The notes under the pieces are model-generated. The model ran no database searches. It had not been told where the DNA came from and saw nothing but the letters and a program-made list of their open reading frames with translations. A stretch of DNA of 64,000 nt from Setoptus koraiensis (lineage: Eukaryota; Animalia; Arthropoda), in assembly GCA_048013815.1 (NCBI GenBank), contig CM106585.1, forward strand, positions 20,894,001 to 20,958,000. Reading direction: 5' to 3'. How positions within the stretch are numbered: the stretch's first letter is position 1; each line of letters opens with the position of its first letter. Made by a program: the position numbers and the translations under genes. Below are positions 1 to 64,000 of the stretch, piece by piece.

Positions 1-161
1 CTGCAGATGCCTCAACAACAAATCACCCTGGCGCTTATATATATAACTATATATATGTAGTTATATACAACCACTAGGGGCATACGCTGGCCGGCTATTA
101 CGTGATACAGCGACCGTTATCGGAATTAAGTTGTTGTGTGTTTGCCCAACAGCCAAGCCGG

Positions 162-165
<4 letters not shown>

Positions 166-193
<28 letters not shown>
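166..193. repeat. (GT)n microsatellite
   Basis: Pure GT dinucleotide run. Confidence 0.9.
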
Positions 194-1733
194 TGCGGTG
201 GTGATTGCAGCTCGGTCTTGCCAGCCAAATAATCAGGCTGACAAGCGAGCGTGCATGCGAGGATATGTGCGGATATGTGGGCATTTGCGCGGATATTTGG
301 GCATGTGTGTGCGGATATGTGAGCGCATGTGGGTGAGAAAGCAAACAATCAAAATGGGCTTAAGTGTTGATATATATTGCTTGCCAACTGCTGTTCACTG
401 TTTAATAGTCGGCTAAAACTTGCACGCCTCTAAATGGATTCAATTGTTGTGTTATTTATGAACAACCAATCACCTGCACACCGACATACGGCCTCGTATT
501 GGTAGTGGGGCCCCAACACGAGGCCCCACTACCAAAACCCAACACCAAAACCCAATACCAAAACCCAGTACGAGGCCCCGGGTTATGTGGCGTGTGCGAC
601 ACGCTGTCAGACGAATTAACGTTTTGATTAAAAGTGTGCGCCAGCACAGGTGAAAAGCACGCCAGCGATCTAGCCAATGAGTGTGGCACAGACAACGACT
701 TGCTGTTGGCTGTTGCTTGTTACTTGCTGCACAGCTCGTCACAAGTCGCTGTGCCAGACTCATTTCGGCATTCGATATTGGGGCCCCAATAAAACGCGCG
801 CCCAATGATGCGCCGATTCATTTTGGGGCGGCGCACAGCAAACTGGCCCCACTTGATCATGGTCGTTGCTGCGTGCGTCTTGCGAGCCAGTGTGGCCTCT
901 CAATTATTGCCTCACCATTATTGGCGCCGTGTCGCCCCATTGGAACGACCATACAACAGCATGTCTGAGAGAAGTAAATAAATATTGAATTTTAAGATTG
1001 CCCCCCCCCTCACTCACACACACACACACGCACACACACACTGACAGGCACAGACACACACACACGCACAACTGCTGCAGGGGCGAGATATTCGAGCGGT
1101 TTTGGGTTTGGAGCAACTGCGGAACAAGTGGGCTGGAAATTGACGAAATTTCTTGGTTGCTCGGCACACATATTGGCCCCATCATGAACGCGCAAAACTG
1201 TGCGTACTGCTAGCGGGAGCCCCGTCGCCGGGGGCTCTTTTTGGGTCGGTGGGGCCCGGGGTCGTGTTTGGACTGGCTGCCAGCGGTCGCTATTATATAA
1301 TCATGGGCGTTTTGTGGCGCCAGCCCCTCAGCCAGCCAGGATATGTGCTGGCTGAGGGGCGAATTTTGCCGGAACGAGCGCAGAAAACTTGAGTCACTCG
1401 GCTTGTGAGTTTAGTCATTTAGTTGGCAGACGGAATGTTGGCAGCGAGCGAGCCGACAGCAACAACAAAATTGATTAAAAAAAAGCGGATTGACCAAATC
1501 ACACACACACCGTGTTGTCACTGGTCATTTCTATCGTGTCACATTTATTATTCTTTATTCGCGTGCGTGCCACGGATGCGGTGAGATGGATGCGATAAAA
1601 TGAAGTAAAGAATAAGATGAAATAAGATAAAACAATAGAATGGAATGGTATGGAATAAAGACGCAGCAAAATGTGAAAGAAAGTGAGGTTGAAAATTGCA
1701 TTTGTCACGGCGCAAAAAGTGACGAAAACTCAC

Positions 1734-2622
1734 CGAGAATGTTGAGCTTGGTTTGCGTGAGACTGGGGCACTTGGCCCCATAACCGCCGCTATACGTAAC
1801 GACGCACTTGTAGTCGGCGTCGTCCTTCATAGTGGGCCTCTTAATGATTAACTCGTGACAATTTAACGTTGTTGTGTCGCTCATGTTAATTGATTGACAC
1901 CAGGACACTGTCGATTGTCGCTTGTGCCAGTCAAACAAATATAGTGTTTTCGTGTTGCTTGTCGTTCTGTTGTTGTTGGCAGCACTAATTGGCACGGATT
2001 GACGTGAATCGTCGCTGTTTGACTCTAGCGCATCGAGGCCCGTCGATGCTGCGGAAATATCCAGTCTGGTCCATTTGTTGTTGTTTTGGTTGTCTTGTTT
2101 ATACCAGGCAATTATGTAAATATCACTGCATGATCGCTTGAGACCAACTAGGCACGGCACGCGAGCCTCTTGATCGTGCTGATAGGCATTAATTGTGAAC
2201 AGGTTGTTACTATCTACTTGTTGTGCTGGCTGTTTGTTTATTGCTGCTGTCGCTGTCGGCGCAGTTTGTTGCGTAACGGATCTGGCACGTGATTGAATTG
2301 GTTTGATGCTTGCACTATCATTGATTGCGTATTCGAGCTCACTTATCACGGAAATGGCTTGCTGTCGCTTGGCTGGCATGGATTGCTGTGTTGCTGTTGG
2401 GGCGAATTGTTGTTGTTGTTGTTGTTGCTGCTGTTGTTGTTGGTCGTCGTCGTCTTGGCCGACAAACAGGTCGCTCGAGATAAAATCGTCGCTTGTTTGG
2501 GGCCAATCGCTGGCCGGCCCAAACAAACACAAACATTCAAATGACACAACCAACAATAGGCCGGCCGAAATGGCCACTGTTCTCAGACAGCTTCTCAGGT
2601 GATTGTTTGATTGCGGCCTCAT
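1734..2622 (-). CDS. First coding exon of a secreted/cell-surface immunoglobulin-superfamily protein (signal peptide + V-set Ig domain; nephrin/sidestep-like architecture)
   Basis: ATG at 2622; hydrophobic leader (TVAISAGLLLVVSFECLCLF); Ig V-set hallmarks VPC...IIAWYKQ...ELIIKRPTMKDDADYKCVVTY...TKLNIL; ends at a phase-1 GTGAGT donor (intron begins 1733), the usual phase between Ig-domain exons. Downstream exons could not be identified. Confidence 0.75.
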
Positions 2623-5600
2623 CTTGCACTAATACTACTACTGGCCACTGTGTGTACTGGTAATTTAATGATAATTATAATTATTTTAAAAAACTGTCAA
2701 CTGTTCGAAGACGTGTGGCGATCTCATTTCAGCTGGCTTCTCGTTGTGCTTGCTCAATGTGCTTGCTTTGCTCACTGTCAGTGATAAGTTATCACCAATG
2801 TGCCGCACCATCTGTTATGCAATCAACTGTCAGTGAATGATGATGATTATCGCCAATTGATGAGCTCCAGTGATGAGCGGAAGTGTGTGTTTGTTGCCAC
2901 CACAACGCAATAGCACGGCCTGTGATGATGATACAACAATAATAACGATGATAATGTAAGCCCAGCGAAATTGTCGCCACGATGCTCAGTCGACTCAGTG
3001 TCGTCGATGGTTGCAATCACATAGATAAATGATGATTGTTCCTTGTTGCGCAACCGAATGTCCGAATTGAATCCTTCGAATGCGTCCCGTCTGTCGGATC
3101 CGTTCGACACGCCACAGTTAGTAGAGTGGCGCGCGCGATTGCGCAATACGCGCCCTGTCAGTTGGGCATGGGAGTGTTGGGCCTACAAATTCGCAGGGCC
3201 GGACGGGGGGAGGGGCGTTCCGGAAAAGAGACTCGAGCGCCATCTCGCGACGGGCATCTCTTAATTCAAAAGTGACGCTAATTCGGATTAAATTAGATTT
3301 GTGCCAATGCGTGGATAATTTGCGCCTGGCGCATTGATAAATCTGATGTTGTTAGCATGAATCGAACGTGGCCGAAATCAATTTGCATGCCCGGCTCAGT
3401 GGCCTCAGTAGCTGCTCAATAGACGCGTCCAACAGCTTCGATGGCCAGCCAGGCAACATGACGCCCACGCCTTATGTTGCACGGGCAAGCGCCGACTGTT
3501 GACAGGTAATAGTGTCTTGCGGAACGTATCATGGCACGCGCAAGTTGATACACACCGGCCAAGGTGCACACGTACGCGTATAATGAGCGACAATAATAAT
3601 CCGATAATATCGGCGAGAAATGTCGCCGTTATATGCGTACCCCATTGCGCGCATTGGCTCAAAATGGATAGACGGAGCGGCCAGATTTTTGCATTATGCG
3701 CGCGCTGTTATTTATGAATTGCTGCACGAGTCTGGTGCTGTACGTGCTACAACGTGTTATGCTGTTTGGCCGGCAGGGGCACAGATTGAATGGAATGGCC
3801 GAATGCATTTGAGATAAAAGTCAGTGGGTCATTTTTCATCTTGTTGGTCCTTGTCAGCGTCTCTTTTTTGCGAGCACCAGATATTAATGGCGATTGATGC
3901 TTTGGGCCAACAATGGCGCCATTGACAAAGAGAAGGCAAACCATTAGAAATTGATTAGTTGATGGTCTCGGGCAGCGTGTGTGGATTTAACGGGCGCCGT
4001 AAGCGGGCCGGATCAAGCGGCGCGACCGGGCTCGAGTCTGCGATCTCGAGCCCAATTTCGATATCGCAGCCTGTGCGCGATCAGTCACAGGAGAGACTGA
4101 AGCGAAAAGATATAGCGATAGATAGTGTTGTCTAGCAGTTGCAGCGGCGGGCCCCAGTGAAACTGGCCAAACTGTGTCGCACAAGTGAGTTATCGACAAA
4201 ATGAATCATCGTCCTGATGAGCGTGCTAGTTGACACATGATAATAACTGAGAGCAGCGCCGGGCCCCATTTCTGCCTCCGCCACTGGCCTCTGTGGCCAC
4301 GATGTCTGCGATGGCTGCGATGGCTGCGATGGCTGCGACCGGCCCCAGTGCGGCGCTGCTCCGGCCGGTGCCACTGTCCGGTCAAAATAATATTGCCGGC
4401 CGGGCAAACTTGTGGCGGCGCACTGGCCAAGCTGCCGGAGCAATGATGTTGCGATTATCTATTAGTCATCGACTTGCACGGCCAGCCAAAATAAAGCGCG
4501 TTGTGGTGCGCGAAGAAGCCACAAAAGCTCTTGGCTTCTTTTTGGAATTCTTTATCGCAACAGTGGCCAGTGGTCATCACTCATGCCCAATGGCCACATA
4601 TAGCGGCACTGATTTAAACTGGCCACTGTCCGCCGTCTATTTGTTGTGTACACTTGTGTTGCTCGTGTCCAGTGGACACAAGCACGCACTGTCAATTCTT
4701 ATATCGCTGGGTGCGCATCAATGGGCCGATATAGCGGTTGCGTCATCAGCGACAAGCCCAACGAGAAGTTCTTTTGGGCGCCCCAAAGAGGCCCAAAGCG
4801 AGAACGAGCTGCATGGACAGTGAGTAGTGAGGCAAGAAGAATAAGCCCAATTGTTGTTTTTTGGGGGCGCCCAACGGTGTGCCCGCTGCTGCCGCCGCCG
4901 TCACTGCCACAGTGCGCCCCTATTGGCCATTTCCTTTCGGTTATCCTGTTGCAATGTTGAAGCTGAGCTCGTTGACTCGCTGGCCAGCGTCGCAAGTTGT
5001 CGGTGCACTAACAACTCGTCCGGTGAGCGACAATTCTTGGCATCGGTCACTCGATTCTTACGCTTACACTTTGCATGCTGCTAATACCAATCCACTTGTA
5101 CTACTGCTGTCCCTCACACTGCCACTGCTATCCATTATACTACCACTATTATCCATATCCGTATCTGCAACTGTTAGGCCGCCAATTCAATTGCGTCGTC
5201 GCGTACGACGTTCAACTTCCGACATGAGCGAGCGACCATACAAATTGTGTGATACATGGCGCACAGCAGCGAGCGCACGCTGCACACGATGCAAGCGTGC
5301 CGCTCGTTTCCGGTTGTTGTTGTTATTTTTATTTTATTTTTATCTACTTCTTCATTCATTCAATCAATCAACGGCAATGTGTGTGTGTGTGTGCATTGTT
5401 GTGTCGTTGTTGGTTTAGCCGCTGTCTCGACACACAGTCCGACTCACAGTTGAGTGTGTCCAAATGAGCATGTCGCCAATATCTCTGATATTGTGTCAGT
5501 GTGAGTGACCACTGGCGATTGCATTGGCGCGCGGCGACACTGTGACAAGTGCGACGGACTGCTCTCAATGCTCGAATGTGGCTCAACTCTTACAAGTTGC

Positions 5601-8600
5601 CAGTTACAAGTTGCCAGTTACAAGTTGCCAGTTACAAGCTACGAGTTACAAGTTGTCAGAGTGGCAAAAGTGAACGAGGAGAACGTTCGCTCACCCCGAG
5701 TCGCTATAGACCAGAGATGAGCGAATAACAGCACTGACCAGTGGTCAGCTGAGATATTGCCCATCGCACGTTAGACAACAATGGGCAATATCTTTTCCTT
5801 TTCGTTCAATTGCATTACGTAACAAAACACACACAAACAAAGGCAACAAACTGTCAAGCTGCCGATCGACGATGATTAATGATTTTCAACGCAGCAGCAG
5901 CAGCAGCTTGTACTTGCATTATTCATTGGCACTGCCAATGAGCAGCCAGAGAGCGGCCCCCGCGGTTTCGTCTCATCATCTCACCAGGTGGCTAACGGCG
6001 GCGCAACTTGTGACTGGCCACTGTTGGCTGTGGCCCGTCCAGTCGGCCCGCTGAGTCGGCCCGCCCGACACCAAAGCCGGCCCGCTGAGTCCGGCACCAA
6101 AGCCGGCCCGCTGAGTGCCGCACCAAAGCACATTGTTTGACGGCGGATTGTTTGCGCTGCAGCCAGCGCAAACGGATTGTGTTGTAATAAGTGATGCAAC
6201 TGCGCCCACTCTCAATTGTTGCTGTCTGAAGGCACTCAAAACGCTTGCAGCTCCGGCTGGATCAAGTTTGGGCCAAAGTTGCTGGCTTGGGGCCGTGACA
6301 CAATCAGCGAACGGCAGCCACGGGGGTGGCAAGAAAAGAGGGCGACAAAGGGACAGAAACGAGCGTTAGTGGCGACCGCCAGCGGCTCACGAGGGCACGT
6401 TATTTAACACAATGGGCCGCAGTGTGGCCTCTTCTCAATAATGATCATTATCATCATTATCGTTATCGCGCGGCCGCTGCGCGCTATTATGACGCAAGCG
6501 TTTCGTTTGAACGTTGAGACATGCAAACATTGAAACGTTTAAACATTTCGCCATTTGCAGCATTCAGATCCATTTATCCGGCGGCGCAGATGTGTCGACC
6601 ACACACACTCTCGGTGGCTCTCGGCGGCGCTCGGCGACTCTCGGCGGCGCTCGGCGGCCCGGCGACTCTCGGCGACTGTTGGCAGTTTGTCGTTGGTTTG
6701 TTGGGACTCCGTTGCGTAATTGTGCAGCAAGTTTGCACAGAGATCAATTAATGGCCCACTTGATCTCACAATTAAGCGCAACTTTTCAATTGATCTCTAT
6801 CTCTCGTTTTGGCAGCTCGCATCGGCGTGGCTGCGCTGGCTTTTTCCTCGGGCCGCTCGGGCCGCGCTGGCACAACTTATAAAGTTGTGTGCAGTCTCAG
6901 ACAAGTCATTAATTATTCCTGTGGCGCTGCTCCTAAATCACGCTCACTGTTCAACAGTCACTGTTGACATGAGCGGTGCCGCCGTTGCTCAAAGTTACAT
7001 AACAGCCGGGCACAGTGTTGTGGGCCGAGCCGACTTTGGCATCAAATGATGCGCGCCCATCGAGAGCCCGTCCATGCCGACCTGGCGCAAACTATCAGCG
7101 TGCCCCATCTGCAGCCATCCAAATACCCGGCCACCCAAATATCAAGCCATCCAAATACCCGGCCATCTATATGTGCAGCTATATCCGGCCTCATCCAGCT
7201 ATGTGCAGGCACAGGCCATATCCAAGCTATTCAGCGCCAGAATATTGGACGGCGATGGGGATAGCGTGGTAACACGTGCCACTCAATTGGGATCTTTGTT
7301 TTTTCTTGTGCTCGCTCGGCTCGTGCGCCGGCTTGCGCGACAAGCGAGCCCCACAATGGCAAACTAATAGCAAGTCTCCAAAAGTCGCCATTAAGTGTCA
7401 TTGTCTTGCTATTTGCACCTAGCGACCGGCGACCAGCAACCAGCAACCGGCCACTGTCTGTCTCAATGTTTGTCAGCTGGCTGGCAGTTAAAGACAAAAG
7501 ACGCAAGACGAGCGAGCGAGAGAGCGCAAAAACAAAACAATATCCGACAACTCGCAAGCTGAGACTCGATTGTTGACTGGCGTGCGCGTCTACAATAAAT
7601 CATAAATCACCACTCGCGGCTCATTGTTGCCCGCGCCCGCGCTGACTGCTGGCTGCTGATCGCTGCCCGTCTGACGGCTCACCGGGCCGCTTTTGAGCTC
7701 TTCAGACGGCCTCGGACGGCCCCAGACGGCTCCAGACAGCCTCAGACGGCCTCACATATCCGCGAACGGCCCAAAATGCGGAGAGACGCCCCAGCGGCTG
7801 GCTCATTTGGGAGCGAAATGCGCAAACGTTGCCCAAACTAGCGATAGAAACGATCAATTGATGGCGCTGCTGGCATCATTAGCGCCGTTATTCAGTTTTT
7901 GTTTCGGTGGCAGTGGCAGCAGTGGGTCGGTCTTGTCATGATTTAGTGTGCACGCCCGTTATACATGGGGCCAGTGTGTTGTATCGGTTATATTGGTTGT
8001 GTATTATGTTGTGCCTCAATTGGCCGACCACTGCAACTGCGACTAGCAGCCAACAGTTGAATATCGACAGCCGAATTACACGCTCCAAGACGCGCTCATC
8101 TCGCATGCATATATCTCATGCTGCATGCGAGTACGTGTATATTTGTTGGGCCGGCATTTGTGGGGCCGACATGCCCCACGAACGGAACAACAACAGATTG
8201 CAGCGTTCCAAAGCGTTCAATTGTGCGCCGTTCGGCTCGCAATTTTTCGCTGCAGCCGCTGCACTGAGTCGGGGCCCCAAACCGGAGCGATCGATTATGC
8301 AGACGCAGTCATGGTGCGCGACAACAAATTGAATCAATGGCATCAGACGCGAGTATGAGTCACATTCCGATTGAAAGTGTCTCTCCCTCTAATACACATT
8401 ATGTGACGCAACCAAACAAAATGTTGATTTGTGTGACTTGTCTGCTGCTCTATATTTGTGTGCGTGCGTGTGTGTGTGTGTGTGCACAACATTTGCTTGG
8501 TCAATTTGATGATGCAATTGATCTTTTGTCACTGATGCAACTGGAGCAGTTGCAGTTAGTCAACTGCAACTGCACACAACAATCGCGCGACGACGACGAC

Positions 8601-10135
8601 GACGACAAACAAAGAGCGCCGTTCAACGGCGACTGTCGGAATAGGCAGTGGCCGTCCGATGGCGCCAACAACTCGAACAGCGCCAGCAACTCCAATGGCG
8701 GCCCCACTAACGGGCCCCACTGCGAAAGTCACCCGACTGACTGACGTTGCGCAGCGCACAATCGCTGTTACGTAACGTTGGCCGGGCGATCATCATGCGA
8801 TTGATAAGAGAGAGAGAGAGAGAAACAACAAACAACCGACAGCAACGGCGACAGAGCTGCAGCCAAAGAAAGGAAGCGCAAGCAAGCGAGCGCCGTTGAC
8901 AGGTGCTATTAATCACAGTTTATAGCGTTCTCACACCAGTACACACACACACTCAAAGCGGGCCCCAATAATTGAGGCCAATACAACAAAGTCTTGAATC
9001 AGCAGCAACTAATTCTAACGGCGACTCTGGCGGCTCGCTTCGAGCCAGCAACTGGCCCGATGGCCCGCTCACGCACTCCGCCGTGTCGCTGCTTCTCTGC
9101 CAAAGCCGAACACAAACAGAGAGTGCAGTTCAGTTTTACAGTTGGCCAACTGTCCACCACAGTCTGCCAGCCGGCCAAATTCTGGCCGCCGGCACGTAGA
9201 TATTTCTCCTCTGGCCGTTGGCTCGTGCAGTCGGACGCTTAATGAGACACAGTTATCCGCACACGGCCTAGCGAAGCCAAGATTGGATTAGCGAACAGAG
9301 GCCAGTTGGCCAGTGTGTCGTCAATGAAACGCGGCCAGTATCTCGAGCGAGTATCTTTTGCGATATATCGCTTGGGCTCGCTGTTGGATTGGCTCGCTCA
9401 ACTCACCATCGTGTCACATAGGTGCAACACGGCCCGACAGTTGTGGGAGCCGAAGTAATTATGCGCAAAGTGAGCCAACTTTGCCCATTATACGACCAGT
9501 ATAAGACATCACAAACACTATAAAAAAAGATGTGAATCTCGTCTTAAAACCATGTGTCCAACAAATTAGTCGAGTGTTTCGTGTGGTCAGTAGGTTGTTT
9601 CGTTGTCCATTTGATCAAACTGTCCTGTCGGCGCACCATCATTGGCATCACCTTGACACTACAATGGTCGCATGTTATGCGATTTTAAAAATCATCCAAC
9701 AGCAACAAGGATTTGCCATCATATTGAGGCCAGAGAGAATAGCTAATTCAGCTCTTGTTTTTCGCTCATTTGGCTCGTCACAATGCCCAATCACTCAAGG
9801 GATGATGGTCCCTCCCGAGTTAACTTCCCTAAAGCATCTCATTAACTAATTAATAGTAGCTTGTTGTTTGTTGGACAAATCGCTTAAGCTCTGAGGAAAA
9901 AGCATCGCATCTTTAGGGACACGACGACTCATTGTGAGCCTCTACACCTCGACAAGACTATTACAACTGTTTGTTAGTCTAGGTATTTTGTGATCGTAAT
10001 TGTGTTGCAGGACGCCATCTATATGTGACGATTTCAATCGAATGCTAACTTGTTGAAAGATGTGTGCCGCTAGAAACTTGATGGTTTAAATCACTTTCTG
10101 CTGATTCGGCAATTCATAAACGGCATATAAAAGGT

Positions 10136-10429
10136 TCACTCAAGTTGATCTTTCAGCTGTTGCAAAATCTTCAACTTCTTGAGCATGAAATCACCACCAT
10201 TTTGTTGCTCATCTTCCTCTCGTTGAAACTGAGCGCTTTCAGAGGTTTTTCTTGCCAAAACACTTTCGGATCTGATCCTATCTTGATCTCGCTGATCTTG
10301 GTCAATCAAAAGAGGACTGTCGGCCTGTGGGCTGTTCCTCGTTTTGCTCAGGTATTCGTCGACACTCTTCTCGGTCAGTTGACTTGTGTCTGAGCTTTCT
10401 ACACAATCGTTGATGAGTACGAAATCGCG
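10136..10429 (-). pseudogene. Met-less 97-codon open frame, probable coding fragment (charged, coiled-coil-like C-terminus)
   Basis: Stop-to-stop frame RDFVLINDCVESSDTSQLTEKSVDEYLSK...FMLKKLKILQQLKDQLE*; protein-like composition; not in the ORF track because it lacks an early start; family not recognised. Confidence 0.3.
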
Positions 10430-10489
10430 TCACCTGTAATCCTTTGAGTGAAATGAACTTTGATTGCACAGAACGAACACACTGCATCA

Positions 10490-11040
10490 CATGACACACA
10501 TCGAGCCATTGCTTCTTGGTGTATGTATTTAAATTATTTATTGTGGCAAAACTAACCAATGAAAGTGCACAAATTTTTGCATGCAGGCAGCTGACATGTG
10601 TATCTATCTATGGTCGAAATTTGAGAAACCTGGATCTAGATTGTGATACTCTTTAGATGGTATGAAACGACCAAACGATCAATTTGACTAGCACACCGCA
10701 CTTGGAGCGTGCGCTATAACACATAGTGCGCTATTGCTTCTTGGTGTATGTATTTAAATCAATTATCGTGGCCAAAGACGCATAATTCGGTCATTTTACG
10801 TAATAGCTGAGAAAATTTCAGATCACTGCACCCACGCGTTCAATCAACCTTGTCTGCGGTATTTGACGGGCTTACGTAGTGTGATAACAACGATCTCTGC
10901 AATTTTCATCTACCACACATATATCAATTTATCGATTGTGAATTTTAACTGGTTATCATATACGCCCCCGAATTTTCCATCGATACTCGTCCACTCAAAA
11001 AATTAAGCGCTCGAAATACTGATTTGATCAGTATTACTTG
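10490..11040 (+). mobile_element. HINE 3' portion (5' end not found)
   Basis: subTIR AAAATTAAGCGCT 10999-11011, stem-loop AATACTGA-TTTGA-TCAGTATT, then ACTTG followed by a T tract; body related to 21660-22020 in reverse. Confidence 0.75.
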
Positions 11041-11239
11041 TTTTTTTGATATACGAGTATCCTTGGAATATTGATGCGAGTATGTGACAACATGTCGGAG
11101 ATAAACATGAGAGACCGGAAATTGCCAAATTCATGCTTCGCTACACTCAGGGATGAGCCAGCAATTGTTCTTAGAACTAGTGATCGTGGGTGGGTCAAAA
11201 TTTTGACCCAGTTGGGTCGCAATTTGTGAGGGGTTCGGT

Positions 11240-11900
11240 GGTGACAAATCGAAATTCGAAAATTGAAAATTCGAATTCCTGATGATAGTTTCATCTGCTC
11301 GTTCGATGTTCGATGGTCAGTGTTCCGTGGTCAGTGTTCGATGGTCACAATTCGAACTTCGAAATTCGAAAATTGAATATTCGAATTCCTGATGAGAGTT
11401 TCAGCTGCTCTTTCGATATTCGATGGTCACAATTCGAACTTCGAAATTCGAAAATTGGAAAGTCGAAATTGTAAATTCGAATTTCTGATGAGAGTTTCAT
11501 CTGCTCGTTTGATGTTCGATGGTCAGTGTTCCGTGGTCAGAGTTCTGTGGTGTCAATTCGAAATTCGGAATTCGAAATTGAAAATTCGAATTTGTGATAA
11601 GAGTTACAGCTGCTCGTTCGATGTTTGATGGTCAGTGTTCCGTGGTCAGAGTTCTGTGGTGTCAATTCGAAATTGAAAATTAGAAATTCTGATACGAATT
11701 CTAGGTGCTCGTACAGAGTTCGATGGTAGCATTTCGAAGTTCGATGGTCAAAACTCGACCTTCGAAATTCGAAATTGAAAATTCGAATTTCTGATGATAG
11801 TTTCAGCTGCATTGTCGGACTTCGGTGGTCATAGTTCGATGGTCAGAGTTTGATGGTCAGTGTTCGATGGTCACAATTCGAACTTCGAAATTCGAAATTG
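11240..11900 (+). repeat. TTCGAA-rich tandem array (~85-100-bp units) internal to HINE
   Basis: Repeating TTCGAAATTCGAAATTGAAAATTCGAATTTCTGATGATAGTTTCATCTGCTCGTTCGATGTTCGATGGTCA units. Confidence 0.9.
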
Positions 11901-12041
11901 ATGCACTATAACACAGTGTGCGCCATTGACTAATTGGTGTGTCTAACTTAATTACTTATTAAGACGAAACTGACCATTAGAATCTTAATCAATTTTGTAA
12001 GCAAGCAATCAACATGTGTAGCATGCTGCGATAGAAATTTG

Positions 12042-12904
12042 GGGTGTTGTAGCGAATAGGTCCCCACTCGGAATTCGTTTAAACTTCACACATGGGCTCG
12101 ATAGGGGCCCCATATCACGATTTGAGTGGTCCGGAAGTGCGGAAACTTCCGGTTCCGGAAATTCAAAAATATCGAGATAGAGCTCTGAAAACTCATAATC
12201 AAGTAGACAACACCTAGCGGAGAACGATGAAATCAAAATTGATCTTCCATCACTTCCGGTTCACGAGATATCGGGAATTATTTAAACAACAAGTGTGGAG
12301 GGATGCATGTAGCGGACCCATTCTGTGCATAGACTGAGCAACATCATGTATTGGCTTTTGTTTTAGTCATTACATCTCAGTATTCTTCTTGTTCTGGCCT
12401 ATACACGTCATAACGACGATCCCTACACCCGTGCATGGATGGCAGTCATGTGAGCGGAGGGCTGAGGGCGAAGCCCGAAACCCGAAGCGCTCATCAACCC
12501 TACCCGAAGGGTTCCCGTCGCACGCAGTCGTCGCGTGAGCGACGACGGAGATGTGACGGCCTCCAGAATACGAGGCCGCAGGCCGAGTTCTCAGACACAC
12601 CGCATGTTCAGTCTCGAGCGCAGCGAAGCAATAATTTAGTCACTTCCGGTCTTCCAACCCTTGTAATATCCCTATATCTGGCGAACCGGAAGTCGCACGA
12701 AGCTAAAAATCATGTCATTGTGTTGAGTGTAGCCTAAAATCTCTCTCTGGTGAATTGTAGAGCTCTAGCTTCAACTTTATGTAAAACCGGAACTGGAAGT
12801 TTCCGCATTTCCGGACTACTTTTTCCGTTCTATTGGGGTCAAGGTCGACCTACACCGGAAGTTTCATCAAGATCTGAGTGGGGACCTAATCGCTACAACA
12901 ACCG
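12042..12904 (-). mobile_element. Non-autonomous TIR element B1 (unclassified, 7-8-bp TSD)
   Basis: Ends GGGTGTTGTAGCG / CGCTACAACAACC(G); (G)AAATTTG duplicated at 12035-12041 and 12905-12911; empty site visible in reverse at ~25861-25885; contains the 155-bp core at 12437-12591. Confidence 0.8.
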
Positions 12905-13074
12905 AAATTTGGAGAACTTTTATTTATTCTGTCATCTTTTCGGCTACTCTGATCTGACAGGCATAGATGCTTATCTACGACATGTTGTCACATACTCGCA
13001 TCAATATTCCAACGATACTCGTCTATCCAATAATTTAAGCGCTCGAGATACTTATAGAATCAGTATCACTTGTT

Positions 13075-13335
13075 CATATTCGTCCTTTTTCAGGCGGTCT
13101 TTCAAATCTTCCATTGTAAACAACTCCTCATTTACTCTGGGGCCATCTCTTCCATATACTCATCAACTCCTTTTTTACTTTTTATAATCGACTCCAACAT
13201 CTCTATGTAGGCCACGGCCAATTGATTAGCTTGAGGTGCGGTGAATCGTCTATCTTCCGGCCTCTTCTTCGGCAATTTTTCTCTCAGCTTTTCTCTGGAC
13301 TCTATTACTTTTTGTTCTCTTGTTGTATATTCCAT
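13075..13335 (-). pseudogene. Frameshifted coding fragment between two HINEs
   Basis: MEYTTREQKVIESREKLREKLPKK...VDEYMEEMA continues, after a one-base shift near 13140, as PRVNEELFTMEDLKDRLKKDEYEQ up to the HINE end; family not recognised. Confidence 0.4.
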
Positions 13336-13997
13336 TTTTCTATCTTTTTAGCGCTTAATTTAATTAAGGGCTTATGATGTAGTGTTGTGGGATCCTGAAG
13401 ATCACGCATGAATATCCACGCACGGTATGATGGTGGATCCTAAATTCGTGCATTTTACAGGATATTCACCAATTGTGCTATGGTGATTCACGCGCTGTGT
13501 GCTTGCGAATACTCCGACTTTGTATGCCAGTGAATATTCACGTACCGATTTATTTGTGGATATTCACAGTTTTCGATCTTTAGAGTCACGCGCTGTGTGC
13601 TTGCAAACATTGGCACTAGTAAAATCAGTGCTTAGTGAGTGTGTAGGCTGAAATGTGGGAGGTACACTCAAGCTTAAGACTCAAAAGTTCGTCCACCTCC
13701 CAAACACACATTTACTAGGGAGGTGGATTGAATTTTAATTAAGCTGCTATTGGGGTGGTGATTATGACTACGTTTATTCACGTGACTATGTAATCCTATG
13801 GAGGTTTGACTTAGTCAAATTTGTGAGAATCCTGCTAGAAATTACACATATATTCCTATCCAGGTTCGACTTGGTGTATTATCGCTTCACTCGAAAATAT
13901 TTCGTATGCAATCCTATGAAGATTTGACTAGGTCTAATCTGTGAGGAGTTCGATGGTGACAATTCGAACTCCGAAATTGACAATTCGAATTTCTGAT

Positions 13998-14799
13998 GGG
14001 TTGTTGTAGCGATTAGGTCCCAGCGCCGATCATGATGAAACTTCCGGTACAGGTTCATCTTGACCCGAAACCATCGGAAAAAGTGGTCCGGAAGTGCGGA
14101 AACTTCCGGTTCCGGTTTTACATAAAGTTGAAGCTAGAGCTCTAAAATTCACTAGAGAAAGATTTTAGGCTACGCTTATCACGATGAAATGATTTTCAGC
14201 TCCGTGCGACTTCCGGTTCGCCAGATATGGGGACATTACAAGGGTTGGAAAACCGGAAGTGACCAAATTATTGCTTCGCTGCGCTCGGGGATGGACATGC
14301 GGTGTGTCTGAGAACTCGGCCTGCGGCCTCGTATTCTGGAGGCCGTCACATCTCCGTCGTCGCTCCCGCGACGACTGCGTGCGACGGGAACCCTTCGGGT
14401 AGGGTTGATGAGCGCTTCGGGTATCGGGCTGCGCCCTCTACCCTCCGCTCACATGACTGCAACCCAAACACAGCTGCAAGAAGAGATGCTGCGAGCACGG
14501 GGCACAGAATGGGTCCGCTGACCGCATCCGCACAAACCCGGCCACACCCCAAGATTTGGTTAAACCTCTATATCTTATGAACCGGAAGTCGTAGCGGATT
14601 AATTTTGATCTCATCATGCTCCGCTAGGTGGCGAACATCTGATTCCGAAGTTTCGAAGCTCTATCTCAATATTTTTGTATCTCCGGAACCGGAAGTTTCC
14701 GCACTTCCGGACTACTTAATTCATGATATGGGGCCCCTGCGGGGCCCGTGTGTCAAGTTTCATGATGATCGGCGCTGGGACCTAATCGCAACAACACCC
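13998..14799 (+). mobile_element. Non-autonomous TIR element B2 (unclassified, 7-bp TSD)
   Basis: ~45-bp near-perfect TIRs (GGGTTGTTGTAGCGATTAGGTCCCAGCGCCGATC... / ...GATCGGCGCTGGGACCTAATCGCAACAACACCC) within ~120-bp imperfect arms; TSD TTCTGAT at 13991-13997 and 14800-14806; core at 14311-14465. Confidence 0.9.
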
Positions 14800-15325
14800 T
14801 TCTGATGATTGTCTCAGCTGCTCTGAACGAGTTCGATGGTCGGAGTTTGATGGTCAGTGTTCGATGGTCACAATTCGAACTTCGATATTCGAAATTGAAA
14901 ATTCGAATTCCTGAAAAGAGTTTCAGCCGCTCGTTCGATGTTCGATGGTCAGATCAAGTTCGTGGTCAATTCGAGTTCGATGGTAACATTTCGAACTTCG
15001 AAATTCGAAATTGAAAATTCGAATTTCTGATGATAGTTTCATCTGCTCTGTCGAAGTTCGATGGTCAGAGTTCGGTGGTCAGAGTTCGATGGTCACATTT
15101 CGAACTTCGAAATTCGAAATTGAAAAATTCGAATTTCCGATACGAGTTCCAGGTGCTTGTACAGAGTTCGATGGTCACATTTTGAAGTTCGATGGTCACA
15201 TTTCGAACTTCGAAATTCGAAATTGAAAAATTCGAATTTCTGATGACAGTTCCATCTGTACGTTCGATGTTCTGTGGTCAGTGTTCGATGGTCAATGTTC
15301 GATGGTCACATTTTGAAGTTCGGTG
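14800..15325 (+). repeat. TTCGAA-rich tandem array
   Basis: Same unit as 11240-11900. Confidence 0.9.
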
Positions 15326-15422
15326 GTTAACAGGCTGTCATAAACTCCTTTGAATCCTTCAACAATACTTGTCCACACGAAAAATTAAGCGCTCGAAATA
15401 CTGATTTGATCAGTATTACTTG

Positions 15423-15723
15423 TTGAAACTGTTCTCATCCGGATAAATTCCCGAAACTTTCTAGAGACAGCTAGCAATGTCTAATACACGATCTATGCAA
15501 GTTTAATCAATTTTCTGTTTCCAGTATCGGCGCTATAGGTCATTATTGAGAACGTGTGCCTATACAGTATGTGTGATTTTCGATACTTTTCTCACCAGGA
15601 TAAATTCTTGAAACTTTTTAGAGACAGCTAGCACTTTTCACTACTTAATAAACTGTCCAACTCTCTAAGATCGTTCACTGGAAAAATTAAGCGCTCTTAT
15701 ACTGGTATAATCAGTATAACTTG
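15423..15723 (+). mobile_element. HINE subfamily with variant 3' stem-loop (partial)
   Basis: subTIR 15683-15695 then TTATACTG-GTATAAT-CAGTATAA-CTTG|TT; homologous to 24370-24900. Confidence 0.7.
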
Positions 15724-15838
15724 TTTGTAGGCTTTACTGGATGATAGACTATTCAAAGACTGATCAACGAATCCATTCAAGAAGGATAAGAAAACTAGTG
15801 ATACTGATTGAATCAGTATCTCGAGCGCTTAATTTTTT

Positions 15839-16601
15839 AGCGCTTAATTTTAATTAAGCTGCTATTGGGGTGGTGATGATGACTAGGTTTATTCACGTGA
15901 CTATGTAATCCTATGGAGGTTTGACTTAGTCAAATTTGTGAGAATCCTGCTAGATATTACACATGTATTCCGATGTAGATTTGACTTGGTCGATTATCGC
16001 TTTACTCGAAAATATTTCGTATGCAATCCTATGGAGATTTGACTAGGTCGAATTTGTGAGGAGCTCGGTGGTGACAAATCGAACTTCAAAATTGAAAATT
16101 CGAATTTCTAATGGGAGTTTCAGCTGCTAGTTCGAAGTTAGTGGTTCAGTGTTCTTAGTTCTATGGTCAGAGTTCGATGGTCACAATTCGAAGTTCGGTG
16201 GTAACAATTCGAAATTCGAAATTGAAAATTCGAATTCCTGATGATAGTTTCATCTGCTCGTTCGATGTTCGATTGTCAGTGTTCGGTGGTCGGAGTTCGA
16301 TGGTCACATTTCGAACTTCGAAATTCGAAATTGAAAATTCAAATTTCTGATAAGGGTTTCATCTGCTTCGTTGAAGTTCGATGATCAGATTTCGATAGTG
16401 GTGGGCAATCAACATGTGCATCATGCTGCGATAGAAATTTGAATAACTTGTATTTATTTGGTTGCTCCTCGGCTGCTCTGATCTTACAAGCATAGTTGTT
16501 CATCTCCGACATGTTATTACATACTCCGGTCTTTGTTCCAAGGATACTCGTTTATCCAAAAAATTTAGCGCTCGAGATACTGATTGAATCAGTATCACTT
16601 G
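15839..16601 (+). mobile_element. Complete 763-bp HINE inserted in the T tract of an oppositely oriented HINE
   Basis: 5' AGCGCTTAATTTTAATTAAG, internal TTCGAA repeats, 3' subTIR + GATACTGA-TTGAA-TCAGTATC stem-loop + ACTTG. Joined flanks (AGCGCTTAATTTTTT | TTTTGATAGACGAGTATC) recreate the uninterrupted sequence seen at 25734-25765. Confidence 0.85.
16065..16390 (+). repeat. TTCGAA-rich tandem array
   Basis: Same unit, inside the complete HINE 15839-16601. Confidence 0.85.
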
Positions 16602-16772
16602 TTTTTTTTTGATAGACGAGTATCCTTGGAATATTGATGCGAGTATGTGACAACATGTCGGAGATAAACATCTATGCCTGTCAGATCAGGGTAGCCGGAA
16701 AGATGACAGAATAAATACAAAATCTCCTAATTTCTATCGCAGCATGATACACATGTTGATTGCTTGCGTACG

Positions 16773-17628
16773 GGGTTGTTCTAGCGATTAGGTCCCAGCG
16801 CCGATTATGATGAAACTTCCGGTACAGGTTCATCTTGACCCAAAACCATCAGGAAAAGTGGTCCGGAAGTGCGGAAACTTCCGGTTCCGGTTTTACCTTA
16901 AGTTGCTTCTAGAGAGTTGAAACTCATCAGAATGACGTTCCAGATGACGATCAACACAATGACATAAGTTTTAGCTCTTTACCACTTCCGGTTCTCTGGT
17001 TATAGCGATATCCCAAGAGTTGAGAGACCGGAAGTTGCCAAATTCATGCTTCGCTACACTCAGGGATGAGCCTGCAATTGTTCTTAGAACTCGGCCTTCG
17101 GCCTCGTATTCTGGAGGCCGTCACATCTCCGTCGTCGCTCCCGCGACGACTGCGTGCGACGGGAACCCTTCGGGTAGGGTTGATGAGCGCTTCGGGTATC
17201 GGGCTGCGCCCTCTACCCTCCGCTCACATGACTGCAATCCACCCACAAATGAAGGGGCGAATAAAAAATAAGGATGAGACAAGTAGGAACAACTGAATTA
17301 CATGCTAATACATGGTGTTGCGCAGTCTGTGCACAGTATGGGCCCGCTTGCCGCAACCGCACAGGCCCGGCCGCACCTCTAATTTCAGTTGAACCTTGAT
17401 ATCTAGCAAACCGGAAGTGATACCGGATTGATTTAGATTCCATCCTGCTCCGCTGAAGGTCATCTACCTGATTCTCAATGTTCAGAGCTCTAGCTTAAAC
17501 TTCATGTAAAACCGGAACCAGAAGTTTCCGCACTTCCGGACCACCTAATCCATGATGTGGGGCCCCTGCGGGGCCCGTGTGTCAAGTTTCGTGATGATCG
17601 GCGCTGGGACCTAATCGCAAGAACACCC
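16773..17628 (+). mobile_element. Non-autonomous TIR element B3 (unclassified, 7-bp TSD)
   Basis: TSD GCGTACG at 16766-16772 and 17629-17635; empty site TGCTTGCGTACGGAATT present at ~25901; core at 17086-17240. Confidence 0.9.
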
Positions 17629-17673
17629 GCGTACGGAATTCAGCAAGATTCCTCAATCCGTAACCTAGTTAGA

Positions 17674-18173
17674 NNNNNNNNNNNNNNNNNNNNNNNNNNN
17701 NNNNNNNNNNNNNNNNNNNNNNNNNNNNNNNNNNNNNNNNNNNNNNNNNNNNNNNNNNNNNNNNNNNNNNNNNNNNNNNNNNNNNNNNNNNNNNNNNNNN
17801 NNNNNNNNNNNNNNNNNNNNNNNNNNNNNNNNNNNNNNNNNNNNNNNNNNNNNNNNNNNNNNNNNNNNNNNNNNNNNNNNNNNNNNNNNNNNNNNNNNNN
17901 NNNNNNNNNNNNNNNNNNNNNNNNNNNNNNNNNNNNNNNNNNNNNNNNNNNNNNNNNNNNNNNNNNNNNNNNNNNNNNNNNNNNNNNNNNNNNNNNNNNN
18001 NNNNNNNNNNNNNNNNNNNNNNNNNNNNNNNNNNNNNNNNNNNNNNNNNNNNNNNNNNNNNNNNNNNNNNNNNNNNNNNNNNNNNNNNNNNNNNNNNNNN
18101 NNNNNNNNNNNNNNNNNNNNNNNNNNNNNNNNNNNNNNNNNNNNNNNNNNNNNNNNNNNNNNNNNNNNNNNNN
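17674..18173. other. Assembly gap (500 N)
   Basis: Run of N; repeats either side may be collapsed or mis-joined. Confidence 1.
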
Positions 18174-19043
18174 TTGTTGTAGCGATTAGGTCCCAGCGCC
18201 GATCATTATGAAACTTCCGGTACAGGTTCATCTTGACCCAAAACCATCGGAAAAAGTGGTCCGGAAGTGCGGAAACTTTCGGTTCCGGTTTTACCTAAAG
18301 TTGCTTGTAGAGAGTTGAAACTCACGAGAATGACGTTCTTGATGACGATTAACAGAATGACATAATTTTCAGCACTGCATCACTTCCGGTTCTCTAGTTA
18401 TAGCGATATCTCTAGAATTGAGAGGCAGGAAGTTGCCGAATTCAGGCTTCGCTACACCCGGGGATGAGCATACAATTGTTCTAAGAACTCGGCCTGCGGC
18501 CTCGTATTCTGGAGGCCGTCACATCTCCGTCGTCGCTCCCGCGACGACTGCGTGCGACGGGAACCCTTCGGGTAGGGTTGATGAGCGCTTCGGGTATCGG
18601 GCTGCGCCCTCTACCCTCCGCTCACATGACTGCAATCCAAACACAGCTGCAGGCGGGAAGAGTGAACGAACCACCCAACAAAGAATGAGAAAGAAGAGAT
18701 TAAATGACTGAAACAGACGTGAATACAGAGTGCAGCGAGCACGAGGCACAGAATGGGTCCGCTGACCGCAACCGCACAGGCCCGGCCACACCCCAAAATT
18801 TGGTTTAACCTCTGTATCTTATGAACCGGAAGTTAAAGCGGATTAATTTTGATCTCATCATGCTCCGCTAGGTAGCAACCATCTGATTCTGAAGTTTCGA
18901 AGCTCTATCTCAATATTTTTGAATCTCCGGAACCGGAAGTTTCCGCACTTCCGGACTACTCAATTCATAACATGGGGCCCTTGCGGGGCCTGTGTGCCAA
19001 GTTTCATGATGATCGGCGCTGGGACCTAATCGCAACAACACCC
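18174..19043 (+). mobile_element. TIR element B4 (left terminus abuts assembly gap)
   Basis: Same arms as B2/B3; core at 18484-18638. Confidence 0.85.
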
Positions 19044-19385
19044 CAACGAGACACCAATCCGCCTTTTGTCTCTATTTTTGGTGGAGGGTGTGTTTGGTTT
19101 TTTTCATTTTTGGTCATCGGCGTTCGACTTGATTTAGTTGTATTATATATCATTTTGAAGCTCTTTTATAGAGGTATTTCTATGAGCTGTCAAATCTCTG
19201 GGCGGACATTCCTGGGGCCCCACAAATTGGGGCCAGAGTTTTCTTCTGATTTTTATCAGGACTTGGATTCGAGTCTAGGGAAAAATTATACCCTCCATAG
19301 ATGCGTCTTTTAGAGATCCATCCAACAAAACCAAGAACGTGTCTCTATAACAAGAGACTGGGTCTCCAGAGGCCCCCAAAGCGAA

Positions 19386-20725
19386 CAAGTAATACTGATC
19401 AAATCAGTATTTCGAGCGCTTAATTTTTTGTGTGGACAAGTATTGTTGAAGGATTCAAAGGAGTTTATGACAACCTGTTAACCACCGAACTTCAAAATGT
19501 GACCATCGAACATTGACCATCGAACATCGAACGAGCAGATGGAAATTTCATCAGAAATTCGAATTTTCAATTTCGAATTTCTAAGTTCGAAATGTGACCA
19601 TCGAACATTGACCACCGAACTTCAAATTGTGACCATCGAACTATGACAAGCACCTGGAACTGTCATCAGAAATTCGAATTTTCAATTTCGAAGTTCGAAA
19701 TGTGACCATCGAACATTGACCACCGAACTCTGACCACCGAACTTCGACAGAGCCGATGAAACTATCATCAGAAATTCGAATTTTCAATTTTCGAATTTCG
19801 AATTGTGACCATCGAACACTGACCATCGAACACTGACCATCGAACTCTGACCATCGAACTTCGACAGAGCAGATGGAACTATCATCAGGAATTCGAATTT
19901 TCAATTTCGAATTTCGAATTGTGACCATCGAACACTGACCATCGAACTCTGACCATCGAACATCGAACGAGCAGATGAAACTCTCATCAGAAATTCGAAT
20001 TTTCAATTTTCGAATTTCGAATTGTGACCATCGAACACTGACCATCGAACACTGACCATCGAACTCTGACCATCGAACTCCGACAGAGCAGATGAAACTA
20101 TCATCAGAAATTCGAATTTTCAATTTTCGAATTTCGAATTGTGACCATCGAACACTGACCATCGAACACTGATCATCGAACATCGAACGAGCAGATGGAA
20201 ATGTCATCAGAAATTCGAATTTTCAATTTCGAATTTCGAAGTTCGAAATGTGACCATCGAACTCTGACCATCGAACTTCGAACTCTGACCATCGAACTTC
20301 GAACTCTGACCATCGAACATCGAACGAGCACCTGAAACTATCATCAGAAATTCGAATTGTCAATTTCGAAGTTCGAAATGTCACCACCGAACTCCTACCA
20401 TGGAACTAAGAAAACTGAACCACTAACTTTGGACGATCAGCTAAAACTCTTATTAGAAATTCGAATTTTCAATTTTGAAGTTCGATTTGTCACCACCGAA
20501 CTGCCCACAAATGTGACCTAGTCAAATCTCCATAGAATTGCATACGAAATATTTTCGAGTGAAGGGATAATAGACCAAGTCGAATCTACATCGGAATACA
20601 TGTGTAATGTCAAGCAGGATTCTCACAAATTTGACTAAGTCAAACCTCCATAGGATTACATAGTCACGTGAATAAACGTAGTCATAATCACCACCCCAAG
20701 AGCAGCTTAATTAAAATTAAGCGCT
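19386..20725 (-). mobile_element. Complete ~1.34-kb HINE with expanded TTCGAA array
   Basis: Reverse 3' end CAAGT-AATACTGA-TCAAA-TCAGTATT-TCG-AGCGCTTAATTTT (19386-19428); reverse 5' end CTTAATTAAAATTAAGCGCT ending 20725; A tracts on both flanks. Confidence 0.85.
19490..20490 (-). repeat. TTCGAA-rich tandem array (largest)
   Basis: Reverse-oriented units; gives the repetitive ORF 19641-20207. Confidence 0.9.
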
Positions 20726-20847
20726 AAAAACAGCAACGCCGCCTAGTGGCTAAACGTCGAACTGAAGGATGATGCAATTGGTATATTCGTGATTGGGAGG
20801 CTCTTCCGATCACGAAAATACTATATACATGTATGTCAGACCAGTTT

Positions 20848-21580
20848 GGGGTGTACTGGAGAATAGCGCCGCACTCCAAATTGGATGAAACTCGACACAC
20901 AGGGCCCGCAGGGCCCCCTGACAATTATTTTAGTAGTCCGGAAGTGCGGAAACTTCCGGTTCCGGTTTTACCTAAACTTGCAGATACAGCTTTGAAACTT
21001 AACATACAGCCTAATGTGACTGTGCTAAGCACGTAGAAGTCATTATGATATCTGTTGGACTTCCGGTTTCTGAGATAATGAGCGATAGTAATGGAATTCG
21101 ACAGTAGACAGTCTGTTGCACAACCTACTTTCGTGTATGGATTGCAGTCATGTGAGCGGAGGGTAGAGGGCGCAGCCCGATACCCGAAGCGCTCATCAAC
21201 CCTACCCGAAGGGTTCCCGTCGCACGCAGTCGTCGCGGGAGCGACGACGGAGATGTGACGGCCTCCAAATTACGAGGCCGCAGGCCGAGTTCTCAGAACA
21301 ATCGCAGGCTCATGTTCGAGTGCAGCGAAGCTCAAATTTGTAGGAAGGCTGTTGTTGGCCAAACTCTAAGCCTTTTTATTGAATATCTTCTTACCCAGAT
21401 CGGTCTGGAATAAGTTTGTCTACCAAAAAATAGTGAAGATACCCTAACAAATACCCCAGAAACCGCTAGCGGTCGTCGGGTATCAAGAAACGCCTACCGT
21501 GCGGTAACCCGGTTATCTCAGGAACTAGAAATTTCCGCACTTCCGGATTACCTATCTCAGTACCAGGGTACGATACCCTA
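20848..21580 (-). mobile_element. Diverged TIR element B5
   Basis: Degenerate arms with the CCGGAAGTGCGGAAACTTCCGG motif at ~20938; core at 21139-21293. Confidence 0.7.
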
Positions 21581-22020
21581 CCCAAAAACACCCAAAATAC
21601 CTCGAAACAAGTAATACTGATTATGTCAGTATCTCGAGCGCTCAATTTTTTGGATGGACAAATATGATAGGAATATAGAAGCGAGTATGTAACGACATGT
21701 CGGAGATAACCATCTTGATAGATACACCGATAGGCAATGGCAAGTTTTTCAAATTTCTACCATAGTTCGATGATCATGTCAACTGCCTGCATGCCGAAAT
21801 TGGTGCAGTTCTAGCGGTCAATATTGCCACAATGAACAAATTTGCGAGACACAACAAGCTGGCAATGGCGCACTATGTGTTATATCGCGCGACCTGTGTG
21901 CGGTGTGCTATGCGAATGAGTCGTTTGGTCTGTTCAAAGCAGCTATAGAGTGTGACAAAATAAATCAAAATGTCTCAGATTTTCAATATAGCTAGATACA
22001 CATGTTGACTGCTTGCGTAC

Positions 22021-23464
22021 AAAATTTGGTTAATTTATGATACCCAATTTCGTCACAATTAATAATTTTGCGAGACACAAAAAATCAGCAATGGCGTACT
22101 ATGTGTTATATCGCGCATCATGCATGCATGTAGCTATAAATAACATACATACAGCCATGATGAATATTCTGGATTGCTCAAAATAAGACGATCAACTCTT
22201 GAATATCTAAATATAACAGAGTCGAGGACATCAAATATAACGATCTGCTATTTTATTTTTGACAATAAACATACGGTTAAGGAATTCATATTTAGGTTGT
22301 TGTAGCGAATAGTGCCCCGCCCCGATTTTGATGAAACTTCCGGTACGGGTTCATCTTGACCCAAAACCATCGGGAAAAGTGGTCCGGAAGTGCGGAAACT
22401 TCCGGTTCCGGTTTTACAAAAAGTTGAATCTAGAGCTCTGAAATTCACTACAGAGACGTTTCAAGCTACGCTGAACACGATGACATAATTTTCAGCTCTG
22501 TGCGACTTCCGGTTTTCGAGATATAGAGATATTACTAGGGTTAGAAGACCGGAAGTGACCAAATTATTGCTTCGCTGCGCTCGGGGATGCACATGCGGTG
22601 TGTCTGAGAACTCGGCCTGCGGCCTCGTATTCTGGAGGCCGTCACATCTCCGTCGTCGCTCCCGCGACGACTGCGTGCGACGGGAACCCTTCGGGTAGGG
22701 TTGATGAGCGCTTCGGGTATCGGGCTTCGCCCTCTACCCTCCGCTCACATGACTGCAATCCATACACGAATGATAGAAAAAGAACGAAATGGGGACGCAT
22801 GGAAGGCTCTGAACATATATCCGGCACAGAAAAGGAGCTGCGCATCCTTAAGTGTTGAACAGAATGGGCCTGATAGCGCACGTATTTGTTCGTGCGCGCG
22901 GGTATTCCGTCCCGTCTACGCCCCTGCAGCGGTTTCATCCAGATATCTCGTCAACCGGAAGTGAGACAAATTTGAAATTGACGTTATCGTACTCTGCGTG
23001 CTCTGATTCACATGTATAGTGAGTTTCAAGCCTGTATCTCATTTTTTTTGTAAAACCGGAACCGGAAGTTTCCGCACTTCCGGACCACCGAGGTTATTGT
23101 TTTTGGGCCCTACGGGCCCCGTGTGTGAAGTTTCATCGAAATCTGACTGGGGCATATTCGCTACACACCCACTGTCATTTATTACTTAACAAAATTTGGT
23201 GAATTTGTGATACCCAATTTAGTCACAATTAATAATTTTGCGAGACACAAAAAATCATCAATGGCGCACTATGTGTTATATCGCGCACCATGCATGTATG
23301 TAGCTATAAATAACATACATACAGCCATGATGAATATTCTGGATTGCTCATGATAAGACGATCAACTCTTGAATATCTAAATATAACAGAGTCGAGGACA
23401 TCAAATATAACGATCTGCTATTTTATTTTTGACAATAAACATACGGTTAAGGAATTCATATTTA
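22021..23464 (+). repeat. 274-bp direct repeat (22021-22294 and 23191-23464) bracketing TIR element B6
   Basis: Near-identical copies from AAAATTTGGT to GGAATTCATATTTA. Confidence 0.9.
22295..23170 (+). mobile_element. TIR element B6
   Basis: Both arms present, no clear TSD; core at 22607-22761. Confidence 0.8.
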
Positions 23465-24100
23465 GAGGTAATATATTCAGACCATTCTCATCCTGTTTGA
23501 CAGCTGCATTACCTCAGACGATGTTCAGTACGATTGGTGATGATAAATTCAAATTGTGCGGAGCTGTCAGTAAACTAACAAATTGTTTTGTGATTTAAAT
23601 AATATGTAACAACTGGTATATCTTCTGATCGATCTTTCGCGCAACACTCATGTTGATAAACGTGTCATTTTCTAAGCGTTTCATTGTACTAAATCCGTCT
23701 AGTTTTTGCACTCCTAACTTCCCCAGTGCTAAATTCAATTTGTAAACAGCTAGTATGATCGCATGCTAATTTTTACTAGTTAGCGTCTCAGCCTCTACTG
23801 TATAATTTATTTCTAAAAACTCCGCCTCCTAGCCTTACGTGTGCTAGATTTTAAGAGTCAACATTTTAGCGTTTCATTGTGCTAAATCTGTCTAGTTTTT
23901 GCACTCCTAACTTCCCCAGTGCTAAATTCAATTTGTAAACAGCTAGTATTATCGCATGCTAATTTTTACTAGTTAGCGTCTCAGCCTTCACTGTATAATT
24001 GTTTCCTAATGACTCCGCCTCCTAGCTTTCTCTGCACTAACAAACTAGATAGATTCACAACAATGAAGCCTACAAAATGCTCACCAACGCCTCCGCTGTG
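23400..24100 (-). pseudogene. Decayed ORF with in-frame stops and a ~193-bp tandem duplication
   Basis: One frame reads EAEFLEINYTVEAETLTSKN*HAIILAVYKLNLALGKLGVQKLDGFSTMKRLENDTFINMSVARKIDQKIYQLLHII*ITKQFVSLL...; duplication units start at 23675 and 23868. Confidence 0.4.
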
Positions 24101-24369
24101 CTAATTTTTTCTAGAAGGAGAAAAGCACTGATTTGTTCTGTCACGTGAATAAACGTAGTCATAATCACCACCCCAATAGCTACTTAATTAAAATTAAGCG
24201 CTAAAAATTAGTCCGGAAGCCAGGAAACTTCCGGTTCCGGGTTGACATAAAGTTAGAGTATCTAAACATTACACATGTTAACTCTATGGAGATTTGAGTC
24301 TCTCAATTTCTGTGTTGAAGTATCTAAGCCATTTCCGGGCACGAAGGGTAATTAAGTACGTGGCATTTT

Positions 24370-24900
24370 TGAAACTGTTCTCACCAGGATAAATTCTTGA
24401 AACTTTCTAGAGAAAGCTAGCACCGTCTCACAGAGCACTTAATTTTAATTAGGTAAATCATGTAAATATCTTGATATCTGAACATGTTCCCACCTATCCG
24501 TTTTGACGATACTGCGTGTGTGTGTGGTGCATGTTGCTCGCAACAATCTGTGCTAGTATGATCAGCCATCAATAGGCCGTTTTCGAGACAGAAAGAAATT
24601 TCGGATGACGGATGTCATGTATAGTCATCGATTTCTAAACATGTTTCCACCTATCCGTTTCGATGATGCTCAGTCAACTTATAATCAATTTTCTTTCTCT
24701 AGTATTGGCGCTATAGGCCATTATTGAGAACATGTGCCTATACAGTATGTGTGATTTTCAATACTGTCCTCACTAGGATAAATTCTTGAAACTTTCTAGA
24801 GACAGCAAGCACATATCACTACTTAATGAACTGTCCAAACCTCTAGATCGTTCACTGGAAAAATTAAGCGCTCTTATACTGGTATAATCAGTATAACTTG
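24370..24900 (+). mobile_element. HINE subfamily with variant 3' stem-loop
   Basis: subTIR 24860-24872, TTATACTG-GTATAAT-CAGTATAA-CTTG|TTTTT; internal direct repeat shared with 15423-15723. Confidence 0.7.
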
Positions 24901-25070
24901 TTTTTGCCTCACTAGTTACACACGGTGAGCAGGCGAACCGCAACAGGGTGACAGTCGCACCATTCGAACGCCGGCTAGACCGACGACTAATCAGCGCGAT
25001 GAATCAATGTTATAGTTAAATTAATGAAAATATTGTTACCAATGGAATCAACGGTTTTGTGGGCACAATT

Positions 25071-25393
25071 TTATCGACGCTTGTCTTGCAATGTAAGAGT
25101 GATCAGGGCGCTGAGCGTTTCACGCGGCGCGCAAAGGTGAGGAACACATCCTCGAGTCGAACACATCCTGGTGTCGCTAATGAGATATCTGAATTTGACT
25201 GCGGGCAGTGCGGCCTCTCGTTCCGCTTCCATCCATTCGAACAACTGCGAGCGCGTGATGAGGTCGTCGGTGACGCGATACACAACAGAATAAATGTTGA
25301 CATAATCCAGCGATATTGATGATGATCTTGCCATCAGATTGTGCGTCAATTGTTGCTGCAAATCGGCCACTAGCTTGTTGGCGCCAGTTGTTT
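25071..25393 (-). pseudogene. Open ~105-codon coding-like fragment truncated at its 5' end by TIR element B7
   Basis: ...SSSISLDYVNIYSVVYRVTDDLITRSQLFEWMEAEREAALPAVKFRYLISDTRMC...LQDKRR*; family not recognised. Confidence 0.35.
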
Positions 25394-25640
25394 GGGTGTT
25401 GTAGCGATTAATGCCCCAGTCTGATTTCAATGAAACTTCACACATGGGGTCCGTAGGGTCCAAAAATGATAACCTTGGTGGTCCGGAAGTGCGGAAACTT
25501 CCGGTTCCGGTTTTACATAAAAATTGAGATACGGACTTGAAACACTCTACACATCTAGATTTAAGCACGCAGGGTACGATACAGTAGATCTCAAGCCTGA
25601 ACAACTTCCGGCTCACAAGATATTCGGTGGAAATCGCTGC
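25394..25640 (-). mobile_element. Truncated TIR element B7 (one arm, no core)
   Basis: GGGTGTTGTAGCGATT terminus and CCGGAAGTGCGGAAACTTCCGGTTCCGGTTTTAC arm. Confidence 0.7.
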
Positions 25641-25704
25641 AAGGGCGGTGACGGGACGGAATATCGACCGAGTGCGTGCGCTAGCAGGCCCGTACTGATC
25701 AAAT

Positions 25705-26565
25705 CAAGTGATACTGATTCTATCAGTATCTCAAGCGCTTAATTTTTTGGATAGACGAGTATCGTTGGAATTTGGATGCGAGTATGTGACAACATGTCGG
25801 AAATGAACATCCATGCCTGTCAGATCAGAGTAGCCGAGAAGATGACAGAATGAATACAAGTTCTCCAAATTTCTATCGCAGCATGATACACATGTGGATT
25901 GCTTGCGTACGGAATTTAGTAAGATTCTTATGGTCAGTTTCGCCACAATGAGTAATTTAGTTAGACACACCAATTAGTCAATGGTGCACACTTTGTGACC
26001 ATCGAACTTCGAATTGTGACCATCGAACTTCGACAGAGCAGATGAAACTATCGTCAGAAAATCGAATTTTCAATTTCGAATTTCGAAATTCGAATTTTCA
26101 ATTTCGAATTTCGAAATTCGAATTATGACCCTCGAACTTCGACCATCGACCATCGAACACCAAACTACATCTACCGAACATGAAACAGTGATACGATTAT
26201 CTATTTCCAATTTCGAACTCTGACTGTCGAACTTAGAACACTGACCAACGAACTCCGAACGAGCAGCTGGAACTTTCATCAGGAATTCGAATTTTCAATT
26301 CCGAATCTCGATGTTCGAATTGTCACCACCGAACTTCTCACAAATTCGACCAAGTTAAATCTACATAGCATTGCATACGAAATATTTCCGAGTGAAGCGA
26401 AAATAGACTAAGTCGAATCTCCATAAGAATACATGTGTAATGTTGAGGAGAATTTCAGGATTTTCACAAATTTGACTAAGTCAGACCTCCATAGGATTAC
26501 ATAGTCACGTGAATAGATTAGCAATAAACACCAAACCAATAGCAACTTAATTAAAATTAAGCGCT
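25705..26565 (-). mobile_element. Complete ~860-bp HINE
   Basis: Reverse 3' end 25705-25746, TTCGAA repeats 25995-26340, reverse 5' end ending 26565 followed by an A tract. Confidence 0.8.
25995..26340 (-). repeat. TTCGAA-rich tandem array (diverged)
   Basis: Same unit family, reverse. Confidence 0.8.
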
Positions 26566-26579
26566 AAAAAAAGCCTGCG

Positions 26580-27129
26580 CAACTTCCGGTTCTCGAGATT
26601 CTCGCAGTTGGATGTGCAGCTCCACGATGAACAGTCCGTTCTTCTACTTACGGTCGTGTATGGATTGCAGTCATGTGAGCGGAGGGCAGAGGGAGCAGCC
26701 CGATACCCGAAGCGCTCATCAACCCTACCCGAAGGGTTCCCGCCGCACGCAGTCGTCGCGGGAGCGACGACGGAGATGTGACGGCCTCCAGACTACGAGG
26801 CCGCAGGCCGAGTTCTCAGACCCATCACATACTCATTCCTGAGCAAAGCGGAGCTCCAATTTCTCCGCTTCCGGTCTTCTTACGTCAAATATATCTGTAT
26901 ATCTAGAAAAACGGAAGTCGCACAGAGCTGAAAATTATACCATCATAACCAGCGTGGTCAGTAACGTCTCTCTAGTGAGTTTCAGACCTCTAGCTTTAAC
27001 TTCATGTAGAATCGGAACCGGAAGTTTCCGCACTTCCGGACCACTTTTCCTGATGGTTTTGGGTCAAGATGAACCTGTACCGGAAGTTTCATCAATATCG
27101 GAGCGGGGCACTAATCGCTACAACAACCC
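26580..27129 (-). mobile_element. Truncated TIR element B8
   Basis: Core at 26662-26816; arm ending CTAATCGCTACAACAACCC at 27129. Confidence 0.75.
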
Positions 27130-30100
27130 ATTTTTTTTATCTCCGGAACCGGAAGTTTCCGCACTTTTGGACCACGCCATGTGGAGCCCCTGCGCAGCCT
27201 GTGTGTGGAGTTTCATTGAATTCTGAGTGAGGAAAATCCACCATTTTTTCCAAAATTACTAAAGAACCAGGAGGTCTAGCCATACCAAATTTTCACACGA
27301 TTAACATACACACATTAGTCATCGTCTGAACTAGAATTAGCCATATTGTACAAAAAATAAATTTTTCATTTGACTTCAAATAAACAAAATTTTCATTTTC
27401 AAATTTTTCAGTTTTATAAATTTAATTTTCTCTGTCGGATCATTCTAATTCTAGTTCACACGATAGAAGCATCTGAGATGATTCATAATGAGAGGTCAGA
27501 TTTACTCGGACCGAAGGTATTGATCAGCTATTGCGTAAACAGTAGACATATACCCGATGCGGACCGACCCGACTTACTGCGCATGCTCAGAGAAGGGAGG
27601 GGCGGAACCCGAGGGGTCCCCACCATCAGATAGAGCACAGTCTGATGTGTCTGCCAGTAAAAGAATTGTGTGTGAGAGACAACCCTGTTGTGAGTAAACC
27701 CTGTTTGAATGCGCACGATAATTCAGGTTGCGTTCAACCCTGAGAAGTCGGATACCCCCTTAAGCCATCTGCGCATGGCTTCCGTAGTTTAGTGTAACGG
27801 CCTGTATTTACAGACACACTTATTAAGGGTGTTTCAATCGAAGGGCGAATTTTCATTCAATAAACTTAATACTCAAACATCTTAACTCGCTTTATGTCAA
27901 ATGCTGCGCACGTGGGGAGCCGAGCGAGTCTATTTCAAGGCGACTTCTCTCGCTCTGTAGTGATACAAACTAGCCAAGATGCGACAGCTACAAGCTTTCG
28001 CCAAACACTACGCAAGTTGCCTTTGACAAGTATGTGTGTTGGAGGCTGTCGATAACAAAAAGATAATAAAAAGATAAAACAGTCAGCAGACAGGTATCCA
28101 GACAAGAGCATGCTTTGTCGTTTCCGGACAACAACAACGACATCCGCTCAGTTAGTTTTTTGCCGCTATGTGTGATAACTAATTTTCAACTAAGTTTTGT
28201 GTGCAGCAACACAGTTTCATTAATACATGTTTTATGTACATACGTAACGTCTCCGGCTGTGGTAATGAGATTAAATCCATGCAAGCCAAGCAGACAACAA
28301 AACTTGTAGACAAACTTGACGCGTTCCCTACTTATCCGCTTGTCCACCTTACACGAGCCCTTCTTTTGCCGGCTTCGGCGAGCTTGTGCTTATCGGCAAA
28401 ACGGCAAGCTTTGCAAGTAGAACAAGGAAGAAACAAAAAAAGTAAACTTTTCACTACAATGTTTCTCTTTGTTTGTTGCTTGTTAATTCAATGATGAGGC
28501 GCGACAACAGATAACTCCGATAACGACCATTCACAACAGCTATGCACACTGCCAACAATATTGTAACCTTGTCCGCTTGCAGTGAAATGCCGTTCGTTTT
28601 GCTCGCCGGAGACGGTTGTTGGTAATTATGCGCGCTTCTTATCTTATCAGCATCAGCATTAACATCAGCATTAATATTAACATTGGTTAGCTGCATCGTG
28701 ACACATGATTGTGTGAATCGTTTGCCCATAATCACACCGTTGATGACATTATTATCTTGGAAAAGTAGAACTGTCGCAAAAATTGAATCTACAAATCGAC
28801 TGGCAACTGTCAGATATTGTGTCAGATGTTGTGTCTGGCTAATAGTTCGGATAGTGTCGGCCTAGAGGACAGACTGGCCACGACAGCTCGTTCAATGGTC
28901 TCGAACATGCAGATATCACATATAGAGATTACACTTTGTTATTTCGTATATTATTTGTTGTCCTTGTCGATCATCGCGACTCGTTGACAGCTCGCCTTGC
29001 TCTGTAACTCAAAACTTGTCACCACGGACACTATAAATTAGTTTGTGGTAAGTTTATTTGCGCAACAAGTCTTCGTTTGGTTAGTTAGTTCAGTGTCCGG
29101 ATGAAATTGGCGACAATCTCGCGTCGTTATTCGCTATGTTTGGTTGTAAGTTTAGTGGGCAGTTAATTGATTTCCGCCCAGGGTTCAATTATCAATCACA
29201 AACAACGTGTCATGCCTGCGAATACTCTCTGACATTGTTGTTTTTGTTATCGTGCATGTCTCACGGATGCATGCGATGCAAATTATCATTTATTGAAATT
29301 ACCATAATCACCATTACCAATTAGCTGTTTTGAGATAGTCGCTAACACATAATCAACTGCTTTGAGTATAATGTGAACGCGTGACAACATTCATGGGCGC
29401 CAAAGAGACCTTGTGGCAGATAAAAAATATCAAGCACTCAGTGAGCCCTGGCACGATATTTGCACCGATTTCGCTTGTGTTGCTGTTGGCAATTTGCACC
29501 ATCGGAGCAGACTTATTATTGGCCCAAATGGCAGTGGTGGCATTGAAATCGGACATTGGAGCTCGTATAGTTGTAGTACATTTGTTGTCAGTATATGCAA
29601 CGATGTGTTGGTCGGATAAAAACTGCTCGTTGTGATACTACTAACTGTTATTTTTGCTCGCTACTATTTGCCATTAATGGCCCACTAGTTAGATGGCGCC
29701 TTGGGCTACCATATAACTATTATCAGCGAGCTAACTAGTATTAGCGTGTTAATAGTGGTGCTATTAGGCTTGTCGTCGTGTGTTCATGTGACACTATGCA
29801 ATGCAAATTGGTTATGGTGCATGTAGAGGGGTAACGACGAGGCACACGACAAGCATACGCGACAAAACGACCAATGAATGCCCACATAATTGGTCTATTT
29901 TTTCAGCACTATTTGCCCAAAATGAAAAGAGAGACAGAGCGATATGTATATTTTGGCTGCTGCTGCTGCTGCAAAGTGACGAATATAGTTACAGCGGTAG
30001 ATTATGTATTAGAGAGAGATTCAATATACTTGCGATGGAGACTTTAATCATAACCCAATTGCTTTATGATGCGCAAATTATCCCATTCAACTGTTAAGCT

Positions 30101-33100
30101 GTTTTCACTAACTGTTAAGCTGCTTAGTCATTAATATATCTGCCGCATATAAAGTAAGTCGCTGCGGTTTGTCGCTATCGCGGCTGTGTCATGCCATGTT
30201 TTGACACACACACACACACACACACACGCTCGAGTTACATAACTGTTAGACGGGTCTGATACGTACGAGTGTGTTATGCAACCAAACAGCGGCTATAGTT
30301 ATGTAACCAGATAGCCGCAGACAGAGAGAGAGAGAGACATGAACAACCAACCAACACTTGCCTCTTTTGGGCCGTTCAGCTGGGCACAATGGGGCCCCTC
30401 GTAGGTGACTGGTGGCGCTGAGCATGCCGGCACAAGTTCACTGTGTGCCAGTCACAGCCATTTGGAGGCCATGTGAATATCGGCGCGATGGAACATGTGA
30501 ATATACCGGCCGACAGTGTGCCCGTGACGACGGAAGAGGAAGCCAAGAGAATGTGGCATTAGTATCATTAGGCGCATTACATAATGGCGCGCGTATGTGT
30601 GCGTGTGCGCGTTTGTGGATATCGCTGTTGTGCTAATAATAATCACTTTCGGCTGACAAGCCGGATGAAACTAACGGATCATCATTAAAAATGAAGGGGG
30701 CACCTAGGCGAGAATTATGGCCGCGTCGGGCCGAGCCGGGCCGGCTTGTTTCGGCGGCACAAGTCGATGGCAACACTATTATGGTACTTTGAAGATTGTG
30801 TGCAGTTGTTGCATTCAAACTTTCAAAGTGATCGTATCAAGTAGTGCCCACATAATGAATAAATGACGTCGGCCAAAAATAGTACTTTCCCTCAGCTTGT
30901 GACTCACAACTTGTGAGTGCGTGCGTGCTGGCCAAGCTAGCCAAAATGGAATATTTATTCCGCCATTTCTTTGCCTTGCTTCTTTTTTCCGCTTCAATCT
31001 TATCTTGATCTACTGTCTGGCCTCGCTCACGTGCTAGCGAGCCACCACGAATTGTTATGAATGAGAGCAGCCTGTAAAAGTATTACGGGCCGGCCAGACA
31101 ACCTTGGCTCTTTCTCTCGCTCTTTTGTGTTTGATTTTGGCCACGCCGGTCTGGGCACAACCCGTTCGACAAAACCGATTTTGTGCGGCAACAAGCGGCC
31201 CAACTTGAGATTAAGTTGTAGTAAATAATGGACAAGCCTCTCGTTGTAATAATAACGCCTTCTTTGGGCACTGGCCGAAGAAAATTCCGCCTCGTCTAAT
31301 AGAGGGCCTAATAGAGACTCTCTCTCTCTCTCTCTTTCTCCATTTCAATCGGCGCCTCTCTAGGTGCATTGTAAAATACTATAAATAGCCCAGACAAGAT
31401 TGATAGCCCCTCTATCTCTCACCACATCTGCTGCGAGACACCTTCTCGCTGGCGCTTGCACGCACTCGACACGCTGACACCTGAACCCTCAGCTTGCCAT
31501 TGAACCATTCAGCTTGATGGATTCAATGGCAAGCCGAATGTATTCAGTTATTATGCAAAGTGTTAGCGCACTAATAACTGTACTCACAGAAAATTCCAAT
31601 TGTCAATAATTTCGTTACGTTTCGCTTTTGGACTTAATATTTAAAAATTGGCTCAAAAGTGAGAGTGAAAGTAAAAAAGTTGTCCACAATTGATTGGCAA
31701 CGAGCAAGAAACAAAGCAGCCAGAAAAAAAGTTATACAACCAATGGGCCAGCAACTAGCCAGCTTGTGAACAGTGTGGCAGTGTCAATAAACCAATATGA
31801 TTGTTACTCACAATTTGTGAGACCAATCCGTGCCAAGTAGGCAGTTTATTTTGAGAGCGAGTCAGTTCTCAGATAAGTAACAGTCGAATAAAAAGCTAAT
31901 TCAATGAACGATATCGGTCAGATAATTAATTATTGCTATTCAATAGCATCTATTGCTATATGACTGGGTCCTCTCGTTCATTCCATTACGCAATCGGAAA
32001 TGGCGTTTAATTGGATTAGTATTATGAGTTGTTATTATTATTACATTATTATGTGTATGGTAGACACAATGGTGATGTTGCGTCAGTGAGATAGACACAA
32101 TTCAAAAACAATTATGCACTCATGGATAGTTGTTCAATCGCTCGATCGATGAATCGGCGAATGGGCGAATGGGCGAGTAAAATAATAGATAAATAAGCTC
32201 TCTTAGTGACTACATACTATTTGTGCACTAGATACTGGTAGTATGTAGCGCGTATTAATGTATAAAAGTAGCGGAATGGCGAGACAAGATAATGTGTTTT
32301 TGTTGGTGTGGTTAGATTGAGACATGTTGCATAAGCATTTTGGTGTTAATAGCGTGTTCATACTAAATACAGTGGGCATAGGTGCCGCTGTTGATGGCGA
32401 TGGGCACAATAAACAACAGCAAGCTTGGCCAGATATAATATGGGCATGATCATTGCTAGTCACTGTTGCCAGTGACTTATTGAGCTCGTCTAGCAGCAAA
32501 TATACATACTGTGTATATTGCATATGTGTATATACTGTACATATTGGTATATTGCATATAGTAATACAGTGAATGTAAGTCACAAATAATATTAGTCGAC
32601 TGCACAATAAGCAAATGGCATAATTTGTGAAAATGCGAAGGTGCTCAGATTTGGGGCGAACAACAACAGCTAACAGTTGTAAGAGATGGCTTTGCTTGCA
32701 TCTAAAGTGAGCCTACAATTTACAATTTATTTGGCGAGTGTTGTGCACACTGTATGTGATATCTAGGCCAATATATCTCTTATCTCATGGCAGCGATCTC
32801 ATCTCATCTCAGCTCTCTCGCATTCACTTTTACTCTCATCGCGTCTCATGGCGTCTCATCGCGTCTCATGGCGTCTCATCGCCGCTCATCTCGTCGCGTC
32901 CCATCTCATGGCATCGCTCGCTTTCTGGCACACAAACGCACACACAAAGAGCCAGTATTGATAGTCGACGCGATTCCCAAGATCATTTGAAAGAACTGCG
33001 CTAGATAAAGCCAGTCTCGAGACCATTAGATATCGCGGGCTGGCTGTTGGCAGCTTTTGTCACAAGTCTGTTGAGTGCGGCCGCCAGCGTGGACACATCT

Positions 33101-36100
33101 GGGCATGTCGCCGTGGGGCCAACTCGCCATCGGAGCGGCCGAGCCGGCCAACGGGCCAACGGTCAAACATCAAAACAAGCGAGCAAATGAGTGACTGCGC
33201 AGGCAAACAACTTATCGGACTTGTCAAACTTCTCGAGCCATCGCTGGCTAAATTTATCCATTGGCGCAGGCTAATGGATGGACGGGCCAATCGGCCGCTC
33301 GCCGCTCGCCGCTCAATGATAACAACAATTAAAGATAGACAATCCAGATAATGGCCAGCGACAGTGAGTGCCATTAACTGGGCCGCTGGCAACGCCACCC
33401 TCGGCTCGCACATAATGGGGCCCATCTGAATGCTAATGCCGTCTCACTTTGAATGGGCTGCAAATTTTGACTTGTTAATGACTGCGCCCCACGGAGCCCC
33501 ACGGAGCCCCACGCTGCCCCACGGCGCCCCAATGGAGCTTATCGGAGCCGTCGGGGCTCTGGCTTGTTGGCACATAAAAGTCACTAGTTTACACTCGTCC
33601 GCTACCAAAACAACGACCAATGGCTATTTATGCAATTGGCAAAACTCGAGCCAAGCCGCACAAAAGGCGTCGGCGTGGCGCACATTGTGGCACGTCGGCA
33701 AACAATTGGCTCGTTGCACAGATTTATATCCGCCGTTAGCCGTGCAGCCAGTAGCAATGGCAGCTTGACGAATTGCGAGCAGCGCCAGCCCGTCGCAGTA
33801 TAGCCAGACTCATCAAGATCGCGAGACAAGTGACTTGTATAAATCATTGACTTGTCGCTGCATGCTCTCATCTGTTACGGTGTGCAAGTGCCCCATCTGC
33901 AGATAAATCTCTGGATGGGCCAAGCTTGCATTGCACACAATTGGCGCCCTCCCGACAACAGAGAGAACAGATTCAAATGAGTGACACAACGCGCACAGCA
34001 GCTGCAAGCTTAAAATGTTGAGCTTAAAATAAAATGTGCGCTAGAACAACGACGACCAGCTTAAAATGTGAGCTGGTAAGGCAACTGCAAATCAAGTGTC
34101 AAGAGTTTGCCGAAAGGGGGCACAGCCACTTGCAACCAGAAGTTTAGAGTTTGCAGGATTGGTTGCAGTTTGCAACGCCAATTGCCGAGAGAAGCCAGAT
34201 AGCGAGGGCGCGCTTGCACGCGTTTGCACGCGTTTGACATTCGACAAACACGCAAACAATTTCATGCAAACAAATGGCAAAATTTAATAAAATGAGTAAC
34301 GCGCGCAAAATAGTAACAATCGAGTTTCACTTGTCGCTGGCCAGCAATAATACAATTCGCGCAACAGCCCATTGAGTCGGCGGGGCCCCATTTCAGCGAC
34401 CGCTGGCTCATATTGCTGACAGGTCGTCGCTGCCGGGCTGTGGGCTCGTGGGCTCGTGGGTTCGTGGGCTCGTGGGCTCGTGAGCTTGAGACTCTCAAGT
34501 TGAGAGTGAGACATTCAATTTCGGTGTTTTGTGTGCGAGTTTGTCTTTTGAATTGTGTGCATTGTCTTACAATCTCAATGTTGCCGATAGGAGAGTCGCC
34601 ATCACGTTGGCCGATGAAATGAGCGATGGCGAACCGGCCACCGTTTCCTTTTGCTGGCCTTAGCTTGACAAAAAACAAAGTGGCAATTGGTTCGCGATGG
34701 TCCGGTACAAACACACAACAAGTTTGAATGCAAAACAAACTCGTTCAGTCCGAGGAGCGCGCTATTTTTTACTGCACTTCTAGTTACCGGCAACCGGGCT
34801 AATCTATTCAGGCTAATATATTCAGGCTAATCCATTCAGGCTAATCTATTCAGGCTAATAGTGGCCCCAACAAGCGGCCTACGCGCCCAGCCGGCATGCA
34901 CGGGACACCGCTAATTGTTTTCCCTAGGACAACACCGCCGCTTGGTTTGTTTGCCCGCACAGCCAGCAACAATCGCGGCTAGCGACTTCGCTTGGGGCTC
35001 TCCGCCGTCGAACGTGCCTCGTTGCATGTGCCTCGTTGCATGTGCCTGAGAGGGCTTTTTCCCAGAAATACCAACCAATGTTGTTTCAGGATATTTCGGG
35101 ATATTTCGGGATATTTCGGGACATTTCGGGACATTTCAAGATATATCAGGATATTTTAGGATATTCAAGTTGCAAGATGAAAAATGCAAGCGAAAAAAGG
35201 GAAATATCGAAAAGTGTCGCCGTTTGAGAACAGCTCCAATCAACTGATTGTGTCACTGTGATTGTTGATTGGCCCATCGGCTGCTCGCATCAGCCAATTG
35301 ACATTGGTGGTGCTGAGCTACCTTGTACTAACAACAACATTTAAATCAAACAACCGCGAGGCCAACTAACTCATATGGGCCCCTAGCTGCGTTTGCGCAC
35401 TCGCTATAAGCGCAGCTAGGCATGCGTCAAGTTAATGTTGTTGGCTGTTGGCTGTTGTCGTTGTTGATCAAAGTTGTTGCTTTGTGTTTGTGATAAATGT
35501 CAGTGTTGCAGTTAGTTTACAACGACCACGAGTGTGTGCTTGCTGTTGCATTTGTGTTTTGCCTCATTAGTTATCGCTCAATGTATTTGTTACGTTGTAA
35601 CTTGGTGGTCGCCCCTTAAAACACGCAAAACATCAAGATGGTTGTCGATGAAACAATAATTGCTATCAGCTTACCCACGCACAACATTCATCGTCAACAT
35701 ATTTGCTCGACTAGTGACGCTCTTCTATTTCATGACCATTCATTGCGATGAATCAAATAAAACAAAATCACACAAAGCCAAAAGATCAACACAAATCAAC
35801 AGATAAACAAGACAAGTAATCAAATGTTACAGATATAGCAAAATCATTTGCGCTGACTGAATCAAAATGACACAACAAGTCGCATAACAGCAACAGTGAC
35901 CATCGTTAGTACAAGCTCTCAATTAATTAATTAATAATTATCTGCAGTCAGATTGTTGTCAGTATTCGCTTTGCTACAGGAACAAATTTCGAAAAAGGCC
36001 AAAGGAAGAGTTTGCGGCCCAACTTGAAAACTAAACTTCAACAACGAACAAAGGGCAAAAGTCCGTCTAGCACCATTGTTATTTATCACATTTAGCACAG

Positions 36101-37718
36101 TTATATTTCGAACAAATAGGTAAGCGAGATTTTCGTTCATTTGCTCACGTGCTCTGAATAGTTGAATTATAAGATCAACAATCACTGATTATATAATAAA
36201 ACTAAAAGTGCCGATAATTGTGCTGAAAGACGTTTTCTCGCTAGCAACACTCGAACGCTAGCTCTATTATTATTATATATTGTCGGCTTTTCCAAGAGAT
36301 TGTTGTACACAAGAGACTTGTGATATTTGGAGATTGGCCAACAGCAAGATACATCGAATGACTAGTGTCTGTGTGAAATGAGAGCCCAAGAAAGCGATGA
36401 TTTTGTGAGTTTCAGTTGTCTATTTCGGGACGACTCGACATTGTGTATTGAGTATTATTGGTTTGGCTGATTGAATTCAATCAGTGAATTCAATCATCTG
36501 AACTCAACTCTCAACGATCGGGTTCGGGCTTGAATTTCTCTGGTTGATCTCTAGCAAAGAAGCGTTGAATTTATCCATGCACATCTACTCGACGAATAAC
36601 CGACTCTCGCCGTTGTGGATACGCAAATAAATTTTCATGTCAAATTGAAAACTATGCGTATCCATGAACAAATAAGTGCGCTTGTGCGATCATTCGCAAA
36701 CTGAATCCCTGAAGCGTTTGGCGGCCAATATCCACGAGGCGGATATTAGCCGGCATGTTAGGCTGCAAAATGGGATTAAGAACGAGATAATGAGAATACT
36801 TGTGCTCAGCACTGTCTTTCGAACGCATGATCGGTTGTTTTGCGGTGACGGTTGCTTATCTATATCGATTGCGTTTAGATTTTCATTTGACAAGATATTG
36901 AGACACCAGAAACATGATGAGAGTGACTCACAATCAGGTGAATAAACCATCATTCAACTGTCAACTGTCAATGGATTTTGCATGTTATGCTGAAATGTGT
37001 TTTCCATAAATTAGTGCGCCTACATACCTGCATGATACAGGAATACATGCAATACAGAATATCCGTGAATAATCGACCATTTTCTCTGATAGTTTGAATA
37101 CGCTCGGCGAAAACATTGCCCATTGGAGATGGACAACAATTTGATGGCTCGGTGAATCGATCATGCAGCTCAAATCGATGCATGCACATTTTTTGTCGAG
37201 CTAACGGATTGTTTATTTTGCTGAGATTAACAAACTAAACCGAAAAATAAATGCTCCGTTGCTTTGTGAATCTAACAATCTTACCTTGTAAGCAATATTG
37301 AAACAAAGCGAGTCTGATGACTGATGGGTCAATTAGTGCGCAGCTATTGATGATCGACGGCGCCAACAACAAAAGAGCGATTCACCTGAGATGGGTGGCC
37401 TCATACTGTTCAAACGACAACTTTGGAGATGCTGTCATTTGCGGGCCCCAAATTTCCTGTGATCGGTAACAATGATGCTGTTCCGGTGACAACTACAATG
37501 GTTTCCGTTTCTATTCAATATCAATGTGGCTGCGGCGTGTTTTTCATTGACGTTTGACTGGTCGATGGAATTGGTTTGGTGTGTGTGTGTGTGGCGATCG
37601 TTGACGCGATCAAGTTGCATTTTCAGTTGCAGCTGAGCTGCATTTCAGTGGGGGCAATTGAACTTTTAGTAGCCGTTGTTGCGTCGAGTATCGTTGCTGC
37701 AGAGTATCGTTGCTGCAA

Positions 37719-37721
<3 letters not shown>

Positions 37722-37751
<30 letters not shown>
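37722..37751. repeat. (GA)n microsatellite
   Basis: Pure GA run. Confidence 0.9.
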
Positions 37752-37754
<3 letters not shown>

Positions 37755-38476
37755 AGCCAGAGATTTCTTTGGCCGATACGGCAACACGGAAGGACAGAGA
37801 TAGAGCCAGCGGAATGCAATTCGGTGCGGCTCGGCTCGGCTGGCAGCCAACTGGAGCCACGAAAATGGTCGGATATTGAGCGATCAATCAATTGCCGGTG
37901 TGCTGGTTGGCCCATATCAACATTATGATTAGTGGAGTCGCATGATGTGTCGACGACCAGACGTGCTCTATGACGGTCGTGCGATGATGCCAGCGAATCA
38001 GTGAGCCGTGATGGGTTAGCCATTATTTGTTTGTCGGTCGTCCGATGTCAACAATGTCGTAGTTTATGTCGACAACAACGACGACGACAACAGCCACGAC
38101 GACGACGGCGGCGATCTTATCGAGCAAATATTATTGTCATTGGCATTGTTTTAACGTGCGCGTCCGCTTGGCCAGGCCGACCTGGCCCCCAAACGAGGCC
38201 CGATGTCTTAATGACGCAGCCAGCAACAGCCAATATCACCGACGACAACAGCGACAACGCCAATATCAACGACAACAGCGACAACGCCAATATCAACGAC
38301 AACAACGCCAACTGACACCAGCTAACCAGACCAGTTAATCGGGCCGGTTGGCTTAGGTCAGATTATGGGATTGCTCTAATGGATTCGCTCTGTTATCGCG
38401 CAAAGCAAAGACGACGTAACTAACCAAGAGTCGTTGTATCAATTGATTGAGTGGTGAGAACTGTCCCTTTGCGGGC

Positions 38477-38478
<2 letters not shown>

Positions 38479-38547
<69 letters not shown>
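38479..38547. repeat. Long (CA)n microsatellite
   Basis: ~69-bp pure CA run. Confidence 0.95.
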
Positions 38548-38549
<2 letters not shown>

Positions 38550-41500
38550 AATTGATTTGCGATTTATTTTTCTCGGAACATTCGGAGCAGCGGCAATTGT
38601 TCGCTTAGGTGCGCACACCGACGGCCAGCCCAACGTGGGGCCCACTCAACGTGTGTCTCCGCAAGGCATACATACATTATTATTTATATCCGTGTCGCAT
38701 TGTAATGAGATCACGCGCTCTGGCGGCCGTGGGGCCGGCAACGCGGCGCCAGAATTTTATTTATTGGCCGGCCATGGGCACACAGCAGCACACACACAAT
38801 AGATTCAATTCGCGAATCGCAAATCGCTGCAAAGCGCTTATTGGCCCAATAAGCCAATAAGCGACAGACAATCCAAGACAAGACAAAAGATAGGATAATC
38901 GTATAAATAAACTGCCGCTACAACTAATACATATCTAGCGATGGGCCAAAAATGGCAGTGACATTACCAGTGATTCAAGCTCTTTTTGGCAATCAGTATC
39001 AATGATGGAATACATGTAATCTCTGCCAATCAGTGCACGCGTCGGCCACACTCCAAACTGGAGACGGCTAATGCGATTCCAGCCCAGACGCCGGCAAGCT
39101 CGCCCACACTCGCTGGCTGATTCGCGCCACATTCGGGCCAGACTCGGGCCAGATTCGCGCCAGATTCGCGCCAGACTCGCGCCAGACTCGCGCCAGATAT
39201 ACCGGCTACTTATTGGACAGACCTAATGTGATTGCTTCCGACCGGTTGCGGCATTAACCGGCCTAAGCTAGTTAGCAGGGTACCTCAGTTAGCCAGCCAA
39301 CAACAGTAATTGCAGTGCAATCAATGGGAAAAAACCATCGGACAGCCCCCTCAGTATTTACTAATTGTGTACACAAACACATTCGATGGAGCCCGCGTCT
39401 GGCCCCCCATTGAATCTCTCACCCAGTTCAAAGGCCGGCTCAAGCGAGATTTTGGGCGCCGCTTGTAATTGCCTCTCGCCCTTGGCCCGTTCAACCCTTT
39501 CGCACGTTCAATACGTGCCAGAGACGCCATCAATTGGCCCATTTCAGTGATATAGACGTTTGGAATGTCCGAAAGGCTCGACGCGTTGTTATACCGATAC
39601 GGAAGGGGCACGAAATTGGTGCGAAATAGAGCGCCGAATTGTTGCTGACAGTGCCATCTCAGAGCAACTCGATTTCTCTTTTGCCCAATGAAAATTGGCC
39701 CAAAAACAAAAGAGCCAGCCTGCTGTTCGAGTGACTCTTCCAGTGATTGTGTGACCAATTAAATTAGGTTTATCATCATTAGGCCGAAATAGGCCGTCCT
39801 CTGGCTGTGTGCTCCTCTGGTTTACCTCTGGCTGTGTGCTCGTCGATCTAGACCTAAATGAGACCTGAATGAGACGCAAGTTTGCGCTCAAAATCACCGC
39901 TCACTATTAGTGAGCCACTAATGAGGCCAATGCAGACAAATATGTAATGACTTCCTGACCAAGAGAGGAAATCGGCCCTCTCATACATTGAGCACGGCTC
40001 ATTTGCGGTCGGCCGATGGTGTGCCTAATTTCGTTTTTTCTTTCCTTATGAAAGCCTTCTAGCGAGAAAAAATCGCTCCAAATTGGACCCAAACAAGCTG
40101 ACAGAGCGCGCAAGGGTGCACAGAAAAGCTTGAGACCAATTTCTGAAATTATCCTCTGCTCGTCACGACAACGAAACGCTGTCGGAACGATGCGAAAACG
40201 AAGGAAAAATTCTTTGTCTCACAGGTTAGTGTGGCATCGAAAATTTAAAGTGTGCAGCCTAGTTTGCACAGTCGGGCCAGAAACTCAATCAAGCGAGAGA
40301 GCGAAGCCTAAAGAGATTCAACTTTTGAGCGCTCTCTGGTGCTCAAACGGTTTCTGAAACGCTCGCTCTCGGTTCTCTTTCCAGCGAGTAAACTAAGCGC
40401 GTTGCCTTGTGAATTCTGTCGACTAAGTTAGTCGGACTAACCGCATCGAGTTGTCACACACAATCAAAGGCACACCAGCTAAGCGTGGCGAACTCAGGAC
40501 AGCTCACTTGATAAGTCGAGGTACCATGGATAAGTTATTATTGGCGACACGGCAATAATTGTCGACAACAATGTTCAATTTTGTTGCAGTTTCGTTGGGA
40601 TTTATCGGGGGCCCCCATAAATCGCAAATCGGCTAGATAAGCATGCTGCGCTTACATAATGTGACTAGTTAAATGAGCTGTCGGTGCACGAGTCGGCGCG
40701 GTTCAAGTGGTCGCAATGCACAGATTGGCAGCTACACACTCTGTGATACAGAGTCTGTATTGCAGAGTCTGTATTGCAGAGTCTGTATTGCAGAGTCTGT
40801 ATTGCAGAGATGGGGCCAGATTTGGAGATGGGGCCGTCTCAGCAGTTGCTGTGTGTTAAGTGAGCCGTCAATTGAGTGGATTTTCAATTGGCTGCCCAAC
40901 TGAATCTTATCCAGTCAAATGAATCAAATTGGTTGGAATGCGCTCGTCGCGCCGGTCACCCATGATTCGCGATCTGGCCCAAGTCGGGCTCGCTGCAACT
41001 TGTGGCAATAAATAAGCAATCCGTGCCAGCGATTAGTATTTCAGATTCGGGCCCCTCGACTCGCTGCCAAACGAGGCGAGTCACCAAGCTAGCGACTGTT
41101 GACCCAAAACAACGGCGACATGTTGTTGTAAACTTGTCATCATTACTAACATTTGACGAGATGAAATTGGAAAAAAATCTCTCATATCCGCCACTCAGTC
41201 AATCCACTCTGCCCAGTTTGTCGCAGTGACTATCGGCGGAGCGACTATCGATGCAGTGGGGCCAATATAATCAGTTTTAAGTTGGCCAGTTGTGCACTCG
41301 CGATTCGCCTTATTAGCCTCACATCAAACTGAACAGTATCAGCCGGAGCTTGCCGGCGAGAGCGAGCTTAAAAACTATAGCCAGTTGTACTGTTGCCAGA
41401 GGCTAACTCGTGCCGCTTGAGCGGGGGAGTTGCTGCAAAAAATTATACGAATAGCAATATACCAACAGTGGCCAAGCTGCTGTTAGGTAATAGACGCCTA

Positions 41501-44500
41501 TTATATGATTCTGTCGGCTGGCTTGTCGAATGGTGCTCTAATGGGACTGCGATCACGGCAATTTCAATTTCCGCAAATCCTACTCGATTCCACTGATATC
41601 CGAGCATGGATATTGGGAGGCAAAATATTGCAATATTCCAAGTTTGCGTTATTCATATGATTCATAGTGAATCATATGAATAACGCATCATATTATATGA
41701 TCGACACTGTCGATTCTGTGGCTCTTGGGCCGGCGACTACGACCCAATGAATGTATGAATTGATTATCCCTTGACACGTTATATATTTCCTGGTTTATTT
41801 TGAATTTATGGCGCATTTATGGGCACCATCATTGAAGCAATGAATAGATTGGCGCTAGTATGTTGCGCAGAGGACACAGAGCAGAAGAAAGGAAACACAA
41901 ATTTGCGATCAGTCGATCAAATTGGGCCCATCCACTCATGCTGTACAAAGACGCCCGAGCCGAGCTAAGCGAGCTAAATGGAGCCACTCAATAAAGGGGC
42001 CCGCTATTGTTGAGTTATTATGGAGAAGACGGTGCGACATGATTTCCTATTGAGCGGCCTCTATCAGTCTAACTATTGTAGGCAGCCTAATGGTGGGCCA
42101 CTTTTGAGACGGGCGCGTAGGTGGTTACATACAAACCAAATTTGTTAAACATAGATTGCACAACTCAAAAGGGGAAACTTATAATTGCTTACAACTGCCT
42201 ATGAGCTGGCATGTGTGTAAAAGAGTTTAAATAAGCCGTATTGTGGTAATGAATACAAATAATAATAATAATAATAATAGTAATAATTATGAACAACGAT
42301 GCTCGCCTGTCGAGCTCGCCGAGCTCGATTTGTGTTTGTCTGTCGTGTGTTTGTGAGACATGTTGCGACAGACGCCACAACAGAGAGGAGACACGACGAC
42401 GCTTTAGACGTGGGCCCAACAAACTCAATAACAATATTACATAACATTTACATAAACACACAAATAAGACACGCAAGTAACGCGCAGTTCAAATTACAGT
42501 AAGTTTCAAATCGTCAAATATGTGTGTTTGTATGATGTAATTCTATTCAAAATTACATGTATTGTTATGTAACGTGTGTGTCGGTTGGTCGCTAGTATTT
42601 GTATTGTAATTGTATTTATTAGTGTGTGTGTATGTTGGTGTGCAGTTTGCTAAACTAACTGACTGTTACTTTTGCAAACTAGAGCATGTTGTGTGTTGTG
42701 AATTAGTTGTAAATTCGTGGCAACAATAACACTCACAGTAACTATATTAGTGACGACGATTATTATGTTGTCATTTAATCTCGAGTTATCTCAAGTTATC
42801 TGGCCCCTTTAATCGCCGGCCTTCCTTTAAAAGTGACAGTCTAACTGTTAGATGTTGCTCCCTTGGCCCATGACGACTGTCGCATCTTTTGCAACTCGCT
42901 CCAGCTGCAACCATGACTATTTTGTACATGCTATAACATACTTATAGTTGTGCCTGATATTACGTGATGCGACACAATTGGAATAAATTTTATTTTATTT
43001 GTCTCTATTTGTTGTATAAATCGGTACACAACCGGTAGACAGCGCGACACAACAACCAACGAAAGCGACACAACAACCAACGAAAGCGACACAACAACCA
43101 ATGAGAGCGACACAACAACCAATGAGAGCGGCGCCACCAAATCAAATCACGCTGATTATGCAATTGGGGCCAGCATCCTTTTGGGGCCCGCTGCAACTGC
43201 TCGCCTGTGAGTTTGTTACCTTGTTACCTTGTTAGCGTGTTGACGTGTCACCAGTCTACTGGCCAATGGTCAAATCGATTGAATTGAGGCCAATTTCGTT
43301 ACGATCCCAAGCAATGTCACGAGTCGCAAGCGAAATCGGCGTCGCACAAGGCACAGACAGTGATAGACAGTGATAGATGTGTGTTTGTTCTGACACAAGC
43401 GACCATCAATTTTAATCAGCTCAATTCGAGTTGCTCAATTTGAAACTGGCCTAACTTAGTTACCTCAACGGCCACCAGCTCACCATTTGGGCCGTTTGCT
43501 GACAGAGCTGACAGTGCCGACAGAGCCGACAGAGCCGACAGAGCCGACAGAGGTGACACTGCGTCAATCTATTCTCAGTCTTGGCCGTCATTACATTACA
43601 TTGACAGTGTTTGAACGCTGTCCGAAGACAACTCTAATATTACGATGCATTACGGGTGGCGGTATAAATTTACACACTGCTGTAAACAGTTGCACGACAG
43701 CGTGGCACGACTCATAGGCGAGACGGGCCCCAACTTCCGCCGGCAAGTGCGAATCAGCTTGGCAACGTGCGGCCAACCTTTTGCAAAAGTTGGCCACTGT
43801 TTCGAGTCGCAAACGAGGCGAGTCATTATCGCCTCTAACTGGAAACAGTGACAAAGTTTGCCCAGTGGATAAAAGGAGAAGCTGACTGACCAGCAACATT
43901 CTTCTCGTCGACAGTAACTCGATCTGGCTTTGCATCAGGGCCCCAATTGCAGCCAAGTGCAATTGTACAATTTGGAGTGCTTCATAATTGCAGACGAACT
44001 GCCAATCGGTCAACTGCCAATTGGTCAGCAATTGTTCGACTATCGGTCACTGTTGGCCGCTGACAGACTCAATAATTTTATTATTAAGTCAGCGCCATCG
44101 TTGTCACCTGTCAATTGAGTCGACCCACTTTGGCCACAGGTCACTTTGTCAGTTTTGTTTCACGGATAAAGTGAAACAAAACTGACAAAGTGACACACGG
44201 GCCAAGTGTGTGTCAGTTGGGGGGCCTCGACCGGCCAGCCCGCACCGAGTTGAAAGTTTTGAACGCTGGATAATAAATATTGGAGCTGATTAAAAGTGCC
44301 GGCTCAAATCGCCAGCTCGTCATCGTTCGGACAGGTCATTATTTTGTCGACAGTCGCTTGTCAGTGGTCTGGGCCTCAGTCGACTGGCCACTGGCAGCTA
44401 GCGCCAATTGCGACTTGCTTTTGTCAAGTTTGCCCAGTTTGCTTGGTTTGTCCAGTCTGGCCAGTTTGCCTAGTCGCCGAGTCGGCCGCATCGTTGATCT

Positions 44501-44965
44501 GTTTCCTTGGGCCAGCAAGTGACAGTTATTTTGGGTCAAGTTTCGTTATATTGAGCAGAGTATTATTGTGTGAAATTGGCACAAAATTGGGGCCGGATTA
44601 GTTGCAGTGTTGTATTTTGATAGGCAACAAATTGGGTATTAGTCGGCGGTTGGCGGTCAGTTGTCAAGTTGGAGTCAATTGGAGCGAGGTTAGAGCGAGT
44701 CAAATGAAACCAAATAAACCCGTTATAAAGCGACCGGTGTCAAATTCATATTTGGCTCAGTGTGTCACTGGCGATCTCGTTGTATCTCATGGCGACGCTG
44801 CCATGTTTGTTTAATGTTTAAATACACTCTAAACTCGCTTAGTGTCTGCTTTCGATCACCACCAGACACTAAGCCGGACACACAACTGGCAGCGAGACTA
44901 AATCATTGGGGCCCCCAATGGAGCTCGACAAGAATATTAAGTTAATGCTATTATTAGTGATATTT

Positions 44966-44996
<31 letters not shown>

Positions 44997-47994
44997 TCGT
45001 TGCTGCTGCTGTTGGGGCCATGCGAGTGGCACACGAGGCGCGTTGGCTTGTCTGATTTTCATTTGTCATGTCGCCACAACAATATGAAACATGGCAGCTT
45101 CGTGTTGTTGTTGTGTGCACTGGCTACTACAATATAAATGCGACGCAATACGAGCCGAACGCGAGCCGGCCGAACGCGAATAAACGGCGCGTCAGTATGC
45201 AAACTGAGCATTATTGTCACGAATTTCGTTTCGCTGGCATGGGGCCCGGCGTTATTGTGGCCTGACTTGTGTCAGCCAGCACAGCAGAGATAAATTAAAA
45301 CGAGACAGGCCGGACAGCACACAAATAAGTGCTGGCAATATTTGCAGCCGCAATGACACCGGCCAGCTATTTGCAATCTTTGTTTGCGTTGACCGGCCAG
45401 ACAGGCATTATAAGTGACATAATAATAATAATCTAATCACACGCACAAATGCAAGCCCGTGCACAAAAATACAAGCCCCAAGAAGGTTGAATAACTTTAC
45501 TTTTTGCCCGCCAGTTTAAACCGTGCGCCGCTTGCCTGTTGGCCTGTGGCCGTGAGCCAGCGGCCCCAGTGGCCGTCAGTGGCCCCGTTGGCTCGCCGCT
45601 GACCGGCCCGCTGACTGGCCCGCTGGTGGCCCGCTGGTGGCCAGTGTGCGCATCGCCAGAATTATAATAAATAATCCATGTCCAGGCGACTGTGTCTTGG
45701 CTGCAGAGGCCGGCTGCATTGTAGTTGCAGTTGTGTGTCGGTTATACACAAACTCGCTTTTAGGCGAGCCTCAGTTTTAGGCTGAGCATATTAAATTGAT
45801 TTGACGCGACAGGCGCATTCACTGCCGCCTACAACGGCCAGCCAACGGCCAGTGGGCCCGCAATGTTTTGAAAACATTGGCCTTCGGTGCTGGGCGTTCG
45901 CGTTGCTGCTCGTGCGTCGAGCTAACGACAATTTAATGTGATCTGTCTCGTCCCCTGGCTGTCATTTCTCTGGCCAGAGGCGGCCAGAAGCGGCCAAAAG
46001 CCGCCAGAAGCCGCCAGAAGCCGCCAGAAGCCGCCAGAAGGTTGCGCTAGGTGTCTGGCCGGTGTTCAATATTCTGCGCCATGCCGACACAACCAGATAC
46101 AAGCAACAGTGAGGTTATATCTGGCCGAGAAATGCCGCCCGACGGTCAGCGATCGACTTGAGCCACATTAGCGCCGTCCAGCGGCCAAACAAATCAAGTC
46201 AACTGTTTATTTGCATCTCTTTTGTGCGTCGGGCGTTTGTTTCGCTCAATGCCAACGGGCCAGCAAACTGCCAATGGGCTATAGGCCCTCTCGAGGCGAC
46301 AGTCTCGAGGCGACTCTGGCCAGTGGCCAGACAACTGCTGGCCAGACAACTGCTGGCCAGAGAGACACAAACAGCGACAGAGGCCGTCTCTTTTTGGCCG
46401 GCATTTGTATTGATTTTATGGGCAAGTCAGCAAGTGTCAAATGGCGAACACACTCAATTGATTGTTGCATAATATTGTAAATCTCTCGCTCGCTCTTTTC
46501 TACTGTCTGTCTCAGCAATGACAGGCCATAACAGTTTGCATAGTTACACAACTGGCAAGTGGCCAGGCCGAGCCATTTGCAGCGCCAGGCTCCACACAAC
46601 AGCCAACATGTGCGACGGGGCCAATAAATGGGGCCCGAGCGCCAGTGAGGCCAGCGAGTAAATAATGATGTACGCCTATGAGGCAATTTATTTGATTAGC
46701 CTGGCTCGCCGAATCCGATTTGCGTGCCATCTAAGCCGTTGTTGCGCCATTGTAACGGGGCCGGCATGACTGGCACAGCTGGCGTCACTAGTATGGCTGG
46801 CGTGGGGCCCCAAATATCGCCAGTGTGGGGCCCCAAATATCGCCAGTGTCCAGGTTGCGCCGGCAATGTTTTCCTCTCTGACCTTGCATCTTTTTGCGTG
46901 GATCTTTTCACAGATGCACATGCGACGCGTTTTATTGTATTATATAATATCATACGATCAAGTATTATAGCGACACTCGAATTATTGCCATCGGCCGCTG
47001 GAATCAATTCAATGCTTATGCGGGCACAATTAGATTTAATGATGCAATAACGCGCCCATTATCAAGGCGTCACAACGATTAAAATGCCACTTGTGGGCCC
47101 GGCCCAATGGCTATCTATTTCACATATTATACATACTTGTTAGTTTTATTATATTGTCAATCGAATGCGCGCTGATAAATGGAACGGGCGCCAGCAAAGT
47201 GTGCGCATTTGACAGTGAGGCGCGACAAACTTGTGTAAAGTTATAACGTTATATCGCTTGCATTGATGACTTGCATCACTGGCATTTTATCAATCAAAGT
47301 GATATATATACATTGGCCCCACTGGCCATAATATTACGTAATAATATATACGCTTTGTACGTGTATCTGCTGCTGCTGCACACTGCATACATACATTATA
47401 CATGACATTGTATATGATGATATATATTTGGATATATAGTCGTATTATTATCACATTTTATCTGGCCGATCGGGTGATTTATGTCATGTAAATTAAATGC
47501 CGCTGCCGACAAAAATAACAGCGACAACAGTGTATGTTTGCTGTTTGCGTCCATCAATTATCGTGGAGCTTATTCAATGAGGTCATTTGTCAGCAGCGCA
47601 CACTGACCACAAACAGTGGCAGCCATTGTTGTCGTTGTTGCCGTTGCCGGAATTGATTGTTGCAAATGCTTTTGTCGCCTTGTCGCCAAAATGCGTGCCA
47701 CCGTTACCAGTAATGGGACAATGTGACTCGCCAGTCACAAGTTGCCAGTCACCAGTTGTGAGTCACAACTGGTGAGGCATCAATGAGCCACACAAGTTCA
47801 CGGTCGGGGCCCCTTGTCTGGCCGTCAGAGCGTGCTGCCAATGGTGTCACTTGAAACTGTTACAATCTAGCAGTTAGGCTCGCCGAAATGCGAGGCTGCC
47901 GTCGAGGCTGCCGTCGAGGCCCGCGAAGAGACCGCAATAAGCGTTGCCCTTGGAACGTAAGCAGATTTTATCTGCTGTATGCCAGAAATCAAAG

Positions 47995-48085
47995 TTGATC
48001 ACAGTCTGCCAGCAGCAACAGCAACAACAACGGCAACAACAACAGCAGTAACGGCAGCAACAACAACAACAACAACGCCAAGCAA
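47995..48085. repeat. (CAA/CAG)n trinucleotide tract
   Basis: Imperfect CAA/CAG run. Confidence 0.8.
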
Positions 48086-50170
48086 ACACAACGGCGAGTG
48101 TCAATAGTGACACCAACAATGCAATTCAACTCAGCTTATCTCCTCTTTCATCCAGCTCGGCCAGTTGGCAATCATTTCAGATGGAGAGACTTGTTTTGGC
48201 CCGCAGAGAGATATCACCAATTGTCGTTGTCGTCGCAACGCTGACGCTTGTTTTACAATGACAACAACTGATTATCTGATTCTCCAAATTATCTGCGCCG
48301 CCTGAAGGAGCCTCGCGTGGCCCCATGCGGCCTCGTGTGGCCCCGTGTGTCGTTGCGGGCGCCGCAAAGGGCGAGTCACATACGCGCGCACAATTGCAAA
48401 TTTCTGCCCCTTATCGGGCCACACGATCCAAATCGATCCCCAATCGGCCAGACGACGACTGGCGCTAAAAATATCCCCGCCAAATTGATTGTGTATAATG
48501 GCGCACCATTTATCACCAACAGGCAGCACAAAAGGTGATAAATGAGGCGCCCGATCGTCCAATTGAATTCTTGCCCCGACTGTCTCATTCGCCAGATCAG
48601 CCGGATATTTATTGATTAAGATATATCGCTCAGATATGTGCAATCGCAATTGTCAGATGTGTATTGCTGGCTGCAATTGTTTTGTCAGTTGGCTCGCTCA
48701 TTTCTAGCCCCATTTGAGGCCCCTTGCTTCCACAGTCCTGACACTGCCATGCACAATGTTGATCGATTTATGCCTGCTGTCTTGTCAGTGGTTTATCAGT
48801 GGATCTTGTCAAAAATCAACTCGACTCAGTCGAGCTCTAGTCCAGTCGACTGGCCAGCGAGCGCACTTCTGCCTAGGGGATATAATCATGCGATGCGATG
48901 TTGATGGGCGCGGACGTAACGTGTATCTAATTGACTTTGAGCCTCAAAGTTTGAGGATCCTTCGAAGGATCTGCACTGTTTATCTGTGCGGTATCAGGGA
49001 GCAACGGCGATGAAAACGTTGATCATTATCGAGCTTGATCGGCAATGGCAGCAACTATTGGGCCCAATAGCAACTATACAGAGAATTGAATTATTGCCTG
49101 CTAAATAAAACTCACACTCATAAGACTCACTAAAGCAACTTGGCAAGTAAACTCGCAATAATAATTAACATACCAACATGTTGGCCAGACACAGTTGAGC
49201 CAATTGAGTCGAGAGAGGGCACCTAAGGCGCAATTATGACGTGATGCTATAATAATTTCATTGATGTTGTTATTATTGCCAGTTGTAAGAATAGCAAACG
49301 AGTGCCAATGTTCATTTGCGCTGTCTGGCATGTTTGCAAACACGTCGCACAAATCGCTCTAGGCAAACTGCGCCAGACCAAAAAGGGGCCATTCGGGCCC
49401 ATTCGAGCGACTGTGTTTGTTGGTCAACTTTTTCGCCACACAAACTCGCACAGATAAACAATGGGGCCCAGCAGTTTGCTTGCATTGTGCTTGCAAGTCG
49501 CAACAAACCAAACCCTCTATTTGCTTTCAATGCCATTCAATGTGTTCCCTGGCAAAAAGAAGTTTCTGTCTATACAAATGCAGCTACAAATATTGTAGAC
49601 GAACAACCCGTTACCTTCGTTAGCGGACTCAAGCGCCATCTCTCCAGCTGATTACCCCAACAATTATACCGCTAGTAATAATAACCAATTGCCGCAGATA
49701 GTCAATTGTGCGCGAATGCAAAAACTATGCATCGCTGATTAAAATTCATGGTAAATACGCACGATACAAACCGATGATCCCATTGGTATGCATCACATAA
49801 CTGACACGGGTAAAGGGGAAGCTTTCTAACCAAGATGAGCAATGAAATTGAAAGATGCGTATTCACAAGTCAGCCCAGAGCTCACCTAATGACCGACTCG
49901 TCATTAGGTGTCCCTTGAATGAAACAACAGAGATGACACAACACAAAATATCCGTCATTTATTTGCCACCATGACAATTTATCAACGAGGAGGTTGTATG
50001 TGTTTGTTCACTCATGATTGGATAGCGTCAATCTCGTGTCACTCGACCAGACTTGCAGCCGAGGTCCCCCTGGCCCGATCTGCACAAACCAGTGTGGTCA
50101 TCAGAATTGATTCAGTGGTCGCAAGATGACAATGTTATAACAATATCAGTTTATTTGTGTGCTCAATAAT

Positions 50171-51076
50171 TTAGCCGAGTCGTAGAAGATAATTTTCTAT
50201 CCAGGACCTCACTTGAGTTACATTCACGAGCACAGTGATGCCGTTCCTGTCGGGTTTCTTGCTGTCACATGTTGCACGGTGCATGACGCCATAAACTTCC
50301 CATAGACCATCGCGAAAATTTAAGCCTGGTCCCCCTAAATCGCCATTGCAGCCCCCGCGAGCAGTGGCATCGTTGGATCTTGTCCAAAACAGGGGAAGTT
50401 GGCTACAATTGGTTGTTGCTTCCGGACACCAGCTTGACACAATAGCGGCCCTATGTCTAATTGGTTTGATTTCGCCATCTTTGTTGAAGTCCATAGTTCC
50501 CCAGCCAGCAATGGTGACATTTGTTTTTTCGTCTTTCGCCGGTTTGTCCCTTGGCAAGCAGGCCGGCCTAGTATAATTTGTCCATTGCAGCGGTTTGTCA
50601 AGTTTTATCAATGCCACATCTAGTACTGGATGAATTTCAAAATCTACAGAGTCTCGCACTTGATGATTTGTATCTCTCAACACAGCCGCTGTATTGTTAT
50701 ATACGCCGGCAACGACTTTAGTATCGCGTTTATTTTTCGTAAGACACTGTTTTGCCGTCAATACAGCCCGTTTATGTACGATTGTGGCACCACAATACCC
50801 TTTATTTGTTACTATCAACGCCAACCATGGAAAATCGCCTCTCGAAGCCTCTTCGCCACCGATAATTCTTTTTGACTGGTTCCTATTCGGTATCCATCTT
50901 GCACTGCCGGCATTGGGACTTCTACCACAGCCGACAATGACATGTTTCGGCCCGTCTGCTGGCTGCAGTTGTTGCACTGCACTGGTCACCAACTGTTCAT
51001 TGGGCCCCACAGCCAAAATTGCCACAAAAACACATGTTGCAACATACAAAAGTGGCTGCACTATCAAGGCAGCCAT
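50171..51076 (-). CDS. Secreted trypsin-fold (S1A) serine protease homolog, catalytically inactive, intronless, 301 aa
   Basis: True ATG at 51076 (AAAAC-ATG-G; the track start at 51085 is TTG); signal-like leader; CGR linker Cys; KR|IIGG activation site; FPWLALI, CGATIV, LTAKQC (His->Gln), DVALIKL, PACLP, IAGWG, CNGDLGGP (Ser->Leu). Confidence 0.92.
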   Translation of the reverse strand: MAALIVQPLLYVATCVFVAILAVGPNEQLVTSAVQQLQPADGPKHVIVGCGRSPNAGSARWIPNRNQSKRIIGGEEASRGDFPWLALIVTNKGYCGATIVHKRAVLTAKQCLTKNKRDTKVVAGVYNNTAAVLRDTNHQVRDSVDFEIHPVLDVALIKLDKPLQWTNYTRPACLPRDKPAKDEKTNVTIAGWGTMDFNKDGEIKPIRHRAAIVSSWCPEATTNCSQLPLFWTRSNDATARGGCNGDLGGPGLNFRDGLWEVYGVMHRATCDSKKPDRNGITVLVNVTQVRSWIENYLLRLG

Positions 51077-51441
51077 GTTTTTCAATCTATTTCATGAGCT
51101 CTTGAGCTTGCCGTCTGCTGCTTGTTTGTCAATGTCCGAAAGTCGCACCGTCGACAAATCAATGCCAGAAGACAGGACATGCCAGAACATGGAGATTTCC
51201 TATGCAAGTGCAGTTTGCATTGGTAATCAGATACTCTCTTCATGATCCGCTCTCGGCTTTTGCCCAAAACTATCGCACAATCAGCTGGATAAATAAAAAA
51301 TCCATCAGCATAATATAAATCTATGAAATCTGATCGGTGTTCAACGGGGCAGTTCTCGAGAGCACTCAATCATAACGACTTTTCAATTTTTAACTTGAGC
51401 AGCAGTTATCACCGATCACCTCGTGATAACTTAGGTCGCTA

Positions 51442-51457
51442 CAGCGCCCTCTAGCAC
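51442..51457 (-). promoter_or_regulatory. CTCF-like motif upstream of the protease homolog
   Basis: Minus strand GTGCTAGAGGGCGCTG matches the CTAGAGGGCGCTG part of the CTCF consensus; single-site match only. Confidence 0.25.
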
Positions 51458-54400
51458 TCGAGAGGCCGCAATTATCAACTAGTGACTCGCAAGTCAGTCG
51501 CGGCTAGGAGCCCTGCTCGAAAGAATACAACAACGGCAGCAAACAATTACAATTAGAGCTGCAGTAAATACTGAGTTATCAGCGCCATTGACAGGCCCAC
51601 TAAGAGCCTGTTTAATGGTTGCATAATAAATTTCATTCATTTAACGGATCGGAACAGCATCTGGCCATTTCAACAAGTTTTGCAGCATCGGCCAGCAATA
51701 AATGGCAGTGGCAGTGGTTAATTTATTGCCGATGCGTCCTGTTGTGCCCACCGTGCCATGCAGCCATCATAATGATCAAACAAAAGTCGCTCAATTAGAC
51801 TGGGTAATTTATGATATTGTACACATGGGCCAACTGGCACCTTTTTATGCAACGGGCCCCAGTGCTGTGAGAGACAATATCGAAGGCCCTTTTGATGGCA
51901 GCTCGATTTCGATAGGCTCCAATTTCGACAGCTTAACTCTATTCAATGCACTTGCCAGTTGGTCGCCACCCTTCGGACATTATACAGAAACGATAATGGG
52001 CAACTTTATTTTTATTGCTTTGTCACTGAGGTCTCGGCACACAACGCACACGAGTGGTGGCGCATGAAAAGCCGTTTGGACTGAAATGGGGCCCAATTGG
52101 GTCCGCTTGTCCAGTTTACGTCTCCGCTGGACAAGCGTACAACAACGAACCAATATTCGTAGCGTGATAAAACATTCTCGATGCATATACTGCACAGTCT
52201 GGCAATGGCTAACCATTCCAGTTTGAATGATAGGTGCGATTCGCCAAAATTAAAATCAGTCGCTGTCCATGGAGAGGCCATGAACACCCGTTACTTGCAC
52301 GACACACTCAAGCGATAATAGATGGATCATAAAGTTTGTTCCAATGCCGATTTTGTCTACAAAAACCAAATCTGAGATTTTGCCAATCTGTCTGTGCTCA
52401 ATTTGATGTGTGATCAACTTGAGAATCTCAAGCTATCTAATGCAACCAACCGGCCCAAAGTTGCGATCTTTTACTGGCTCGCAGCGAAACTTATTTTGAA
52501 AAACCAGCACTTGTTGCGTTTTGCAACCTTAATAACTTATGAATCGTAACAGCAATGGGCTAGACTAAATTGGCTCGCGCTCATGAGCAATAATTCGCGC
52601 AATTTACGTATGTTCTGGTCAAACTAGAGGCTAGTTTCACATCTATATTCGGCTTTCGAATGTGCTCCATTCTTTCGCTTGTCGCGAGTAGTGATGGTGG
52701 CACGAGCCATGGGCCTTGGAGTAAAGTTGGTATGGTGGGCCTTTACCCACCATACCAACTTTATCAACTGTTTCGCTGAGTGGGTGCTCGCATTTCCAAT
52801 AACTGGCTCAGTATTTTTTTAATTGAAATCAAGCATTATTTCATGCCCCATGCAGGAGCCAATTAACTGGCCTTGTAATTAGATCGTCCGAATTCAACTT
52901 GGACCCAACGATTGCTGCCAGCCCTCGCTTGGGCTATATCATGTAATATTATTATTAATATTAACACAATATATACGATATATTCGTTGCCTGGAGTGTC
53001 TAGAAATTTGCGCGATAGTTCATACTTTGCGCTGTTAACGCCGGCCGGTAAAATATCGGCCGGCGCTAATTATTTGGCGGCATATTTAGTTGATTGGGGC
53101 GAATGCGCAATTTGCAGCAATTTCTGGCCCATCAGTTGGATGAGGAGCAAACATAAACTTTTGCCTTGATCGCATTAGGCTGGTCATGTTACAATGAATT
53201 AGCTTATCATTGTGGGTATACGTAATTATGAGCGGTAGTTATGCGATCTAATTGGCCAGTCGGAGTAATCTATTTAAGCGTATGCAGTGACAAGCGAAAT
53301 AAACAGATTACAGCCACTGGTGTACGCGATAATCGCATAATTACATTGGTTACAATTGTGTGCCAAACGGAATTGCGTTATTGCCAGATATTGCCATGTT
53401 GCTTTGTCTTATAATCGCGATACGCGATTCGCGATTCGCGATGGTATAATTGGTTGCAATACATGGTACAATATTACATCGCGCCATCTATTGCGATTCG
53501 CGATGGGGCCATTGATGTTGGCGGCTCAAATGGCGGCCCAAATGGCGGCCCAAATGGCGGCCAGATATTATACAGATAGCATATATAGATAGCAAATGGC
53601 TTATTGTTTGCAATTATTTGCAAGTACGTGCCAAGATTAAGGCTGCCCAGTCGGTTAATTTCTCCCATGCGTCGGCTAACCTTGGCGCCGGCAAGCGCAA
53701 ACTAGCCGCCAACTGCTATGCACCAAATTTATCCGATCAATCATGCAGCCAGCCAAGCGAGACCGTTTCGCAGTTGCCGTGATGCGTTTCGGTGGCAAGC
53801 TCGGGTTGCGAACGTGTGTTCATTATCGGTGCGAGTTGTCTGCTCGCAAATAGATACCTAATGCCACATTTGCGCCATATCCGCGCCATATCCGCCTCGC
53901 TCATTCATAAATGAATTGTGGTGGCATGATTATGATAACTGTAATAATTCAATAAAATATGAGCCTGTCAGCCGTTGTTTATCGAGCCGAATGAGTGAGC
54001 GTAATTATAAATCACGGTTGACCCGATCACGTAGGTGGCGCGACAATACGCGCGCCAGTCGCCCCTTTGTGGCGTCGTGTTCGCGAACGCTCACCAGCCC
54101 ATGAGATCGGACACAAGTTACGTCTGTAATTGAGTTACGTCACTGTGCTGCCGACTCATTGCTTCTGAGTTGGTCAGCGCGAGCTTATGTTGGCATATGT
54201 TGGCCGAAAATTGAAAATATTTATCTTATCCGGTCAGCTTAGTGCGATTATTATCCGGCGCCTTGAGATAGAGCAGCGCGTCATCAATAGTCGGCCCTAA
54301 ATGACGGCACACCCCACAAACTGCTGCCCAAACTGTAATGATTTTCATGAGAAATTTAATTTTAATGGGACGAAATTCCACGAAATTTAATAGGCTCTGG

Positions 54401-54916
54401 TTAGTGAACACAGTGGTTTGCGGGCCCACATTTGGCCCGTGGCTGTCGGACAATGGGGCCGCTCAATGAATTGGCGCGCTCGCTCTAGAGGGTTTTGTCC
54501 TAGAGGCAAGTTTTGTCAAGGTCGATATACATGGCCGATAATGTTATTGATTCAGCAGTATTATTGCGCCACCGAGGCCCCGCGGTGTCGGGCGGACGGG
54601 GATAAAAATAGTGGGCCCGCGCACTTTATATTATTTGTAGCTGTATTAATTTATCATCAGATTGATATCTGTTGGTCAATTGCAAGTGGGGAGTGAGTGG
54701 GCCGGCTTGCGACCGGCACAGCCGCTCGCTGTTTCTGTAAGTATAAGAGTCGCTATGAGTAAGTAAACATACGGCCGAGAATTGTAACGGTTTGCGGATT
54801 CATTGAGGCGCGACTGTTGCAACACAATTGTTTTTTGTGTGCACTTTTTACTCGCTTGTCAGGCTGCAATCAGAGGCACGGCGACACGGGCGACATTCCA
54901 ACGGGCCCCCGACACA

Positions 54917-54957
<41 letters not shown>

Positions 54958-57900
54958 CACGACATACGTAATTAACGCGAAGAAAAAGCGGCGCCAATGT
55001 GCGCAAACTTAATGATGCCTTTGGTGCGTTAATGATGTGCGATAAGTTGTTTGTAGAGCGAGCCTTAAAATTGGAAAATTTGCTGACACTTGGTGGCAGC
55101 GACGATTAACGATCAAAAAACTACAACCGTCGTGTGTCGCTAATATATCCAATTTATTTCTATTTATATCCCGGCAGCCATTTGTTTGTGTGTGTGTTTG
55201 GTATAGGATACACTTTTTGTACTTTGTGCTCGCTGCTGTGACACATCGGACACATTGGACACGCCGGGCTCACCGGGGCCCGCTGTCGAGATGACGCTCC
55301 GTTGGCAAATGGTTCTTTTGGGCTCCTTTTTGCACTTTTGCCTTTTATTTGTTTTATCTCCGGTTCACGCAACCGCGCCAGGGGCCCCCCAAATAGCAGC
55401 CAAATAGCCAAATAGCAGCCAAATAGCCAAATAGCCAAATAGCAGCGTGTTTGTTGATCGTGTCCCGCAGGGTGGGCGCCGCTGACAGCAAATAGCTGGA
55501 CACGCCAACCGAGCTCACTAGCTCGATGACTCGCCAGCTCGATGACTGGCGACTGGCGACTTGCCACTGTCACACGGAAACGGGCCGATATTTGATAAAT
55601 GGAGCAAGTAATGACCGAGAGCCCCAAAAGTAAAGTTATCATGTCGCTGCTGCCCTATGCCAAGTCGCCCCATTGAGGCCGGTCAGCCATCCGTGGCGTC
55701 AGTTCGAGTGGAGCCCACGAGACGAGTGCAGTGGCAATTATTGTTGCCGGCAGCGTGCACCGCCGTGCCAGCCGGTGCTAGCATGACGCAATTAATTATA
55801 CACTGTCTATCGGTGACACTGATTCAGTGTGTCCATCGGCCAGTGGACATTAGCCGCTGATGATGCTGTTTGTCGCGAGCTAATTAGCCGAACGCACTTA
55901 TATAATAATAATAACGTTACCAGTGAGCGCGCCAGAGATGAGCTTGGCCAAATCGATTTCTCGCGAATTACTCACGCCGCTTTGCACGCTTTGCCGGCTA
56001 AAGTCGCCAACTAGCGACCGGCAATAGTAACTAACTAAACTTTACTTGTTTACCACCGTTAGCCCAACTGAAATCGCGCTAACAAGCTTTATTATTAGGC
56101 CGCCTACACTCAATTGGGCCATTTCCGTCGGCTCCAATGATGCAATAATTAGCTGATTGCATGCCGGACAGTGGTGCACGGCATGCACGTACTGTCAATG
56201 ACAGCACACTATTTTGACACACGCTGACAACAGCTGAGAGTCCGGCTGACAGCCTGAGACTGACGCAACTGAGAGTTGCGTGACAAGTGCGGCCCCAATG
56301 AATGGCACTGGATGACGGCCACAAATAACGGTAATAACGCTTCTTTTTAAACGCGCCCCAATATTCACGTTCGCATGTGAACTGGCCACTGGTCAAGGTC
56401 GAGCGAGTGAGTGTTGATGTATACGATTGTGCTGGGCAATGGCACACACAATGATATATACGATGATACATACGATGATATATACGATGATACACATATG
56501 ATGAGGTTATAATGAGCACAATGGCAAACAATAAAACGAAAATGTGACAATCGAATGGGCCCCGCATTGACAACAAAAACTAATTCAACGGCCAGTTATC
56601 TCTCGTTGGCTTGCATGGGATTATTGTGACGCAATTGTGAATAAACTTGCTGCGGGAATGAGCGGTTTGATGGGAGCGGGTCGCCCGGAGAAGCCCGCAA
56701 TGTGCTGGCGACGCACAATAGAATTGGCAGCATCTTTTGTTTGCTGTTTGGGCTCTTTTTGGGCCGTAAGTCACAAGTCACAAGTCGCCTTGTCACATTG
56801 TCGCAAACTGTTACACTGTCACTGTTTATGCGGCCGAGCTGCTGCACGGGCCTCGCGTTGCCCAGGCCAAATAAACAGTCGGTCAGTTGGTTGCGTAACT
56901 GGCCAGAAGTGGTTCGGATTTTGCCATGCGGGGCGCCCCTGCGAACGCCGGCTGGCAAACGCTGGCGTGCACCACGGCCACAGTATGGTGAGCACAGTTT
57001 TTGCGAGCTGCACTAAAACTATGCACAATGGCTTAATTTGGCCTCTCATTTCACTTGATTTGTTGCTGGCTGACCTGATGAAATGCGTACTATTTTATCT
57101 GCATTGTGGCTGCATTTATGGCACGGGTTTCATCCGAGCCACCAGTCCGGCAACAGCGACAAAAGGGCCCACTGGTGAGCAACAACCAGTGAGTGGGGCC
57201 CCCGGTCACACACACACACACTGAACAACGTGACCCAACACTCGTGTAGCGACAGAATGGGTGAGTTATGGCGTCGAGGATAATGGCGAGATAGCTCGTT
57301 GTCGGCTCGCTCCAACGAGCAGCCCAGGCAGGCCTCGTTTTGAGTGTTGGTCGCCGAGTTTGGGTGCTGGTCGCCGGGTTTGAGTGTTGGTCGCCGGGTT
57401 GGGGCCAGCGGCGAGCCGGCCAGCCGGCCAGCAAATCGGTTGGAGCTGGCACCGATGGAGCGGCCGATATAGTGCCAGCAAAATATTCATCAGACACTGG
57501 TCATTTATTATCGGTTTGCGTTTATCGTCGCTTTACCCACCGCTGGCTGCTGGCCGTGGTTTGGTGAAAATCGGAAAAATCGCAAATAGCGGGAAAATCG
57601 CAACGATCGGAAAGATCGCAAAAATCGGCCAGCAGCTAGATAGTAGAATGCAGTGTAAAATCGCTTGCAAGTTGCAACACAAATGGCAGCTTCTTTTTCC
57701 CGTTGCTCAGTATATTTCACAATGTGCCCTGATTGTGTGCACCCAAAACTGTGTGATGAAATGTTTCCAGTGTCGAGCTAATCATATCATGATTTGGCGT
57801 CGTGATTTACTCGCCACATTTGACCATTTTAGGCCTCTTTTGGCCATTGGTCTGCTCTCAACATTAGCGCTTGGCAACTGGCGTGGAAACACAGACACAA

Positions 57901-59312
57901 ATCTGAGGCCCGGCCGAGGAAATTCGCCTGAAATGGCTCGCATTTTCTCCTTCGACTCGAAAGGGATCGGGAGTCTCGAAGGCTTCGAGACTCCCGATTC
58001 TCGACTCTCGAATCGAGACTCCCGATTCTAGACTCGCGAATCGAGAGGCCATTCGCGAGATGCGTATCTGCATCTTGCCGAATCGCAAAATATGGCTTGC
58101 AAGCAAAAATTTGGCCAAATGGAGCGGGCTCGATTTTCCATTTGGGCGGCACTTGAGCGACATGAGGCCAAGCTCGAGAAAAAAAGCATATTTGTCCCCA
58201 GAATGTTTGCTATATATAGTTTGTTGTGTACAGTTTGTTTCTGGTGCGACGCAAACAAACGGTCATTACCCGTTTGGACGGCCAAGAGCGGCCGAATGGG
58301 CCAACGGGACGAAAAGATCCCGCGCTCGCGATAATGAAAATAATTGTGCTCGTACAATAATGCTACCTCGCCAATGGGGGGCTCAGTAACTGGGCCCCAG
58401 TATCCCGAGCGAGCGTGCTCATTGACTCAATAATTAACCGCATGAGATCGGCCAGATCGGGCCCGATATGGCGAGGCCCGCTGGCTAGCTGACACGATAT
58501 GCTCGTTATGCCATTTTGGTCACTCAACTAACTCTTTGTCCTCTATTTGCCCGTCTCTCTGTCACGTTTATGCCCACGGTTACGTAACTGTTGCAACTGT
58601 TCCCTATCTGTGACATATCGCTTTCCTTGTTGGCACATATTGCAGCACGGCGCAACTCCAGATAAACTACATCAATTTTGGCATTGTACAGTACATATAT
58701 ACAACTCGACTGGCACGAACAAGCGCTTTGGGCACCCCCACCGATGGGCTACTTGCAACAGCGAGCATATGGGCCGCGGCGCGCACCAACGGACGCTCAC
58801 CAGTGATCTAGATGCCAATCTGGAGCAGCTGAGCATTGTAGATTAGTTGACCTGGTTGGACCAGTAGCTACATTGGCTTGCACTCGGCTATATTGGGTTA
58901 TATTGGGTTATATTCGGATATATTGGGTTATATTGGGTTTGATTAGAACTCATCGCCGCGCAACGACCGCACTAAACGACGACCAAGCGCACCACGCGCC
59001 TAAACGACCGGGCCCCAAGCCCAAGTGCTGATTCCATCTCATGCTATCGGAAGGGCCTAGTTGATCCGATCCGATACGATCCTATCCGATCCCATTCAAT
59101 TCGATAGTTGTTATTTTGTGTGACTGGCCGTGTGTGTGTGCGTGTGTGTCAAGCTGTCTTTTGGGGCCCCCATCGCCGCAATCTATGGCCAAAATCAACG
59201 CTGGCTATCATGTTGCCAGCCGTTGTGCCGTTGAATAAAACATCATCAACTACAGTAACAACAACAACAACAGCAACAACAACAACGAGCAGCATCGAGA
59301 AACAAACACAAC

Positions 59313-60001
59313 ATGCACTACAACACATTGAGTGATATGCAATGCTCGCTACTTGCCGCTTGCACACCACACAAACCAAGCCATACCGCGCCGCCGAGCC
59401 GCCAGCCGGCTCCGTTAAGCCCGCTGGCACGGGGCCGCTGTCAGGCTCACGTCGACAAACGGGCCCCAAACTGGATAATTCTGGCTTGCAATGAGCAGGC
59501 CAGAAGTAGAGCAACAGTCAGACTAAAGGCAGCCAACAACAGGGGGCCCGGGGTGTCGTCATTTGGGCAGCAGCGGCAGAGGCGGCGGCAAAACAAACGG
59601 AAACCAGGGGGCGACTTTAAACATAACAGAGACACATGGATACACACAGCAAACGGAAACAGCGCTACCCACTTAGGGTGTAGCTGCGCACAAGCAAAAG
59701 ATGCAAAAGTGACGCCGGCAACACACGCTGCTGCAACAGCAACCATGTCGAGCCACTATTACGTAACATGCTGGCGGGAGCTGCCGCTGCAAACAATAGT
59801 TATAGTTGCCGTTATTTATAACAGTGACAGCATCAATTATAATGGCGCCGGCACACAGCAAATAATAGATGATACAACTCGACAACTGCACACAACAAAC
59901 GCAATATACGCACAATTTACACACAGTCGTTATTCCAGTCCAGAGGTGCCTTCGAACAACAACAGAAACAACAACAACAACAACAACAGCAACAACAACA
60001 A

Positions 60002-60035
<34 letters not shown>

Positions 60036-61908
60036 CACTTTTACCGCAACCACCTTCTCAGGGCAAATTCCAAGCGACCAAGCGAACAAAATGAGCACCG
60101 CAACAAAGCCCACAAACGGCAGCAAGGAATCAATGAGAGATTGTGTTTGTTTGCCAGGCGCCCCAGTGACGATTTGTGCCACCGAAAAGGATTACCACTT
60201 GTGGCCTGTTTGCCAGGGGCCTCACTGCCGCTCGGGTCACCGTTAGCACCGCCGTTGCCATTAATCCTGCCAGCGTGGCCTATTCAAACTATGTCAGCGC
60301 AACCGTCACTGCAACTGTCACTTCAATTATCAGTTCGAGTATCACTAGCTGACCGGATGGGCGCCGATGATGGTCGCGCATCGGCTCGGCGGCACAAGCG
60401 CCAATCATCACCCGCAAGCAACCGGCCAATCCAAAGACGTGATTTAAACAGACAGGTGAGCCGGCTGTCGGCTGACCGTCAACTCACCTGTCGGTCGGCT
60501 GACCGGCAAGTTACCTGTCGGTCGGCTGACCGGCAAGTTACCGGTCGGTCAGCTGACAGTGTGTGTCAATGTGATAGTGTGTCGTGCTCAAATAAGCGTG
60601 TCAAAAGTGGTGAGTCAATAGTTAGCGAGCATTGTGTTGCCGGACGCTGCACATACGAACACAAGCAGCCAATTGAGACACGTCCAACAAACAGGCGGCC
60701 GTGTTGTTCGACGTCAACCACCGACGCAACAGCAACAACAACAGCAACAACGACAACAGCAGCAACAACAGCAACAACCAATTCAGCGACAGTGACCAAA
60801 GTGACCAAAGTGACAAAAGTGACAAACGTGACAAGTAGCGTAAATGACTGCCACAGGGTCACAGTGGCCAGTGGCAACAGCAATCCCGCGTCAGCCGCCT
60901 TAATTAGTGCTGATGGCACCCTTGCGTCGCATCATAACGAGCGTGCACCTGTACTGGTCACCTGTGCAACTGAGGCCCGTGCAACTGGGGCCCGTGCGAT
61001 TGGGCCTTGTGCACCAGCGACTGACCAGATAACACTGAGACAGCAACGGGCTGGTTGGCGCGTCCGCCAACCAGTTACACAAGTGGCCAGCTTGTTGCTA
61101 TTAGTCAAGTTGTTGCTGTTTGTGACAACGCTGTCCAGTGTTGGCGACAAAGGGGCCCTTTGTGCCATCACGCATTGGGAGCAACAGCAAGTGGGGCCCC
61201 GCTTGAGCCTAACTCCAACGTTGGACACAACGAGCGGCCTTGTGGCCAACAATCAATGGTGGATACGATCACGTCACGAGCAGCCGTCGTATGCAAATTA
61301 CAGGCTGGCAGTACAGAACGATGAACAGCGTCTTGTCAGCGATCTACAGCAATTAGCGGTTAGTGGCGGGCCCAACAGTGATCAACGAGACACGCTTATG
61401 ATGAGCGATTATGCGATGGTGCCAACTAACAGCGCCAATGAGCCGTTGCTTGGCACCGGTACCGGCACCGGCCAGCTCATTAGTGATTCAGCGCTCAATT
61501 TCGATGACGACCAAACCATCGATTCTATGGGCTCCCATCGCAGCCAATCAACGACAACCAACAACAACCAGCCACCACAACCGACAACAACCAACGACCA
61601 GAAGCAGCAGCCGCCCATGATAATAGCCGGCATAGAGCTGCATTGGGCCACCCTATTATTGAGCATGGTGCTCATTTTGATCATTTTGTCCACCATCATA
61701 GGCAATCTGTTTGTTATAGTGTCCATTTTAATTGAGCGCAATTTGAGGACAGTGGGCAACTATTTGGTGTTGTCGCTGGCCATTGCCGATCTGCTGGTGG
61801 CCTGTCTAGTGATGCCCATGGGCGCCATCTATCAAATAATGGACCAGTGGACATTGGGCGCAACACTATGCGACGTGTGGACCGTGGCGGACGTGTTCAG
61901 TTGCACAG
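59313..61908 (+). CDS. 5-HT1: 5-HT1-type serotonin receptor, coding exon with long N-terminus and TM1-TM3 (true start uncertain)
   Basis: TM1 ...IILSTIIGNLFVIVSIL, TM2 NYLVLSLAIADLLVACLVMP, ECL1 WTLG..LCDVW, TM3 aminergic Asp (ADVFSCT); phase-1 GTGAGT donor at 61909. Confidence 0.85.
59958..60035 (+). repeat. (AAC/AGC)n tract encoding poly-Asn/Ser in the receptor N-terminal frame
   Basis: Trinucleotide run in frame. Confidence 0.85.
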
Positions 61909-63104
61909 GTGAGTTTCTCTGTTTGTCTGTGTGTGTGTGTGCTTGTGACTTTGACTGTGAGTGTGAGTGTGTTGACAGTCAGGCAAGCTGATGTTTCACA
62001 AGAGGAGGCAAAAATTGACTGTCAGTGCTGTTGTTTTAGTCGCCAGTCAGCTGATTAGTGTGTCAGCTGACTGGTGACAGCCAGCAAAATACACCGGTGA
62101 CACAATTACATAACTAGCTGCAAGTGGCCGAAACGTCACGCCAAATGTCACGCACACGCACACCCACACCGTCTTGCAGGCCGGCTGTAAGCCGGGCGTC
62201 AGTGAGAGCCGCTGCCGCTGCCGCTGCATTTATGCCGCCGCTGATGAGCCGCATAATTTATACTTTGCGCGCCCCCTCCCACGCCAATGGATATCCGACT
62301 CTTTAGTGCGACAAACACACACACACACACCAACTGGATATTACGTGCAACTAGATAACTGTACAACTGCACAACTGTACTGGATAACTGCACAACTGTA
62401 CAACTGGATAACTGGATCCGTGCACAAATGATATTTGCATTCGGATCGGAACGGATCGGATCGGTTCGCATAATATCGCGCAGTGTGTGACAGCGATGAT
62501 AGATTATAATTAAAAGGGGGCCCAGCGGCACGGCTCGCGTTGTCATGATGCAAATTATTTCGGCTCGCTGCACAGCTCAAATGGCTGAAATGGTCTGGCC
62601 GTCTCGCCGTGAGACGATGCGGCCCGTCGGACGCGGCGGCGCCGGCGCCAGATCGCATGGCCGCTCGATCACACTGCACATAATTATCATAATTTTCACC
62701 ATTAATTGATAATAATCGCCCCCTGTCCATGCGCGCAGTCCCGTTCGTAATTACACACCCGCACACGGTGAATTTGATTTGGCCCCATTCAAAATGTGCG
62801 CCCGTCTCGCGCCAAAATGCGGGCCCGTCTCGCGCCATCGACCAACCTGCTGCTGCCTGTTATGCAATAATCCTGTTATGCAATAGTCGTGCTATTACAT
62901 AACTATTCATGCCGCTGTTATAAGTACTATTCTTGACTAACGGTTATTTTGTCGCCCCCCCCCCTCCCCCGCTCCTTTGCTGCTGATTGGCCCCGTTGTT
63001 GGACGGCATCAACCAACGATTGGCTGCTGATACCGACTAATCCATCAACTATTCATCGCTCATCACATGGGATAATAACGGATAATTGCGGACTACGAGC
63101 GTAG

Positions 63105-63409
63105 CGTCCATACTGCACCTGCTGGCCATCGCCCTGGACAGGTACTGGGCCGTCACCAGGGTGGACTATATCAGGTGCCAGCGGAGCTCTAAGCGCATTG
63201 TTTATATGATATTTTCCGTTTGGTTTGCCGCGCTCATCATATCGATGGCGCCCACGTTCGGCTGGAAGGACGACAACTTCGAGCACCGGCTCATACACGA
63301 GAAACAGTGCCTAGTGTCGCAAGATATCGGCTATCAGATATTTGCAACTTGTGCCACATTTTACGTGCCCCTCATATTTATCCTCGCCTATTATTGGAAG
63401 ATATTTCAG
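63105..63409 (+). CDS. 5-HT1: 5-HT1-type serotonin receptor, next exon (TM3 end-TM5)
   Basis: Splices in phase to give CTASILHLLAIALDRYWAVT; FGWKD...CLVSQDIGYQIFATCATFYVPL...YWKIFQ typical of arthropod 5-HT1A/1B; GTGAGT donor at 63410. Confidence 0.93.
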
Positions 63410-64000
63410 GTGAGTTTACACTTTACTTAGCGCCACTTAACCAATTCGTTGCAATTCGTCGCGGTGTAACGTTAACGTTGCACCGCGACGACATTATGCA
63501 CATTAGCCCATCATTGCTTAGACACAATTGTTGGCTTGGCAGCCATTATTTGCCTGATATCGTTACTATTATACGGGCTGCCTGTCGGGCTCACCCGGGC
63601 CGGCCGGATATCGCCGGGCGAGCCGCTGTCACCGGTTTCAGGCGGCACCCGGCAAACAGCGCTGACAGCGCCGGGTGCAGCCCGAAACCGGTGACAGGCG
63701 ATCGGCTTGCTGAGCCGCTCGCCGGCGCCGCCACGGGCCGGCTGTGCGCTAACAGTGACACTGGCGGCCAGTGTCACTAACCCATCTAAGTGCCATCCAT
63801 GAATGAGCCCTATCGACGCGCGGTGTCAAGTCTCTCAATGGGGCCCCTTCCAGTGGCCGCTTTTATCCGACACACACACGCACAGCTTGTGTGACACAAG
63901 TGGCTGGTAACGAGCCTGGCTGGCTGGCTTTTATCTGCTCGTGTGACTCGGCCGGCCTTGATTGTATAATGACGCGTAGCGCCCATGATTGATTAGGTGC

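Follow-up and report, generated by a model that had tools for sequence, protein, structure and literature searches.

The window analysed here, a stretch of 64,000 nucleotides, carries seven DNA elements (E1 to E7), each of which contains one copy of a conserved core (Table 1). All seven 155-bp copies listed in the initial annotation were present and exactly placed, with those starting at 12437, 21139 and 26662 on the plus strand (n = 3) and those starting at 14311, 17086, 18484 and 22607 on the minus strand (n = 4). A profile search of the window for older, decayed cores gave none besides these seven. The copies are placed in a repeat nest, not beside genes, and all of them fall within one 15-kb cluster. 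E1, E2 and E3 each have their own different, perfect 8-bp TSD, which indicates that they are independent insertions. In these three elements the duplication extends to an eighth base on the distal side, which favours a TSD of 8 bp over 7, and a 7-bp TSD with GGG...CCC termini was superseded. The seven copies are best explained as belonging to seven separate insertions of a single, very abundant DNA transposon family, non-coding and non-autonomous, in an arthropod-like genome, and as forming the central domain of each.

The element is 800-870 bp in size, has the termini GGGTGTTG...CAACAACC and consists of two arms of about 250 bp each with a central part between them. The arms are old inverted repeats of each other and are now 53-65% alike. 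Conservation in the arms is limited to three symmetric blocks: the outer TIR (about 45 bp), a palindromic block of 34 bp and a ACTTCCGGTT...AGATAT block, each of them probably a transposase-binding site. The arms are also rich in the motif ACTTCCGGT, which occurred 34 times compared to 0.3 expected, every time within the cluster. The arms enclose an indel-rich variable stretch (partly deleted in E2), a core of about 172 bp and a linker of about 60 bp carrying a GCGAAGC mini-hairpin. When E3 was folded as a single strand the whole element folded back, and the core hairpins still persisted. Neither a coding copy nor a transposase was found within the window. E5 belongs to a different subfamily, which shares the core but has an unrelated right arm beyond core position +202; a GGGTA-CGA-TACCC mini-hairpin lies at the right end of E5, and an identical stem (GGGTA/TACCC) forms the middle of core hairpin H1. 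The left arm of E7 is interrupted by about 770 bp from another repeat, including a 109-bp satellite (about 25727-26492). The TSD exchange predicted by an inversion between E6 and E7 was looked for and not found.

Table 1. Features of the cluster, in window coordinates.
Feature	Position	Strand	Core block	TSD	Remarks
Isolated fragment	11086..11178	-			From just 3' of the core (GCGAAGC and ACTTCCGGT-like site); coreless
E1, complete	12042..12903	+	12426-12596	GAAATTTG (8 bp)	Outer TIR matches, flanks, whole-element profile match
E2, complete	13999..14799	-	14306-14476	TTCTGATG (8 bp; window orientation)	
E3, complete	16774..17628	-	17081-17251	GCGTACGG (8 bp; window orientation)	
Assembly gap (N)	17674..18173	.			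Adjoins E4 right terminus
E4	18174..19043	-	18479-18649		Right terminus truncated by gap
E5, different subfamily	20848..21599	+	21128-21298	None found	Left inner repeat as in others
E6	22295..23170	-	22602-22772	No matching TSD found	Outer TIR more diverged
Solitary inner repeat block	24204..24278	+			Diverged
E7	25394..27128	+	26651-26821	No matching TSD found	Left arm interrupted
Solitary arm fragment	27131..27234	-			Outer part and inner repeat block; adjoins E7

Based on the oriented alignment, which was gapless over all seven copies as had been claimed, the 155-bp core showed a mean pairwise identity of 97.4% (range 94.8-99.4%). Identity across the copies was 71% in the left arm, 80% in the right arm and about 50% in the variable stretch 5' of the core, in agreement with the initial annotation, which had described a nearly identical core in diverged surroundings. 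The core was less diverged than the closer arm in all 21 pairs (Fisher P from 0.04 to 1e-15), and in the closest pair, E2 and E4, the left arms differed by 6.9% compared to 1.8% for the core. The E4 core agrees with the majority of the seven copies at all 155 positions. The length of 155 bp stood as a conserved tract but not as the full size, as the conserved block extends over about 172 bp (for example in E2). This block had the same start and end positions in all 21 pairs, and contigs of two other runs lost their match at the same edges. The core has 62-64% GC and is CpG-rich, compared to 40-45% GC in the surrounding region; CpG decay as a source of the arm divergence was ruled out, as the CpG observed/expected ratio was about 1.0 everywhere.

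The assembly gap touches no core, being 423 nt from the core block of the 17086 copy and 306 nt from that of the 18484 copy. The right terminus of E4 coincides exactly with the edge of the gap and has lost its first two bases to the Ns (the TIR match opens with NN at 18172), so that the E4 TSD is uncheckable and the 1398-bp spacing of these two copies, which runs across the gap, is nominal, as is their continuity. Open reading frames spanning the gap are artefacts. A scaffold gap exactly at an element terminus indicates that the assembler struggled with this repeat, and the near-identity of the cores might accordingly come from assembly or polishing, by repeat collapse or a consensus forced on multi-mapping reads. 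However, each copy has private differences, three elements have their own perfect TSD, and the core was reproduced in contigs of three other runs with 2-3 differences and other flanks, which makes an artefact very improbable.

We placed 14,396 contigs of the source run on the element, with E2 as the reference. Summed contig depth, which is not a copy number, was 120,000-152,000 in the core, 18,000-49,000 in the inner repeat blocks and 600-3,000 in most arm bins, so that summed core depth in the source sample was 50-200 times that of the arms. The core is the most conserved and the most abundant module, ahead of the termini. Among the variants listed for the source contigs, none of at least 10% fell in the core and about 40 fell in the arms. 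Runs assigned to other organisms gave one or two low-depth contigs each, with flanks identical to subfamilies of this window; these appear to be traces of this species or of one very close to it and do not count as independent conservation, and cross-species conservation based on these runs was dropped.

The arms are reshuffled around the core between subfamilies. E2 has a left arm of the E4 type (93%) and a right arm of the E1/E6 type (88%), and the right arm of E4 pairs with that of E3 (90%); this mosaicism shows that recombination is frequent in the element family. The core could thus be a functionless young module that was spread among older, diverged subfamilies via template switching or ectopic gene conversion, and that stayed homogeneous as the sole tract similar enough to keep recombining. 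The mosaic arms fit this, as do core sites 37 and 46, at which every one of the four combinations of alleles occurs within 9 bp, and the location of the seven copies inside 15 kb, which favours local exchange. However, conversion tracts should end variably, whereas the block edges were constant in all pairs and in the other-run contigs, and a functional boundary fits these edges better than random conversion tracts. Neutral homogenisation also does not predict that substitutions avoid the stems and the loop G and A, as described below, and a sweep across many subfamilies would itself imply an advantage. We therefore consider this explanation unlikely. Should the core nevertheless be merely a recombination-homogenised tract, it would still be a clean case of modular shuffling in a foldback-like family.

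Computed folding reproduced the hairpins described in the initial annotation. The plus strand folded at -78.7 kcal/mol with a z score of -4.55 as RNA and -3.80 as DNA, compared to -3.12 and -3.06 for the opposite strand. Folding had been called strand-specific; z scores were indeed better on one strand, but both strands folded better than shuffled sequence, so the strand bias depends mainly on loop identity. All GNA and GNRA loops, the tandem G.A loops and two G.T wobbles, which are invariant in all seven copies, are on one strand. We found three C(GNA)G triloop hairpins compared to 0.027 expected, with at least three in 0 of 20,000 simulations and none on the other strand; the core also has a GNRA-type tetraloop, on the same strand as the triloops.

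The substitutions were distributed as had been claimed, mostly in loops (8 of 15 events, P = 6e-4) and with the loop class kept in the variants named (GCA/GAA and GGGA/GTGA). Five of the 15 events fell on the free middle loop base, which makes up 5 of 159 positions (P = 7e-5), whereas neither the loop G nor the loop A ever changed. These statistics are post hoc, as they come from the same data that suggested the pattern, namely seven copies of one 15-kb cluster. On the favoured strand there were four pair-breaking stem changes, of which three give C.A mismatches that would be G.U wobbles on the other strand. The double change from A-T to T-A in the 12437 copy was confirmed at alignment columns 38 and 54, and in this copy a neighbouring T>C additionally breaks a pair. 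Covariation, a check proposed with the initial annotation, was not significant, since the seven copies carry too little variation: 44 of the 52 pairs never vary, and the one double change was equalled in 73 of 500 shuffles. The proposal of a selected, folded ssDNA or RNA element is thus partly supported: conservation, triloop enrichment, the one-strand loops and the loop substitutions argue in favour, whereas covariation does not, and these features neither separate ssDNA from RNA nor point to an origin, a ribozyme or an ncRNA.

The core could alternatively be the template of a structured element-borne RNA (scaffold, decoy or guide-type) that aids the element itself or its autonomous partner. 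With RNA parameters the favoured strand gives the best fold, the tetraloop remains of the GNRA class in its variant (GGGA/GUGA), tandem G.A internal loops and conserved G.U pairs are present, and one RNA-seq run contained a contig with part of the core. However, that contig had a depth of 3 and could be DNA carry-over, the stem closing the multiloop is broken in two copies, and the exceptional stability for which C(GNA)G triloops are known is a property of DNA rather than RNA. The window gave no match at the gathering thresholds of Rfam 15, another of the checks proposed, and none touching the core at E values up to 10 in 20800-21700. Neither a conserved promoter nor a conserved terminator was seen, and sequence inspection gave no convincing match to a hammerhead core, C/D boxes, Pol III A/B boxes or Inr/DPE. 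Taken together, an RNA role appears rather unlikely.

A search of protein space with the open frame through the core gave nothing; a coding reading is unlikely, as every position is conserved and GC-rich DNA should contain such an open frame by chance. Exact-pattern scans of viral, metagenome and prokaryote genome collections with core and inner-repeat motifs gave 0 matches each, and 13-20-mers of the TIR, inner repeat and core gave a single unrelated primer match in the full text of papers. An introner or splice-site reading, based on a pyrimidine-rich tract and TTGCAG just 5' of the core, was rejected, as there is no matching donor and the copies are outside genes.

The host might also have retained the copies for a regulatory or chromatin function (as promoters, insulators or replication-related sites), with the ETS-type ACTTCCGGT sites and the GC-rich core as putative binding platforms. 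The confinement of the ACTTCCGGT excess to the cluster and the contrast in base composition between the core and its region are in line with this. However, near-identity in a module of such high summed depth would be hard for host selection to hold, the copies lie away from genes, and the arms that bear the ETS-like sites are free to diverge, which leaves a host function improbable.

We tentatively favour the reading that the core is a module which acts in cis through strand-specific DNA hairpins and is maintained by selection between lineages of the element, and regard it as quite possible though short of probable. The data suggest that the conserved block helps the element to multiply. The core would act in cis for mobilisation or copy-number gain, and lineages keeping it intact would be the sole ones to continue multiplying. 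Its C-GNA-G triloops, GNRA-type tetraloop and tandem G.A pairs would form a strand-specific hairpin cluster, extruded from single-stranded or supercoiled DNA, and could be read by a transposase or host factor in the manner of an internal transposition enhancer. We infer that the hairpins may form in vivo, that a protein may read them and that the element may benefit. We know of no single-stranded step in a TSD-generating DDE transposon that requires such hairpins, which counts against this reading. A stronger version, in which a strand-specifically folded core (either a ssDNA site for loading or priming or a scaffold RNA borne by the element) drives the amplification of a TSD-generating TIR transposon, is doubtful. 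If it is true, a eukaryotic cut-and-paste family would rely on a single-stranded or RNA-assisted step, a kind undescribed for such elements. Non-autonomous TIR transposons normally have conserved ends and an interior that drifts freely. Here the order is reversed, with a near-frozen and most abundant 172-bp interior, and termini and arms that diverge and recombine.

The initial annotation had called the element an unclassified TIR transposon. It is a TIR element, but the 8-bp TSD, GG termini and long diverged inverted-repeat arms narrow its placement, and from these features it looks Merlin-like or Mutator-like. Merlin elements have a TSD of 8 or 9 bp, and their autonomous partners encode a DDE transposase of the IS1595/IS1016 type. 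The passage on Merlin in PMC8101967 (citing Feschotte 2004) gives TIRs of 24-462 bp and a terminal 5'-GG. The present element, with its perfect 8-bp TSD in E1, E2 and E3 and its termini GGGTGTTG / GGTTGTTG, resembles non-autonomous, MITE-like Merlin elements in TSD, TIR length range and 5'-GG. In the Merlin literature searched, a central domain more conserved than the TIRs was not found as a described feature. MULEs have long TIRs and usually a TSD of 8-10 bp. A TSD range of 4-10 bp has been given for them (PMC10045372). The 8-bp TSD and the inverted arms of about 250 bp are compatible with a MULE, for which a transposase would be decisive.

TSDs are 7-8 bp in the P superfamily and 7 bp in Galileo. 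The TSD here is 8 bp, not 7; a THAP transposase would mark a member of the superfamily. As far as the material consulted from PMC3573991 and PMC4079207 goes, Galileo (P superfamily) and Tetris, which are foldback-like, share with our element long, internally repetitive inverted arms, mosaic copies and satellite association. However, the arms here are just 53-65% alike, and a conserved unique central core is not a hallmark there. The hAT elements have an 8-bp TSD and short TIRs beginning YARNG; the length of the TSD agrees with this, but the long arms and the GGGTG/GGTTG termini do not, and hAT was rejected. Helitrons and Helentrons have no TSD, 5'-TC...CTRR-3' ends and a 3' hairpin, and were rejected as TSDs and TIRs are present. 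Dada elements have no TIRs and insert into specific small-RNA genes with a 6-7 bp TSD (PMC3706591). They were rejected given clear TIRs and three unrelated 8-bp TSDs lying in repeats.

With respect to the core itself, strand-specific GNA-loop hairpins and conserved unpaired bases are shared with folded ssDNA sites such as integron attC, IS200/IS605 ends, the Helitron 3' hairpin, ssDNA phage origins and GCGAAGC-type mini-hairpins. However, the enzymes of those systems are HUH or tyrosine recombinases or primases, and no 8-bp TSD is made there, whereas the present element has an 8-bp TSD, with neither such an enzyme nor a nick site in evidence. We propose a likeness to the internal activation sequence of phage Mu, a cis element apart from the ends that boosts assembly of the transposition complex; the likeness is one of analogy, as the Mu enhancer is a duplex binding site and the core a predicted hairpin cluster. 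SINE central domains (CORE, V, Deu and others) are short blocks of unknown function that stay nearly unchanged across subfamilies. They resemble our element in the near-frozen central block and in the other parts that differ between subfamilies, whereas SINEs are Pol III-transcribed retroposons and the present element is a DNA transposon with TIRs and TSDs in which no A/B boxes were recognised. If the core serves in cis as a module for amplification, it would be the equivalent, in a DNA transposon, of these unexplained SINE core domains and a tractable case, with a short motif, a testable hairpin logic and many natural variants, that may give insight into how MITE-like families attain very high copy numbers.

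The seven copies of the core, the 155-bp hairpin-dense segment at the centre of each insertion, were located on both strands, with three on the plus strand (starting at 12437, 21139 and 26662) and four on the minus strand (14311, 17086, 18484 and 22607). Their positions and the lack of gaps in the alignment of the oriented copies agree with the initial annotation. Its observation of near-identical cores inside a visibly diverged element also held. The mean pairwise identity of the core was 97.4% (range 94.8-99.4%), versus 71% in the left and 80% in the right arm (the inverted-repeat flanks of the core) and about 50% in the stretch directly 5' of the core. The core had diverged less than the closer arm in 21 of 21 pairs; for E2 and E4, the closest pair, 17 of 247 positions differed in the left arms versus 3 of 171 in the core block. 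We could extend this conserved block from 155 to about 172 bp (e.g. 14306-14476). At its edges, identity of about 99% gave way to at most 75% across a few bases, and both edges lay at the same positions in every pair. CpG decay was rejected as the cause of the contrast between core and arms, since CpG observed/expected was about 1 in core, arms, genes, repeats and the window; with a ratio of about 1.0 in genes, repeats and core, the region does not bear the mark of CpG methylation decay in the germline.

An assembly gap leaves all cores untouched, as the 17086 and 18484 core blocks lie 423 nt and 306 nt away from it, respectively. The gap edge coincides with the start of the right terminus of the 18484 element (E4), and this terminus lacks its first two bases. 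The scaffold break sits at the repeat, and the order and 1398-bp spacing of the 17086 and 18484 copies, as well as the TSD of the 18484 element, cannot be trusted. ORFs crossing the Ns were rejected as artefacts. It is very improbable that the near-identity of the cores is itself an artefact: assembly collapse, which had been named as a possible source, is unlikely because the copies retain private differences, the elements have TSDs of their own and the core was reproduced in independent runs.

The cores are carried, one each, by seven insertions (E1-E7) of one non-autonomous TIR transposon family, whose members in the window are without coding capacity. Ten outer termini are present in the window and can be paired into elements. 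Perfect 8-bp duplications flank E1, E2 and E3 (GAAATTTG, TTCTGATG and GCGTACGG, respectively, in window orientation). In each of these elements the eighth base recurs distal to the right-hand copy, and therefore the TSD is 8 bp and a 7-bp TSD was rejected; as the duplications differ, these are independent insertions and not segmental copies. No matching TSD was found in the window flanks of E5, E6 and E7, nor was the TSD exchange predicted by an E6/E7 inversion. Each arm, about 250 bp in length, is a long inverted repeat of the other but has diverged to 53-65% identity (nhmmer E-values 1e-26 to 1e-46), and three blocks are kept in both. When the whole element is modelled as a single strand, the arms are predicted to fold back on each other, with H1 (the core hairpin with a GGGTA/TACCC middle stem) and H3 (the one with a GGGA loop) persisting at the apex.

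Features of the window (positions in the window)
Feature	Position	Strand	Remark
E1	12042-12903		paired outer termini
E2	13999-14799		paired outer termini
E3	16774-17628		paired outer termini
E4	18174-19043		paired outer termini
E5	~20848-21599		ends more diverged
E6	~22295-23170		ends more diverged
E7	25394-27128		paired outer termini
Conserved arm block 1			outer TIR, ~45 bp
Conserved arm block 2			34-bp palindromic block around CCGGAAGTGCGGAAACTTCCGG, 15 matches
Conserved arm block 3			ACTTCCGGTT...AGATAT block
Assembly gap	17674-18173		Ns
~109-bp satellite arrays	11227-11946, 14800-15322, 16056-16393, 19486-20502, 25989-26370
Second repeat unit	10945-11042, 12977-13074, 15327-15424, 16506-16603, 25705-25873
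ORF	1705-2622	-	weak I-set/TSP_C similarity
Trypsin-like serine protease	50171-51085	-	single ORF
892-aa ORF	59313-61991	+	last ~75 residues begin rhodopsin-type 7TM domain

The left arms grouped as (E2, E4), then E3, E1, then (E6, E7), then E5, and the right arms as (E1, E2, E6, E7), then (E3, E4), then E5. These conflicting genealogies, together with the unrelated right arm that E5 carries beside a standard core, indicate frequent recombination or template switching between subfamilies, with the shared centre being the likely junction of the exchange. The stretch 5' of the core, termed the 'copy-specific cassette', is non-random, with a shared GCGGACCCATTCTGTGC-like motif and differences that are chiefly indels; here E2 corresponds to E4 carrying a deletion. 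Mosaic arms favour a young module that was spread and homogenised by recombination or gene conversion. However, the fixed edges of the block and the substitution pattern of the core weaken this explanation, which we consider unlikely.

With E2 as the reference, 14,396 Logan contigs from the probable source sample matched. Summed word depth, which does not equal copy number and was used as a relative measure only, was 120,000-152,000 over the core, 18,000-49,000 in the inner repeat blocks, 6,000-8,000 in the outer TIRs and, for most of the arm length, 600-3,000; single contigs among the matches listed had a depth of 5-14. The core was thus the most abundant module, at about 50-200 times the arm bins (at least 80% likeness), and the absolute copy number of the family is large. 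Among the positions listed, variants with a share of at least 10% were found at about 40 positions in the arms and at none inside the core. Three other runs gave one or two contigs each (depth 2-6). Two of these contigs span the core with 2-3 differences and continue into flanks identical to the window's subfamilies, and one flank matches the variable stretch of E6 exactly. In our interpretation, these contigs stem from the same species or one very close to it, caught through repeat abundance, and they are not independent evidence of cross-species conservation. A described RNA, which the initial annotation had considered, was sought in Rfam and no match to the core was found; exact-match scans for core and inner-repeat motifs in viral, metagenome and prokaryote collections, a predicted-protein search using the frame that is open through the core, and paper text searches for the family's oligomers also gave no match.

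Both strands of the core are predicted to fold better than shuffles, the favoured strand being that read as plus in the 21139 copy (z-scores as RNA -4.55 versus -3.12 for the opposite strand, and as DNA -3.80 versus -3.06). In the core, perfect C(GNA)G triloop hairpins (stem 4 bp or longer) number three versus 0.027 expected. A count of three was reached in 0 of 20,000 first-order Markov simulations, and triloop hairpins of the complementary type are absent from the core. The core also has an 8-bp stem closed by a GGGA loop, and two G.T wobbles on the favoured strand are invariant. A GCGAAGC mini-hairpin downstream of the core and a left-arm hairpin (GGGCCCC-GCA-GGGGCCC) carry their GNA loops on the same strand as the core does. 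Loops took eight of the 15 core substitution events (P = 6e-4), and the middle loop base, a class of five positions, took five of the 15 (P = 7e-5). Neither loop G nor loop A was substituted in any of the seven copies; these tests are post hoc, being run on the copies that suggested the pattern. Because the substitutions spare the stems and the loop G and A, hairpin function on one strand is indicated. A GCA>GAA-type change has arisen at three different loops and all four allele combinations are present at core sites 37 and 46, which points to recurrent change of the free loop base, or to exchange.

Formal covariation was absent from the seven copies: 44 of 52 pairs were invariant, a double change was present once, and shuffles did as well in 73 of 500 cases. 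Four stem changes disrupt pairs on the favoured strand, three of which would be G.U on the other strand, and in two copies the stem that closes the predicted multiloop is disrupted. The strand-specific fold proposed earlier is partly supported, by the triloop excess, the strand z-scores and the loop-biased substitutions, but not by covariation, and both strands fold. Likewise, the proposal of a selected folded element agrees with the conservation and the hairpin and loop pattern, whereas covariation is lacking and DNA and RNA are not distinguished by these results. C-G-closed GNA triloops are unusually stable in DNA, and this is the sole pointer telling DNA from RNA. That the core is a structured RNA borne by the element seems distinctly unlikely; a core-matching RNA-seq contig had a depth of 3, which does not demonstrate transcription.

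The seven elements and all 34 occurrences of ACTTCCGGT (0.3 expected in the window) are confined to 15 kb (window 12-27 kb); the remaining 49 kb contains neither. This stretch is a dense repeat nest with a GC content of 38-44%, versus 46-55% in the gene-bearing parts. The satellite was also scored at 103-130 and 219 bp and has 7/14/21-bp TCGAAC/TGACCA sub-repeats; one array adjoins the E2 insertion and another lies inside E7, so that the satellite and transposon families are mutually nested. The second repeat unit, in which TCGAGCGCTTAATTTTTTG comes after a AATACTGAT...ATCAGTATT palindrome, looks like an end of the satellite-bearing element into which the transposons inserted. A 193-bp unit in tandem at 23675-24026 (1.8 copies, 93% match) has no relation to the core family. 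At its right end (21560-21599; also loose read-contig ends, run X20), the E5 subfamily has GGGTA-CGA-TACCC and then TACCC, and the stem there is the middle stem of H1, which also has tandem GA pairs; TACCC-type motifs may be a recognition unit serving both the end and the core. The domains in the window were 7tm_1, trypsin and I-set, with arthropod sequences as nearest protein clusters, which assigns the window to an animal genome, probably that of an arthropod. The 892-aa ORF is probably cut by an intron.

As the interior exceeds the termini in conservation and in abundance, has fixed edges and is shared across differing arms, the best reading is that the core is a cis-acting module under selection among element lineages, working via hairpins on one strand, and we favour this tentatively. 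Host exaptation of the core copies as regulatory sites is improbable. In the selected cis-acting module, the hairpins might, for example, serve on extruded or replicating DNA as a platform onto which the transposase or a host factor loads.

By its structure, the element fits a non-autonomous long-TIR transposon, Merlin-like or MULE-like, whose central domain is unusual, structured and ultra-conserved. Merlin elements have a TSD of 8-9 bp, TIRs of 24-462 bp and terminal GG (PMC8101967), and the family here resembles them in its 8-bp TSD, TIR length and GG ends; assignment to the Mutator-like elements would suit the structure as well. In Galileo-type P elements the TSD is 7 bp. Dada was ruled out, being without TIRs and target-specific (PMC3706591). 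For the use of hairpins by a TSD-generating element, internal transposition enhancers may serve as an analogue of the proposed loading platform, by analogy only.
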